From Bifidobacteriaceae bacterium (GTDB lineage: Bacteria > Actinomycetota > Actinomycetes > Actinomycetales > WQXJ01), in contig JAISSX010000059.1 of assembly GCA_031272885.1 (NCBI GenBank), forward strand, positions 6,021-70,020: DNA of 64,000 bases, in the 5' to 3' direction. A program made the position numbers and the translations under genes. Below the pieces are notes generated by a model, which worked only from the letters and a program-made list of their open reading frames with translations, was not told the DNA's origin and ran no database searches. Within the stretch, counting starts at the first letter, position 1. Each line of letters starts with the position of its first letter. Of the stretch, positions 1 to 64,000 are shown one piece after another.

Positions 1-493
1 ACTGGTGGAACACCGGCTCTAGTTCCGGTTCGTCCGTCAGCACGTAGCCGACGATGCCGCCCCCCTGCACGTCATCGTCGAAAGGCGATTCATCGCTGCC
101 GCCGAAGTATCCGGGCACCGGTTCCGGCTGCGGGCCGAAGATGGGCTCGCGGTAGCGGCTCTTGGGCACCGAGCAGTCGTTGAAGATGACTGGCATCATC
201 GTCATGCCGTGCAGGTCAAGCAGCGCCAACAGCTCATCGAGGTGGGCGAAGAAGGCGTCATGCTGGTGCTGCCACACCTCGAACGGTAGGTAGAAGCGAA
301 TCGAGTTCAGGCCCAGGCTGGCGGCCAGGGCGATCTCGCGGGCGGCGTCGCGGTAGGCCACTTCATGCTGGTACTCCTGAAGCAGCCAAAGCCCGCCGTT
401 CATGGCGCCGCTGGGAATGAAATTGAAGCCCGTGATCCAGTCCCGCGAGGTGTACCAATCCCACGCCTGGTCTTCGGTCCAACGTTGTTTCAT
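1..493 (-). CDS. Glycoside hydrolase, TIM-barrel GH5-like/cellulase-superfamily; N-terminal ~164 aa only, gene continues past the window start
   Basis: Absent from the ORF track because it runs off the 5' edge. Reverse-strand ATG at 491-493. Translation MKQRWTEDQAWDWYTSRDWITGFNFIPSGAMNGGLWLLQEYQHEV...LGLNSIRFYLPFEVW...MPVIFNDC stays open to position 2. No signal peptide. Lies 46 nt downstream of the BNR gene on the same strand. Confidence 0.6.
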   Translation of the reverse strand, partial: MKQRWTEDQAWDWYTSRDWITGFNFIPSGAMNGGLWLLQEYQHEVAYRDAAREIALAASLGLNSIRFYLPFEVWQHQHDAFFAHLDELLALLDLHGMTMMPVIFNDCSVPKSRYREPIFGPQPEPVPGYFGGSDESPFDDDVQGGGIVGYVLTDEPELEPVFHQ

Positions 494-539
494 GGTGTTG
501 TGTCCTTAGTATCTAGATGTCTTGGTAGGGGCGGCGGGC

Positions 540-1682
540 TCAGCCCGCGGTTTCCATCCGTACGGCCTGGCGCCAATCGCCCTCGATGACGGCCACCACC
601 ACGTCGTGGCTGGCGTCGCCGTCGCCGCGCACCGAGGTGGCCTGCACCAGTTCGCCGGCGGCGTTGAAACGCACCGACTGGCTGTAACCCGAGGCGTCGG
701 CGTGCACCTTGCGCTTGGCCGCCACCGGCAGCTCGAAGGCATGCCAGGTGGCGCCCAGGTCGTCGCTCAGCAGCGCGTGGTTGGCCTCGTGCCCGTCCAG
801 CCACGAATGCCGGGCGGTGGCCACCAGGGTGGCGCCGCCTTGGCCGTCCGGGCACCAGGCGATGTTGGGGGTGCCGGATAGCTGCACGCCTTCGACGGAA
901 GTCAACTGCAAGCCCAGGTCAGCGGGCTCACCCCAGTGGACGCCATCGGGCGATGTCCGCAGGTAGATGGGCACCTCGTAGGGGCCCACCACCTCGACCA
1001 CGGCCCGATAGGTGCCGTCCGGCAGCGGGCCGGTGGCCACGAACATGCCGGGACGGGTCCAACGGTTGGGCACGCCCACAATGACCTCTTTGTCGGACCA
1101 GTTCCGCAGGTCCGTGGTGGACCGGCGGGAGATGACCTGCAGCATGCCCTTGGGCTTCTCGCGTTCGTCGGCATAGGCGCAGTACAGCACGCCATCGACC
1201 AGCAGCAAGTCTGGTTCCCAAATGGCCGTGGTGGTGGACGTGCGGCTGGGGTCGTACACCGCCGGGCCGCCTTGGTCTATCACGGTCTGGAAGGACCAAC
1301 TGGCGCCACCGTCCGTGCTGGAATAGATGACCAGGGTGGTGGAGGAGCCGTCCGCGGGTATCGAACTGCCGGCCAACAGCAGATCGCCCCGGTGCAGGTG
1401 GGCGAAGTCGGCCGGCAGTTCGTAGATGACGGGCTGGTAGCGGTTGCCGCGGCCGAAATGATCGGCCACTTCACCGAACTTGCGCCAGGTGCGGCCGCCG
1501 TCGTCGCTGCGGAACACCGGGAAGGCGGGCCCGCCCGGGCGGTCCACGCCCAGGCGTAGCTCCCAGGTCAGCAGCAGGGCGCCTTCGTTGGGTCCGTCCG
1601 GGTCGCACACGATCACCCGGGTGTACATCGACCCGGCTTCACCCACCACACCCCGGTGGACGGTACTGGTGGTTACCTTCAT
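540..1682 (-). CDS. BNR/Asp-box sialidase-fold glycoside hydrolase (beta-propeller; possibly GH93-type exo-arabinanase given context), cytoplasmic
   Basis: Asp-box motifs SDDGGRTW, STDGGASW, SPDGVHW and SDDLGATW. I place the start at the internal ATG 1680-1682 (MKVTTSTVH) because a GGAGG lies 6-7 nt upstream; the 405-aa track ORF is over-extended. No signal peptide. Confidence 0.7.
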   Translation of the reverse strand: MKVTTSTVHRGVVGEAGSMYTRVIVCDPDGPNEGALLLTWELRLGVDRPGGPAFPVFRSDDGGRTWRKFGEVADHFGRGNRYQPVIYELPADFAHLHRGDLLLAGSSIPADGSSTTLVIYSSTDGGASWSFQTVIDQGGPAVYDPSRTSTTTAIWEPDLLLVDGVLYCAYADEREKPKGMLQVISRRSTTDLRNWSDKEVIVGVPNRWTRPGMFVATGPLPDGTYRAVVEVVGPYEVPIYLRTSPDGVHWGEPADLGLQLTSVEGVQLSGTPNIAWCPDGQGGATLVATARHSWLDGHEANHALLSDDLGATWHAFELPVAAKRKVHADASGYSQSVRFNAAGELVQATSVRGDGDASHDVVVAVIEGDWRQAVRMETAG

Positions 1683-1731
1683 GATTACCTCCGCTTCGAG
1701 GTGTTTGTATTCGGGTTGGTGTGGGGTCGCT

Positions 1732-2610
1732 TCAGCCCTTGATGCCGACAGTGGCAATGCCCTCGATGAAGCGGCGTTGCACGATGGCGAAGACGACTAT
1801 CAGCGGCAGCACCGAGATCAGGGCGCCGGCCATCGAGACCCCGTACGGGATCACGCCTTGGGCGGTGCCGTTCAGCAACGCCAGGCCGGCGGTCAAGGTT
1901 CGGTCGCTGGCCGCGTTGGTCATCACCATGGGCCACAGCATGTCGTTCCAGTTGCCGATGAAGTTGAACATGCCCAGGGTCAGCAGGCCGGCCGAGGCGT
2001 TGGGCAGCACGATGTTCCAGTAGATGCGGAACTCCGAGGCGCCATCGATCCGGGCGGCGTTGTCAAGGTCGCGCGGAATCATGACGAAGAACTGCCGCAA
2101 CAGGAAGATGCCGGCCACGTCAGAGGCACGTGGCACGCACAGGCCAACCATGGTGCCGATCCAGCCGAAATCGGCCAGCATGCGGTACAGCGGAATCAAC
2201 AGGGTTTGGAACGGCACCATCATGGTGGCGATCAGGATGGCCAGGATCAGGCCGCGGCCTCTGAAGTTGATGCAGGCCAGGGCGTAGGCCGCCATCGAAT
2301 CCAGGAACAGGGACGCGACCGTGACGAAGACCGACATCATGACCGTGTTGGCCAACTGGTCCCACACCGGGATGCGGTCGAACACCTCGGGGAAGTTGGC
2401 CAGGGTCCAGCTGTCCGGCAGGAAGGTGGGTGGCCAGGACAGCACCTGGTCTTGGGGCGAGAAGGCCGTGATGACGATGACGATCAGCGGCAGGGCGCAG
2501 ACGGTGGCGGCGAACAGGCAGAGCAGGGTCGCCAGGATGGTGCTGATCAGGCGCCGGCGGTGCCGACCGGTCCGCATGGTCTGGCCTGGGTTCAGAGTCG
2601 CGGTGCTCAT
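1732..2610 (-). CDS. Carbohydrate ABC transporter permease (MalG-type)
   Basis: 292 aa, six hydrophobic segments, EAA-loop-like DNAARIDGASEFRIYWNIVLP. Overlaps the upstream permease by 4 nt. Confidence 0.9.
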   Translation of the reverse strand: MSTATLNPGQTMRTGRHRRRLISTILATLLCLFAATVCALPLIVIVITAFSPQDQVLSWPPTFLPDSWTLANFPEVFDRIPVWDQLANTVMMSVFVTVASLFLDSMAAYALACINFRGRGLILAILIATMMVPFQTLLIPLYRMLADFGWIGTMVGLCVPRASDVAGIFLLRQFFVMIPRDLDNAARIDGASEFRIYWNIVLPNASAGLLTLGMFNFIGNWNDMLWPMVMTNAASDRTLTAGLALLNGTAQGVIPYGVSMAGALISVLPLIVVFAIVQRRFIEGIATVGIKG

Positions 2611-3575
2611 ACCAGATCACGCTCCTGTCGCTTGTTGATGGTGAGTTGGATGACGCCCACCACCATCGTGATGAGCATCAGGATGAAGGCCAGGGACGAG
2701 GCGTAGCCCTGGCGGAAGTTGGTGAAACCTTCCGTGTAGACGCGGTACACAATGGTCTCCGTGGTCCGTGACGGCCCGCCTTTGGTCATGATGTAGATCT
2801 GGTCGAAGGCCTGGAAGGCGCCGGTGGCGGCCAAGATGATGACGTAGGTCATGGTGGAACGCAGGCCCGGCAGGGTCACGCTCCAGAAGCGCTGCCAGGC
2901 GCTGGCGCCGTCGATCTCGGCGGCTTCGTAGAGGTCGCGCGGAATGCCTTGCAGGCCGGCGATGAAGATCACCATGAAGTAGCCGAAGTTTTTCCACACG
3001 GCCACGAAGATGACCGTTGGCATGGCCCAGAACGTGTCATGCAGCAGGTCGGGCATCTGGGTGTGGAAGATCTGGCTGAACCAGTACGGGATGATGCCGG
3101 TGTTGGCGTCGATCAGGAAGCTCCAGGACAGGGCCGCCACTGCCATTGAGATGATGAACGGCAGGAAGATCACCGTGCGGAAGAAGCCGCGGAACGGAAT
3201 GTCTTTGCGGTTCAGCAGCATGGCCATGAGCAGGGCCACGATGATCACCAGTGGCGCGTAGCCGATGGCGTACTGCAGGGTATGGAGCACAGCACCGCGG
3301 GTATCGGCGTCGGTAAAGACCCGGGCGTAGTTGGCGAACCCCTGCCATTCCGGGGCCTTGAAGCCGCTGGCGTTGGTGAACGACAGGCCGAAGGCGTAGA
3401 AGGTGGGGTAGAAGACGAAGACGGCCAGGATGGCCAGGCCGGGAGCTAGAAAGCCGGCGCCGGCAATGTTGCGGCGGCGGGCCAGCTTCTTGCTGCCGTG
3501 GGGCCGGGCGTACTGGGCTTCGGCCCTGGCCCGGCTGATGGAACGGGGGGGCTTATAGCGGGACTCTTTTGGCAT
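2607..3575 (-). CDS. Carbohydrate ABC transporter permease (MalF-type)
   Basis: 322 aa, EAA loop YEAAEIDGASAWQRFWSVTLP, membrane-spanning profile. Confidence 0.9.
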   Translation of the reverse strand: MPKESRYKPPRSISRARAEAQYARPHGSKKLARRRNIAGAGFLAPGLAILAVFVFYPTFYAFGLSFTNASGFKAPEWQGFANYARVFTDADTRGAVLHTLQYAIGYAPLVIIVALLMAMLLNRKDIPFRGFFRTVIFLPFIISMAVAALSWSFLIDANTGIIPYWFSQIFHTQMPDLLHDTFWAMPTVIFVAVWKNFGYFMVIFIAGLQGIPRDLYEAAEIDGASAWQRFWSVTLPGLRSTMTYVIILAATGAFQAFDQIYIMTKGGPSRTTETIVYRVYTEGFTNFRQGYASSLAFILMLITMVVGVIQLTINKRQERDLV

Positions 3576-3620
3576 GTCATGACCTCCTCAGAGCACCTTT
3601 GGACGAAGAGGATTATTGGG

Positions 3621-3671
3621 CTGTGGCCGGGACGGGCCGCCGCGGTGTGCGCGTGGCCGTCCCGGCCACAG
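3621..3671 (-). terminator. Intercistronic stem-loop between the SBP and permease genes (partial terminator / mRNA stabiliser)
   Basis: Perfect 15-bp inverted repeat, ctgtggccgggacgg (3621-3635) / ccgtcccggccacag (3657-3671). On the minus strand it is followed by a moderately U-rich stretch before the permease RBS. Confidence 0.5.
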
Positions 3672-3686
3672 ACCGTGATTGGTCAA

Positions 3687-5063
3687 TCAGCCGTTGAGGT
3701 AACCGGTGATCTTCTCTTGGGCGGTGGCCAGCAGCGACGGGACGTCGCCACCCTTGAAGGCCGAACTCACCAGGGTGTCAACCTCGGCCGCGATGTCCGG
3801 CAGCGAGGCGGCGGAACCGCTCATGTAGAAGTGGGCGTACTCCGAATACTGCGACAGGGTGCCGATGATCTCGTAGGCCATCTCCTCCTGCGGGATGTCG
3901 CCCCGGTTGGGCGGGTAGTAGGACTCGGTCCAGATGACCTGCTGTTCGTACGAGTTCCAGAAGTCCTCGAACGCATACAGGGCGGCCTTCTCTTCGGGCG
4001 TGTCGTTCATGGAGGTGGACCACCAGTAGTTGGCCACACCAGCCGTCCAGGTGCCCGGCCAGCCGAACACGGAGCACGGAATGCCGAAGCTCTGAGCCGA
4101 GGTGATCTCCCACGGGCCGTTGAAGATCATGCCGGCGCGGCCGGCGCCGAACAGTTCCATGGCGGCGGTGGAGTCGATGCCGGTGGGGCTGATCTTGTCC
4201 TCGACCACGGCCTTCTGCAGCATCTCGAGGGTGGCGATGTTCTCGGGCGAATCCAGGTAGGCCACGCCGTCGGTGATGAAGTCGCCGCCACCGGAGTGCA
4301 GCCAGGTGGAGAGCTGGATCGAGTTGTCGCTGGTGTCTGGGATGGCGAAGCCGTAGGTCTCGGGCGTGCCGTCGCCGTTTTCATCGACGGTCATCTTCTT
4401 GGCCACTTCCATCAGTTCGGGGATGGTGGTGGGGATGTCGGCGTCGGTCAGGCCGGCGGCTGCCCACAGGTCGGTGTTGTAGTAGACCGAGTAGGGGGCG
4501 GTGCCCATCGGGGCGCCATAGATCTCGCCGTTCCAGGTGACCTGGTCGATCAGGTTCTCATAGACCGCGAACTGGTTCTTGTACGTGGTGGTGTCGTCGT
4601 AGTAGTCCTGCTGCGAGATGAAGGCACCCTGGTTGATGTAGCCAAGGGCCACGTCCGGGCCGTACACCATGGCGTTGGGGCCGTCGCCGGAGCCGAGGGA
4701 GGTGACCAGCTTCTCGATGATGGAAGACCAAGCCATTTGTTCGGCCGTGACGTGGTACTGGCTCTGTGAGGCGTTGAAGTTGTCGATGATCTTCTGTACC
4801 ACATCGCCATCGGCCTCGGTGTAGCCGTGCCACAGCAGAATGTTCGTGACGCCCTCGGCCGTGCTGCCGCTGTCGCCACTGCTGTCGCCACCGGAGGTGG
4901 CCTCGGTGCTGTCGCCGCCGCCGCCACCATCGCTCGAGCTGCTGTCGTCGCTGCAGGCCGCCAGCCCCACCAGGGACAGTGCAGCAACCATGCTGATCGT
5001 TGTCGCTTTCCATCCGCGCATGCGCATTAGATCCTCCTTGACCTGTTCGGTTGATGTTGCCAA
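3687..5063 (-). CDS. Sugar ABC transporter substrate-binding lipoprotein
   Basis: 458 aa. Signal peptide with lipobox LVGLAAC, a Ser/Gly/Asp-rich linker, then a family-1 extracellular solute-binding fold. Confidence 0.9.
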   Translation of the reverse strand: MATSTEQVKEDLMRMRGWKATTISMVAALSLVGLAACSDDSSSSDGGGGGDSTEATSGGDSSGDSGSTAEGVTNILLWHGYTEADGDVVQKIIDNFNASQSQYHVTAEQMAWSSIIEKLVTSLGSGDGPNAMVYGPDVALGYINQGAFISQQDYYDDTTTYKNQFAVYENLIDQVTWNGEIYGAPMGTAPYSVYYNTDLWAAAGLTDADIPTTIPELMEVAKKMTVDENGDGTPETYGFAIPDTSDNSIQLSTWLHSGGGDFITDGVAYLDSPENIATLEMLQKAVVEDKISPTGIDSTAAMELFGAGRAGMIFNGPWEITSAQSFGIPCSVFGWPGTWTAGVANYWWSTSMNDTPEEKAALYAFEDFWNSYEQQVIWTESYYPPNRGDIPQEEMAYEIIGTLSQYSEYAHFYMSGSAASLPDIAAEVDTLVSSAFKGGDVPSLLATAQEKITGYLNG

Positions 5064-5116
5064 TCACGGTGGAGCATCCTTGGGCCGCCTACGGTGGCAA
5101 CCGCTTGCAAGGGGCT

Positions 5117-5212
5117 CCGTTACATCGTTGTAACGGAACCTAGCACCCCTCCGTGCCGCGGCGCAAGAGAATTTTTCCAACGTTGTATAACATTTTGATA
5201 ACGCTGTAACGG
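5117..5212. promoter_or_regulatory. Three CG-centred operator-like palindromes upstream of the SBP operon
   Basis: ccgttacatcgttgtaacgg (5117-5136), ttccaacgttgtataa (5176-5190) and ttgataacgctgtaacgg (5195-5212). They share the ACAACGTTGT-type core with the site at 6295-6308. Confidence 0.45.
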
Positions 5213-5397
5213 CTCCCTTCCCCCGCGCTGCCCCTTCTGTCCCTACCCTCCTCGGCTTGCTCACGCCCGATGCCGTCCCACCCCGACCGGCCCGCCTCCG
5301 GTGGCGGTCACCTTCCTGAGGGGTCCATTTGAGGGCCGATGTCGCATGGGGCAGAGGGTTGGCGGTTGTGTACGTCAGGCGGCGTACACTAGCTGTC

Positions 5398-5670
5398 ATG
5401 GATACGGCAGTTCGAGATAGGCGCCTTTCGTTGCGTTTGACCGCCAGTGATGATGATTTGATTCGGGCGGCAGCCCAGGTCGAGGGTGCGACCATGACCG
5501 ATTTCACCACCAGGGCTGCTGTGGCCAGGGCAAGAAGCACCCTGGCCGAGCAACTCATCGTGCGGTTGGACCCGGCCGCCTGGGAGGCCTTCCTTGACGC
5601 ACTGGACCATCCGGCTTCCAGGCCGCGCCTGGAACGGCTCATGAGCGAGCCCTCGGTCTTCGAACGTTGA
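5398..5670 (+). CDS. DUF1778-family (TacA-like, RHH) antitoxin
   Basis: MDTAVRDRRLSLRLTASDDDLIRAAAQVEGATMTDFTTRAA... is typical of DUF1778. The stop overlaps the start of the GNAT gene (TGATG). The longer 5329 start in the track is unlikely. Confidence 0.8.
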   Translation: MDTAVRDRRLSLRLTASDDDLIRAAAQVEGATMTDFTTRAAVARARSTLAEQLIVRLDPAAWEAFLDALDHPASRPRLERLMSEPSVFER

Positions 5671-6182
5671 TGGGCGGGTCGGTGGCTCCGCTGATCCGCC
5701 CCATCACGGCCACGGATGGTGCATCAGAGTTCGATTGCGGCCAGAGCGATCTAAACACCTACCTCAGAGTGCGAGCCTGGCCAAACCACCGTGACGGTGC
5801 CGCCCGTTGTTTCGTAGCCACCCAGGACGGCCACGTCATTGGCTATTACGCCCTGGCCGCAGGCCAAGTTGAACGCAACCTTATGCCCGGGCGGGTGCGC
5901 CGGAACATGCCGGACCCGTTGCCGGCTATCGTCCTGGCAAGGCTGGCCATAGACCTGCAGTGGCAGGGCAAGGGCCTGGGTGCCGGCCTGCTCAAAGACG
6001 CCCTGCAACGAGCCCAATCGGCTAGCCAGATCATCGGTGCCCGCGTGCTGATTGTCCACGCCATTGACGAAGCGGCCCAGTCCTTCTACAACCATTTCGA
6101 CTTCAGCCCATTCCCAGGTGAGCCGCTCGCTCTGTTCATTCCTCTCTGGCAAGCCGGATCGCGTGGTGGGCGGGGAGCCTGA
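5670..6182 (+). CDS. GNAT-family acetyltransferase toxin (TacT-like)
   Basis: Paired with DUF1778. Acetyl-CoA-binding motif QWQGKGLGAGLL. Size about 170 aa. Confidence 0.8.
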   Translation: MGGSVAPLIRPITATDGASEFDCGQSDLNTYLRVRAWPNHRDGAARCFVATQDGHVIGYYALAAGQVERNLMPGRVRRNMPDPLPAIVLARLAIDLQWQGKGLGAGLLKDALQRAQSASQIIGARVLIVHAIDEAAQSFYNHFDFSPFPGEPLALFIPLWQAGSRGGRGA

Positions 6183-6248
6183 CCGTATCAGTCTCGTCGT
6201 ACCGGACGTCCGGCCGGCAGAGACACCAAGGCCGGGAGGAATTGACCA

Positions 6249-6310
6249 TTGACGCCCCGGGCGCCGCTTCGCTACGATCGGCTGCAACGTTGGAATACAA
6301 CGTTGTATCG
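6249..6310 (+). promoter_or_regulatory. Candidate sigma70-type promoter plus operator for the GH51 genes
   Basis: TTGACG (6249-6254), an 18-nt spacer, then TACGAT (6273-6278). Immediately downstream are gcaacgttgg and the perfect 14-bp palindrome atacaacgttgtat (6295-6308). Confidence 0.45.
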
Positions 6311-6372
6311 AACCGACCAGACCCGGCCCTGATCGACAACAGGCACCGTCGCCATCATCAACGGAGGGCAGC

Positions 6373-7890
6373 ATGACTCAATCAACCGTCACCCAAGCCG
6401 CCGCCCACACCGCCCTGACCAGGGGCGCCGTCGACCCCTTGCTGTTCGGCTCGTTCGTGGAGCATATGGGCCGCGTGGTCTATTCGGGCATCTACGAACC
6501 GGGCCACCCGCGGGCGGACGAAGCCGGCCGGCGCCTGGACGTCATCGAGCAGATCAAGGCGATGGGCGTCACCTGCATCCGCTACCCGGGGGGCAACTTC
6601 GTTTCTGGCCACGACTGGCGCGACATGATCGGCCCGGTGGCGGAGCGTCCCCGCCGGCTGGACCTGGCTTGGCGCGCCATCGAGACCCACCAGTTTGGCC
6701 TGGCCGAGTTCCTTGATTGGGCCGCCCTGGCCGGCGTGGAGCCGATGCTGACCGTCAACCTGGGCACGGCCGGTATCCGCGAGGCCATCGCCATGGTGGA
6801 GTACTGCAACTTCCCGGGCGGCACCCGCGAATCCGACCTGCGCCGGGCCCACGGCCGGGCCGAGCCGTGGGGCGTCAAACGCTGGTGCCTGGGTAATGAG
6901 ATGGATGGCCCTTGGCAGATCGGCCAGAAGACCGCGCAGGAGTATGGCCGCCTAGCGGCCGAGGTAGCCAAGGCGATGCGCCTGGTTGACGAGGACATCA
7001 AACTGGCGGCCTGCGGCAGTTCCAGTTCGGACATGCCCACCTACCCGGCCTGGGAATTGGAAGTGCTGCGCCACACCTATCCCTACGTGGACTACCTGGC
7101 GGTACACCGCTACTACGGCGGCGACACCGAGGATGCCGGCCTCTTCTTGGCCAAGGCGCTGGACTTTGACCGCTACCTGACCACCCTTGAGGCGGTTTGC
7201 GACGTGGTTAAGGCCGAAAAGCGCTCCAGTAAGCCAATGGCCATCAGCGTGGACGAATGGGGTGTTTGGGACTTCAGCGACGACACGGCGACGGAGAACG
7301 CGCCGCCGTGGCTGGTGGCGCCCGCCTTCGCCGAGCAGGTCTACACCCTGCAGGACACGCTGCTGTTCGGCTCCCTGTTGTTGACCATGTTGCGGCATGC
7401 CGACCGGGTCAAGATGGCCTGCCAGTCGCTGCTGACCAACATCAGTGCCTGCATCATGGCGAAGCCCGGCGGTGAGGTCTGGCTGCAGCCCATCTTCTAC
7501 CCGTTTGCGCAGGTGGCCGCCTTCGCCGGGGCCCAGGTGCTGCAGACCGGCACTCAGGGTCCGGTCTACGACGCCGGGGATGAGACGGCCGTGCCGGTGA
7601 TCGACTTCGTGGCATTGCACGATGCCGCCCGGCAGCGGTTGGGGGTGTTCGCCATCAACCGGGACGCCACCTCGGAGCAGACCCTGGAACTGGACCTGGC
7701 CGGCTGCGGCGACGTGACCGTGGCCGAACACACCGTCCTGACCCACCCGGACCGGTTCGCCACCAATCGGGACAACCACCAGGCCGTGGTGCCGCAGCCG
7801 GGTGACGGGGGCGCCATCGGGCGCGGCAGGCTGACCGTCAAACTGCCGCCGCTGTCTTGGACGGCCGTAACGCTGAGCACGCAGGGCTGA
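6373..7890 (+). CDS. abfA: Alpha-L-arabinofuranosidase, GH51
   Basis: FGSFVEHMGRVVYSGIYEPGHP, IRYPGGNFVSGHDW, WCLGNEMDGPWQIG (acid/base Glu context), 505 aa. No signal peptide. Confidence 0.9.
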   Translation: MTQSTVTQAAAHTALTRGAVDPLLFGSFVEHMGRVVYSGIYEPGHPRADEAGRRLDVIEQIKAMGVTCIRYPGGNFVSGHDWRDMIGPVAERPRRLDLAWRAIETHQFGLAEFLDWAALAGVEPMLTVNLGTAGIREAIAMVEYCNFPGGTRESDLRRAHGRAEPWGVKRWCLGNEMDGPWQIGQKTAQEYGRLAAEVAKAMRLVDEDIKLAACGSSSSDMPTYPAWELEVLRHTYPYVDYLAVHRYYGGDTEDAGLFLAKALDFDRYLTTLEAVCDVVKAEKRSSKPMAISVDEWGVWDFSDDTATENAPPWLVAPAFAEQVYTLQDTLLFGSLLLTMLRHADRVKMACQSLLTNISACIMAKPGGEVWLQPIFYPFAQVAAFAGAQVLQTGTQGPVYDAGDETAVPVIDFVALHDAARQRLGVFAINRDATSEQTLELDLAGCGDVTVAEHTVLTHPDRFATNRDNHQAVVPQPGDGGAIGRGRLTVKLPPLSWTAVTLSTQG

Positions 7891-7915
7891 CAGGGCAAGG
7901 GAAAGGGGTGAACCC

Positions 7916-9400
7916 ATGCTTCGCGCAACCATCGCGCTGGACCGCGGCGCCACCGTGGCGCAGACCGATGACCGGCTGTTCTCCAGCTTCCTGGAGCACC
8001 TTGGCCGCGCCATTTACACCGGTATATTCGAACCGGACCACCCGGTGGCTGACAAGCGCGGCTTCCGCCGGGACGTGCTTGAGCTGGTGCGGGACCTGGG
8101 CGTGTCCCACGTGCGCTACCCGGGTGGCAACTTCCTGTCCGGCTACGACTGGTGGGACGGCGTAGGGCCGCGGGACCAGCGGCCAACGCGGCTGGACCTG
8201 GCCTGGCACTCGCTTGAACCCAACCTGTTCGGCTGGGGTGAGTTTGCCGACTGGTCCAAGGCCGCCGGCACCCAGATCATGGGCGCCGTCAACCTGGGCA
8301 CAGGCACCCCAATGGAGGCCGGCCACCTGCTGGAATACACCAACCGGCCGGCCGACACGCTGTGGGCGGACCGCCGCGTGGCCCACGGCCACCCGGAACC
8401 CTGGGATGTGCGCCTGTGGTGCCTGGGCAACGAGATGGACGGCGAATGGCAGATCGGCCACCTGGAGGCCAGGGCCTACGGCTTGAAGGCCAGGGAAGCG
8501 GCCAAGATCATGCGGCAGGTTGATCCGTCCATCGAACTGGTGGCTTGCGGCAGCGCCACCGTGCTGCAGCCCACCTTCCCGGCCTGGGACCGGGTGGTGC
8601 TGGAAGAGACCTTTGACCAGGTCGATTACCTATCCCTGCACCGCTACTACGAGAACGAAGGCAACGACCTGGACTTCCTGGCTTCCTTCGTGGACATGGG
8701 TGACTTCATCCACACCATTGGCGGCACGGTTGACCACGTGCGGGCGGTCAAGCGGTCCCGCAAGCAGATCTACCTGTCGTTCGACGAATGGAACGTGTGG
8801 TACCAGGCTCACCAAGAACCGCACCCTTGGGAACAGGCGCCGCGCCTGCTGGAAGACCGCTATTCCCTGCTGGACGCCCTGGTTTTCGCCGGCCTGGGCA
8901 TGACACTGGTGAACCACGCCGACCGGGTCAAGATTGCCTGCCTGGCCCAACTGGTCAACGTCATCGCCCCCATCCTGACCGAGCCCGGCGGCGGTGTGCT
9001 GAAGCAGACCATCTACTACCCGTTCCAACTTCTGTCCCGCTATGGCCGCGGCACCGTGTTGCGGCCGTCGGTGCAAGTGGAGCAGGTTGAGACCCGGTAC
9101 GGCGAGGCGCCTTTGGTGCATACCAGCGTGGTGGCCGATGCCGCCGGTGAAGTTGTGACGGTGTTCCTGCTGTCGATCGCGGACCAGCCGGTGGTGGCGG
9201 AGGTTGACCTGCGCGGTTTCGGGGCCCGCCGCCTGGTGTCGCACACCTGCCTGGAGGGACCGGACCTGGGTGCGGTCAACACCTTCGCAGTGCCCGATGC
9301 CGTGGTTCCCCGCGAGGTGGCCTGCCCGCCGGAGGTTGGCGTTTCTCACCAGGTCGAGTTGGGGCCGCGGTCGTTCCACGTGCTGCGGTTTGGGCTCTAG
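7916..9400 (+). CDS. Alpha-L-arabinofuranosidase, GH51 (second paralog)
   Basis: FSSFLEHLGRAIYTGIFEPDHP, VRYPGGNFLSGYDW, WCLGNEMDGEWQIG, 494 aa. Confidence 0.9.
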   Translation: MLRATIALDRGATVAQTDDRLFSSFLEHLGRAIYTGIFEPDHPVADKRGFRRDVLELVRDLGVSHVRYPGGNFLSGYDWWDGVGPRDQRPTRLDLAWHSLEPNLFGWGEFADWSKAAGTQIMGAVNLGTGTPMEAGHLLEYTNRPADTLWADRRVAHGHPEPWDVRLWCLGNEMDGEWQIGHLEARAYGLKAREAAKIMRQVDPSIELVACGSATVLQPTFPAWDRVVLEETFDQVDYLSLHRYYENEGNDLDFLASFVDMGDFIHTIGGTVDHVRAVKRSRKQIYLSFDEWNVWYQAHQEPHPWEQAPRLLEDRYSLLDALVFAGLGMTLVNHADRVKIACLAQLVNVIAPILTEPGGGVLKQTIYYPFQLLSRYGRGTVLRPSVQVEQVETRYGEAPLVHTSVVADAAGEVVTVFLLSIADQPVVAEVDLRGFGARRLVSHTCLEGPDLGAVNTFAVPDAVVPREVACPPEVGVSHQVELGPRSFHVLRFGL

Positions 9401-10194
9401 CTGGTCGCCAGTTCGACCGGGACGTGGTCCGACGCACCCTGGCCCTTGCGTTCCTCCCGGGCAATCCTGACTTCTGCGACGGCGGCGGCCAGGGCCGGCG
9501 AGCACCAGGCGAAGTCAATCCGCATGCCCTCGTTGCGGGGGAAGCGCAACTGCTGGTAGTCCCAGTAGGTGTAGGTGTGGGGTTCTGGCAGGTGTTCGCG
9601 CGTGACCTCTACCAGGCCGGCCTGGGCGAAGGCCGCGAAGGCGGCCCGCTCTGGCGGGGAGACGTGCGTGGCGCCGGCGAAGGCACTGATGTCCCAGACG
9701 TCGGTGTCCATTGGTGCCACGTTCCAGTCGCCCACCAGGGCTAATTGTTGGTTCGGATTGGCGGCCAGCCAGGTGCCGGCGGCTTGGCGCAGCGCCTCCA
9801 GGAAAGCCAGCTTGTAGGCCATGTGTGGGTCATCCAGCGCCCGGCCGTGCGGCACGTAGAGCGACCAGACCCTTACCCCGCCGCAGGTGGCGCCGATCGC
9901 CCTGGCCTCAAGTTTGGGCTCGTTGCCTGGCTTGGCGAAGGCGGGCTGACCCGGGAAGGTGGTGGCGACATCGGCCAACCCCACCCGGGAGGCGAGGGCC
10001 ACGCCGTTCCACTGGTCCAGGCCAATGTGTGCCACCTGGTAGCCGGCCGCCTCCAGAGCAGCGGCCGGGAAGGCGGCGTCTTTCACCTTGGTTTCCTGCA
10101 TGGCCAGCACGTCGATCTGGTTGGCTGCCAGGTAGGCCACCACCCGGTCCAGCCGGGCCCGCAGCGAGTTGACGTTCCAAGTGGCCAGGCGCAT
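9397..10194 (-). CDS. xthA: Exodeoxyribonuclease III
   Basis: MRLATWNVNSLRARL..., C-terminal SDHVPV, 265 aa. Its stop overlaps the convergent GH51 stop (CTAG). Confidence 0.9.
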   Translation of the reverse strand: MRLATWNVNSLRARLDRVVAYLAANQIDVLAMQETKVKDAAFPAAALEAAGYQVAHIGLDQWNGVALASRVGLADVATTFPGQPAFAKPGNEPKLEARAIGATCGGVRVWSLYVPHGRALDDPHMAYKLAFLEALRQAAGTWLAANPNQQLALVGDWNVAPMDTDVWDISAFAGATHVSPPERAAFAAFAQAGLVEVTREHLPEPHTYTYWDYQQLRFPRNEGMRIDFAWCSPALAAAVAEVRIAREERKGQGASDHVPVELATS

Positions 10195-10228
10195 ACGCGC
10201 GAGTCTAGATGAGCCCTAGGCTAATTGC

Positions 10229-10972
10229 GTGGGCACCGCATTGATCACCGGCGCCAGCGCCGGCCTGGGCGTGGAGTTCGCTTGGCAGTTGGCCACCGCC
10301 CGCCACCACTTGGTGTTGGTCGCCCGGGACCAGGCCCGGCTGGAAGCGGTGGCGGCCAAGATCCGTTCGGCCGCCGGGGTGCGGGTTGAGGTTCTGCCGG
10401 CGGACCTAAACCTGCCCGATGACGTGGCGCGGGTAGCGGCCCGGCTGACCCAGGCGGAACAGCCAGTGGGGCTGCTGGTCAACAACGCTGGATTCGGCTA
10501 CGGCAAGCCTCTGTTGGAAACGACCCGAGAAGAACTCGAGTCGATGGAGAACGTCATGGTGCGGGCCGTCATGGTGCTGTCGCACGCCGCCGCCCAGGCC
10601 ATGGTGGAGCGTGGCCGGGGCGCCATCTTGAACGTGGCCTCGGTGGCCGCCTACACCACGTCCGGCCAGTATTCGGCCGTCAAGGCGTGGGTCAAGACGT
10701 TCACGGAGGGCTTGGCGGTGGAGTTGCGTGGCACCGGCGTCACGGCCACGGCGCTGCTGCCCGGGCTGACGCACACCGAGTTCCATGAGCGGGCCGGGCT
10801 GCACTACGAGGACTACCCCGAACTGGTCTGGCTGACACCCAAACTGGTGGTGTCCCAGGCCCTGGCGGCGGTGCGGCGGGGCGCGGTGCTGTCGACCCCG
10901 TCGCTGCGCTACGCCGTGATGGGCCAGGTGGCCCGCCTCCTGCCCCGCTGCCTGGTGCGCCGCCTCCCCTAG
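10229..10972 (+). CDS. Short-chain dehydrogenase/reductase (SDR) family oxidoreductase
   Basis: GTG start, TGASAGLG Rossmann motif, YSAVK catalytic motif. Confidence 0.85.
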   Translation: MGTALITGASAGLGVEFAWQLATARHHLVLVARDQARLEAVAAKIRSAAGVRVEVLPADLNLPDDVARVAARLTQAEQPVGLLVNNAGFGYGKPLLETTREELESMENVMVRAVMVLSHAAAQAMVERGRGAILNVASVAAYTTSGQYSAVKAWVKTFTEGLAVELRGTGVTATALLPGLTHTEFHERAGLHYEDYPELVWLTPKLVVSQALAAVRRGAVLSTPSLRYAVMGQVARLLPRCLVRRLP

Positions 10973-11008
10973 CTCGGCTTGCCCGTCATCCCGGACGCCT
11001 CCGCCCCT

Positions 11009-11167
11009 CAGGGGTGGCGTGTTACTGGGGACGGTTCCGCGTCACAGGGGTGGCGTGTTACTGGGGACGGTTCCGCCTCTCAGGGGTGGCGTGTTACTGG
11101 GGACGGTTCCGCGTCACAGGGGTGGCTCTGTCACCCCTGTTCCGTGGAACCGTCCCCTGTAACGCGC
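11009..11167. repeat. 36-bp tandem repeat (3 direct copies) followed by a hairpin centre and one inverted copy
   Basis: Direct copies of caggggtggcgtgttactggggacggttccgc(gtca/ctct) at 11009-11044, 11045-11080 and 11081-11116. An 8-bp stem follows, caggggtg/cacccctg (11117-11139). Then ttccgtggaaccgtcccctgtaacgcgc, which is the reverse complement of the unit with 5 mismatches in 36. Confidence 0.85.
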
Positions 11168-11389
11168 TTGGTTGTCTCCTTCGCTGCGCTGCGTCGACGC
11201 GCGTGAGGTAGCCGGAGCCGGGCAAGAAGCACCACCGCCGGCGCCACCCCGGTGGCTGGACCAACCCAGACCGACCGGACGCCATCGGACATTGCAGAGA
11301 TCCCGGGCCAAGGCCGGGATGACTGATAGCCAAGCCCGGAATCAACGGCCATCTCGGGGGAGAGGGGATGGGCGCAGCCGTGGGCCGGC

Positions 11390-12643
11390 TCAGACGTCGT
11401 GGTGCCAAAGTGAAGTGACTGGTAGCACATGCAACCAACCGTGCAACCGGGCGGAAGAGCTACCGGTATGGAGCAGGACGCCCGTTACCTGGCGTTCGGG
11501 CAGGCGTTCCTTGATGGCAATGAGGTTCTTCCAGTGCTTGGGGATTGGCGTGGTGGTCGCCTTGACTTCGATTGCGATGAGGTGGCCGTCATCGGTCTCA
11601 AGGAAGAGATCTGCCTCAAGGCCGTCCAGTTCGCGGTAGTGGAAGACGCCATGTGGCGTCCTTGACCAGGCGGACTGCTTGGTCAGTTCAAGTGCAACGA
11701 ATTGCTCTACCAGGTTGCCGTAGAACTCTCGTCCGCCAGGGGTCTTGGCCTGGGAACTGGTGAACCCGGTCAAGGCTGCCGCCAGGCCGGTGTCCAGCAA
11801 ACACGCCTTTGGCCGGTGGGCCAGCCTCCGCAGAGGGGCGCGGTTCCAGGCTGGGTATTCCTGTACCAAGTGCATGGCCTTGAGCAGCCGCCAATAGATG
11901 GCCACCGTTGATTCGGCCACGCCAAGGTGCCTAGCGAGATGGGCCTTGACCAGTTCTGCGTGTCCCGCCGCGGCCAGGTATTGGAGCATGGCGCCAAGTT
12001 GGTCTGGGTAGCCTCTCTCCTGTAACTCGGCAGCGTCGTGGCCGGCTAGCCGGATGGCGTATTCGCGAAGCCACTTCTTGGCTCTGGTTTCGCTGCGTGC
12101 GCAGGCGGGTGGGAACCCCCCTTTGACCACGGCCTCGGGTTCCAAGGCTGGGAACAATCGGCCGTGAGTGGGGTCTGATAGCAGCCATGTAACGAAGTCT
12201 TCGGGTGTCTCGCGGCGCGTCAATTCCCCTTGGCTGAAGGGCATCAGGCTGATCGTTTCGGCCCGGCCGGCCAAGGAATCACCCACGCCCTTCAGCCGCA
12301 GTAGGTCAGATGAACCGGTCAACAAGAACCGGCCAGGTTGGTGATTGGCGTCGACGTTGGCCTTGAGCGGCAGGATCAGGCCGGGCGCACGTTGCGCTTC
12401 GTCGATGGCCAGAAGGCCACCGGTGCCCAGGCCAATCACTGCGTTGGGATCCTCCAGCGCGACGGCCCGCGTGAGGGGGTCATCCAGCGTGACGACAGTG
12501 GCATTGCGCGAATTGGCAATAGTTTGCACCAGCGTGCTCTTGCCAACTTGCCTAGCGCCCTGAATTGCGACCACCGGGGTGTCTGCCAAGGCGGCTTCGG
12601 CCGCCGCGAGGGCGAACCGGGGAATGATCGGGTCACTGGGCAT
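11390..12643 (-). CDS. AAA-family ATPase with C-terminal DUF4143-type domain
   Basis: Walker A GARQVGKST. The overall layout is typical of AAA_14 + DUF4143 'ATP-binding protein' genes. 417 aa. Confidence 0.8.
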   Translation of the reverse strand: MPSDPIIPRFALAAAEAALADTPVVAIQGARQVGKSTLVQTIANSRNATVVTLDDPLTRAVALEDPNAVIGLGTGGLLAIDEAQRAPGLILPLKANVDANHQPGRFLLTGSSDLLRLKGVGDSLAGRAETISLMPFSQGELTRRETPEDFVTWLLSDPTHGRLFPALEPEAVVKGGFPPACARSETRAKKWLREYAIRLAGHDAAELQERGYPDQLGAMLQYLAAAGHAELVKAHLARHLGVAESTVAIYWRLLKAMHLVQEYPAWNRAPLRRLAHRPKACLLDTGLAAALTGFTSSQAKTPGGREFYGNLVEQFVALELTKQSAWSRTPHGVFHYRELDGLEADLFLETDDGHLIAIEVKATTTPIPKHWKNLIAIKERLPERQVTGVLLHTGSSSARLHGWLHVLPVTSLWHHDV

Positions 12644-12663
12644 GGCTCCAGCCTACCGTACAC

Positions 12664-12722
12664 TCGAAGATTTGAGACACATATATCGAAGAAATGAGAC
12701 AGTCTTATCGAAGACTTGAGCC
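12664..12722 (+). repeat. Three phased direct repeats TCGAAGAnnTGAGAC (period 22 bp) in a low-GC divergent promoter region
   Basis: tcgaagatttgagaca (12664-12679), tcgaagaaatgagaca (12686-12701), tcgaagacttgagcc (12708-12722). Confidence 0.7.
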
Positions 12723-13378
12723 GCAGTGGTCGAGGGTCTCGCGTTGTCGCAGCGGGGCGTGAGAGACTGTTTGACGTGACTCAGCCAGCCTCAACGCCCC
12801 CCGCCCTGACCACACTTGACCCGCGCGAACAACTGCGCCGCCTCATCATTGAGCTAGCGGTGGTCCACGGCCGGGTCACCCTGGCTTCCGGCCAGGAGGC
12901 CGAATACTACGTTGACTTGCGCCGGGTGACGCTGCACCACCAGGCGGCTCCGCTGGTGGGCCATCAGATGCTTGACCTGCTGGAAGAGAACGGCTTCGGC
13001 GTGGGTGAGATCGACGCCGTGGGTGGTTTGACCATGGGGGCGGACCCGGTGGCGGCGGCGTTGCTACACGCGGCGGCGGCCCGGGGTTTGGATCTGGATG
13101 CGTTTGTGGTGCGCAAGGACCCTAAGACGCACGGCCTGCAGCGGCGCATCGAAGGGCCCGACGTCGCGGGGCGGGCCGTCGTAGCGGTGGAGGACACTTC
13201 GACCACGGGTGGGTCGGTGGTGACGGCGATAGAGGCACTGCAGGAGGCGGGTGCGGACGTCAAGGCGGTGGCCGTCATCGTTGACCGGGCCACTGGCGCC
13301 AAGGAACGCATCGAGTCGATGGGCCTGCCCTACCTGGCCCTGTTCGGCCTGGAAGACGTGGTCAAGGGACTGCGATGA
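12716..13378 (+). CDS. pyrE: Orotate phosphoribosyltransferase
   Basis: SGQEAEYYVDLRRV, VGGLTMGADPVA, and the PRPP-binding loop AVVAVEDTSTTGGS. The start is uncertain. The TTG at 12716 lies inside repeat 3, and the in-frame GTG at 12776 (VTQPAST...) is at least as likely. Confidence 0.85.
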   Translation: MSRSGRGSRVVAAGRERLFDVTQPASTPPALTTLDPREQLRRLIIELAVVHGRVTLASGQEAEYYVDLRRVTLHHQAAPLVGHQMLDLLEENGFGVGEIDAVGGLTMGADPVAAALLHAAAARGLDLDAFVVRKDPKTHGLQRRIEGPDVAGRAVVAVEDTSTTGGSVVTAIEALQEAGADVKAVAVIVDRATGAKERIESMGLPYLALFGLEDVVKGLR

Positions 13379-14136
13379 ACGCCGTCCTGGCCGGGGCGGA
13401 CTCGGAGGAATGGTTGGCCGCCACAACCAGTCCGGGTGAGTTTGTAACCAAGGCGCTGTTGCCCCTGATCCTCTTCATCGCCTTGGTAGTCCTAATCATT
13501 CGCTGGGCCAACAAGCGGCAGCGGGCCAAGTGGCAACGCGACGCTGACCAACTGGCGGCGTGGGCGGCGGCCCACGGTTGGACCTACGAGGCAGAACGGC
13601 CAGACCTGTTCGAGCGGTGGCGCAACCGCGTCAACTGGGAAACCGGCGCGGACCAACGGGTCAAGAACTATATTTCTGGTCACTATCGCGACCGGGTGGT
13701 GGCGGCCTGCGAATACACGTTCTACGACAGGGACCCGGATGGTGGCGGTGGCACGGTGCACGTCACCGTCTGCGCTCTGCCGCTGCCGATGACGCTGCCC
13801 GGCCTGCGCCTGTACCCCGAGTCGATCGTGTCAACTGTGGCACGGAAGCTGGGGGTGCACGACATTGAGATCGGGCCGGCCGAGTTCGATCAGGCTTGGA
13901 GCGTCAGGTCAGATGACGAGGCCTTTGCCAAGGCGGTGCTGACGCCCCCGCTGCAGCAGATTCTGATGGCGTCGGACTTCCCGCGCCGGAGCTTCAGCCT
14001 GGCCGGATCAGACCTGGTGGTATGGCGCCGGGGCAAGCCCGATCCTGAAGCGCTGGGCCCCCTGTTCGACGCCCTGATCGCCATCGCGGACGCGATCCCA
14101 GGCTGGGTCTGGACGGCCTATGGCCAGCCTGCTTGA
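13375..14136 (+). CDS. Membrane-anchored protein of unknown function (paralog 1)
   Basis: ATGA overlap with the pyrE stop. Single N-terminal TM (LLPLILFIALVVLII) followed by a soluble domain of about 190 aa. About 55% identical by eye to the next gene. Confidence 0.6.
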   Translation: MNAVLAGADSEEWLAATTSPGEFVTKALLPLILFIALVVLIIRWANKRQRAKWQRDADQLAAWAAAHGWTYEAERPDLFERWRNRVNWETGADQRVKNYISGHYRDRVVAACEYTFYDRDPDGGGGTVHVTVCALPLPMTLPGLRLYPESIVSTVARKLGVHDIEIGPAEFDQAWSVRSDDEAFAKAVLTPPLQQILMASDFPRRSFSLAGSDLVVWRRGKPDPEALGPLFDALIAIADAIPGWVWTAYGQPA

Positions 14137-14887
14137 GCCTGGGTGGTTGGCAGCGGCCGGGCTGGCAGCGGGCGACATCACTGGCCGGTCTGTGGCCGGG
14201 ATTGTGCTGCCGCTGGTGTTCACGGTAGCGCTGATCCTGGCCCTGGTGTGGCTGGCCAAACGGCAGTACCGGGGCGCCAAGGCCAAGATCCAAGAGCAGA
14301 CGGCGGCCATGGAGGCTTGGGCGGCGGCCCAGGGCTGGGCCTATGAGGACGAGCGCCCAGACCTGCTGCGGCGGTGGCGCCGGGCCAGCTGGCCAACCGG
14401 CGCCAAGGAGGCCATCAAGGACTATGTTTCTGGTCACCACCGCGACCGGGTGGTGGCGGCCTGCGAGTATCAGTTCGATGACGAGTTTTCGGAGGGCATC
14501 AAGGCCACACGCTTCACTGTCTGCGCTCTAACCCTGCCAATGGCGTTGCCGCGGTTGGTGTTGAAGCCAGAGAATGCCCTGAAGGGTGTGCGGCGGGTGC
14601 TGGGCCGAGGCGACATCGAGGTTGGTTGGCCCCAGTTCGATGACGCGTGGCGGCTGACGGCCGATGACGCGGCGTTTGCCCAGGCGGTGGTCGCCCGCCC
14701 GCTGCAGCAAGTTCTGGTGGAGCGGTCCTTTCCGCGGCAGCACCTGGAGATTGTGGGCCAGGACCTGTTGATCTGGGCCCGCGGGCGGCCAGACCCGGCG
14801 GTCTTGGAGCCCCTGTTCGACGCCCTGATCGCCGTGGCGGACGCCATCCCGGGCTGGGTCTGGACGGCCTATGGACGGTCCGTCTAG
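14120..14887 (+). CDS. Membrane-anchored protein of unknown function (paralog 2)
   Basis: Same architecture, with TM IVLPLVFTVALILALVW. The C-terminal PLFDALIA(I/V)ADAIPGWVWTAYG is nearly identical to paralog 1, also at the DNA level. Confidence 0.6.
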   Translation: MASLLEPGWLAAAGLAAGDITGRSVAGIVLPLVFTVALILALVWLAKRQYRGAKAKIQEQTAAMEAWAAAQGWAYEDERPDLLRRWRRASWPTGAKEAIKDYVSGHHRDRVVAACEYQFDDEFSEGIKATRFTVCALTLPMALPRLVLKPENALKGVRRVLGRGDIEVGWPQFDDAWRLTADDAAFAQAVVARPLQQVLVERSFPRQHLEIVGQDLLIWARGRPDPAVLEPLFDALIAVADAIPGWVWTAYGRSV

Positions 14888-15061
14888 GGGCCCGGGGTAT
14901 TTCTGTACGAAACGTCACTTTACGCGGCCTGAACAGGCTCTATTGTTCAAGGTGAAGGCGCAGCAGGGAGCCCCAGCCCCAGCGTCAACCTTCAGACAGC
15001 TTGATAGCTGCGCGTGGCCTACAGGAGAGGCGGCGTCCCATCACCGCCCTCTGCCCGCGCC

Positions 15062-15098
15062 GCGTCCCCGCCCTTAGGGGGTCTGAGGGCGGGGACGC
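15062..15098. terminator. GC-rich hairpin between the paralog-2 gene and the Fic fragment
   Basis: Perfect 13-bp stem gcgtccccgccct / agggcggggacgc with an 11-nt loop. Only a weak T-tract (actcttt) on the plus strand. Confidence 0.35.
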
Positions 15099-15115
15099 AC
15101 TCTTTAACTGACTCC

Positions 15116-15487
15116 TTAATGGCCCTTCCCGCCGTGCCCCACCGCCTCCAGGTGTTCCTTGACCGGCTTTTCGCCCACGGTGACGCCATCCAGGATCAGG
15201 GCCGTTTCCTTGAGGGTAAGGGTGCTCCCCTCAATGGCGTTGGAGTCATATGTGTACTCGACCACGAAATCCTGGCGCAGGCGCTGCAACTCACCTTGGG
15301 TCAGGGGAGGCCGACGGCCAAGCTCATCCCGAAGTGCATCCACAGCGGCAAGGCGCGCGCGGCTCTCAACCGGGACATCAAGGTAACGGTAGCCGCGCCC
15401 GTCAGCCGGTCTGGGGCTGCCCTGGGGAATCACCCAACGGCGACTCTGACGAATGGCGCCTGGGGACTGCCGAAAGTCTCTCCGCAT
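15116..15487 (-). pseudogene. Fic-family protein, N-terminal fragment only (lacks the HxFx(D/E)GNGRxxR core)
   Basis: ...LTQGELQRLRQDFVVEYTYDSNAIEGSTLTLKETALILDGVTVGEKPVKEHLEAVGH matches the region preceding the Fic core. The frame stops at GGKGH*. No Fic motif is visible in any frame downstream. The upstream part of the 259-aa track ORF is Pro/Arg/Ser-rich junk overlapping pucR. Confidence 0.6.
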
Positions 15488-15638
15488 AGGGCTGACAGGG
15501 GCCCGATGGCGCCCGGTCACCTGGGGGCTCTGCCGGTAGCGAACATCCCGGTTGGCCAGGGATTTTGCCGAGTAACATGGGTGTGGCCGCACACTTCCCG
15601 GCGGCAGCGGCGGAACCCCCCCAGGAAGGCCCCCAAAG

Positions 15639-17183
15639 ATGGTTGCCCTACGCGATGTGCTGGCGTCCTCTCGGCTTGGCCTGCGCCTGATGACGGCCTC
15701 GGACCAACAGGACCGGCCCATCCGCTGGGCCCACGTCAGTGAATTGAAAGACCCCACGCCCTGGCTTGAAGGCGGCGAACTGCTGCTCACCACCGGCCTG
15801 GGCCTCAACCTGGATGAAGAAGGCTGGCAGCAGTATTGCGCCCGTCTGGTGGCCCTACCAGTGGCTGCCCTGGGCATCTCCACCGGCAAGGGCATGCCTC
15901 ACCCGGGCGTGCCGTTTGCCCTGATCGAAGCCGCCGAGGCCCTTCACCTTCCCCTCATTGACGTCCCCGCCGCCACCCCCCTGCAATCGGTGGTCAAGGT
16001 GGTGGCAGACGCCCTCAACGCCGAAGCCAACGGCCCGCTGCGCTCCACCATCGACCTGCACACTTCCCTCAGCCAGGCGGCCGCCAGCAGCGACGGCCTA
16101 CGCAAGGTCATCGAACGCCTCCATGAACACGCCCAAGTTGAAGCCATCGTGTTGGACCGCTTCCTGCGGCCGCTCACCCCTGGCGGCTTCGACATCAGCC
16201 CGGACCTGCGCCGCGACATCGTGCGCCGGGTGCTGGCCAAGCCCAACGGTTCCCTCACCGCCAGTCAGGAAGGCCTGGTTTACGCCGCCCAGCCCATCGC
16301 CTTCGGCGGCCTGATGCGCGGCATCTTGGTGATCCGCTCCGAAGGCCCTTTGGAACCAGTTCAACTGACTGCCATCAAGGTGGCCACCCCCATCTTGGGC
16401 CTGTTGCTGGACCGCCACCACGCCCTAGGCGCCCACCACCGGTCACAGAAGAAGGAACAAGTTGACCGGCTGCTCAGTTCGGCTGGCGAGGCACCTCAAG
16501 CGGTCGAAGCCCTGGCCGCCATGGGTATAGAACCCGAATACGTGCAGGTAGTGGCCCTACACTGCGAGCGCCTGGGTCTGCTGCGGGCCATGGCTGCCGG
16601 CGTCATGGAACTGCTGGACGGCACCGAGATCTTGTATTCCCGCATTGCTGACACCGCCTGGCTGGTGGTGTGTGACCCGCCGGCCTTCGACTACGTCAAG
16701 GCCCTGCCCACCGTTCTGGGGCCGGGTGCCGGGGTAGCCGCCGGCGTGGGGGACAAGGTGCGGGTGGAGGACGCGCCCCTGTCGGCTCGCCGCGCCCGCC
16801 AGGCGCTGGACATCGCCCTGGACCGCGGCACCGAGGTGGAGGTCTACCAAGACCATTCGGCCGGTTCCATAACGTCGCTGGGTTCCATCGCGGAACAGTC
16901 CGCGTTTGCCGATGCCGTGCTGGGCGCCATCGACCTGCATGACGCCCAAGGTGGCCGCGCCAACCTGGGGGAGGCCCTGGAGGCGTTCTTCTCCGTGGGG
17001 GGAAATCTGGAGACGGCGGCCGCCCGGCTGGGCATCCACCGCCACACCATGCGTGCCAGAATGGCCGAGGTTCAAGAACTGACCGGGCGTTCGCTGACCA
17101 ACCCGGATGACTATCTGAGCCTGTGGTTGGCCTGTTCGCTGAGGCGCCAGAACTCGACCAACCACCCCGGCGCAACTGCGTAG
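15639..17183 (+). CDS. PucR-family transcriptional regulator
   Basis: N-terminal purine-catabolism-regulator-like domain (IRWAHVSELKDPTPWLEGGELLLTTG). C-terminal PucR HTH (AARLGIHRHTMRARMAEVQELTG). Confidence 0.85.
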   Translation: MVALRDVLASSRLGLRLMTASDQQDRPIRWAHVSELKDPTPWLEGGELLLTTGLGLNLDEEGWQQYCARLVALPVAALGISTGKGMPHPGVPFALIEAAEALHLPLIDVPAATPLQSVVKVVADALNAEANGPLRSTIDLHTSLSQAAASSDGLRKVIERLHEHAQVEAIVLDRFLRPLTPGGFDISPDLRRDIVRRVLAKPNGSLTASQEGLVYAAQPIAFGGLMRGILVIRSEGPLEPVQLTAIKVATPILGLLLDRHHALGAHHRSQKKEQVDRLLSSAGEAPQAVEALAAMGIEPEYVQVVALHCERLGLLRAMAAGVMELLDGTEILYSRIADTAWLVVCDPPAFDYVKALPTVLGPGAGVAAGVGDKVRVEDAPLSARRARQALDIALDRGTEVEVYQDHSAGSITSLGSIAEQSAFADAVLGAIDLHDAQGGRANLGEALEAFFSVGGNLETAAARLGIHRHTMRARMAEVQELTGRSLTNPDDYLSLWLACSLRRQNSTNHPGATA

Positions 17184-17335
17184 ATGCCGCCTGGACGTAG
17201 GGGCAGTTACCCCAAACTCGGTGGACGCGCGGGCGAAGTTAGGCGAACGGTTGTACGCCCTGTCCCCTCAATTCAGAGATACCGGCGGTTACCGTAGGCG
17301 GAACTATCGACTGACCCCCGAAGGAGTTCAAGCGC

Positions 17336-18715
17336 TTGTCGGCCCCGGCCCACCCCTATGTCCCCAACGCGGCCCCCCAGGTGCGCGATGCGATGCTGCG
17401 CGCCATCGGGGTGGGTTCGGTGGAGGAACTGTACGGCACCATCCCGCCGGAACTGCGCTTGAAGCGGCCCCTCAACCTGCCGGCCCCATTTGCCTCGGAG
17501 CATGAACTGCGCCGCCACGTCACGGGCCTGCTGGCGGACACCATGCCGGCCGGCCGTACCGTCAGCTTCCTGGGCGCCGGCACCTACCAGCACGATGTGC
17601 CGGAGATCTGCCGCGAAGTGGCCCATCGGGCCGAGTTCCTGACCGACTACGCCGGCGAACCCTACGAGGACCATGGCCGCTGGCAGGCTCTGTTCGAATA
17701 CACCAGCCTGATGGCCGAACTGCTGGAAATGGACGTGGTGTCCATACCCACCTATGACGGCTTCCAGGCCGCGGCCACCGCCCTGCGTATGTCTGTCCGC
17801 CTGACCGGTCGCCGGGTGGTGCTGTTGCCGCAGGTGTTGAACCCGCGCAAGCGGGCCCGCCTTGAGGCCTTCCTGGATGGCTTCGCCCAGGTGGAGCAGG
17901 TGCCGTGCGACCCGGCTACGGGCACAGCCGACCTGGACGCGCTGGGTCAACTGCTGGACAAGCAGGTGGCGGGCGTCTACGTCGAAACCCCCAATGCGGT
18001 GGGCGCCATCGAAACCCAACTGGACGCCATCGCCCACCTGGCCCACCGGCAGGGCGCCGTGCTGGTGGCCGGCACCGAGCCGCTGGCGTTGGGTTACCTG
18101 ACGCCGCCGGCCCGGCAGGGGGCGGACATTGTCTGTGGTGACCTGCAGGCCCTGGGCTTGGGGCTGGCTTTCGGTGGCGCGCGCGGCGGCTTCATCGCTG
18201 TTCACGACGAACCCCAGTTCGTGTTCGAACTGCCCACCCGCCTGTTCGGCCTGGCACCCACCACGCACGCCGATGAGATCGGGTTTGCCGATGTCGCCTA
18301 CGAGCGCACGTCGTTGGCTCGCCGCGAGGAGGGGGTTGAGTGGGTCGGTACGGCCGCCGCCCTCAGCGGCATCACCGCCGCCGTCTACCTGTCCCTGTTG
18401 GGCCCGGACGGGCTGGCCGAACTGGGTGAAGCGGTGGCCGCGTTGACGGCCTACACCATGGACCAGTTGGCCGCTATCCCCGGGGTGGAGGTGCCGTTCG
18501 GGGCGGCGCCGCACTGGCGCGAGTTTGCCGTCCGCTACCGGGCGCCGGTTGCCACCGTCAACCGGCTGCTGCGCCACCATGGCATCACCGGCGGCAGCGG
18601 CCCGGAAGAGGTACCCGCCCTGGGCGGCAACGCCTCGCTGTTGGCCGTCACCGAGGTCCACTCGAAGGCGGACATCGACCTGTTGGCCAGCGCCCTGCGG
18701 GGGGTGATGGCATGA
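17336..18715 (+). CDS. gcvPA: Glycine dehydrogenase (aminomethyl-transferring) subunit 1
   Basis: TTG start with AAGGAG 9 nt upstream. HPYVPNAAPQVRDAMLRAIGV...ELYGTIPPELRL and SFLGAGTYQH are typical of GcvPA. Confidence 0.85.
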   Translation: MSAPAHPYVPNAAPQVRDAMLRAIGVGSVEELYGTIPPELRLKRPLNLPAPFASEHELRRHVTGLLADTMPAGRTVSFLGAGTYQHDVPEICREVAHRAEFLTDYAGEPYEDHGRWQALFEYTSLMAELLEMDVVSIPTYDGFQAAATALRMSVRLTGRRVVLLPQVLNPRKRARLEAFLDGFAQVEQVPCDPATGTADLDALGQLLDKQVAGVYVETPNAVGAIETQLDAIAHLAHRQGAVLVAGTEPLALGYLTPPARQGADIVCGDLQALGLGLAFGGARGGFIAVHDEPQFVFELPTRLFGLAPTTHADEIGFADVAYERTSLARREEGVEWVGTAAALSGITAAVYLSLLGPDGLAELGEAVAALTAYTMDQLAAIPGVEVPFGAAPHWREFAVRYRAPVATVNRLLRHHGITGGSGPEEVPALGGNASLLAVTEVHSKADIDLLASALRGVMA

Positions 18716-20382
18716 CGCGCCCTGCGGACATGCGCCGCCTGACCGGCGCCGCGGCCGTCTCGGCCCCCCGCAACTACCACGCCGCCCGCTGGAACGAGCC
18801 GCTCATCTTCGCCCTGGACGCACCTGGCCAGCGCGGCGTGATTCCACCGGCCGCCCCAGTTGAACTGCGGCAACGCCTGGCTGACAGCACACCGCCGCAG
18901 GCCCCCTGGCGCCGCACCGACCAGCCCAACCTGCCGCGGGTGGCCCAGCCGCAGGTGCTGCGGCACTTCCTGCGCCTGTCGCAGGAGGCCCTGGGGGCTG
19001 ACCTGAACGTGGATATCGGCCAAGGCACCTGCACCATGAAATACAGCCCCAAGGTGCATGAAGCCCTGGTGGCTGAACCGGGCCTGGCCGAGGCCCACCC
19101 GCTGCAACCAGCCGAAACGGTGCAGGGCCTGCTGCGCATCCTGAGCGAGTTGGAAGGCTACCTGGCCGAGATCACTGGCATGGACGCCGTCTGCCTGCAA
19201 CCGGGCGGCGGTTCGCTGGCCATCTTCACCAACGTCCAGATGGTGCAGGCCTACCACCGCTCCAGGGGCGATGGCGACCAGCGCAGCGAGGTCATCACCA
19301 CCGCCTTCTCGCATCCCTCCAACGCCGCCGCCGCCCGCACCGCCGGCTACAGGGTGGTGACCCTGCCGGTGGGGCAGAAGGGCTATGTCACCCTGGATGC
19401 CTTCAAGGAGGTGCTGACCGCCCGCACCGCCGCCATCTTGGTGACCAATCCGGAGGACACCGGTGTGTTCAACCCGGACATGGGCCGCATCGTGGCGGCC
19501 ACCCACGCGGTTGGCGCCTTGGCGGTCTACGACCAGGCCAACGCCAACGGCCTGTTGGGAGTCACCCGGGCGGGCGATGCCGGGTTCGACCTGGGTCAAC
19601 TCAACCTGCACAAGACGTTCTCCACCCCGCACGCCAGCGGCGGTCCGGCCAGCGGCGCCATCCTGGCCAGCCGGGCCCTTGCCCCCTTCCTGCCCGGTCC
19701 GCGGGTGGCCCGGGATGCGCTGGGCCGCTTCCGCTGGGAGCCGGCCGGGCCGTTGGCGGTGGCGCCGGCCCACCCCGCCCACGGCGTGATGGCCAACGTG
19801 GTGCGGGCCTACGCCTGGATCAGGGCGTTGGGGGCGGAGGGCCTGCTCCAGGTGTCGCATACGGCGGTGTTGAACAACAACTATGTGCTGGCCCAGTTGG
19901 CCAAGGTCGATGGCGTGGCACCGTCGTTCCTGCGGCCGGGTGCCCGGCCCATCGAACAGGTGCGTTATTCGTGGGCCGAACTGGCGGCCGAGACGGGTGT
20001 GACCTCGGCCGAACTAGGGCAGCGGATGGCGGACTACGGCCTGCACTATTGGACTTCGCATCACCCGTACCTGGTGCCGGAACCGGCCACCATCGAACCG
20101 ACCGAGTCATATTCAAAGGCCGAACTGGACGAGTTCGTGGCCGCCCTCAAGCTGACCGCCCGCGAGGCCCGGGTCAACCCGAAAGGCATCCAGGCCGCGC
20201 CGCAGCGCTCGTCGGTGCATCAGATCGACCCGGAAGCGATGAGCGACCCAGACACTTGGGCCACCTCGTGGCGGGCCTACCGGCGCAAGTATCTGAGCCA
20301 GGGCGAAGCGGTGCCGGAGCATTGGCGACCCGGCCCGGACACCCCTAAGAAGCCGCGCCCGCCCAAGGCGTTCCACCGCTGA
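18712..20382 (+). CDS. gcvPB: Glycine dehydrogenase (aminomethyl-transferring) subunit 2, with a basic Pro-rich C-terminal extension
   Basis: ATGA overlap with gcvPA. NYHAARWNEPLIF, GQGTCTMKYSPKV, and the PLP-lysine context NLHKTFSTPHASGGP. Confidence 0.85.
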   Translation: MTRPADMRRLTGAAAVSAPRNYHAARWNEPLIFALDAPGQRGVIPPAAPVELRQRLADSTPPQAPWRRTDQPNLPRVAQPQVLRHFLRLSQEALGADLNVDIGQGTCTMKYSPKVHEALVAEPGLAEAHPLQPAETVQGLLRILSELEGYLAEITGMDAVCLQPGGGSLAIFTNVQMVQAYHRSRGDGDQRSEVITTAFSHPSNAAAARTAGYRVVTLPVGQKGYVTLDAFKEVLTARTAAILVTNPEDTGVFNPDMGRIVAATHAVGALAVYDQANANGLLGVTRAGDAGFDLGQLNLHKTFSTPHASGGPASGAILASRALAPFLPGPRVARDALGRFRWEPAGPLAVAPAHPAHGVMANVVRAYAWIRALGAEGLLQVSHTAVLNNNYVLAQLAKVDGVAPSFLRPGARPIEQVRYSWAELAAETGVTSAELGQRMADYGLHYWTSHHPYLVPEPATIEPTESYSKAELDEFVAALKLTAREARVNPKGIQAAPQRSSVHQIDPEAMSDPDTWATSWRAYRRKYLSQGEAVPEHWRPGPDTPKKPRPPKAFHR

Positions 20383-20450
20383 CCTGCCGCCAGCGGCTAA
20401 GGCCACCGGGCGGCATCGGGCACAGATCACCCAGCCCAGCACGAAAAGAA

Positions 20451-20489
20451 GGGCGCCGGCCGCGGGCGCGAGAAGTGCGGCCGGCGCCC
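20451..20489 (-). terminator. Intrinsic terminator downstream of aceB
   Basis: Perfect 13-bp stem gggcgccggccgc / gcggccggcgccc. On the minus strand the stem is followed by TTCTTTTCGT. Confidence 0.65.
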
Positions 20490-20561
20490 CTTGGAGAGAG
20501 AACGGGCTCTCTCGGCACGGTTCTGCCGGGAAGGACAGGACCGTGTGGTCCCGGGATGCGG

Positions 20562-22229
<1,668 letters not shown>

Positions 22230-22281
22230 GTCAGTACTCCTCGTTGGGGGCCTGCTGGGGTGGTCTGTTGGGACCTGGGGT

Positions 22282-22320
22282 GCCGCCTGGGGGCTTTGGT
22301 TGCCTCGGCCCCCAGGCGGC
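22282..22320 (-). other. Intercistronic hairpin between aceA and aceB
   Basis: Perfect 13-bp stem gccgcctgggggc / gcccccaggcggc with a 13-nt loop. Confidence 0.4.
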
Positions 22321-22329
22321 GGGGGTCCG

Positions 22330-23619
<1,290 letters not shown>

Positions 23620-23718
23620 GGTGTGTTCCTTCGATTGGTGGTGGTGAGGAACGCGGGGTCGCGCCCAGATAGTTCGACACTAAGAGACTTCTTCAGGGCA
23701 ACAAGGCGAATTCAGGAT

Positions 23719-23738
23719 GGAAATATGGCCAGATTTCC
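23719..23738. promoter_or_regulatory. Candidate operator in the aceA/ramB divergent promoter
   Basis: Inverted repeat GGAAAT-n8-ATTTCC (ggaaatatggccagatttcc) in an AT-enriched intergenic region. Confidence 0.25.
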
Positions 23739-23779
23739 GCAGAATGGAAGCAACCCCCTTCTATCGCTAAGATTTGGTC

Positions 23780-25264
23780 ATGGCAACCCCAACAGAAGCC
23801 CCAATCAGCTCAGCGGTTGGTCAAACCCTGGGCATCGATCCCCTGGTGCTGGGCCGCCGCATCCGCTACCTGCGCAGCCGCAAGCAGATGAGCCTGGAGG
23901 ACCTGGGCGCCATGGTGGGCCGGGCGCCATCGGGCATCAGCGCCATCGAGAACGGCCACCGCATCCCCAACCTGGCCCAACTGTCCGCCCTGGCCGGCGT
24001 GCTGGGGGTGCCGGCCCGGGACCTGTTGGACCCAGAGCCGCCCACCACCCGGGACGCCGAAGAGATCGAATGGGAGCACTTCCAGCGCTCGCCCGAATAT
24101 GTCGCCAGCGGGCTGCCGCAGGTCAAGGTCACCCGCACCACGCCACCCGAAGTGCTGGGCGCGTTGCTGGGCCTGGTGCGTCTGTTGGCCCGCCTGCGCG
24201 AGGAACGCATCGCCACCCCGGAAGAGGCCCGCCGGGCCAACGCCGCCCTGCGCCTGGAGATGCGCGCGGCCGGTGACTACTTCCCCGAACTGGAGGTGGT
24301 GGCGCGCAAGCTGGTGGACCTGTCCGGCCGGGACGAGGGCGAACCGCTGGGCCACCGGCACCTGGCGCAGATGACCCAGCGCCTGGGCTTCGAGGTGGTG
24401 TATGCGGATGACTGCCCCTCAACCACAAGGTCCGTCCTTGACCTGCGCGGCCGGCGCATCTACCTGCCCAAACTGCCGGCCGAGGTCACTGGCGACCACC
24501 GCTCGGCCCTGCTTCAGGCCATGGCCGGCTACGTGCTGGACCACAAGGAGCCGGCCGATTACAAGGCGTTCCTACGTCAGCGCGTGGAGGCCAACTACCT
24601 GGCGGCGGCGGTGCTGATGCCGGAAGCCGAGGCGGCGCCGTTCTTGACCGCCGCCAAGGCCGCCCGCGAACTGTCGCCCGAGGCCTTCCGTGACCGCTTC
24701 ATCGTGTCGTACGAGATGGCGGCCCACCGCTTCATCAACCTGGCCACCCGCCACCTGGGCATCGAGGTGCACTTCGCCAAGGTGCACTCCAGCGGCGTGA
24801 TCCACAAGGTCTATGAGAACGACGGCATGCTGTTCCCGGTTGACCCGCTGGGCGCCATCGAGGGCCAGTTTGTCTGCCGCTACTGGACCGGCCGCACGGT
24901 GTTCGACGCCATCGGCGAGGCCGATCGCTACGCCCAGTACACCGATACGCCGGTGGGCACCTTCTGGGACACCTCCCACATCAAGCGGGCCAAGGACGGC
25001 GTCTTTTCGGTTTCGGTCGGTTGCCGGTTCGATGACGCCCGCTTCTTCCTGGGGCGCGACACCCGCCACCGGATGCGGTCCGGCTGCCCGGACCCGAACT
25101 GCTGCCAACTGCCGCCGCCGGACCTAGAGGCAGAGTGGAAGGCCGCCGCCTGGCCGTCCGCCCGGCCGCACAGTTCCGTGCTGACGGCCATGCCTGCCGG
25201 CGCCTTCCCAGGGGTAGACCTGACGGACGTCTACGAGTTCCTGGACCGCCACGCCCAGGAGTAG
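23780..25264 (+). CDS. ramB: XRE-HTH / ImmA-IrrE-like (DUF955) regulator of the RamB / short-chain-acyl regulator type
   Basis: N-terminal HTH (LGRRIRYLRSRKQMSLEDLGAMVGRAPSGISAIENGHRIP). About 490 aa, divergent from isocitrate lyase as in Corynebacterium and Mycobacterium. ATG at 23780 preferred over TTG at 23774. Confidence 0.7.
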   Translation: MATPTEAPISSAVGQTLGIDPLVLGRRIRYLRSRKQMSLEDLGAMVGRAPSGISAIENGHRIPNLAQLSALAGVLGVPARDLLDPEPPTTRDAEEIEWEHFQRSPEYVASGLPQVKVTRTTPPEVLGALLGLVRLLARLREERIATPEEARRANAALRLEMRAAGDYFPELEVVARKLVDLSGRDEGEPLGHRHLAQMTQRLGFEVVYADDCPSTTRSVLDLRGRRIYLPKLPAEVTGDHRSALLQAMAGYVLDHKEPADYKAFLRQRVEANYLAAAVLMPEAEAAPFLTAAKAARELSPEAFRDRFIVSYEMAAHRFINLATRHLGIEVHFAKVHSSGVIHKVYENDGMLFPVDPLGAIEGQFVCRYWTGRTVFDAIGEADRYAQYTDTPVGTFWDTSHIKRAKDGVFSVSVGCRFDDARFFLGRDTRHRMRSGCPDPNCCQLPPPDLEAEWKAAAWPSARPHSSVLTAMPAGAFPGVDLTDVYEFLDRHAQE

Positions 25265-25315
25265 GGCTAGGCGCTGTGGGCATGGGGGCCGCCGGGTTTG
25301 CCATACTGGGTTGCC

Positions 25316-25924
25316 ATGAGCACCGCCGCCAAGCCAGCCGCGCCGGGCCGCCGGCCCGATGGCGAGGCTAAACGCCTGCAGATTCTCGATGCCGCGGTCA
25401 AGGTGTTCGGGGCGGGCGGCTCGGCGGCGTTGACGCACCGGTCGGTGGCGGCGGCGGCTGGGGTGCCGCTGGGTTCCACCACCTACTACTTCAAGGGCCG
25501 GGACGATCTGGTGCGCCAGACCGTGCACCACGCCATGACGGTGGAGGGTGAGCGGCTGCGCGGCATCGTGGACGCCTTCACCGGGCCGTTGACGGTGGAG
25601 ACTTCCACCACGGTGTTGACGGAGATGTTCTTGGACAAGACGGAGGCCGATCCGGATTACGACCTGGCCCTGTTCGAACTGTTCATGGAGGCCACCCGGA
25701 ACCAGAACGCCCGGGAGGAGACGCGGGCCTGGACGGTCCTGCTGGCGGACCTGATCGACCGGGTGTTGGTGCCCACCCGGCCGGAGGTGCCCCGGCCGGT
25801 GGCGGTGCAGATCGTGGCGGCGGCCGTTGACGGCCTGATGCTGGAGGCCGTGGCAAACCGGCAGCTTACCCTGGCTGACCTGCGAGAACACCTGTTGACG
25901 GTAATCAAGGCCCTGGCCGCCTAG
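25316..25924 (+). CDS. TetR-family transcriptional regulator (candidate AguR-like)
   Basis: TetR HTH ILDAAVKVFGAGGSAALTHRSVAAAAGVPLGSTTYYF. Immediately upstream of the agmatine deiminase cluster. Confidence 0.8.
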   Translation: MSTAAKPAAPGRRPDGEAKRLQILDAAVKVFGAGGSAALTHRSVAAAAGVPLGSTTYYFKGRDDLVRQTVHHAMTVEGERLRGIVDAFTGPLTVETSTTVLTEMFLDKTEADPDYDLALFELFMEATRNQNAREETRAWTVLLADLIDRVLVPTRPEVPRPVAVQIVAAAVDGLMLEAVANRQLTLADLREHLLTVIKALAA

Positions 25925-25994
25925 CGTGGCCCACTACGCTGCCCCAGAACATCACACCGGAAATGTGACGCAAACAGTTGACAACGCCATCGGG

Positions 25995-26034
25995 AACGTT
26001 GTACGTTATGTCCAAGGTTGTACGCAAGGTACAA
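25995..26034. promoter_or_regulatory. Candidate operator(s) upstream of the APC transporter gene
   Basis: aacgttgtacgtt (AACGT-n3-ACGTT) at 25995-26007 and ttgtacgcaaggtacaa (TTGTAC-n5-GTACAA) at 26018-26034, in a locally AT-richer region. Confidence 0.3.
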
Positions 26035-26059
26035 AGTAAACTAGGCAAGGAAGCCGACC

Positions 26060-27598
26060 ATGACATCGCCAGCCACGGCAGCCCCGGCCAAGCAGTTCCG
26101 CATGTTCGACATGATCTTCTTCGCGGTCACCGCCATGCTGTTGTTGTCGCAGCTTGGCCTGACCGCCACCATTGGCCCAACCGCCGTCTTCTGGACGGTT
26201 GTGGTGATCATCCTGTTCTTTGTGCCCTATGCCCTGGTGACAGCCGAACTCGGCTCCACCTACCCAGACTCGGGCGGCATCTACGCCTGGGTGGTGCGGG
26301 CTTTCGGCAACCGCTGGGGGTCGCGCGTCTCCTGGTGGTACTGGCTCAACGTGGCCCTGTGGGTGCCCAGCGTCTACCTACTGTTCTCCGAGACCCTGTC
26401 CGCCCTGTTCTTCGACGGCGGGCTCAACTACTGGGTCCAGGTGGCGATCACCCTGGCTCTGGTGTGGATCGGCTGCTGGATCAACCTGCGCGGCCTCAAG
26501 TCAGGCGGCACGCTGGTCTCCACCACCGGCGCCATCATCACCATGGCGGTGATTGTGATCCTGGCCGTGGGCGGTGGCATTTACGCCGCCAACCACGGCA
26601 GCGCCACCGAGTGGTCGCTTTCCGCCATCGTGCCCTCGAACAGCGATGCCCTGCCGGTGATGGCCCTAGCCCTGAGCGTCATCGTCTACAACTTCCTGGG
26701 CTTTGAGCTGATGTCCAGCGCCTCCACCCAGATGCGCAACCCCAAGCGGGACGTGCCCAAGGCGATCGTCATTGCCGGCGCCATGATCGGCGGCTTCTAC
26801 CTGCTGGCCACGGTAGGCATGCAACTGGTCATCCCGGCCGATGAGATCAGCGAGACTTCAGGCGTGATCGATGTCATCACGTTGATCATGGGTGACTCGG
26901 CCGTGGGCAAGGGTGTGGCCGCCGCACTGGGTATCGGTGCCCTGTTCTGCTTCTTCGCTTGTCTGATCCCGTGGACCATCGGTGCCAACATCGCCGCCCA
27001 GGAATCCGGCCAGTGGGGCGACCTGCCGAGGATCTTCTCCCTCACCCACAAGAAGCGTGACACCCCGCTGGGGGCGGCCGTGCTGCTGGCCGTGGTCAGC
27101 ACCGTGGTGACCCTGCTCTACGCGGTCTTCTCCGAGTATGTGGGCGGAGAGATCAGCGAGCTGTTCATCACCCTGTTCTACTTCAGCTCGGTCATCTTCC
27201 TGCTGCCGTACATCGTCATGATGCTGGCCTTCCACAAGCTACGCCGCACCGACCCCGGCCGGGAACGGCCCTACCGCATCCCGGGCGGCAAGGGTTTCAC
27301 GGCCGTTATCACCTTGGTGCCCACCGTGATCTTGGCCGCGGCCGCCTTCTTCTTCATCATCGACCCGTTCAGCGAGGACGTGGGCGAATACTTCAGGACC
27401 TGGACCCTGCCCATCCTGGTGGGCGTGGTCATCGCGGTCATCATCCAAGAGATCTTCTGTGCCAAGTCCCGCACCTGGATTCGCCAGCGGGCGGTAGAAC
27501 GCGGCGAGGATCCGGACCATCCGGTGTCGCCTTTCCTGGATGCCGGTGGCGCCCCGGAGGCCGATGCCGCCCCGCCGGCCCCCGTCATCGCCCAGTAG
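26060..27598 (+). CDS. aguD: APC-superfamily amino acid/polyamine transporter, probable agmatine:putrescine antiporter
   Basis: 512 aa, about 12 TM segments. First gene of a cluster with ptcA, carbamate kinase and aguA. Confidence 0.7.
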   Translation: MTSPATAAPAKQFRMFDMIFFAVTAMLLLSQLGLTATIGPTAVFWTVVVIILFFVPYALVTAELGSTYPDSGGIYAWVVRAFGNRWGSRVSWWYWLNVALWVPSVYLLFSETLSALFFDGGLNYWVQVAITLALVWIGCWINLRGLKSGGTLVSTTGAIITMAVIVILAVGGGIYAANHGSATEWSLSAIVPSNSDALPVMALALSVIVYNFLGFELMSSASTQMRNPKRDVPKAIVIAGAMIGGFYLLATVGMQLVIPADEISETSGVIDVITLIMGDSAVGKGVAAALGIGALFCFFACLIPWTIGANIAAQESGQWGDLPRIFSLTHKKRDTPLGAAVLLAVVSTVVTLLYAVFSEYVGGEISELFITLFYFSSVIFLLPYIVMMLAFHKLRRTDPGRERPYRIPGGKGFTAVITLVPTVILAAAAFFFIIDPFSEDVGEYFRTWTLPILVGVVIAVIIQEIFCAKSRTWIRQRAVERGEDPDHPVSPFLDAGGAPEADAAPPAPVIAQ

Positions 27599-27700
27599 CT
27601 ACCAACCCGTCTCACCACTTGGGGACCACCCCCAAGCGGCCAAACACACCCTCTTTCATCCCGAAACCCCTGTTCAACCCCAAGAAAGGCAGCCCGCACC

Positions 27701-28717
27701 ATGGCCGTCAAGGACTACATCGACACCACCGATTTCACCAAGGAGCAACTGCTGGCGATGGCGCAGCTTGGCCTGGAACTGAAGGCCGCCATCGCCGCCG
27801 GCTACTACCCGCCGCTGCTGGCCAACAAGACGTTGGGCATGATCTTCGAACAGTCATCCACCCGCACCCGGGTCAGCTTCGAGACCGCCATGACCCAACT
27901 GGGTGGCCACGCCCAATACCTGGCGCCCGGTCAGATCCAACTGGGTGGCCACGAAACCATGGAGGACACCGCCCGGGTGCTGTCCCGCCTGGTGGACATC
28001 CTGATGGCCCGGGTGGAACGCCACGCCACCGTGGTCAACCTGGCCAAACACGCCACCATCCCGGTGTTGAACGGCATGAGCGACTACAACCACCCCACCC
28101 AGGAACTGGGTGACCTCATCACCATGATGGAACACCTGCCGGCCGGCAAGAAGCTGGAGGACTGCAAGGTGGTGTTTGTCGGTGACGCCACCCAGGTGTG
28201 CGTTTCGCTGATGTTCATCACCACCAAGATGGGCATGGACTTTGTCCACTTCGGCCCCAAGGGTTTCCAGGTCAAGGAAGACGTGTTGGCCATCGCCCGG
28301 GCCAACTGTGAGGTTTCGGGTGGCTCGGTCACCGTTACGGAAGATGCCGACCTGGCCATGGCTGGGGCTGACTTTGTCTACACCGACGTCTGGTACGGGC
28401 TCTATGAGGCCGAACTCAGCTACGACCAGCGTATGGCCATCTTCTTCCCGAAGTACCAGGTCAACGAGGCGTTGTTGGCCAAGGCGCAACCGCACGTCAA
28501 GTTCATGCACTGCCTGCCCGCCTCCCGCGGCGAGGAGGTCACCGACCAGGTGTTGGACGGCCCGGCGTCGATCGCGTTCGACGAGGCCGGCAACCGCCTC
28601 ACCGCCATGCGGGCCCTGCTGGTCTACTTCCTGCGGCCCACGGTGCCCGATGCCGCGGCCGTCGCAGCCGCCAAGGCCTCCCTGGACGCCCGGCTGGCCG
28701 GGCTACCGGCGCTGTAG
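27701..28717 (+). CDS. ptcA: Putrescine carbamoyltransferase
   Basis: Transcarbamoylase motifs [14 protein letters not shown] and HCLPA. The ornithine-binding DVWxSMG loop is replaced by [10 protein letters not shown], the PTCase-type variant. Confidence 0.85.
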
Positions 28718-28742
28718 GCGCCGCACCGAACAGGAGACGGCC

Positions 28743-29690
28743 ATGTCCAGCGACCCGCGCATCGTCATCGCCTTGGGTGGCAACGCCCTGGGGGATAACC
28801 CGGCGGAGCAGCGCCGCGCCATCGACGCCGCCGCGCCGGCCCTGGTGGGGCTGATTGCCCAGGGTTACGAGATCATCGTCACCCACGGCAACGGACCCCA
28901 GGTGGGCGCCATCCACCAGGCCTTCGCCACGGCGGCCGCGGCCGGCGGCAAGATGGGTCCGGTTGGCCTGGCCGAATGCACCGCCATGAGCCAGGGCTAC
29001 ATCGGCTACCAACTGCAGCAGGGCATTGCCCGCCAACTGCGCCTGGCCGGCATGCCGTGGCATGTCGCCACCGTGGTGACCCAGGTGGAGGTGGCGGCCG
29101 ATGACCCGGCGTTCGGCGACCCGACCAAGCCGGTGGGTGCGTTCGTCGATGAGGCCACCGCGCGGGCGGCCATGGCGGCCAACCCCGGCGTCAAGTACGT
29201 GGACGATGCCGGGCGCGGCTGGCGGCGGGTGGTTGCCTCGCCGCGGCCCATCGGCATCGTGGAACGCGACTCGATCCTGAACCTGCTGGACCACGAGTTC
29301 ATCGTCATCGCCTGCGGTGGCGGTGGTGTGCCGGTAGTCCGTGACCCGGCCGGTGACTTCCGCGGCGTCGAGGCCGTGGTGGACAAGGATTTCGCCGCCG
29401 CCACCCTGGCCCAGGCCTGCGGTGCGCATGACCTGTTCATCCTGACGGCGGTGGACCGAGTAGCGGTGGGCTGGGGCACCCCGGCGCAGCGCGACCTAGA
29501 ATCCCTGTCCGCCGCCGAGGCCGAGGCGCTGGCCGCCGCCGGCGAGTTCGGCGCCGGTTCCATGCTGCCCAAGATCCGGGCCGCCATCGGCTTTGTCCGG
29601 TCTGGCCCGGACCGGCGGGCCACCATCTGTTCCCTGGCCGGTGCGCCGCACGCCATGGCGGGCAACGCCGGCACCCTGATCCACGCGTAA
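28743..29690 (+). CDS. arcC: Carbamate kinase
   Basis: MSSDPRIVIALGGNALG...ITHGNGPQVG. The track ORF (28242..) is over-extended into ptcA; the in-frame ATG at 28743 is the plausible start. Confidence 0.9.
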   Translation: MSSDPRIVIALGGNALGDNPAEQRRAIDAAAPALVGLIAQGYEIIVTHGNGPQVGAIHQAFATAAAAGGKMGPVGLAECTAMSQGYIGYQLQQGIARQLRLAGMPWHVATVVTQVEVAADDPAFGDPTKPVGAFVDEATARAAMAANPGVKYVDDAGRGWRRVVASPRPIGIVERDSILNLLDHEFIVIACGGGGVPVVRDPAGDFRGVEAVVDKDFAAATLAQACGAHDLFILTAVDRVAVGWGTPAQRDLESLSAAEAEALAAAGEFGAGSMLPKIRAAIGFVRSGPDRRATICSLAGAPHAMAGNAGTLIHA

Positions 29691-29719
29691 CCTAACCACT
29701 AGAGCCAAAGGACAAGACC

Positions 29720-30811
29720 ATGTCGATCACCCACACCACCACCCCCGCCGCTGACGGCTTCCACATGCCGGCCGAATGGGCCGCCCAGGCCGGTTGCTGG
29801 ATGATCTGGCCCGAACGCCCGGACAACTGGCGCCTGGGGGGCAAGCCCGCCCAAGAGGTCTTTGCCCAGGTGGCCAGCGCCATCGCCGAATACGAGCCGG
29901 TCACCATGCTGGTCAGCGCCGGGCAGTTTCAGAACGCCCGCTCCCACTTGCCGGAGACGGTCCGGGTGATCGAAATGTCGAACGATGATTCCTGGATGCG
30001 GGACGTGGGCCCCACCTTCGTGGTGGACCCGGCCGGCCGCAAGCGCGGCGTCGACTGGATCTTCAACGCCTGGGGCGGTCTGGTGGATGGCCTGTACTTC
30101 CCCTGGGACAAGGATGACGCCATCGCCCAGAAGACGCTGGAGATCGAGGGGGTTGACCGCTACCGGGCGCCGCTGGTGTTGGAGGGCGGGTCCATCGACG
30201 TGGACGGCGAGGGCACCGTCATTGTGACCGAAGAATGCCTGCTGTCGGAGGGCCGCAACCCTGACTTGACCCGCGAGCAGATTGAACAACACCTGAAGGA
30301 CTACCTGGGTGTCAGCGTGGTGATTTGGCTGCCGTATGGCGTCTACCTGGATGAGACCAACGGCCACACCGACAACTTCTGCCGCTTCGTGGCGCCCGGC
30401 AAGGTCATGCTGACCTGGACCGATGACGTGTCCGACCCACAGTATGAACGGTCCGCCGCGGCGCTGCGGATCCTTGAGTCAGCGGTGGACGCGCAGGGCC
30501 GGCACCTGGAGGTGGTCAAGATCCACCAGCCGGGCCCCATCTTCATCACGGCCGAAGAGTCCGCCGGGGTCGATGCCGTGGACGGCACCCTGCCGCGGCA
30601 GGAAGGCGACCGGCTGGCCGGCTCCTACGTCAACAGCTACATCGGCAACGATGTGGTCATCCTGCCGCTGTTCGACGATGTGCACGATGACGCGGCCGTC
30701 CTGGCGTACAAGGACATGTTCCCGGGCCGCGCGATTGTGACCGTGCCCGGCCGCGAGATTCTGCTGGGCGGCGGCAACGTCCACTGCATCACCCAGCAAC
30801 AACCCGCCTAA
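29720..30811 (+). CDS. aguA: Agmatine deiminase
   Basis: [25 protein letters not shown], and C-terminal [13 protein letters not shown] (catalytic Cys). Confidence 0.9.
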
Positions 30812-30894
30812 TTTCACCCCTGCCGCCCGGCGCGGGTCCCGTGTGACCGGGGCCCCGGCCCCGGCCTCCACTCACCCCTTGGAAGGACACCCCT

Positions 30895-32760
30895 ATGCCT
30901 TACCCAACCCGTTTTCGCCGTCTCTTGACCCTTGGTGCGGTCACCGCCCTTGCGGTTGGCCTGCTGCCGGCCTGCTCGTCCGGCGGCGGTGGCACCAGTG
31001 CCAGTTCGACCCCGCCCGCCACCACACCGGCGGCCGATCCGGCCACTGAAGCGGCGGCCACCGAGGCCGCTGATCCCGCGACCGAGCCGGCTGACGAAGC
31101 TGCGGCCGACATCGTGATCAAGAACGCCACCGTCCAGACCATGGTGTCCGAGACCGACACGGCCGAAGCTGTCGCCATCCTCGGTGACACCATTGTCTAC
31201 GTGGGTGACGCGGCCGGCGTGGCCGCCTTCGAAGGCCCCAACACCCAGGTGATCGACCTGGGTGGCGGCATGCTGAGCCCCGGCTTCATGGACGGCCACA
31301 TCCACGTGCCGTCGAACTGGTTGGATCGATTGTTCGGCATTTCCCTGGAGGGGATCTACACCGAGGCGGAGTACCTGGACGCCATCGGGACCTTTGTCGA
31401 AGCCAACCCCGACCTGCCGGTCTACGTGGGTGCGCCCTTCATGCTGAACGCCTGGCAACTGGAGGATGGCTCCAATCCGGGACCGAACAAGGCCGGCTTG
31501 GATCAGATCACCACGGACAAACCGATCATCATCTATGACGTGGCCCACCACTCGATCTGGACCAACTCCAAGGGGCTGGAACTGGGCGGCGTGACCCGTG
31601 ACACCCCGGTGCCGGCGGGTGCCGCCATTGCCAAGGATGAGAATGGTGAACCGACCGGCTACCTGACCGACGCCGCCGCCACTTTGGTGACCGGCGCCAT
31701 CGACCTCAGCTACTCGGCCGATCAGCAGCGCGAGGCCATGATCGCCTTCCAAGAGGAGGCCAACTCAATGGGCATCACCGGCATCACCAACATCGTGGGG
31801 GCGCTGGGCGGCGAGTCGAACAACACCGACGTCTACGCTGGGCTGGACGCTGGAGGTGAGCTGACCCTGCGGCTGCGGATTGCCAACACCTTCTCTCCGG
31901 GCGCCACCGCCGAGGAAGCCATCGAGGTGGTGCGGGCCACGCAGGCCAACGACTCCGACATGGTGCGGGGTGGCACGGTCAAGCTGTTCTACGACGGCGT
32001 CACCGAATCCGGCACCGCCGTCATGACCGAGCCCTACCTGGAGGCGGCCGGCATGGGCGCGGACTGGTACGGCGAGCCGGTGTGGCCGGTGGAGGAGTTC
32101 GATGCCTTGGTGACGGCGCTGGATGCGGCCGGCATCCAGGTGCACGTGCACGCCATCGGCGACGGCGCGGTGCAGGCCACGCTGGATGCCTACGCCGGCG
32201 CCCAGGCGGCCAACGGTGAGCGCGATGCCCGCCACACGATTACCCACGTCTGCGCCATCCTGGCGGACGACATCGAGCGCATGGCCGAACTGAAGGTGGT
32301 GGCGGCGCTGCAGTTCCTGTGGATGTATGCCGATCCGCTGTATGAGTTGGAGGCGGCGTTCATTGGCCCCGAGCGGGCGCTGGCGATGTACCCCACCAAG
32401 GTGATGGCCGAAACCGGGGTGGTGATCTCGGGTGCATCGGATGCCCCGGTCACGCCCTATAACCCGCTGGAAGAGATTGAAGTTGGCGTGACCCGCAACA
32501 GCCCCTACGCGGGCGAGGAGGACACCGACATGTATCGGGCGGCCGATCAAGCGCTGTCGGCCTACCAGATGCTGCAGGCCTACACCACCAACGTGGCCTA
32601 CGAGAATTTCATGGATGACCTGGTGGGCACCATCGAGGTGGGCAAGAAGGCCGATCTGGTGGCGTTGGATCAGAACATCCTGACGATCGACCCGAAGCTG
32701 ATCTCCGACACCAAGGTGCTGTACACCATCTCCAACGGGAGGGTTGTCTACACCGGCTAA
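30895..32760 (+). CDS. Exported metal-dependent amidohydrolase (Amidohydro_3-type) lipoprotein
   Basis: Lipobox LLPACSSGG, Thr/Pro/Ala-rich linker, HxH metal motif GFMDGHIHV, 621 aa. Confidence 0.75.
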   Translation: MPYPTRFRRLLTLGAVTALAVGLLPACSSGGGGTSASSTPPATTPAADPATEAAATEAADPATEPADEAAADIVIKNATVQTMVSETDTAEAVAILGDTIVYVGDAAGVAAFEGPNTQVIDLGGGMLSPGFMDGHIHVPSNWLDRLFGISLEGIYTEAEYLDAIGTFVEANPDLPVYVGAPFMLNAWQLEDGSNPGPNKAGLDQITTDKPIIIYDVAHHSIWTNSKGLELGGVTRDTPVPAGAAIAKDENGEPTGYLTDAAATLVTGAIDLSYSADQQREAMIAFQEEANSMGITGITNIVGALGGESNNTDVYAGLDAGGELTLRLRIANTFSPGATAEEAIEVVRATQANDSDMVRGGTVKLFYDGVTESGTAVMTEPYLEAAGMGADWYGEPVWPVEEFDALVTALDAAGIQVHVHAIGDGAVQATLDAYAGAQAANGERDARHTITHVCAILADDIERMAELKVVAALQFLWMYADPLYELEAAFIGPERALAMYPTKVMAETGVVISGASDAPVTPYNPLEEIEVGVTRNSPYAGEEDTDMYRAADQALSAYQMLQAYTTNVAYENFMDDLVGTIEVGKKADLVALDQNILTIDPKLISDTKVLYTISNGRVVYTG

Positions 32761-32786
32761 CAACCCTTCCCCCCTCCCCCCGTCCT

Positions 32787-32902
32787 CCCCCCTCGCGAGA
32801 GTACGGTTATGTAGGCGTTTCGCTCAGAGTGAAACACGTTTCCGCAGGTCACAGCGTTGCATGATTTTGCCCGGGCTACACAACCGTACTCTCGCGAGGG
32901 GG
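32787..32902. mobile_element. MITE-like palindromic element, family A, copy 1
   Basis: 27-bp terminal inverted repeats with one mismatch, ccccctcgcgagagtacggttatgtag / ctacacaaccgtactctcgcgaggggg. The 59-nt core matches the reverse complement of the core at 40456-40514 (3 mismatches). C-run and G-run flanks. Confidence 0.75.
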
Positions 32903-34156
32903 AAGGGGCTGGCCGGAGCGGTAGACCTCCATGGGGTTGAGGTCCGTGTCGGCCAGCACCAGGTCCGCCCGCTTGCCGGCCGCGAGCGAGCCCACCTCGG
33001 TGTCGATACCCAAGACTCGAGCGGGCGTCAACGATGCCGCCCGCACCGCCGCTGTCAGCGACACGCCCGCCTTCTTCACCGTCACCCGCAGCACGTCAAT
33101 CAGGTGGGCGGTACCGCCGGCGATGGCGCCCCCCTCCGTCAGGTGGGCCACGCCATCGGATACCGTCACCGCCATGGGGCCAAGGCGATACTGCCCGTCC
33201 GGCATGCCGGCCGCCGCCATCGCATCCGTCACCAGCGCGACAGAGCCGGGAGCGGCGATGCGGAAAACCTCGCTGACCGTGTGCGGGTCCAGGTGGACGC
33301 CATCGGCCACCAGTTCCACCACCATGCAGCCGGCCGATGCCTGTGCCAGGGCCTCCAAGACCGGGCCCGGGTCGCGGTGGTGGACCGGGCGCATGCCGTT
33401 GAACAGGTGGGTGGCGGTGGGCCGGCGGGACCGTCCCACGCCATCGGCCACCGCCTGGGCCAGCCAACTGTAGGCCTGGCGCACCGCCCAGCCCATCTCT
33501 TCAGCCGAACAGTCGGTGTGGCCAAACGACGGCACCGCTCCCACCTGGCACAGCATCTCGGTGACCGAGCGTTCGGCGCCATCGTGGAAGACCGCGCCTG
33601 GGATCTCGGGGGCCAGGGTCATGGTGGCGAAGAAGCCGCGGCCGGCCTCCGCCACTTCGAGGACCAGCAGTGGATCGGGCCGGGCCATCTTGGTGGGGTC
33701 TTGGGCGCCGCAGCGAGCAGGCGACAGGAACGGGCCCTCCAGGTGGATGCCAGCCAGTTCGCCGGCCTCGGCCAGGTCCGCCAGCAGGCCGGTCTGCTGC
33801 ACCAGCGCCGCCTTCGTGTCCGTCACCAGCGACGCCACCAGTGAAGTGGTGCCGTGGCGGCGGTGTTCCAGCACAGCCACCAGGGCATCGGCCTTGGAGC
33901 GGGCGTCCGGGAAGGACTGGCCGCCGCCGCCATGGCAGTGAATGTCTACCAGACCAGGCAGGATGTAGCCGCCGGACCAACGCCGCGCCCCCGCCACCAC
34001 ATCAACGTAGCGGGCGGGCACGTCCCGCAGCTTGGCCGGCCCCACCCATTTGATGCGGTCGCCCTGTACCACCACCGCGCCATCGGGCTCCATGTCGTCC
34101 GGCAGCACCAGGGCGCCGCGCAGGGCCCAAGTTTGGGGGGTCTCGTCACCGGTCAC
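32876..34156 (-). CDS. nagA: N-acetylglucosamine-6-phosphate deacetylase
   Basis: GLVDIHCHGGGGQSF, GTTSLVASLVT, GKRADLVL. GTG start. The last ~9 codons (PPRESTVV) and the stop are encoded by the right arm of the family-A element. Confidence 0.85.
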   Translation of the reverse strand: MTGDETPQTWALRGALVLPDDMEPDGAVVVQGDRIKWVGPAKLRDVPARYVDVVAGARRWSGGYILPGLVDIHCHGGGGQSFPDARSKADALVAVLEHRRHGTTSLVASLVTDTKAALVQQTGLLADLAEAGELAGIHLEGPFLSPARCGAQDPTKMARPDPLLVLEVAEAGRGFFATMTLAPEIPGAVFHDGAERSVTEMLCQVGAVPSFGHTDCSAEEMGWAVRQAYSWLAQAVADGVGRSRRPTATHLFNGMRPVHHRDPGPVLEALAQASAGCMVVELVADGVHLDPHTVSEVFRIAAPGSVALVTDAMAAAGMPDGQYRLGPMAVTVSDGVAHLTEGGAIAGGTAHLIDVLRVTVKKAGVSLTAAVRAASLTPARVLGIDTEVGSLAAGKRADLVLADTDLNPMEVYRSGQPLPPRESTVV

Positions 34157-34197
34157 GGGTGAATTGTCTCAGAGGTGGCCGATGGCGTGTTAACACA

Positions 34198-34244
34198 CCG
34201 GAGGGCGCGGCCACAGGGATTGTCCCTGCCGCCGCGCCCTCCGG
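34198..34244 (-). terminator. Hairpin downstream of pckG
   Basis: Perfect 14-bp stem ccggagggcgcggc / gccgcgccctccgg enclosing an inner stem caggga/tccctg. The minus-strand tail tgtgttaacac is only weakly U-rich. Confidence 0.5.
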
Positions 34245-34256
34245 GCTGTTGATCGG

Positions 34257-36110
34257 TTACGCCTGGGCGGCGATCAGACGCTCGCGCAGGGCGGCCAACT
34301 GCTCGGTCAACTCGACCGGCAGGCGCTCGCCGAACTGCTTGAAGTACTCCTCCGTCAGATCGGCCTCGGCCAGCCAGGCGGCCGGGTCGATGGCGAACAG
34401 TTGCGCCAGGACGTCATCGGACAGGCCCAAGCCTTCCACGTCGAACTCGCCGATCACCGGCAGTTGGCCGATGGGCGTCTTCTGCGCGCCGGCCTCGCCC
34501 AGGACGCGGGCCACCGCCCACGCCAGGACGCGCGAGTTCTCGCCGTAGCCCGGCCACAGGAACTTGCCGTCCGGGCCCTTGCGGAACCAGTTGACCTGGA
34601 AGATGCGCGGCGCCTTGTCGCCCAGCAGCTTGCCCATGTGCAGCCAGTGGGCCCAGTAGTCACCCATGTTGTAGCCGCAGAACGGCAGCATGGCGAACGG
34701 GTCGCGGCGCAGGGCGCCAACGGCGCCTTCGGCCGCGGCGGTCTGCTCCGACGAGACGGTGGCGCCGATGAACACGCCGTGCTCCCAGTTCAGGGACTGG
34801 TTGACCACCGGCACGTTGGTGGCGCGGCGGCCACCGAACAGGATGATGTCCACCGGCACGCCGCGCGGATCATCGAACTCGGGCGCAATGATGGGGCACT
34901 GCGCGGCCGGGGCCGTGAAACGGCTGTTGGGGTGCGAGGACGGGGTCTCCGAAGCCGGGGTCCAGTCCTGTCCACGCCAGTCGATCAGGTGGGCCGGCGG
35001 CTCATCCGTCATGCCTTCCCACCAAACGTCGCCATCATCGGTCAGGGCCACGTTGGTGAAGATCGTGTTTTCAAGCATGGAGAGCATGGCGTTCTTGTTG
35101 GTCTCCATGGAGGTGCCGGGGGCCACGCCGAAGAAGCCGGCCTCCGGGTTGATGGCGTACAGCCGGCCGTCCGGGCCGGGGCGCATCCAGGCGATGTCGT
35201 CCCCAACCGTCTCCACCTTCCAACCCGGGATGGTGGGCACCAGCATGGCCAGGTTGGTCTTGCCGCAGGCGCTGGGGAAGGCGGCCGTCACCACGGAGGT
35301 CTTACCCTCGGGGCTGGTCAGCTTCAGGATCAGCATGTGCTCGGCCATCCAGTCGTTGTCCCGCGCCATGACGGAGGCGATACGCAGGGCGTAGCACTTC
35401 TTGCCCAGCAGGGCGTTGCCGCCGTAGCCGGAGCCATAGGACCAGATTTCGCGGGTCTCCGGGAAGTGCGTGATGTACTTCTCGTCGTTGCAGGGCCAGC
35501 GCACGTCCGGCCGCTCGTTGCCGTCCGCGTCCACCAGCGGGTAGCCCACCGAGTGGACGGCTGGCACAAAGTCGACATCTTCCGTGATCAGGTCGAGGGC
35601 GGCCTTGCCCATGCGGGTCATGATCTTCATGGAGATGACCACGTAGGGCGAGTCGGTGATTTCGATGCCCAGCTTCGAGATGTCGCCGCCCAGCGGACCC
35701 ATGGAGAACGGCACCACGTACATGGTGCGGCCGCGCATGGAGCCGGTGAAGACCTTGTCCAGGGTCTTGCGCATCTCGGCCGGATCGGCCCAGTTGTTGG
35801 TAGGACCGGCGTCGATTTCTTTCTCCGAGCAGATGAACGTGCGGGATTCGACCCGGGCCACGTCACTGGGTTCCGACCGGGCCAGGAACGAGTTGGGGCG
35901 CTTGGCCGGGTTCAATCGGATCAGCGTGCCGGAGGCGACCATCTGGTCGGTGAGGCGCTTCCACTCCTCCTCTGAGCCGTCCGCCCACACGATGTCAGTG
36001 GGTTGCGTCTTGGCGGCAACCTGGGCGACCCATTCGATCAGTTTCGCGTTGGTGGTGGGTGCAGCCGCGGCGATGGCGGCTACGGAGGTGTCTGCAATGG
36101 GAATGGCCAT
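34257..36110 (-). CDS. pckG: Phosphoenolpyruvate carboxykinase (GTP)
   Basis: 617 aa. [34 protein letters not shown] (kinase-1a), [16 protein letters not shown]. Confidence 0.95.
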
Positions 36111-36422
36111 ATCCTTTTGTTCCCCTTCTCGTTTGTTGCTGGCGAAGGCGGCGCCACCGCCATGGGCTGAGACGTCTGGACCTGGGGGTCGGTTGGCTGA
36201 CCGCCTTCCGGCCGCTGGCGCACGCGGTCACCAAGCTTATCCGGCTTGGCGGCTGGCCGCCCCAGGCTTCGGCGCTTGGTCCTGCTTAACAGGGTAGTAG
36301 GCCTACCTGGGCGCCGGCTGGGCGGTTGGTTGGGACCCGCTTGGGGCCTGGGGGGATGCGTCTGGGCGCAGGCCCGGCCGCTCTTCGCCGCTGCCGGCCG
36401 CAGCCGCCCGCAGCCGGCCGGG

Positions 36423-36806
36423 TCAGCGTTCGTAGGTGAAGTCGAGTTTGATCCGGTCGCCTCGGAAGACGATCCGTGAGTACTTGAACGCCTGGCCCGA
36501 GACATCGCGGATGGTGTCCGACAGGATCATTACCGGGCTGGATGGGCGTACGGCCAGGCGCCGGGCCTCTTCGACCCCAGCCAGGGAGGCCTCAAGCTGT
36601 TCGCTGACTGATTTCATGACCAGGCCGTAGACGCTCTCCAACACCACGCAGAGTTGCTCGTTGACGAGGTCGTGGCTGGACAGGTCTGGTGCCAAGTCGG
36701 TTGGCACCCATGAGCGGTGGACCGAGATTGGGTCGTCGCCCGCGTAACGCACCCGCACGATGGCGGTGACTTCTTCCGTTGAGCCGAGGCCGAGAGATTC
36801 GGCCAC
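36423..36806 (-). pseudogene. GntR/HutC-family regulator remnant: C-terminal half of the UTRA domain only, no wHTH
   Basis: ...VRVRYAGDDPISVHRSWVPTDLAPDL...EEARRLAVRPSSPVMILSDTIRDVSGQAFKYSRIVFRGDRIKLDF is UTRA-like. An in-frame TAG lies about 30 nt upstream of the first possible start, so roughly 120 N-terminal residues are missing. Confidence 0.6.
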
Positions 36807-37518
36807 CAGGGTGGTGACAGGCGGTGAGGCCGCCCGCTACGTGGAGGAAAACTCGCGCGGACAAGAAGACAGGTTCTATATCCTCCCGTGCGTCGAGTCG
36901 TTCTTCGCCCCGGACACCTACCGGATTGGCCGGGCGCCGGAACGCCTGACCGAGGAACTGGAGCATTTCCGGCCGAAGGGGTTCAACCACTACGAGGCGC
37001 CCTGGCACAACGGCAGTTGGTTCCTGTCTGACGAAGGCTTGGCCTATTTCAAGGTGGCGGCGGAGTGGAACCAAATTGTCTCCATTCACGTTGAACACCA
37101 CCACCTGCCGTCACTGCGCAAGGTGGCAGAGATGTTCCCCAACACCCCGTTCCTACTGCACCACATGGGTTTCCCCACCAACGCGGACAACGGCGAGACC
37201 ATCTCTACGGCCGAGGTCCTGGCTTGCGCCGAACTGCCCAACATGCATGTCAAAGTGTTTGGGTTCGACATTGGTTCGGCCCGGCCGTGGGACTACCCGT
37301 ATCCGAAGCTGCTGAAGGTGCTGGCCGATTACGTGCCCGCCTTTGGGCCGGAACGGTTGCATTGGGGTTCCAACTTCCCGATCTGTGCTTCGGCCATGAC
37401 TTATCGCCAGTCCTTGGAGGGCGTGCGGGAACACTGGCCTGAGTCCGTGGATGAGGCCGCGGCGGCGCTGATCATGGGAGAGTTCCTGATGACACTGCTA
37501 GAGGCGGCTGGCCGGTAG
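36760..37518 (+). pseudogene. Amidohydrolase_2-type TIM-barrel hydrolase lacking its N-terminal metal-binding (HxH) segment
   Basis: WNQIVSIHVEHHHLPSLRKVAEMFPNTPFLLHHMGFP, VKVFGF and RLHWGSNFP resemble the middle and C-terminus of Amidohydro_2 proteins. Recognisable similarity begins around 36830. The first 15 codons overlap the UTRA remnant. Confidence 0.5.
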
Positions 37519-37652
37519 CAGGCGGTTGGCCCAGGGTTTGGGCGGGTGGTTGGGCCGCCTGGTTTAGGCGGGCGGCCGCCATCGGGCACCGGCGCCAGGC
37601 GAGGCGGCGCGGTTGGCCGCGCGATAGCGTCCTGAGCGAAGCGGATACAAAG

Positions 37653-37658
37653 TATAAT
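37653..37658 (+). promoter_or_regulatory. TATAAT -10 box giving a probable leaderless hipB transcript
   Basis: Perfect TATAAT 7 nt upstream of the hipB ATG (37666). No Shine-Dalgarno sequence between them. Confidence 0.45.
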
Positions 37659-37665
37659 AGTTCCC

Positions 37666-38001
37666 ATGGAGACTGTAACAGAGAGGCGGCCGCTCTCCCT
37701 GCCGGCGCAGCGCGCCATCCGCAAGTTGGGCGCGGACATCTCGCTGGCCCGGCGGCGGCGGCACTTCTCCCAGGCCTCGCTGGCTGAGCGCATGGGTGCG
37801 TCGCTGTCAACCGTGCGACGCATGGAGAAAGGGGACGAACGCGTTCCCATTCACTTCTACGCCCGGGCGCTGCAGGTCTTCGGCCAGCTCCAGGCCTTAG
37901 CCGACCTGCTGGATTCAGGCCAGGACGAGATTGGGCTGGCTCTAGCCGACGAACAACTGCCCAAGCGCATCAGGCCCTCCCGAGCCAAGGCAGGTTGGTA
38001 A
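37666..38001 (+). CDS. hipB: XRE-family HTH antitoxin (HipB-like)
   Basis: HTH RRRRHFSQASLAERMGASLSTVRRMEKGDERV. Its stop overlaps the hipA ATG (TAATG). Confidence 0.8.
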   Translation: METVTERRPLSLPAQRAIRKLGADISLARRRRHFSQASLAERMGASLSTVRRMEKGDERVPIHFYARALQVFGQLQALADLLDSGQDEIGLALADEQLPKRIRPSRAKAGW

Positions 38002-39287
38002 TGGCCGCCTCCGCCACCAGACAGGTGGTCGAAGTCTGTTTGGGGGCCCAGGCGGTCCCGGTCGGTTCGCTGACCTATGCCCTCCAGGGGCGCCGCGAGT
38101 ACAGCGCGTTTTCCTATGATGGCGGCTGGTTGAGCAGGCCAGATGGGTTCAATGTCTCGGCCGACTTGCAGTTCTTGCCGGGCTATCAGCCACACAAGGC
38201 GGCCACAGAGCGCGATTCGGTATTCTTCGGCGCCCTGGCAGACACGGAACCGGACACTTGGGGGAGGCGGGTGATTGCCCGCGCCCACGCCAAGCGACGG
38301 GCCCAGGACGCTAGCCTGGGGCCCCTGACCGAGATCGACCACCTGTTAGCGGTGGATGACTTCAGTCGTGTGGGCGCCCTCCGCCTGCGGGTGGCGGGAG
38401 GTTCATTCCGCGACACGGCCGCCGAGGGTCGCCGCCGCACGCCGCCACTGTTGGAACTGGCCAAGATCATACGGGCCAGTCAACTGGTCGAGGCCGGGCA
38501 GGAAACGGCCGAGGATCTGCGCTACCTCCAGGGCAAGGGCACATCTTTGGGTGGCATGCGGCCCAAGTGCACGCTGATCGACCGAGACGGTGGTCTCGCC
38601 ATCGGCAAGTTCCCCAGCGTGGGGGACCAACGCGAGGTGACGCGGGCCGAGGTCCTGGCGCTGCGTCTGGCCCGCCTGGCCGGTGTCGACGCGGCTCAGG
38701 CCAGGCTGGAACTGGTGGGGGAGTCACCTGTGGCGATCATCCGTCGGTTCGACCGCACTGCCGATGGCGGCCGGATCCCCTATCAATCGGCGGCCAGCTG
38801 GTTGGCGGCGCCAAGGGACGATGAACGCAGCTACGGTGAGATTGCCGATGCTCTGCGAGCCCACGGCCAAGTGCCGGTCGAGGACTGCCGGCAACTCTGG
38901 CGCCGCCTCGCTCTTAACCTGTTGATCACCAATGTTGACGATCACCTGCTGAACATGGGTTTCCTGCATGTGGCCAATGGACAATGGCGGCTGGCCCCTG
39001 CCTTCGACTTGAATCCCTTCCCGGACAAGGCCGCTGAGTCCAAGACCTGGCTGACCGAGGAGGACGGCCCGGTCAGCGACGTTGGCATGTTGTTGGGGCG
39101 AGCCGCTCTGTTTGACTTGACGGCCGATATGGCCCGATTGGCGCTTGGCCAGGTTGTCGCTGCCGTGGGGCAGTGGCGTACCGTGGCGCTGAGCCGGAAG
39201 GTGGGCCTTACACCGGCTGACCTGGACGAACTGACGCCGGCTTTCGATCACAACCGGCTGCGGGAGGCCGTGGCCGCCATCGGGTAG
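38001..39287 (+). CDS. hipA: HipA-family serine/threonine kinase toxin
   Basis: GKGTSLGGMRPKCTLIDRDGGLAIGKFPS, NLLITNVDDHLLNMGFLH, AFDLNP. Confidence 0.9.
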   Translation: MAASATRQVVEVCLGAQAVPVGSLTYALQGRREYSAFSYDGGWLSRPDGFNVSADLQFLPGYQPHKAATERDSVFFGALADTEPDTWGRRVIARAHAKRRAQDASLGPLTEIDHLLAVDDFSRVGALRLRVAGGSFRDTAAEGRRRTPPLLELAKIIRASQLVEAGQETAEDLRYLQGKGTSLGGMRPKCTLIDRDGGLAIGKFPSVGDQREVTRAEVLALRLARLAGVDAAQARLELVGESPVAIIRRFDRTADGGRIPYQSAASWLAAPRDDERSYGEIADALRAHGQVPVEDCRQLWRRLALNLLITNVDDHLLNMGFLHVANGQWRLAPAFDLNPFPDKAAESKTWLTEEDGPVSDVGMLLGRAALFDLTADMARLALGQVVAAVGQWRTVALSRKVGLTPADLDELTPAFDHNRLREAVAAIG

Positions 39288-39317
39288 GTTGGTCGGCCTG
39301 GCCTGCGTGCAACGAGG

Positions 39318-39335
39318 CGAGAGATCGATTACTCT
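39318..39335. promoter_or_regulatory. LacI-type operator (site 1) upstream of the LacI gene
   Basis: cGAGAGATCGATTACTCt. Same CG-centred 18-mer as the sites at 50062, 50139, 53607 and 53682. Confidence 0.6.
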
Positions 39336-39389
39336 TGTTTCTGTAACCCGTTCCCACCCGTTCTTTGCGCCCAAGATTCGGAGGCCCCG

Positions 39390-40403
39390 GTGGCAGCAAG
39401 AGGCAGTACCCGCCGGGTGACCATTCACGATGTCGCGGCCGCCGCCGGCGTTTCATCCGCCACTGCGTCGCGGGTAGTCAACGGCGTGCCCACCGTGGAC
39501 CCGGAACTGGCCCGCCGCGTCTACGAAGCCATCGAAGCCTCCGGCTACGTGCTCAACCCGACCGCCCGGGCGCTGCGCCGCAGCGTCACCAGTTCGTGGC
39601 GGGTCATCATCCCTGACCTGCAGAATCCCTTCTTCATCGCCGTGGTGTCATCCCTGGAGGAGGCCGCCGGGCGGCACGGCTATTCGATCGTCTTGTCCAA
39701 CTCCGATGAGCGCTTGGACCGCGAACGCGAAGCGATTGAGGCGGCCGTGGCCGAACGAGTGGCGGGCGTGGTATTGGCGGTGGTGTCCGAGATCAAGTCA
39801 GATATTTCCCCGCTCACCCGGGCCGGCATTCCGGTGGTGCTGGTTGACCGGCGCACCAAGGCGTTCGATGGCGATGCCGTGTTTGTGGACAACCGCCTGA
39901 CCGGCGTTATTGCGGCGCAACACTTGATTCAGCGGGGCCGGCGGCGGCTGGCCTGCATTGCCGGCCGGGTTGACGTGACCGCCACGGAAGACCGGCTGTC
40001 CGGCTTCCGCGAAACCCTGGAGGCGGCCGGCATCGGGCTGCCGGACGAATACGTCTGCCGGTCTGACCGGCGCGTGGAGTCCGGTCAAGAGTCGCTCCAA
40101 TCACTCATGTCGCTGCCTCAGCCGCCGGACGCCCTGTATGTCACCAACGAACCGCTGACGGCTGGCGTGTTCCAGGCCGCCCAACAGTTGGGCATCGCCA
40201 TTCCGGAAGACTTGGCGCTGGTGGGCACCGATGACAACGCCTGGATGCGCATGGTGCGCCCCCAGGTCACCACGGTGCTGCAGCCGGCCAAGCGGATCGG
40301 CTGGCTGGCCGGCGAAATGATCGCCGCCCGCGCCAGTGGCGGCACGGTGGCCGGCGGCCTGGTCACCCTGATGCCCACCCTCGAAGCCCGCGAATCCTCC
40401 TGA
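39390..40403 (+). CDS. LacI-family transcriptional regulator
   Basis: GTG start with GGAGG 6 nt upstream. VTIHDVAAAAGVSSATASRVVNG HTH plus a periplasmic-binding-protein-like sugar-binding fold. Confidence 0.9.
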   Translation: MAARGSTRRVTIHDVAAAAGVSSATASRVVNGVPTVDPELARRVYEAIEASGYVLNPTARALRRSVTSSWRVIIPDLQNPFFIAVVSSLEEAAGRHGYSIVLSNSDERLDREREAIEAAVAERVAGVVLAVVSEIKSDISPLTRAGIPVVLVDRRTKAFDGDAVFVDNRLTGVIAAQHLIQRGRRRLACIAGRVDVTATEDRLSGFRETLEAAGIGLPDEYVCRSDRRVESGQESLQSLMSLPQPPDALYVTNEPLTAGVFQAAQQLGIAIPEDLALVGTDDNAWMRMVRPQVTTVLQPAKRIGWLAGEMIAARASGGTVAGGLVTLMPTLEARESS

Positions 40404-40427
40404 CCCCCCGGTCGCCATCGGCCACCC

Positions 40428-40546
40428 ACCCTCTCGCGAGAGTACGGTTATGTAGGCCGGGCAAGATCACGCAACGCTGTGACCTGCGGAAACGTGCTTC
40501 ACTCTGAGCGAAACGCCTACACAACCGTACTTTCGCGAGGGGGGAT
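40428..40546. mobile_element. MITE-like palindromic element, family A, copy 2 (core inverted relative to copy 1)
   Basis: ccctctcgcgagagtacggttatgtagg ... cctacacaaccgtactttcgcgagggggg. Lies between the convergent LacI gene and the 1171-aa gene. Confidence 0.75.
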
Positions 40547-40559
40547 GGGATGGGGGCGG

Positions 40560-43500
40560 TTAGCGGAGTTCCAGGAGCACCGGGCGGCGGGCCGGCAGCA
40601 CCAGCGCGAAATCACGCGGGCCGTCGATGGCGCCCAGGTCGGTTTGCCGATCCTCTTCCACCAGGTAGACGTGCCGCTCGTTGGCGTCCCCGGCGCCATC
40701 GGGCTCATCCAGCCCATAGGCAGCGGGGTCAAGCGTGACCGTGACCGTCTGGGACTGTTCCAGCACGTTGACGAAGAAGAAGCCGCACTTCTCGGCGCCG
40801 TAACGCCAGGCGGCGTGCACCACCGAAGGTACGGTCAGCACACCTTCCTGTTGATACTCGGAGAAGTCAGCCGCGCAGTTGAAGTGGAACCAGTCCAAGT
40901 CCACCAAGGGCGCCTCGAACGCCAAGGGCCGCAGCATCTGGCCGTAGGCCAGGTAGGGCAGCGCGAAACCGGTCCGGGCCGCCGCCAGGCCGCGCACGTA
41001 GGCGGCCCGTTGCGGCACCGTCTGGTAGTAACGGTCCACCACGAAGGGTGAGAACGACTGCGACATGTCATCGCAGTGCCCGTCAATCACGTCCAGCGAA
41101 CTGAACTCGCCGTTGATCTCGAACAGCCCGCCCCACGCCACGATCCGGGCCGCCAGCCAGTAGAACAGGTCGCCCTGTTCGTCATCGAGCTTGGCCCAGC
41201 CGTCCAGGCGGACCGGCCCGTGGTCGTGGTAGACGAAGGCGAACAGCGGCACCTTGACACAGGTGCCTTCCCTGATCCAGTGGTAGAACGAACCGGCCTC
41301 GAAGGCGGACACCGGGCTGGCTTCGGCCCGGGCCTGGTAGAAGTCCATCTCGGACAGGAAAACCTCGTTCACCATCTCGCAGCCCAGCGGCACCACCTCG
41401 CCGCCGGCGGCCTCGCGGCAGGCCTGGCGCACCGTCGCCATCACGTCCAGGTAGGCGGCCGGCAGCACGGCCCCGCCGCCGGCCGGGTGGCCGTGGCTTT
41501 CATCCAGGCAGCTCAACAGAATGTTGTTCGGGCCAATATCCCAGTAGATCGCGGAGGCCCCCAGTTCGCGCACGGCCCCGGTGTCCCGGAAAACGGACAG
41601 TTGGGCCTGGAATGGCGGCACCGGGCACAGGAACGGGAAGCTGTACCGGTCCCGGGACAGCGTGTCGGTCTGGCCGGGTGTGTCCCGGCCGGGGATCTTC
41701 TGCATGGCGGCGGCCGCGGCCGGATAGTCCACCGAGCCCTTTTCCGAGAACGCCGTGGCAAACGTGAACGGCGCGAAATGGTCGCCCTGGGCCGCCAACG
41801 TTTCTAGGTAGCTGGGCGCTACGGGCGCTGGGAACACCATGTCGGTGCCACCGTTCATGTTGCCCAGGTAGTCGAAGCGGCCAAGCTGCCAATTGGGGCC
41901 GGTGATGTGGAAGATCGAGGTGCCCAGGTCGCGGTGCAGGTGCTCCAGCCAGGCCGTGCGGTCATACTGCGTCGAGATGCCCATGGCGGCGGCGCCGGTC
42001 TGTTCCAGCAGCCACACGGCCTTGTCTTCGCGCTGGCGCCACGGACCCTTGTCGCACCACGGCTGGGCCAGCGCCCAGGCGCGGTAGCGTTCGGCCGCCT
42101 CGTACCAGTTGCCCTCCACCAGGGCGCCCAGCCGCACGCTGTACGGCAGGTGCAGCTCGTTGCCGGGTTGCACCCCGCAGGCCGAATGAAGGAAGCGGAA
42201 TCGCAGGTGATCGTCCGGTTTGTCGCAGTCGAGCCATTTGACCCAGCCCGTACCGTCATCGGTCATGAAACTGAACCCGCCCACGTCCGCGCGGTAGTAG
42301 GCCATGATCTGGGTCGAGGCGCCGTTGAAACCCTCTGGGTACGGGCAGGGCAGCCCGCTACCGTCCGGGAATAGTTCCAGCGGGTCGGTGAACAGGAAAC
42401 CGGTACCGTACGGGGTCAGCAGGTAGTTGTGCCCGATGTCGCCCGCCACCAAGGTTCCCACGCCCCTCACCACGGGGTATTCCAGCAGGTAGACGGCCTG
42501 CTGGCCGGTATTGGTGACTTCGGCCGTGAAGACCGCCTCGCGGGCGTCCGGTTCCAGCACGATGGCGGCCCGCACGGTCAGGCCGTCCTGGCAGGCCCAC
42601 TGCAGATCGAGGCGGCCGGGGGCGGCGGCGGCGCTGAACTGGGCGCCGGCCTGGGCGGGCGTGAGCCAATCGGCTTCCGGCTGGCCGGGTGCGGTGGCCA
42701 GCTTCCAGGCCGGTTCGTCCGGTTGGGCCTGGTAGGCCGGGTCGATCAGGTCCAGGTTGTTGGCCTGGTTGGAGATGCGGGTCAGGGCGCCGGTGGTGGG
42801 GTCTAGTTGCAGGCGGAGATGGGGGTTTTGCAGGACCAGGGGGGTGCCTGGGGTGGGGGTAGATCCCGGGTCAAGCCCGGGATGACGGGGGGTGGCGTCG
42901 GGGTGACGGAGGGTGGCCGGGCGCGGCGGCCAGACGATGGCGGGCAGCCGGCTTGGCCCCAGCGGCGCCCGCTCAAGAGTCAAGTAGCCGAAGTCGAAGC
43001 CCACCTCGGTCGGTTCCCAGGACCGCACCGAGACGCCGGCCCGGGCGGCCCGGGCCGGCGCGGCCAACGTCAGCGCCGCAGTCCACTCATCGTCTGCGGC
43101 CAGCTTGTAGGCCAGGGTGTATTCAGTACCGCGCCGGGCGGCCTGCAGCCACACCCGCGGCTGGCCCAAGGGCACCGTCGCCAGGACGGGCCGGCCGGTG
43201 CGGGCCGCCACCAGGGTTTGGTCCCCGGTCAGGCCCCAATACACGGCGTCGCGCCCGCCAAACCAAACCAGCAGGCCGCCTTGGCATGCGGCCCCGCCGG
43301 CGTAAACAAGGGTGGCCACCGTCTCGGCCGTCCAGTCCCCCTCGCCCAGGTCATCGCGGTAAACCTGGGGGGCGTCATCGGCGGCCGGCGACAGGTCGAA
43401 AGCCCGGCCGCCGGGCAGGGCAATCCGCAGGTTCTTGTTCGGCCTGCCCTCCCCTTGGATGTTGGCGGGCAGGTCCACCACCGGCCCGTAGGCGGGCACG

Positions 43501-44075
43501 TAGCGGGTGCAGATCGGGCCGAACGTGCGGGCGTTGCCGGTGGTTTCGCCGATGTCGTCCGCGTCGGTGCCCGGCAAGGCGTGGAAGTCGGTTGAGTCGG
43601 CCTGGACGGACACCCCAGGCGGGGCCGTCAGCGCCACCCCAACGGCCACCACCGGTTGGGTGGCATCGCGGTATTGGCCGTCCGACACCCACCGCTGGCC
43701 GGCTTCGGCCTTGTGGAGCAGCGTGTAGATGTGGCCGGACTTCTCCACCCTGAGGTAGACCGAGCCCTGCCCCCAACCGCGGAACAGCACCGTGGTGGGT
43801 TGCCCGCCGCGCGTCAAGACCAGTTCACGGGTGCCGTTCCGCAGGCCCCACAGCAGGGTCTCACCGCCCGCCAACTCGACCGCCAACCCGGCCTGAAACT
43901 CCTGGCCAGGGGTGTATTCGGTCAGTTCCAGCCGCGTCTCGATGACGAAGTTGCGCCGGCCCAGGCCACCCGCCGCGCCGCCCAGGTTGGTGCGCATCAA
44001 GGCGTCTGTCAACGCGCCCGTGCCATCCGGCACGGCCAGGTGCAGGTTGGTCAACACTTCTTTCATCAGCGTCAA
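40560..44075 (-). CDS. Large cytoplasmic protein of unknown function. Two N-terminal ConA/LamG-like beta-sandwich modules plus a ~750-aa C-terminal region that looks like a glycoside-hydrolase barrel (DUF6259-like?).
   Basis: 1171 aa with no signal peptide. The start TTG (44075) overlaps the GH172 stop; an alternative ATG is at 44066. Last gene of the sugar-import operon. No family motif that I can name with confidence; conserved-looking acidic/His strings are IYWDIGPNN, CLDESHGHPAGGG and GCEMVNEVF. Confidence 0.8.
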   Translation of the reverse strand: MTLMKEVLTNLHLAVPDGTGALTDALMRTNLGGAAGGLGRRNFVIETRLELTEYTPGQEFQAGLAVELAGGETLLWGLRNGTRELVLTRGGQPTTVLFRGWGQGSVYLRVEKSGHIYTLLHKAEAGQRWVSDGQYRDATQPVVAVGVALTAPPGVSVQADSTDFHALPGTDADDIGETTGNARTFGPICTRYVPAYGPVVDLPANIQGEGRPNKNLRIALPGGRAFDLSPAADDAPQVYRDDLGEGDWTAETVATLVYAGGAACQGGLLVWFGGRDAVYWGLTGDQTLVAARTGRPVLATVPLGQPRVWLQAARRGTEYTLAYKLAADDEWTAALTLAAPARAARAGVSVRSWEPTEVGFDFGYLTLERAPLGPSRLPAIVWPPRPATLRHPDATPRHPGLDPGSTPTPGTPLVLQNPHLRLQLDPTTGALTRISNQANNLDLIDPAYQAQPDEPAWKLATAPGQPEADWLTPAQAGAQFSAAAAPGRLDLQWACQDGLTVRAAIVLEPDAREAVFTAEVTNTGQQAVYLLEYPVVRGVGTLVAGDIGHNYLLTPYGTGFLFTDPLELFPDGSGLPCPYPEGFNGASTQIMAYYRADVGGFSFMTDDGTGWVKWLDCDKPDDHLRFRFLHSACGVQPGNELHLPYSVRLGALVEGNWYEAAERYRAWALAQPWCDKGPWRQREDKAVWLLEQTGAAAMGISTQYDRTAWLEHLHRDLGTSIFHITGPNWQLGRFDYLGNMNGGTDMVFPAPVAPSYLETLAAQGDHFAPFTFATAFSEKGSVDYPAAAAAMQKIPGRDTPGQTDTLSRDRYSFPFLCPVPPFQAQLSVFRDTGAVRELGASAIYWDIGPNNILLSCLDESHGHPAGGGAVLPAAYLDVMATVRQACREAAGGEVVPLGCEMVNEVFLSEMDFYQARAEASPVSAFEAGSFYHWIREGTCVKVPLFAFVYHDHGPVRLDGWAKLDDEQGDLFYWLAARIVAWGGLFEINGEFSSLDVIDGHCDDMSQSFSPFVVDRYYQTVPQRAAYVRGLAAARTGFALPYLAYGQMLRPLAFEAPLVDLDWFHFNCAADFSEYQQEGVLTVPSVVHAAWRYGAEKCGFFFVNVLEQSQTVTVTLDPAAYGLDEPDGAGDANERHVYLVEEDRQTDLGAIDGPRDFALVLPARRPVLLELR

Positions 44076-45163
44076 GCCACTTCACAGTCCAACAGGCCGG
44101 GGGTGGGCGGCAGCGAGGCGGCCGCCGGGGCGTCCAGGTAGAACAAGGCGGTCGAGGCGATGTCGTCCTGCAGTTTGCGGTAGCGGTGCGGCAGGCCGTT
44201 GCCTTGGCCGGGGCCGATCCCCAACGCCTGCACGGTCACCCGCATGTCTTGGGCAAACGCGATGTCATCCACCACATGCCAGCGGTACATGCCGAACCGC
44301 TGCTGGCTGGAGTACAGCCCATCCGGCCGCAACACCTGGTTCAGGCCCAGGTAGGGCGTGGTGAACGCGGTGTAGCCCTGGCCGGGCACGTCGAAGTTCC
44401 AGGCGCCGCCAAAGTAGTCTTCAGTGCCGGTGCCGCAGATGGTGGGCCACTCGTCATCGCCGTCCAGGTAGAACTTGAGTTCACCCTCGCCCCACCAGCC
44501 GGGCGAGTTGGACTGCCAAGCCAGGTAGGTGCCCACGTAGCGGCCCACGCCGGAGGTGGTGTCCAGAATGGTGTGGACGCCATCGGGCACAAAGTGGGAG
44601 CGGCGCCACTGGCCGTGGAAGTAGAGGATCTGGTCCGGCAACTCGCCCAGGGCGTAGTCCACCTGCCAGTAGAGGTTGGCCGTGTTGGCCCCGATGTTCT
44701 CGACGGTCACCCGGGCGGCCTGGCGGAACGGCATGGGCCAGTAGCTGTTGAAGCCGCCGTTCGGGTTGACCGCGATCATCTGGGAGGACACCTGCGAAAA
44801 GGCGCACCAGCCGTTGCAGAAGAAGTCACCCAGCGGCACCTCGACGGCCGGGGTCTCGCTGCCCTCCCAATAGAAGCGCAGAACCAGGTTGCGCCACAGC
44901 AGGTAGTGGCAGGTCAGCCAAATGTGCCGGATGACGCCCGGGCCGGTGATGGCGGCCAGTTCGGCCGTTTCGCCCGGTTCCACGTCGATACACGGCGAGA
45001 CCTTCCAGCCCTGCCCCAAGCGGGAGGCCGCGGGGGCGCCGAAACCCTCGGTAGCAGCCCCGCCCGCGCCCTTGGCGCCGGTGAAGTTTTCCGCGCTGAT
45101 GGACCGGGATACCCAGGCCGATGGCGTGGCGAGACCGAGCAGGTCAGTGACCTTCGCGTTCAT
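44072..45163 (-). CDS. DUF2961 / GH172-family glycoside hydrolase (alpha-D-arabinofuranosidase / alpha-D-fructofuranosidase family), cytoplasmic
   Basis: GPGVIRHIWLT, LRFYWEGSETPAVEVPLGDFF, YWPMPF, FHGQWRR, WWGEGELKFYLDGDDEWPTICGTGTEDYFGGAW, YRWHVVDDIAF. Confidence 0.8.
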   Translation of the reverse strand: MNAKVTDLLGLATPSAWVSRSISAENFTGAKGAGGAATEGFGAPAASRLGQGWKVSPCIDVEPGETAELAAITGPGVIRHIWLTCHYLLWRNLVLRFYWEGSETPAVEVPLGDFFCNGWCAFSQVSSQMIAVNPNGGFNSYWPMPFRQAARVTVENIGANTANLYWQVDYALGELPDQILYFHGQWRRSHFVPDGVHTILDTTSGVGRYVGTYLAWQSNSPGWWGEGELKFYLDGDDEWPTICGTGTEDYFGGAWNFDVPGQGYTAFTTPYLGLNQVLRPDGLYSSQQRFGMYRWHVVDDIAFAQDMRVTVQALGIGPGQGNGLPHRYRKLQDDIASTALFYLDAPAAASLPPTPGLLDCEVA

Positions 45164-45218
45164 TGTCTATTCCCTTTCGTGAGCCGCGCCGTGCGGGCGC
45201 GTCAAACCCTGACGTGGC

Positions 45219-46073
45219 TTACTTGAACCCGGACAGACGCGCCCCTTGGACAATCTGCCGCTGGAAGATGAAATACAGAATCAAGACCGGAATGACCGAC
45301 AGTGTGGCGGCCGCCATCAGCAGGCCAAGCTCCGTGGTGCGCTCGCCGCGGAACTGGGTCAAGTACTGCTGGATCACGTACATCTTCGGGTCGGACATGG
45401 TGATGACCGCCCAGACGTAGGTGTTCCAACCGGCCAGGAAAACTGACATGCCGGACACCACGAAAATGCCCTTCGACATGGGCACAAAGATGCGCAGGAA
45501 GACCTGGAAGCGGCTGGCGCCATCGATCAAGGCGGCTTCTTCCAGGGAACTGGGGATGCCCAGGTAGAACTGGCGGATGAAGAAGATCTGACCGGCAGAA
45601 GCCATGGCCGGCAGGATCAGCACCCAGATCTTGTTGACCAGGTGCAACTCCGAGACCACCAGGAACGAGGTCAACAGGATGGTCATCCAGGGGATGAACA
45701 TGGTGCCGATCACCACCACCCAGGCCACCCGTTTGAAGATGAACTCAAGGCGGGCAAACACATAGGCCGCCATCGAGTTGACCACCAGGGAACCCAGCGC
45801 GAACAAGATGGCCACGGTGAAGGTGATGCCGATCGACCGGATGAAGGCCGGGTCATCCAGGATCTGCTTGTAGTTCTCCCACTTGAACACCTCGGGGAAG
45901 AACTTGAACGGGGTGCGGGTGACCTCGTTCTTCTCCTTCAGGCCGCACACGGCCATCCAGAGCAGTGGAAATACGGTGGCGACGACGAAACCGGCCACCA
46001 GCAACAGTTTGAAGGCCACCAGGCCCCACACCCGGGGGCCCTTGCCGGTGGTGCCGCGCAATGACTGAGCCAT
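45219..46073 (-). CDS. Carbohydrate ABC transporter permease
   Basis: 284 aa. EAA loop LEEAALIDGASRFQVFLRIFVP. ATGA overlap with the upstream permease. Confidence 0.9.
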   Translation of the reverse strand: MAQSLRGTTGKGPRVWGLVAFKLLLVAGFVVATVFPLLWMAVCGLKEKNEVTRTPFKFFPEVFKWENYKQILDDPAFIRSIGITFTVAILFALGSLVVNSMAAYVFARLEFIFKRVAWVVVIGTMFIPWMTILLTSFLVVSELHLVNKIWVLILPAMASAGQIFFIRQFYLGIPSSLEEAALIDGASRFQVFLRIFVPMSKGIFVVSGMSVFLAGWNTYVWAVITMSDPKMYVIQQYLTQFRGERTTELGLLMAAATLSVIPVLILYFIFQRQIVQGARLSGFK

Positions 46074-47020
46074 CAGACATCCACCGCCTTCTCGGATTGC
46101 AGCAAGCGGAAGATTAGGATGGAAATGCCGCCCATCACCAAGAACAAGATAAAGGCGGCCGCCATCGAGAAGCCCTTGGTTGCGTCAAACCGGAAATGCT
46201 GGAAGATGTACAGGTTGGGCACCAGGGTGGACTTGGCGGGGCCGCCATCGGTCATCACCATGGGGATTTCTAGGGCCTGCATGTTGGCCGTGAAACCGGT
46301 CACCACCAGGTACAGGAAGATGTTCTTCATCTGCGGCAGGGTGATGTAGCGCTGCTGGCGGAACCAGCCGGCGCCGTCCAGTTTGGCGGCCTCGTAGTAG
46401 GACTCGGGCACGTCGTTCATGGCTGACAGCATGATCAGGGCGGTCAGGCCAATGCCCACCCAGATGGTGGGTAACGTCAGCGCCGCCAGGGCCAGCTTGG
46501 TGTCCGCCAGCCAGCCTTGGGCTTCGACACCGAACACCCCCACCAGCCAGTTGGCGATGCCGCCCGGGTACTGGTAGATCATCTGGAACACCAGCGAGGC
46601 CACCACGCCAGAGATGACGGTGGGGATGTAGATGATGGCCTTCAGGAAGCCGGACAGCTTGGCGCCCACCGAGCGGGCCAGGGCACCGAAGATGAAGGCG
46701 ATGATCAGCATGACCGGCACCACCATGCAGGTGAACCGGAAGCCGCGGATAACCGAGTTCCAGAACTCGTCATCCTTCAGCACGTTGGTGAAGTTCCGCC
46801 ACCCCACGAAGCGGTTCGACTTGTAGAAGTTCCACTCATAGAAGCACAGGTAGATGGCGCGGATCAGCGGCCAGATGACGAAGATGGACAGGCCGATGAG
46901 GGCCGGGGCCAACATGCCGTAGGCCAACAGGTTGTGCCGGCGGCCGATGCCCAGCGAACTGGGTTTGGCCTTCTGCTTGCGCACCCGGCGTGATTCCGCC
47001 GGGCTGGTCTCAAGCGCCAT
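46073..47020 (-). CDS. Carbohydrate ABC transporter permease
   Basis: 315 aa. YEAAKLDGAGWFRQQRYITLP. Confidence 0.9.
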   Translation of the reverse strand: MALETSPAESRRVRKQKAKPSSLGIGRRHNLLAYGMLAPALIGLSIFVIWPLIRAIYLCFYEWNFYKSNRFVGWRNFTNVLKDDEFWNSVIRGFRFTCMVVPVMLIIAFIFGALARSVGAKLSGFLKAIIYIPTVISGVVASLVFQMIYQYPGGIANWLVGVFGVEAQGWLADTKLALAALTLPTIWVGIGLTALIMLSAMNDVPESYYEAAKLDGAGWFRQQRYITLPQMKNIFLYLVVTGFTANMQALEIPMVMTDGGPAKSTLVPNLYIFQHFRFDATKGFSMAAAFILFLVMGGISILIFRLLQSEKAVDV

Positions 47021-47067
47021 TGCTTGCTCCTAGGTTACGGGGGACGAGGTTAGGGGAATTGAGGGTT

Positions 47068-47123
47068 GGGGCCGCCCCGCGCGGTGGCGGGGACGGGGTC
47101 CCGCGGTGGTGCGGGGCGGCCCC
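47068..47123 (-). terminator. Intercistronic stem-loop between the SBP and permease genes
   Basis: Perfect 13-bp stem ggggccgccccgc / gcggggcggcccc with a 30-nt GC-rich loop. Same architecture as the hairpin at 3621-3671. Confidence 0.45.
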
Positions 47124-47160
47124 AGGAGGGTTATTGACTTGCTCTGCCTACCCGGTCGGG

Positions 47161-48630
47161 TTACTCGCCCGGGCCGGTGCCGGCAATGCCGAGCTGATCA
47201 ATCAGATCAACGATGGCGGATTGGGCGTCGGCACCGCAGGCAGCGGCGTCCTTGCCTTCCAGCATGGCGGCCTCAAGCTGCGTGCCGAAGGCCATCGAGA
47301 TGTCCCACGGATACTGGGCTTCGGCGATGGCGCTGGGCACGATGTCGGCCGTGATGGTAGCGCTGAACGGGTTGACGCTGTTCACGTTCGGGTCAGCGGC
47401 CATCACTTCGGCCACGGACTTGCGCGGCGACATCTTCGAGTACTGGGTGGTCTTGAAGTACTCGGAGATGACCTGTGGGTCGCCACCGTAGATGTAGTTG
47501 ATGAACTCAGCACTCTCCTGCGGGGCGTCAGACATGGCGTCCAGCACCAGCGTCCAGCCGCCCAGTGAGGCCGAGGCCTTGTCGGGCGAGTCGGTGGCCA
47601 GCGGCACCTTGGCCACAGCCGTGTTGGCGATCGAATCCGGATACTCGTTGATCAACTGGCCGGAAGCCCACGAGCCGTTGATCATCATGGCCAGGTTGCC
47701 CTCGCCGTAAGGCACCGCGTCGGTGTAGCCGGCCAGCGCCTGCTTCGGGATCAGACCCTCGGAATAGAGCGTGCTGTACAGCTCGAACAATGGCGCGAAC
47801 GCCTCATCGTCCGCCAGGCCTTCCGACCAATCGCCGTTCAGCATCAGGTGACCGGCCAGGCCGTACTGAATGCCCCACGTGGTCCAGGACATTTCGGTGG
47901 CGTTCTGGGCCAGGCCAAGAGCAAAGGCGCCTTCGGGCAGGGTCGGCTTGAGGGCGCGGGCCCACTCGACCAGTTCGTCGAACGTCTTGGGCGGGCTGGC
48001 CGGATCCAGGCCGGCGGCCTCGACCAGGTCGGTGCGGTAGAACAGCACCATCGACGGTTCGACCAGCAGCGGGTAGGCGTAGTAGCCGCCATCCACGGTC
48101 ACCATGGCCAGCACGTTCTCTTGCAGGTCGGCCCAGGATTCGGCCGGGATCAGGTCCTTCATGTCCTGGATCAGGCCCTGGGTGGCCAGGGTGGCGATCT
48201 GGTTGTAGGCCCGGGTGTAGACGTCCGGCGCCGTGCCGGAGGCCTGGGCCGCGGTCAGTTTCTGATCCCAGGCGTCGGCCGGCACCACTTCGAGGTTGAC
48301 GAAGATCGCACTCTGCGAAGCGTTGAAGGCGTCAACCTGGGACTTGTACCAGGCGTCCTCGGCGTCCTGGAAGTGCTGCATCCAGAACACGACCTCGGTG
48401 GCGCCCTCGGGGACTACCACTTCTTCGCCGGTGTCGCCGGTGTCGCCGGTGTCGGTGGTGTCGGTGGTGTCGGTGGTGCCCGTGTCGGTGGTGCTGGTGT
48501 CGCCGCCGCTGGTGGCGGTGGAGTCGCCATCGCCGCTGCTGCTGTCACCGCCGCAACCGGCCATGACCAGGCCGAGGGCAGAAATGGCGGCCACAACGGC
48601 CAGTTTGCCGCGTAGTGTCTTGCGGATCAT
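47161..48630 (-). CDS. Sugar ABC transporter substrate-binding lipoprotein
   Basis: Lipobox LVMAGCGG, a (T/D/G)-repeat linker, and a solute-binding fold. AAGGAGG RBS. Confidence 0.9.
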   Translation of the reverse strand: MIRKTLRGKLAVVAAISALGLVMAGCGGDSSSGDGDSTATSGGDTSTTDTGTTDTTDTTDTGDTGDTGEEVVVPEGATEVVFWMQHFQDAEDAWYKSQVDAFNASQSAIFVNLEVVPADAWDQKLTAAQASGTAPDVYTRAYNQIATLATQGLIQDMKDLIPAESWADLQENVLAMVTVDGGYYAYPLLVEPSMVLFYRTDLVEAAGLDPASPPKTFDELVEWARALKPTLPEGAFALGLAQNATEMSWTTWGIQYGLAGHLMLNGDWSEGLADDEAFAPLFELYSTLYSEGLIPKQALAGYTDAVPYGEGNLAMMINGSWASGQLINEYPDSIANTAVAKVPLATDSPDKASASLGGWTLVLDAMSDAPQESAEFINYIYGGDPQVISEYFKTTQYSKMSPRKSVAEVMAADPNVNSVNPFSATITADIVPSAIAEAQYPWDISMAFGTQLEAAMLEGKDAAACGADAQSAIVDLIDQLGIAGTGPGE

Positions 48631-48722
48631 CGAATGCCTCCTTTGGCTTCGGTGGGTTTGTTGCTTTACCTAGTGGGTTCTGTTGACTTGATTGGTTGTT
48701 TTGTTGACGGTTGGCAGGAAGA

Positions 48723-49994
48723 TCACCCGCCGCTGCCCTCGGCCAAGGTGATCTTGGTGAGGAAAGTGTTGTAGTCGTTCCACAGCGACATCGAGAAGTA
48801 GACGTCCGGGCCGTCCAGGCTCCACGGGTGCATGAAGCCGCCGTAGAGGCCGGGGAAGTCGGTTTGGGCGGCGATGACGGTGGCGTCTGACCACGGCCCG
48901 GTCGGCTCGGGCGCGGTGCGCAGCACGATGTCGTAGCTGTCCTTGATGTAGATGGCCAGCCACTGACCGGCCCAGGTGTTGTAGCCCACCGACAGTTCGC
49001 CCACCAGGCCGTCCAGCACGATGGCGGCCTTGGATTCGGCGTACGGGTTGTCCGCCGTGGACACCCAGTCGGTGCCGTCCCAGTATTCGAAGGCGGCCAT
49101 GTTCAGCGTGTACAGCTCGGTGGGGGCGATGCGGGCTACGTGGCCGGAACCGAAGCGCCCGTTGGGCGTGCCGAACATGTAGACCCACTGGCCATCGGGG
49201 CTGTTGGCGAAGGCCATCATCTGGAACGGATCGTCTTGGGGGCCGTCTGCCGCGCCGTTGGACCAGATGGCGTCCGGGTCCATGGTCCAGTTTTCGCCGT
49301 CGTCATCCGAGTAGGCCAGGCCCGAATACTGGGTCCACCAGATGCCCGGGTCGCCCCATTGCCGCACGGACATGTAGGCGATGATCTGGCGCCAGTTGCC
49401 GTTGCCGTCGTTGACGGCGATGCCGGCCGTGGGGATCACGGTGTACTGCCCGGTGCCTGAGGTCACCTTGTCGCTGGGCAGGATCTCCTTGGAGAACTGG
49501 TACACCCCAGTTGAGGGCGCCAGTACCACGGACTCCCAGGTCAGGCCGTCGGTCAGGTCACGGTCGGTGGAGCGGAACAGGGTGTTGGAGCGCCAGTGGC
49601 CCTGCATTTCAGGGGTGTTGAAGGTATCGCCGAAGGCGGCCAGGATGCGGCCCTCGCCGTCGTCCCACATGATGCCCAGGTCGGTGCCGCCCACCGAGCC
49701 CCATTCGTCCGTGTCGGTGGGGACAAGGGCGTCTGGGCCGGTCATCTGCGCCACGATGGAGGCGGTGGCGGCCACCGGGCTGGTGGCCTTGGTCGGCTCA
49801 GGCGTGGTGGTTTCGGCGGGGGTGGCGCTCTCGGTCGTCTGGGCCGCCTCGGTGCCCGATGCCGTCCCGGCGGCCGTGGGGCTTGGGGCGCCATCGGGCT
49901 CGCTGCTGTTGCAGCCGGCTACCAGGACCATGGCTAGCACTCCCATCGTGGCCGCGGTGAGGCGGCGAGGGCGGGTGAGGCGGTTCTGAGCCAC
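48723..49994 (-). CDS. Secreted DUF4185 (GH183-like, putative endo-D-arabinanase family) lipoprotein
   Basis: GTG at 49994 preceded by AAGGAGG. Lipobox LVAGCNSS. GGTDLGIMWDDGEGRILAAFGDTFN, WRSNTLFRSTDRDLTDGLTW, and C-terminal LYGGFMHPWSL..VYFSMSLWNDYNTFL. Confidence 0.7.
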   Translation of the reverse strand: MAQNRLTRPRRLTAATMGVLAMVLVAGCNSSEPDGAPSPTAAGTASGTEAAQTTESATPAETTTPEPTKATSPVAATASIVAQMTGPDALVPTDTDEWGSVGGTDLGIMWDDGEGRILAAFGDTFNTPEMQGHWRSNTLFRSTDRDLTDGLTWESVVLAPSTGVYQFSKEILPSDKVTSGTGQYTVIPTAGIAVNDGNGNWRQIIAYMSVRQWGDPGIWWTQYSGLAYSDDDGENWTMDPDAIWSNGAADGPQDDPFQMMAFANSPDGQWVYMFGTPNGRFGSGHVARIAPTELYTLNMAAFEYWDGTDWVSTADNPYAESKAAIVLDGLVGELSVGYNTWAGQWLAIYIKDSYDIVLRTAPEPTGPWSDATVIAAQTDFPGLYGGFMHPWSLDGPDVYFSMSLWNDYNTFLTKITLAEGSGG

Positions 49995-50061
49995 TGCCTT
50001 GACCTCCTTTGGCCAACGTCTCGGTGACACTGCTCGGTGTACTGCTGGGGCTCTTGCTCTC

Positions 50062-50079
50062 TGAGATATCGATTGCTCA
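50062..50079. promoter_or_regulatory. LacI-type operator (site 2)
   Basis: TGAGATATCGATTGCTCA, centred 76 nt upstream of the 49994 start. Confidence 0.6.
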
Positions 50080-50138
50080 CCGACCTGGTTTGCGGCCGGT
50101 TTGTGGGTGTTTGACAGGGAATAAGCCTAGAACCGGGG

Positions 50139-50156
50139 TGAGTAATCGATCTCTCA
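50139..50156. promoter_or_regulatory. LacI-type operator (site 3)
   Basis: TGAGTAATCGATCTCTCA. Its reverse complement TGAGAGATCGATTACTCA matches site 1 except at the two outermost bases. Lies 77 bp from site 2. Confidence 0.6.
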
Positions 50157-50310
50157 CGAGTCTAGTCCGCCCCGTCTCTAGCTGTCAAAGGTTCCTTGTA
50201 CGGGGGAAGGTCACAGTTTGATAACAATGCCGCCCAACCCTGGCCTCCCCATCCCCTGGCCCCTGGCCCCTGGCCCCAGGGGTCCAGGCCCCAGGGACAG
50301 GGGCAAGGGG

Positions 50311-59900: not shown

Positions 59901-62900
59901 GGACCTTGCCGTCGACGAGAGTGAGGTTGTCTCGATTGCTCCGGGTGCAGTCATGCCGACCGTGGAGAAGCTGTCGGTGGCATACTGTGAGTTGGCGTCA
60001 CTAGACAACCTGGTTGAGAGATTCCCAAACCTGACCGAGGCGAGGCTTCAGGCCAACAACTTGTCCGATATATCAGCCTTGGCTGCCTTGAATTCTACGG
60101 CGATCCAGCTTTACTACAACCATATTGCGGACGCCTCGCCGCTGCAGGACAACTCGCGCTTGTCCGAAGCTACACTCGGGGGGCAGACGGTGACCCTAGC
60201 TACGGTCCAAGCGGGAGTAGCGTCGCCGTTTGGTCTGGTCGGAGTAGATGGGCAGACTCCGACGGTGGCGTTCTATTCAGGTGGCGGCACGCTTGATGCC
60301 ACAACCGGCCTGGTTACGTATACCTCGGCTGGCACCCACACCGGCGGCTTCGGGCCGGGGAGCGGTACCGGATTTCGGGGTACCTTCACCCAGGTTGCCA
60401 CTGCGGCGCCGGCGGTGGAACTGGCGGTTGACACGACATCGTGGACGCTGGGCACCCTGTCTGCGACCAAGCAGGTGGCCGTGACCTCGAACACCGACTG
60501 GAAGGTGACTTCGAACGCCTCCTGGCTGGGCCTCTCGGTCACTGAAGGCAGCGGCGACGACACCGTCACGCTCACGGCCGCCGCCAACTACACCTACGAT
60601 GCCCGCACCGCCACGGTGAAGTTCGAAACGACATCGGGCTCGCCAACGGTCACGCGAACGGTCACCGTGACCCAGGCCGGCAACGAGCCGCCGGCCGCCA
60701 TCGGCACAGTGACAATTGTGGGTGACCTGGTGCCCGGCAGCACTGTGACCGCGCAGGTGGAAGGCGTCAATCCGGCCAATGCCCAGCTCTCCTATGAGTG
60801 GTACCGGCACTCCATGCCGGTAGCAGGCCCCAGCGCCTCCAACCAGTACGTGGTCCAGGCGGCCGACCAGGGGACGGAACTCCAGGCCAGGGTCACCGTC
60901 TCCGCCCCCGGCTACGCCAGCATCACCGGGTATTCGGAGTGGACCCACGTGCCATATCCCCAGGTCACCATCGATCAGGTCACCATCACCGGTGACCCCT
61001 GGTACGGCGGCGTCCTGACCGCTCACGCCACCGGCGTGGACCCCGCCGGCGCCCAACTGAGCTACCTCTGGTTTGTCGATGGCGCGGCGGTGACGGGCGA
61101 ATACGGCTCCACCTACACCGTCCGCCCCGCAGACGACGGTAAGACAGTCTTTGTCCGCGTGCTCGGCTACGCCAACTACCGGGATGAGGGCTCCCAGGAC
61201 TCGGAACCCATCCTGATCCAGTACCGCGAGGTCACCATCGGCACGGTGACCATAGTCGGTGACCTGACACCCGGCAGCACCGTCACCGCTGTCGTCGAAG
61301 GCCTAGACCCCGCCGATGCCGAACTGTCCTACGAGTGGTACCGGCACTCCATCCCGGTGGCCGGGCCAAGCGCCTCCAACCAGTACGTCATCCAGGAAGA
61401 GGATCGCGGTTGGACCCTCCAAGCCAGGGTTACCGGGTCAGCCCCCGGCTACGCCACCATCACGGGATACTCCGAGTGGACCCTGGTGCCCTACGAGCCG
61501 GTCGTGATCGGCTCCGTCACCATCACCGGTGACGCCTGGCCCGGCGGCACGCTGACCGCCGAAGTCAACGGTGTAGACCCAACCAACGCCTACCTGACCT
61601 ACCAGTGGTTCGTCAACGACCAGATGGTCGATGGCGTGTGGGGCTCCACCTACACCGTCCGCGACGCCGACAACGGCAAGTCCGTCAAGGTCCGCGTGTT
61701 CGGCTACGCCAGCTACCGTGCCGAAGGCACCAAGGACTCCGAACCCGTAACGATCCAACTCCGACCCGTCACCATCGAATCAGTCACCGTTACCGGGGTG
61801 CCAATCGCCAACCGCAGCCTGACCGCCTCGGCCATCGGCCTCGAACCTGCCAACGCCGACGTGACCTACCAGTGGTACTCCAACGGTGTCCCCATCGAGG
61901 GCGCCACCGCCAGGTCCTACAGGGTCCAGGCTGTAGACAACGGCAACATCCTCAAAGTCCGTGTCACCGCCTCGGCCAACCTCAGGAGCGAAGGCTCCGC
62001 GGACTCGGATCCAATCCTGATCCGGTTCCTCCAGCTAACCCACTCCATCCCGAACCCCATGGACGGCAACGCGCACACCTACACCATTGAGGTGTCCGCC
62101 AACGTCGATTGGACCATCGACACCTCCAGCAACTTCACCGTCACGCGACCGGAAGGCCAAAGCGGCACCGTCACGCTGACCATTCCCGCCAACTACGGCA
62201 CCCCCTACAGCACCGGCATTCTCTTCTGGCCCACCGATCCCACCTACCGCTCATTGCTGCAAACCGGTGCCACCATCAGCCAAGGCTCCTTGGCCTTCGT
62301 CAAGTGGTCGCAGAACGAGTGGACCTCGGCTGCCACCGCCCAAAGCACCACGATCGGCGTCAGCAGCTCCTGCAAGTCTTGGAGCACCACGAAGACGGCC
62401 ACCTGGGTAACCGTGACCCCGGCATCGGGCACCGCGGACCGGCAGGTCACCATCCGAACCGTCGCCAACACAACCACCACTGCCCGCACGGCCCAGATCT
62501 ACCTGAGCGGTTGCTACTCGCAAGACATCTTGACCGTCACGCAGGCACCAGCGGCCAGCCTGACCATCAGCCCCACCACGTGGGCGGCGCCGGTCAGCGG
62601 CGGCAGCCGAGTCATCGCCGTCACCACCAACCAGCCCACCTGGAAGGTAACCATCCCGACGGCGGCCGCTACCTGGCTGTCAGTCGACCAGACAACCGGC
62701 AACGCGGACGAAAGCCCCACCCTGACGGCAGCGGCCGGCGGCACCGCCAGGTCCGCCGTCGTCACCATCACGGCCGGCACCGTCAGCCGTACCGTTACGG
62801 TCACCCAGGCCGCCGCCACGCTGACGGTCACCCCAACCGTGTGGAACACCACTGCCGCCGGTGAGGGCATTGGACACGCCACCGTCACCACCAACCTGGA

Positions 62901-64000
62901 CCGGTGGGACGTGACGGCCTATGCGCCGTGGCTGGTAGTCTCCGGCACCTCGGGCACCTCGGGCGGCAGCCTGGCCTTCTGGGCCAACGCCTACGGCCCC
63001 AACCCCAGCACATCCGCCCGTACCGGCACCATCACCATCCGCGCCGGCGGCCTGACCAGGACAATTACCATCAACCAGCCCGGCCAAACGTTCACCATCA
63101 CCCCAGCCACCTGGGCCGCCCCCAACAAGGGCGGTACGTCATCGAGCATCAAGGTGGTAGCCACGTACGGCTCTTGGGAGGTGACCTCCAGTTCGGACTG
63201 GATCACCGCTAGCCGCACCTACGGCTCGGGCGGCGAGACGCTGACACTGACCGCCGCGCCCAACCCCACCGGCACGTCCCGCAGCGGTCAAATCACCATC
63301 CAAGCCGGCTCGGTGTACAAGTCCATCACCGTCACCCAGGCGGCCAGCACGCTGACGATGACGCCCGCTTCCTGGGCGGCGCCCAACAAGGGCGGCACGT
63401 CATCGGCCATCCGGGTGGCGGCCACCTACGGCTCTTGGGAACTGACTGCCTACCCGGCCTGGGTGACGCCATCGGCCACCAGCGGCGCCGACGGCACCAC
63501 CTTCACGCTGACCGCCACGCCCAACCCGAACGGCACCCTGCGCACCGGCCCGGTCACCGTCACGGCCGGCTCGCTGACCAGGACATTCACCGTCACCCAG
63601 GCGGCCGGCACGCTGACAGCCACACCGGCGTCGTGGGCGGCGCCCAACAAGGGCGGCACGTCATCGGCCATTCGGGTGGCAGCCACCTACGGGGCGTGGG
63701 AGGTGACCACCACCTTTGACTGGTTGACCACCAGCGTGACCAGCGGCGTAGACGGCGCCACCTTCACCGTGACGGCCACACCCAACCCCAACAGCACCGC
63801 CCGCACCGGCTCGGTGACCCTCACGGCCGGCAGCCTGACCAGGACCATCACGGTCAGCCAGGCCGCCGCCACGCTGACCCTGTCCCGCACCACCTGGAGC
63901 GTCAACCGGGCTGGGGAGGGCGTCTCACCCCTCGTCACCGTGACCACCTCGCTGCCGGACTGGCAGGTCACCAACCTGCCGGACTGGTTGGGCGTGTCAT
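56902..64000 (+). CDS. Giant secreted multidomain surface protein with an N-terminal papain-like (C1) cysteine peptidase; partial, more than 2366 aa, continues past the window end
   Basis: Absent from the ORF track. Frame 1 has no stop from 56902 to 64000, and every listed plus-strand ORF in this span is in another frame. AAGGAG at 56892-56897, ATG at 56902, SP MNIAVRRPVSKFVACASALAMAVTLAGLPAAAQA. I translated about 3.8 kb by hand without meeting a stop. Confidence 0.85.
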   Translation, partial: MNIAVRRPVSKFVACASALAMAVTLAGLPAAAQAVPAPPVDAAKVAAVQQAVTQAVDDVAAQLAALTPTAVPQTFTVPDGTGGWPTESSYDLRDAHPTWVTDVKSQGGWNLCHTFALTAMAESSIAKNGAVTEATQLSDLLTAHAAVGSQPITSSDSAEPLEVWSRWWGPRLETIGPSAAGFEEVPDSVSHVADFHLQSGWRFTWPDNGIIGSQTHINAIKQSIYQYGAIAIALNEPSLRHTGHMFGGIRVNHDMTLIGWDDNYPKEMLTYPNGPAPADGAFLVKNSWGENAGDRGYMWYSYYSADVAVATGWYGEVVAAGDVSGGDGYDGIYYYDTGMTVRRAVESGIGANVFVSSRTELLKAVQLQNATDRAVDFEVRIYLDPSADMPDSGSLQAIGTGGSTVLTGTLPYYGLDTVSLASPVPLQLGQRFSVVVKYTMQDGSTPEFPFEHSNGASGADAQSGQSYQKTAAGTWIDLASDRDPSYGNLTFKAITGRADHDQVTLTPMALRFERGDTEATVTVETGSTTDSWNAVSDASWLHVSKVGNALVVTADPNPSGPARWANVTVTSGAARSLLTVRQDALDDCGDTMATACVLDLSATLVTTTVNRLEGGADKDYFRIVPPVSGTWTFTPEVTAADSASGIYLLDSAGVTVKAAGSARFGASISADLTGGETYYLWIYHSWMGVGPRSYENDYTLTALPPPPYDGVPFLLAAPTPIWTTAEGYDRRIYVSSNTSWTIEADSLPDWITPDVSSGTGSGSVYLSFAPNAGDTRSGEITLVTSEGGPLATTQVTVHQAAVSALDLDRDQAVLAAIEGSATVQVTTNTSWAVTSLPDWLTASPSSGSVSGSVTLQASANGGTARTGTVTFSTTSVGANVTKTITVSQSNSGTAAVIPDPGFSNCLRDNVAFVSRVSASAVVLTVENLGALKTVSCYGSSIASIVGIGYLTGAETIDLSHNSIGDLSPLTNASLPGLRQLSMGENPFTTLPDLPGLTGLVDLAVDESEVVSIAPGAVMPTVEKLSVAYCELASLDNLVERFPNLTEARLQANNLSDISALAALNSTAIQLYYNHIADASPLQDNSRLSEATLGGQTVTLATVQAGVASPFGLVGVDGQTPTVAFYSGGGTLDATTGLVTYTSAGTHTGGFGPGSGTGFRGTFTQVATAAPAVELAVDTTSWTLGTLSATKQVAVTSNTDWKVTSNASWLGLSVTEGSGDDTVTLTAAANYTYDARTATVKFETTSGSPTVTRTVTVTQAGNEPPAAIGTVTIVGDLVPGSTVTAQVEGVNPANAQLSYEWYRHSMPVAGPSASNQYVVQAADQGTELQARVTVSAPGYASITGYSEWTHVPYPQVTIDQVTITGDPWYGGVLTAHATGVDPAGAQLSYLWFVDGAAVTGEYGSTYTVRPADDGKTVFVRVLGYANYRDEGSQDSEPILIQYREVTIGTVTIVGDLTPGSTVTAVVEGLDPADAELSYEWYRHSIPVAGPSASNQYVIQEEDRGWTLQARVTGSAPGYATITGYSEWTLVPYEPVVIGSVTITGDAWPGGTLTAEVNGVDPTNAYLTYQWFVNDQMVDGVWGSTYTVRDADNGKSVKVRVFGYASYRAEGTKDSEPVTIQLRPVTIESVTVTGVPIANRSLTASAIGLEPANADVTYQWYSNGVPIEGATARSYRVQAVDNGNILKVRVTASANLRSEGSADSDPILIRFLQLTHSIPNPMDGNAHTYTIEVSANVDWTIDTSSNFTVTRPEGQSGTVTLTIPANYGTPYSTGILFWPTDPTYRSLLQTGATISQGSLAFVKWSQNEWTSAATAQSTTIGVSSSCKSWSTTKTATWVTVTPASGTADRQVTIRTVANTTTTARTAQIYLSGCYSQDILTVTQAPAASLTISPTTWAAPVSGGSRVIAVTTNQPTWKVTIPTAAATWLSVDQTTGNADESPTLTAAAGGTARSAVVTITAGTVSRTVTVTQAAATLTVTPTVWNTTAAGEGIGHATVTTNLDRWDVTAYAPWLVVSGTSGTSGGSLAFWANAYGPNPSTSARTGTITIRAGGLTRTITINQPGQTFTITPATWAAPNKGGTSSSIKVVATYGSWEVTSSSDWITASRTYGSGGETLTLTAAPNPTGTSRSGQITIQAGSVYKSITVTQAASTLTMTPASWAAPNKGGTSSAIRVAATYGSWELTAYPAWVTPSATSGADGTTFTLTATPNPNGTLRTGPVTVTAGSLTRTFTVTQAAGTLTATPASWAAPNKGGTSSAIRVAATYGAWEVTTTFDWLTTSVTSGVDGATFTVTATPNPNSTARTGSVTLTAGSLTRTITVSQAAATLTLSRTTWSVNRAGEGVSPLVTVTTSLPDWQVTNLPDWLGVS
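57184..57816 (+). other. Peptidase C1 (papain-like) domain of the giant protein
   Basis: KSQGGWNLCHTFA has Gln 6 residues before Cys112 (codon 57235-57237), as in papain Q19/C25. VNHDMTLIGWDD is the His253 context. FLVKNSWGENAGDRGYMWYSY is the Asn-Ser-Trp motif. Confidence 0.75.
59590..60186 (+). other. Leucine-rich repeat (internalin-like) region of the giant protein
   Basis: Successive ~22-aa units such as LTGAETIDLSHNSIGDLSPLTN, LPGLRQLSMGENPFTTLPDL, LTGLVDLAVDESEVVSI, FPNLTEARLQANNLSDISALAAL. Confidence 0.65.
60697..62049 (+). repeat. Five ~90-aa Ig-like repeats arranged A-B-A'-B'-C (537-bp two-domain tandem duplication)
   Basis: A and A' carry VTIVGDL.PGSTVTA.VEG..PA.A.LSYEWYRHS.PVAGPSASNQYV. 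B and B' carry VTITGD.W.GG.LTA...GVDP..A.L.Y.WFV.......GSTYTVR.AD.GK.V.VRV.GYA.YR.EG. The mirrored out-of-frame ORFs at 60798 and 61335 are offset by 537 nt. Confidence 0.8.
62050..64000 (+). repeat. Array of at least 8 BACON-like ~87-aa repeats (4 more lie earlier in the protein)
   Basis: Unit pattern L.(I/V)(S/T)P..W.A...GG......V......W.V.....W(L/I/V)......G......(L/F)T....N....R.G..T(I/V).AG...(R/K).(I/F)TV.Q. A 261-bp period is seen at 63112, 63373 and 63634, with a conserved core gcccaacaagggcggYacgtcatcg. Confidence 0.75.

Follow-up and report, generated by a model that had tools for sequence, protein, structure and literature searches.

A DUF6259 protein encoded at the end of a predicted D-arabinan utilisation operon represents a candidate new glycosidase family with predicted GH129-like architecture

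The window examined here is a 64-kb stretch of DNA from a Bifidobacteriaceae bacterium. Its minus strand carries, in the order of transcription, two DUF4185/GH183 genes, the SBP gene and two permease genes of a sugar ABC importer, a GH172 gene and, last, a gene for a DUF6259 protein, next to which lies a convergent LacI-family regulator gene (Table 1). With GH183, GH172 and importer genes clustered on one strand, the region has the make-up of a D-arabinan utilisation locus as known from Microbacterium arabinogalactanolyticum and Dysgonomonas gadei. The GH183 of the window matches EndoMA1 (PDB 8hhv, E = 9e-75), and inspection of the N-terminus of the GH172 protein revealed no signal peptide. 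A tblastn search for GH116 homologues gave none in the window, and none was seen in the ~6 kb past its left end, in agreement with a preliminary description of this DNA that had noted no GH116-like gene here.

The TTG start codon of the DUF6259 gene overlaps the TGA stop codon of the upstream GH172 gene (gcTTGAcg), and an in-frame stop two codons 5' of the TTG makes a longer ORF impossible. An alternative ATG lies 9 nt after the TTG. The IMG annotation uses the TTG start (1171 aa), while NCBI entry MDR1825562.1, named 'DUF6259 domain-containing protein' and derived from a Bifidobacteriaceae bacterium MAG, uses the ATG start (1168 aa). Coupling to the GH172 gene is tight with either start, the two ORFs overlapping by 4 nt or lying 5 nt apart. 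The 1171-aa ORF reported in the preliminary description was confirmed from the sequence, and all eight peptide strings quoted there were found where expected in the protein. No signal peptide was found and the protein is probably cytoplasmic; gene order and the missing signal both agree with its earlier placement as the cytoplasmic last cistron of the import operon.

Table 1. Positions of the DUF6259 gene, its predicted domains and the neighbouring genes in the window
Feature	Coordinates	Strand	Remarks
Whole ORF	40560..44075	-	1171 aa from TTG (44075) or 1168 aa from ATG (44066); stop codon 40560-40562
ConA/LamG-like beta-sandwich module 1	43572..44045	-	AF2 strands at residues 8-165 (ATG numbering)
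ConA/LamG-like beta-sandwich module 2	42969..43436	-	AF2 strands at residues 211-366; core pLDDT 70-90
Pro-rich linker, ConA-like modules to enzyme unit	42840..42968	-	Low pLDDT
N-terminal beta-sandwich of DUF6259 unit	42120..42839	-	AF2 pLDDT 94; Asp607 42255-42257, Lys613 42237-42239
Predicted (beta/alpha)8 barrel	40941..42119	-	Asp846 41538-41540, Glu900 41376-41378, Glu904 41364-41366
C-terminal beta-sandwich of enzyme unit	40563..40940	-	AF2 strands, fragment residues 662-775
GH172 (DUF2961), upstream, ExoMA1-like exo-alpha-D-arabinofuranosidase	44072..45163	-	Pfam E=2e-87; PDB 8ic8 E=8.6e-138
Sugar ABC importer	45219..48630	-	Lipoprotein SBP 47161-48630; permeases 46073-47020 and 45219-46073
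Two secreted DUF4185/GH183 endo-D-arabinanase homologues	48723..53515	-	48723-50030 (lipoprotein-type signal) and 50420-53515 (FIVAR and FG-GAP repeats)
LacI-family regulator, convergent	39390..40403	+	Probably locus regulator; LacI gene present in 24/37 related loci

Residues 642–952 of the protein (positions 41220–42152) matched Pfam DUF6259 (PF19773) with 66.3 bits, above the cut-off of 28.7, which bears out an earlier guess of a DUF6259-type C-terminal region; 59 of 59 aligned relatives matched the same entry. In an exhaustive search, the C-terminal unit of ~760 aa had about 1,090 clusters of homologues at E ≤ 1e-3, 449 at E ≤ 1e-10 and 111 at E ≤ 1e-30, so that the label 'orphan' given previously does not hold. 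Most of these clusters are standalone proteins of 730–820 aa. Most relatives are without a signal peptide; some carry TAT or lipoprotein signals, indicating that cellular location varies within the family. A few members gave weak matches to Alpha-amylase_C, DUF3459 or GH30C at the C-terminal beta-sandwich, and distant members occur in unrelated genomic contexts. In the literature that could be searched we found neither a mention of DUF6259 or PF19773 nor a link between this family and D-arabinan-digesting enzymes.

The two N-terminal modules had been described as resembling ConA/LamG/DUF1349-type beta-sandwiches. Both are all-beta in an AF2 model of moderate confidence (pLDDT 65), and Foldseek comparison of this model identified GH43 C-terminal ConA-like domains, laminin LG pairs, galectins and the DUF1349 structure 3mep, with E values of ~1e-8 to 1e-6 for the GH43 C-domain, laminin G and 3mep. 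Together with a sub-threshold DUF1349 match in module 1 (19.5 bits, cut-off 32.4), these results are in line with the original assignment. The alignment shows module 1 to be ~25 N-terminal residues shorter than its homologues, and module 2 is 40–45% identical to the homologues P0002, P0158 and P0159. Relatives encode the ConA/LamG-like modules as a separate upstream gene, and the position of the Pro-rich linker corresponds to the N-terminus or the TAT signal of standalone homologues.

The AF2 model of the enzyme unit had a pLDDT of 94.2 and a pTM of 0.94. Structure prediction, which had been set beforehand as a test, yielded a GH-type (beta/alpha)8 barrel whose strand ends bear near-invariant Asp and Glu residues. 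Over 99 relatives, conservation was 0.99 for Asp846, 0.98 for Glu900, Glu904 and Asp607, 0.97 for Lys613 and 0.89 for Asp911; His950 of the barrel is also conserved. Asp846 closes predicted strand 448–451 of the model and Glu900 closes strand 502–505. Asp846 is the candidate nucleophile, and Glu900 and Glu904 are candidates for the acid/base. Residues Cys817, Cys856, His861 and His863 are absent together when they are absent from relatives, and probably form a metal site. The barrel, its near-invariant residues and the lack of any mention of the family in the searchable literature all favour the earlier proposal that DUF6259 is a candidate new glycosidase family.

Foldseek searches of the PDB placed DagB/ZgGH129 (ZGAL_3152), an alpha-1,3-(3,6-anhydro)-D-galactosidase from Zobellia galactanivorans, first among the matches of the enzyme unit (5opq, E = 2.7e-24, TM 0.53–0.61). 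A GH36 alpha-galactosaminidase came next, followed by the GH129 protein NagBb, GH101, GH36 alpha-galactosidases and GH31, including a GH31 transglucosylase. The model has the three-domain architecture of GH129, with 5opq, 8rzk (also DagB) and 5wzp (NagBb) among its best matches. Identity to the solved structural relatives is only 9–14%, and all of them are retaining enzymes for alpha-D-type (or beta-L-type) bonds. DagB is the only solved protein reached by a DUF6259 family sequence profile, which matches its N-domain (E = 8e-6). A PLFxxVYHE motif after a barrel strand, common to DagB and the DUF6259 family, was re-found weakly. A barrel-only profile and a phmmer search of the protein gave no PDB match, and Pfam GH129 was absent at E ≤ 1 from the protein and from 59 relatives.

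The resemblance to DagB extends to domain order, which in DagB is a distorted N-terminal beta-sandwich, a TIM barrel and a C-terminal beta domain (PMC5698469). DagB requires Asp486, Glu517 and Asp202, the last supplied by the N-domain of the partner subunit, and its Lys208 contacts the ligand (PMC5698469). Both proteins have Asp and Glu in the barrel, and Asp607 and Lys613 have the same spacing of six residues (Asp-x5-Lys) as Asp202 and Lys208 of DagB. However, identity to DagB is 14%, the barrel is undetectable by sequence, the DUF6259 protein is ~100 residues longer and has the Cys2His2 quartet, and its genomic setting concerns D-arabinan rather than carrageenan. NagBb, the GH129 alpha-N-acetylgalactosaminidase of Bifidobacterium bifidum (5wzn/5wzp), and the GH101 endo-alpha-GalNAc-ases show the same three-domain alpha-glycosidase architecture (TM 0.55–0.69 on target), although they are 12–13% identical, give no sequence-level match and act on mucin O-glycans. 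These retaining enzymes have an Asp on strand 4 (Asp435 in NagBb, as Asp486 in DagB) and a Glu after strand 5, and the candidate residues of the predicted barrel may be placed alike. NagBb uses Ca2+ near the sugar (PMC8106489). The GH36 enzymes (FpGalNase, 9ayu/8x1b, and the alpha-galactosidases) and GH31 belong to the same fold class and are all retaining alpha-glycosidases, with 9–11% identity and no sequence match. The acid/base of GH36 and GH31 is on a different strand.

We lean towards a cytoplasmic GH129-like retaining glycosidase that belongs to the core of D-arabinan utilisation loci and likely cleaves an alpha-D linkage. The gene would be the final cistron of the operon and share its expression with the genes for the importer and for the ExoMA1-like GH172. 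The two secreted GH183 endo-arabinanases would release D-arabino-oligosaccharides, and the DUF6259 protein would act on them after import. Hydrolysis would proceed by double displacement: the nucleophile would be Asp846, which ends predicted barrel strand 4, and the acid/base would be Glu900 or Glu904, after strand 5. The N-domain may assist through Asp607 and Lys613, possibly between the subunits of a dimer as for DagB, and the Cys2His2 site may bind metal. Since alpha-D-type (or beta-L-type) bonds are the targets of every structural relative, the cleaved bond is most likely alpha-D. An alpha-D-arabinofuranosyl linkage, or an oligosaccharide context, in which the enzyme would complement GH172 is the foremost candidate. 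The GH172 enzymes ExoMA1 and Dg67, intracellular as the DUF6259 protein probably is and represented by its operon neighbour, probably share this anomeric class (alpha-D, retaining), although their fold is an unrelated double jelly-roll oligomer.

Genomic context was surveyed in 37 related loci of at least 12 kb each. GH172 and/or GH183 lay within 10 kb in 34 of them by tblastn (32 by ORF clustering), a strong co-occurrence across genomes, which the preliminary description had named as a test. The DUF6259 gene is usually an immediate neighbour of the SBP and permease genes and shares their strand, and D-arabinose catabolic genes (FucI with FGGY, or PfkB-SIS) are recurrent. One locus, L001, combines DUF6259 genes with FucI, FGGY and an ABC transporter and has no GH172, GH183 or GH116 in 22 kb, which fits an enzyme that releases D-arabinose.

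The preliminary description proposed that the protein may be an exo-beta-D-arabinofuranosidase that removes beta-1,2 caps and replaces GH116 in this locus. The GH116 enzyme ExoMA2 of M. arabinogalactanolyticum is intracellular, acts after GH183 and an ABC importer, and removes beta caps that block GH172 until they are gone (PMC10509167); its gene and that of the DUF6259 protein lie in loci of one kind. No GH116 was seen locally in the window or in the closest-clade loci (L001/L011, L002, L003/L012 and L007), and GH116 alternates between clades with another protein, UNK675, which shows that different proteins can take on the cap-removing role. However, GH116 and DUF6259 occur together in 13 of the 37 loci without mutual exclusion, several of which are compact single-strand operons with GH172 and GH183 (e.g. 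FucI-DUF6259-SBP-permease-permease-GH172-GH183-GH116) where redundancy is unlikely. Moreover, beta-D-Araf is of the stereochemical class opposite to the bonds cut by the structural relatives, like alpha-L-fucose, and the genome is visible in part only, such that GH116 may lie elsewhere. Replacement of GH116 is thus not the general role of DUF6259 and, as an idea still applicable to the small clade of this protein without local GH116, it is unlikely. The protein is not itself a GH116 (subfamily 4) enzyme: it has no Pfam GH116 match, its predicted TIM barrel is unrelated to the (alpha/alpha)6 barrel of ExoMA2, and GH116 genes coexist with its own. On the reading that we favour, DUF6259 provides an additional core activity of D-arabinan loci rather than the usual stand-in for GH116.

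Mycobacterial arabinan carries alpha-D-galactosamine on branched Araf and, in LAM, alpha-mannose caps. The DUF6259 protein could remove these or another alpha-linked hexose from imported oligosaccharides, where such decorations would otherwise block exo-arabinofuranosidases. Alpha-GalNAc-ases, an alpha-galactosaminidase and alpha-galactosidases lead the fold matches, and a fourth conserved enzyme could serve decorations given that the three known families suffice for undecorated arabinan. We nevertheless regard this role as improbable: at 9–14% identity the matches reflect architecture and not specificity, DUF6259 is near-universal in these loci among soil, gut and hot-spring taxa while only certain mycobacteria have GalN and Man caps, genes for GalN or mannose catabolism do not recur in the related loci, and L001 pairs DUF6259 with FucI and FGGY only. 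Still further from our reading, and very improbable, is a protein that would either transfer or phosphorolyse arabino-oligosaccharides, as a retaining transglycosylase or a phosphorylase, or lack catalysis altogether and serve for binding or as a scaffold. Related clans include transglycosylases, as the GH31 match illustrates, and phosphorylases such as GH13 sucrose phosphorylase, and the tight linkage to transporter genes would suit a protein that is not a hydrolase. The near-invariant Asp/Glu set argues for catalysis, however; no sugar-1-phosphate mutase is recurrent in the related loci, and the existence of secreted versions makes phosphorolysis unlikely there.

Some observations bear against an alpha-D-arabinofuranosidase. 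Pure D-arabinan was fully degraded in vitro by GH183, GH172 and GH116 (PMC10509167), so that an extra alpha-arabinofuranosidase is not obviously needed, and the GH172 of the window is of the broad ExoMA1/Dg67 type. In addition, alpha-D-Araf is a 1,2-trans furanoside, unlike the 1,2-cis pyranosides that the known structural relatives use as substrates. We tentatively put forward, as a less probable reading, an activity on mycobacterial-type D-arabinan beyond those of GH172, GH183 and GH116, such as release of a beta-capped disaccharide or cleavage of branch or junction linkages within oligosaccharides after import. The retaining machinery would be GH129-like, with an N-domain Asp possibly supplied in trans across a dimer and the Cys2His2 metal site as an auxiliary. 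In the Bifidobacteriaceae and Chloroflexia clade the enzyme would have a dedicated ConA-like partner, either fused or hitch-hiking on the TAT signal of the DUF6259 protein.

D-arabinan is the scaffold of mycobacterial arabinogalactan (AG) and lipoarabinomannan (LAM). Enzymes that cut it have become known only in recent years, namely GH172, GH183 and one subfamily of GH116, and are in use for studies of cell-wall structure and LAM antigens. In most of the Gram-positive D-arabinan loci identified in this work a putative fourth enzyme family stands beside the transporter, which implies either that natural substrates call for more than the three families of the published scheme or that there is another route. 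Characterisation of DUF6259 would probably lead to a new CAZy family and would annotate >1,000 protein clusters that now bear this label; it could also provide a further tool for AG/LAM analysis and TB diagnostics.

The genes around the DUF6259 gene in the window are listed in the table. Close homology links the GH172 (DUF2961) protein to ExoMA1, a crystallised exo-alpha-D-arabinofuranosidase (8ic8, E=8.6e-138), and the smaller GH183 (DUF4185) protein to EndoMA1, an endo-D-arabinanase (8hhv, E=9e-75). A Gram-positive D-arabinan utilisation locus has been described for Microbacterium arabinogalactanolyticum (PMC10509167). From the gene set and the two homologies we conclude that the window contains a locus of this type. 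A GH116 homologue was found neither in the window, as the preliminary description had stated, nor in the ~6 kb past its left end, where GH127, MatE and LacI genes are located (L062). The larger GH183 homologue is an unusually elaborate one. The LacI gene of the locus is convergent on the 3' end of the DUF6259 gene, and this regulator is immediately preceded by a gene for a HipA-like toxin kinase. The window also contains a second sugar locus with two GH51-like genes; in a sister MAG (L003/L012) the same GH51 pair directly adjoins the DUF6259 locus.

Coordinates of genes and features discussed in the text (L-numbers are related loci or contigs; fragment residues refer to the C-terminal 776 residues of the window's DUF6259 protein)
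Location	Coordinates	Strand	Feature
Window	50420-53515	minus	secreted DUF4185 protein, 1031 aa; a FIVAR domain and five FG-GAP repeats behind the catalytic domain
Window	48723-50030	minus	lipoprotein-type DUF4185 protein
Window	47161-48630	minus	lipoprotein solute-binding protein
Window	46073-47020	minus	permease
Window	45219-46073	minus	permease
Window	44072-45163	minus	DUF2961/GH172 protein, no signal peptide
Window	40560-44075	minus	DUF6259 protein, no signal peptide; 1171 codons, TTG at 44075, stop at 40560
Window	43950-44075		start of first module, lacking ~25 residues
Window	41487-41627		codons of the Cys2His2 quartet
Window	37995-39287	plus	HipA-like toxin kinase
Window	540-9400		second sugar locus: BNR-repeat protein, solute-binding protein, two permeases, two GH51-like alpha-L-arabinofuranosidases
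L001	7513-9990 and 10001-12406		ConA-like repeat protein and DUF6259 enzyme, adjacent genes
L002	7637-9991 and 10001-12391		ConA-like repeat protein and DUF6259 enzyme, adjacent genes
L007	7816-12406		ConA-like repeat protein and DUF6259 enzyme
L035	13864-16050	plus	UNK675
L039	13835-15853		UNK675
L005	8287-9912	plus	PfkB kinase-SIS isomerase fusion
L044	8095-9897	plus	PfkB kinase-SIS isomerase fusion
L039	6828-9191		DUF6259 homologue, lipoprotein-type signal
L059	7534-9849 and 9860-12142		tandem DUF6259 homologues, lipoprotein-type signals
Fragment	residues 18-257		beta-sandwich (AlphaFold)
Fragment	residues ~260-650		alpha/beta barrel (AlphaFold)
Fragment	residues 650-776		C-terminal beta-sandwich (AlphaFold)

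The TTG codon overlaps the TGA of the upstream GH172 gene (gcTTGAcg), in agreement with the overlap noted earlier, and an in-frame stop two codons upstream fixes the maximum length of the protein. IMG annotates the TTG start; NCBI uses an ATG 9 nt downstream (MDR1825562.1, 1168 aa, 'DUF6259 domain-containing protein', Bifidobacteriaceae bacterium MAG). As this gene and the GH172 gene overlap by 4 nt with the first start and lie 5 nt apart with the second, co-translation is plausible with either. A consensus scan detected no terminator or promoter between the DUF6259 gene and lacI. The gene is predicted to be co-transcribed with those for the oligosaccharide importer and the exo-alpha-D-arabinofuranosidase.

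The protein had been described as an orphan with a possible resemblance to DUF6259, and all 8 of the peptide strings then quoted are present in it. Residues 642-952 match Pfam DUF6259 above the curated cut-off, so that the resemblance was correct. A word-indexed search with the full-length query matched only the protein itself and a ConA-repeat protein, and searches of NCBIfam and of PDB sequences with the protein returned nothing. When the C-terminal 776 residues were used in an exhaustive HMMER search, 1,090 clusters were obtained at E<=1e-3, 111 of them at E<=1e-30, and the orphan reading was rejected. As most matches were standalone proteins of 730-820 aa that aligned end to end, the conserved unit comprises the C-terminal ~760 residues, with the two N-terminal modules as an addition. 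Identity with Apionate_lact_C was also rejected, since this faint precomputed Pfam match occurred in a single relative.

AlphaFold predicted two all-beta N-terminal modules from a shallow alignment (overall pLDDT 65, cores 70-90). Foldseek matched them to GH43 C-terminal ConA-like domains, laminin LG pairs, tandem galectins and the DUF1349 structure 3mep, and Pfam matched the first module weakly to DUF1349; the ConA/LamG/DUF1349-type description thus holds at the fold level. In the closest relatives (L001, L002 and L007) the modules form a separate repeat protein of 724-825 aa encoded directly upstream of DUF6259. Separate genes of this kind occur in Chloroflexia and in other metagenomic contigs. 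The Bifidobacteriaceae MAGs have the fused form; besides the protein in the window, two proteins show it, P0159 from a Bifidobacteriaceae MAG and P0158 from a metagenome assembly in ENA. At L001, a Chloroflexia locus, the repeat protein carries a signal of the Sec type and the DUF6259 enzyme beside it a twin-arginine (TAT) signal; the two are extracellular in that locus and cytoplasmic in the window. In L002 the enzyme has a TAT signal and the ConA-like partner has no signal, so that hitch-hiking of the partner through TAT is possible. The first module in the window lacks ~25 N-terminal residues present in all relatives, including P0158, P0159 and P0002, and its first ~35 residues were predicted with low confidence. 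The missing segment was not found upstream in other frames. Gene order in the sister MAG (LacI-DUF6259-SBP-perm-perm-GH172; SBP, solute-binding protein; perm, permease) is unlike that of the window, which suggests that the 5' end of the gene was clipped by rearrangement.

Modelling of the enzyme unit with a 59-sequence alignment was of high confidence (pLDDT 94.2, pTM 0.94). The best Foldseek match in the PDB was DagB/ZgGH129, an exo-alpha-1,3-(3,6-anhydro)-D-galactosidase (E=2.7e-24), followed in order by the GH36 alpha-galactosaminidase of Flavonifractor, the GH129 alpha-GalNAc-ase NagBb, GH101 endo-alpha-GalNAc-ases, GH36 alpha-galactosidases and GH31, all at 9-14% identity. By sequence, the family profile matched the N-domain of DagB (E=8e-6) and weakly recovered DagB PLFNLVYHE opposite PLFAFVYHD of our protein. 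A barrel-only profile found no PDB sequence, and an N-domain-only profile matched residues 19-144 at most. Pfam GH129 matched neither the protein nor its relatives; DUF6259 is a distant relative of GH129 and not a member. The model shows a predicted GH-type fold with the conserved carboxylate set intact in a protein of an uncharacterised family, and we consider a non-hydrolytic role very improbable.

In the numbering from the TTG start, the most conserved polar residues among 99 relatives were Asp846 (0.99), Glu900, Glu904 and Asp607 (0.98 each), Lys613 (0.97), His861 and His863 (0.91), Asp911 (0.89), Cys856 and His950 (0.87) and Cys817 (0.82). In the model, the strands IYWD and PLGCE end at Asp846 and Glu900, respectively. 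In retaining enzymes of the GH13, GH101 and GH129 type the Asp belongs to strand 4 and the Glu to strand 5, and by analogy the predicted placement of Asp846 and Glu900 would be the same. DagB depends on Asp486 (the counterpart of the NagBb nucleophile), Glu517 and Glu531, as well as on Asp202, which the N-domain of the other subunit contributes, and its Lys208 touches the ligand (PMC5698469). Asp607-x5-Lys613 has the spacing and domain location of Asp202/Lys208, and we infer that these residues are candidate equivalents, as are Asp846 and Asp486. Cys817, Cys856, His861 and His863 were CCHH in 81 of the 99 sequences; where lost, the quartet was replaced as a set and the carboxylates were kept. 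This pattern suggests a putative auxiliary metal site near the candidate nucleophile. Export of some members through TAT is consistent with a protein that is loaded with a cofactor.

When one genome per species was scanned, 51 loci were obtained, from Chloroflexota, Thermomicrobiales, Gaiellaceae, a Bifidobacteriaceae MAG, Paenibacillus, Bacillus, Virgibacillus and many Clostridia. Among the 37 loci that span 12 kb or more, tblastn placed GH172 and/or GH183 within 10 kb in 34, the co-occurrence that the preliminary description had proposed to look for. Unbiased clustering of all neighbouring ORFs in the same loci gave SBP in 32, GH172 in 28, GH183 and LacI in 24 each, GH116 in 11, PfkB-SIS in 10 and FucI in 5. 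The DUF6259 gene directly adjoins transporter genes on the same strand in nearly all loci. As typical operons, Anaerotaenia torta and three Bacillota MAGs have AraC-FucI-DUF6259-SBP-perm-perm-GH172-GH183-GH116, Paenibacillus has GH183-SBP-perm-perm-DUF6259-GH172-UNK675, and metagenomic contigs repeat the patterns of the genome loci. These data establish a DUF6259 subfamily as a core component of D-arabinan loci. As a distant member (27% identity) has an unrelated genomic context, the linkage applies to a large subfamily and not necessarily to all DUF6259 proteins. Lipoprotein-type signals on some Clostridia homologues indicate that the enzyme is extracellular in a minority of organisms.

Several other genes recur in these loci. 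UNK675 (~670-730 aa) follows GH172 in 8 D-arabinan loci (L029, L030, L034, L035, L039 and L058, with partial copies in L025 and L047) and is absent from the window. As all 8 lack GH116, UNK675 and GH116 exclude each other in the tree, and UNK675 is a candidate alternative beta-D-arabinofuranosidase; Pfam and PDB sequence searches returned nothing beyond faint GH127-catalytic and C5-epimerase hints. The PfkB-SIS fusion tends to occur in place of the FucI-FGGY pair, suggesting a different D-arabinose route, possibly via an arabinose 5-kinase and an arabinose-5-phosphate isomerase to ribulose-5-P. An AXE1-type esterase gene at the locus edge in Paenibacillus (L029, L030, L035, L058) and Virgibacillus (L020) may serve to deacylate succinylated or acylated arabinan.

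GH183, GH172 and GH116 together degrade pure D-arabinan completely in vitro (PMC10509167). As DUF6259 coexists with all three in compact operons, it should add something. All structural relatives of the enzyme unit act on alpha-D-type bonds. Because related GH families normally share their anomeric class, an alpha-D linkage is favoured over beta-D-Araf. Replacement of GH116, proposed initially, is rejected as the general role of the family because both genes share loci (13 of 37 by tblastn); for the protein in the window it is unlikely given its alpha-D-acting relatives, although neither GH116 nor UNK675 was seen locally in its clade. Removal of alpha-linked decorations is likewise improbable. 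In L001, two DUF6259 genes accompany a transporter and the D-arabinose catabolism genes FucI and FGGY, and GH172, GH183 and GH116 were not found in its 22 kb, a gene set that favours release of arabinose over removal of decorations. Our first-ranked explanation, which as a whole we hold to be somewhat better than evenly balanced, is an alpha-D-arabinofuranosyl-specific activity complementing GH172; the exact linkage is much less certain. On this reading the protein would be a retaining enzyme that hydrolyses D-arabinan fragments after their import; Asp846 would be its nucleophile and either Glu900 or Glu904 its acid/base.

Literature searches on the family, on recent D-arabinan glycosidases and on ZgGH129 uncovered no study that characterises DUF6259. 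No paper mentioning DUF6259 or PF19773 was found in the searchable literature, and the D-arabinan degradation papers checked name only GH172, GH183 and GH116. Together with the predicted GH-type fold and the D-arabinan linkage, this result favours the original proposal of a candidate new glycosidase family. The fold and the kind of system were already known; the DUF6259 family and its D-arabinan link are new, as its activity would be. DUF6259 is likely to constitute a new CAZy family, and one with good experimental tractability.
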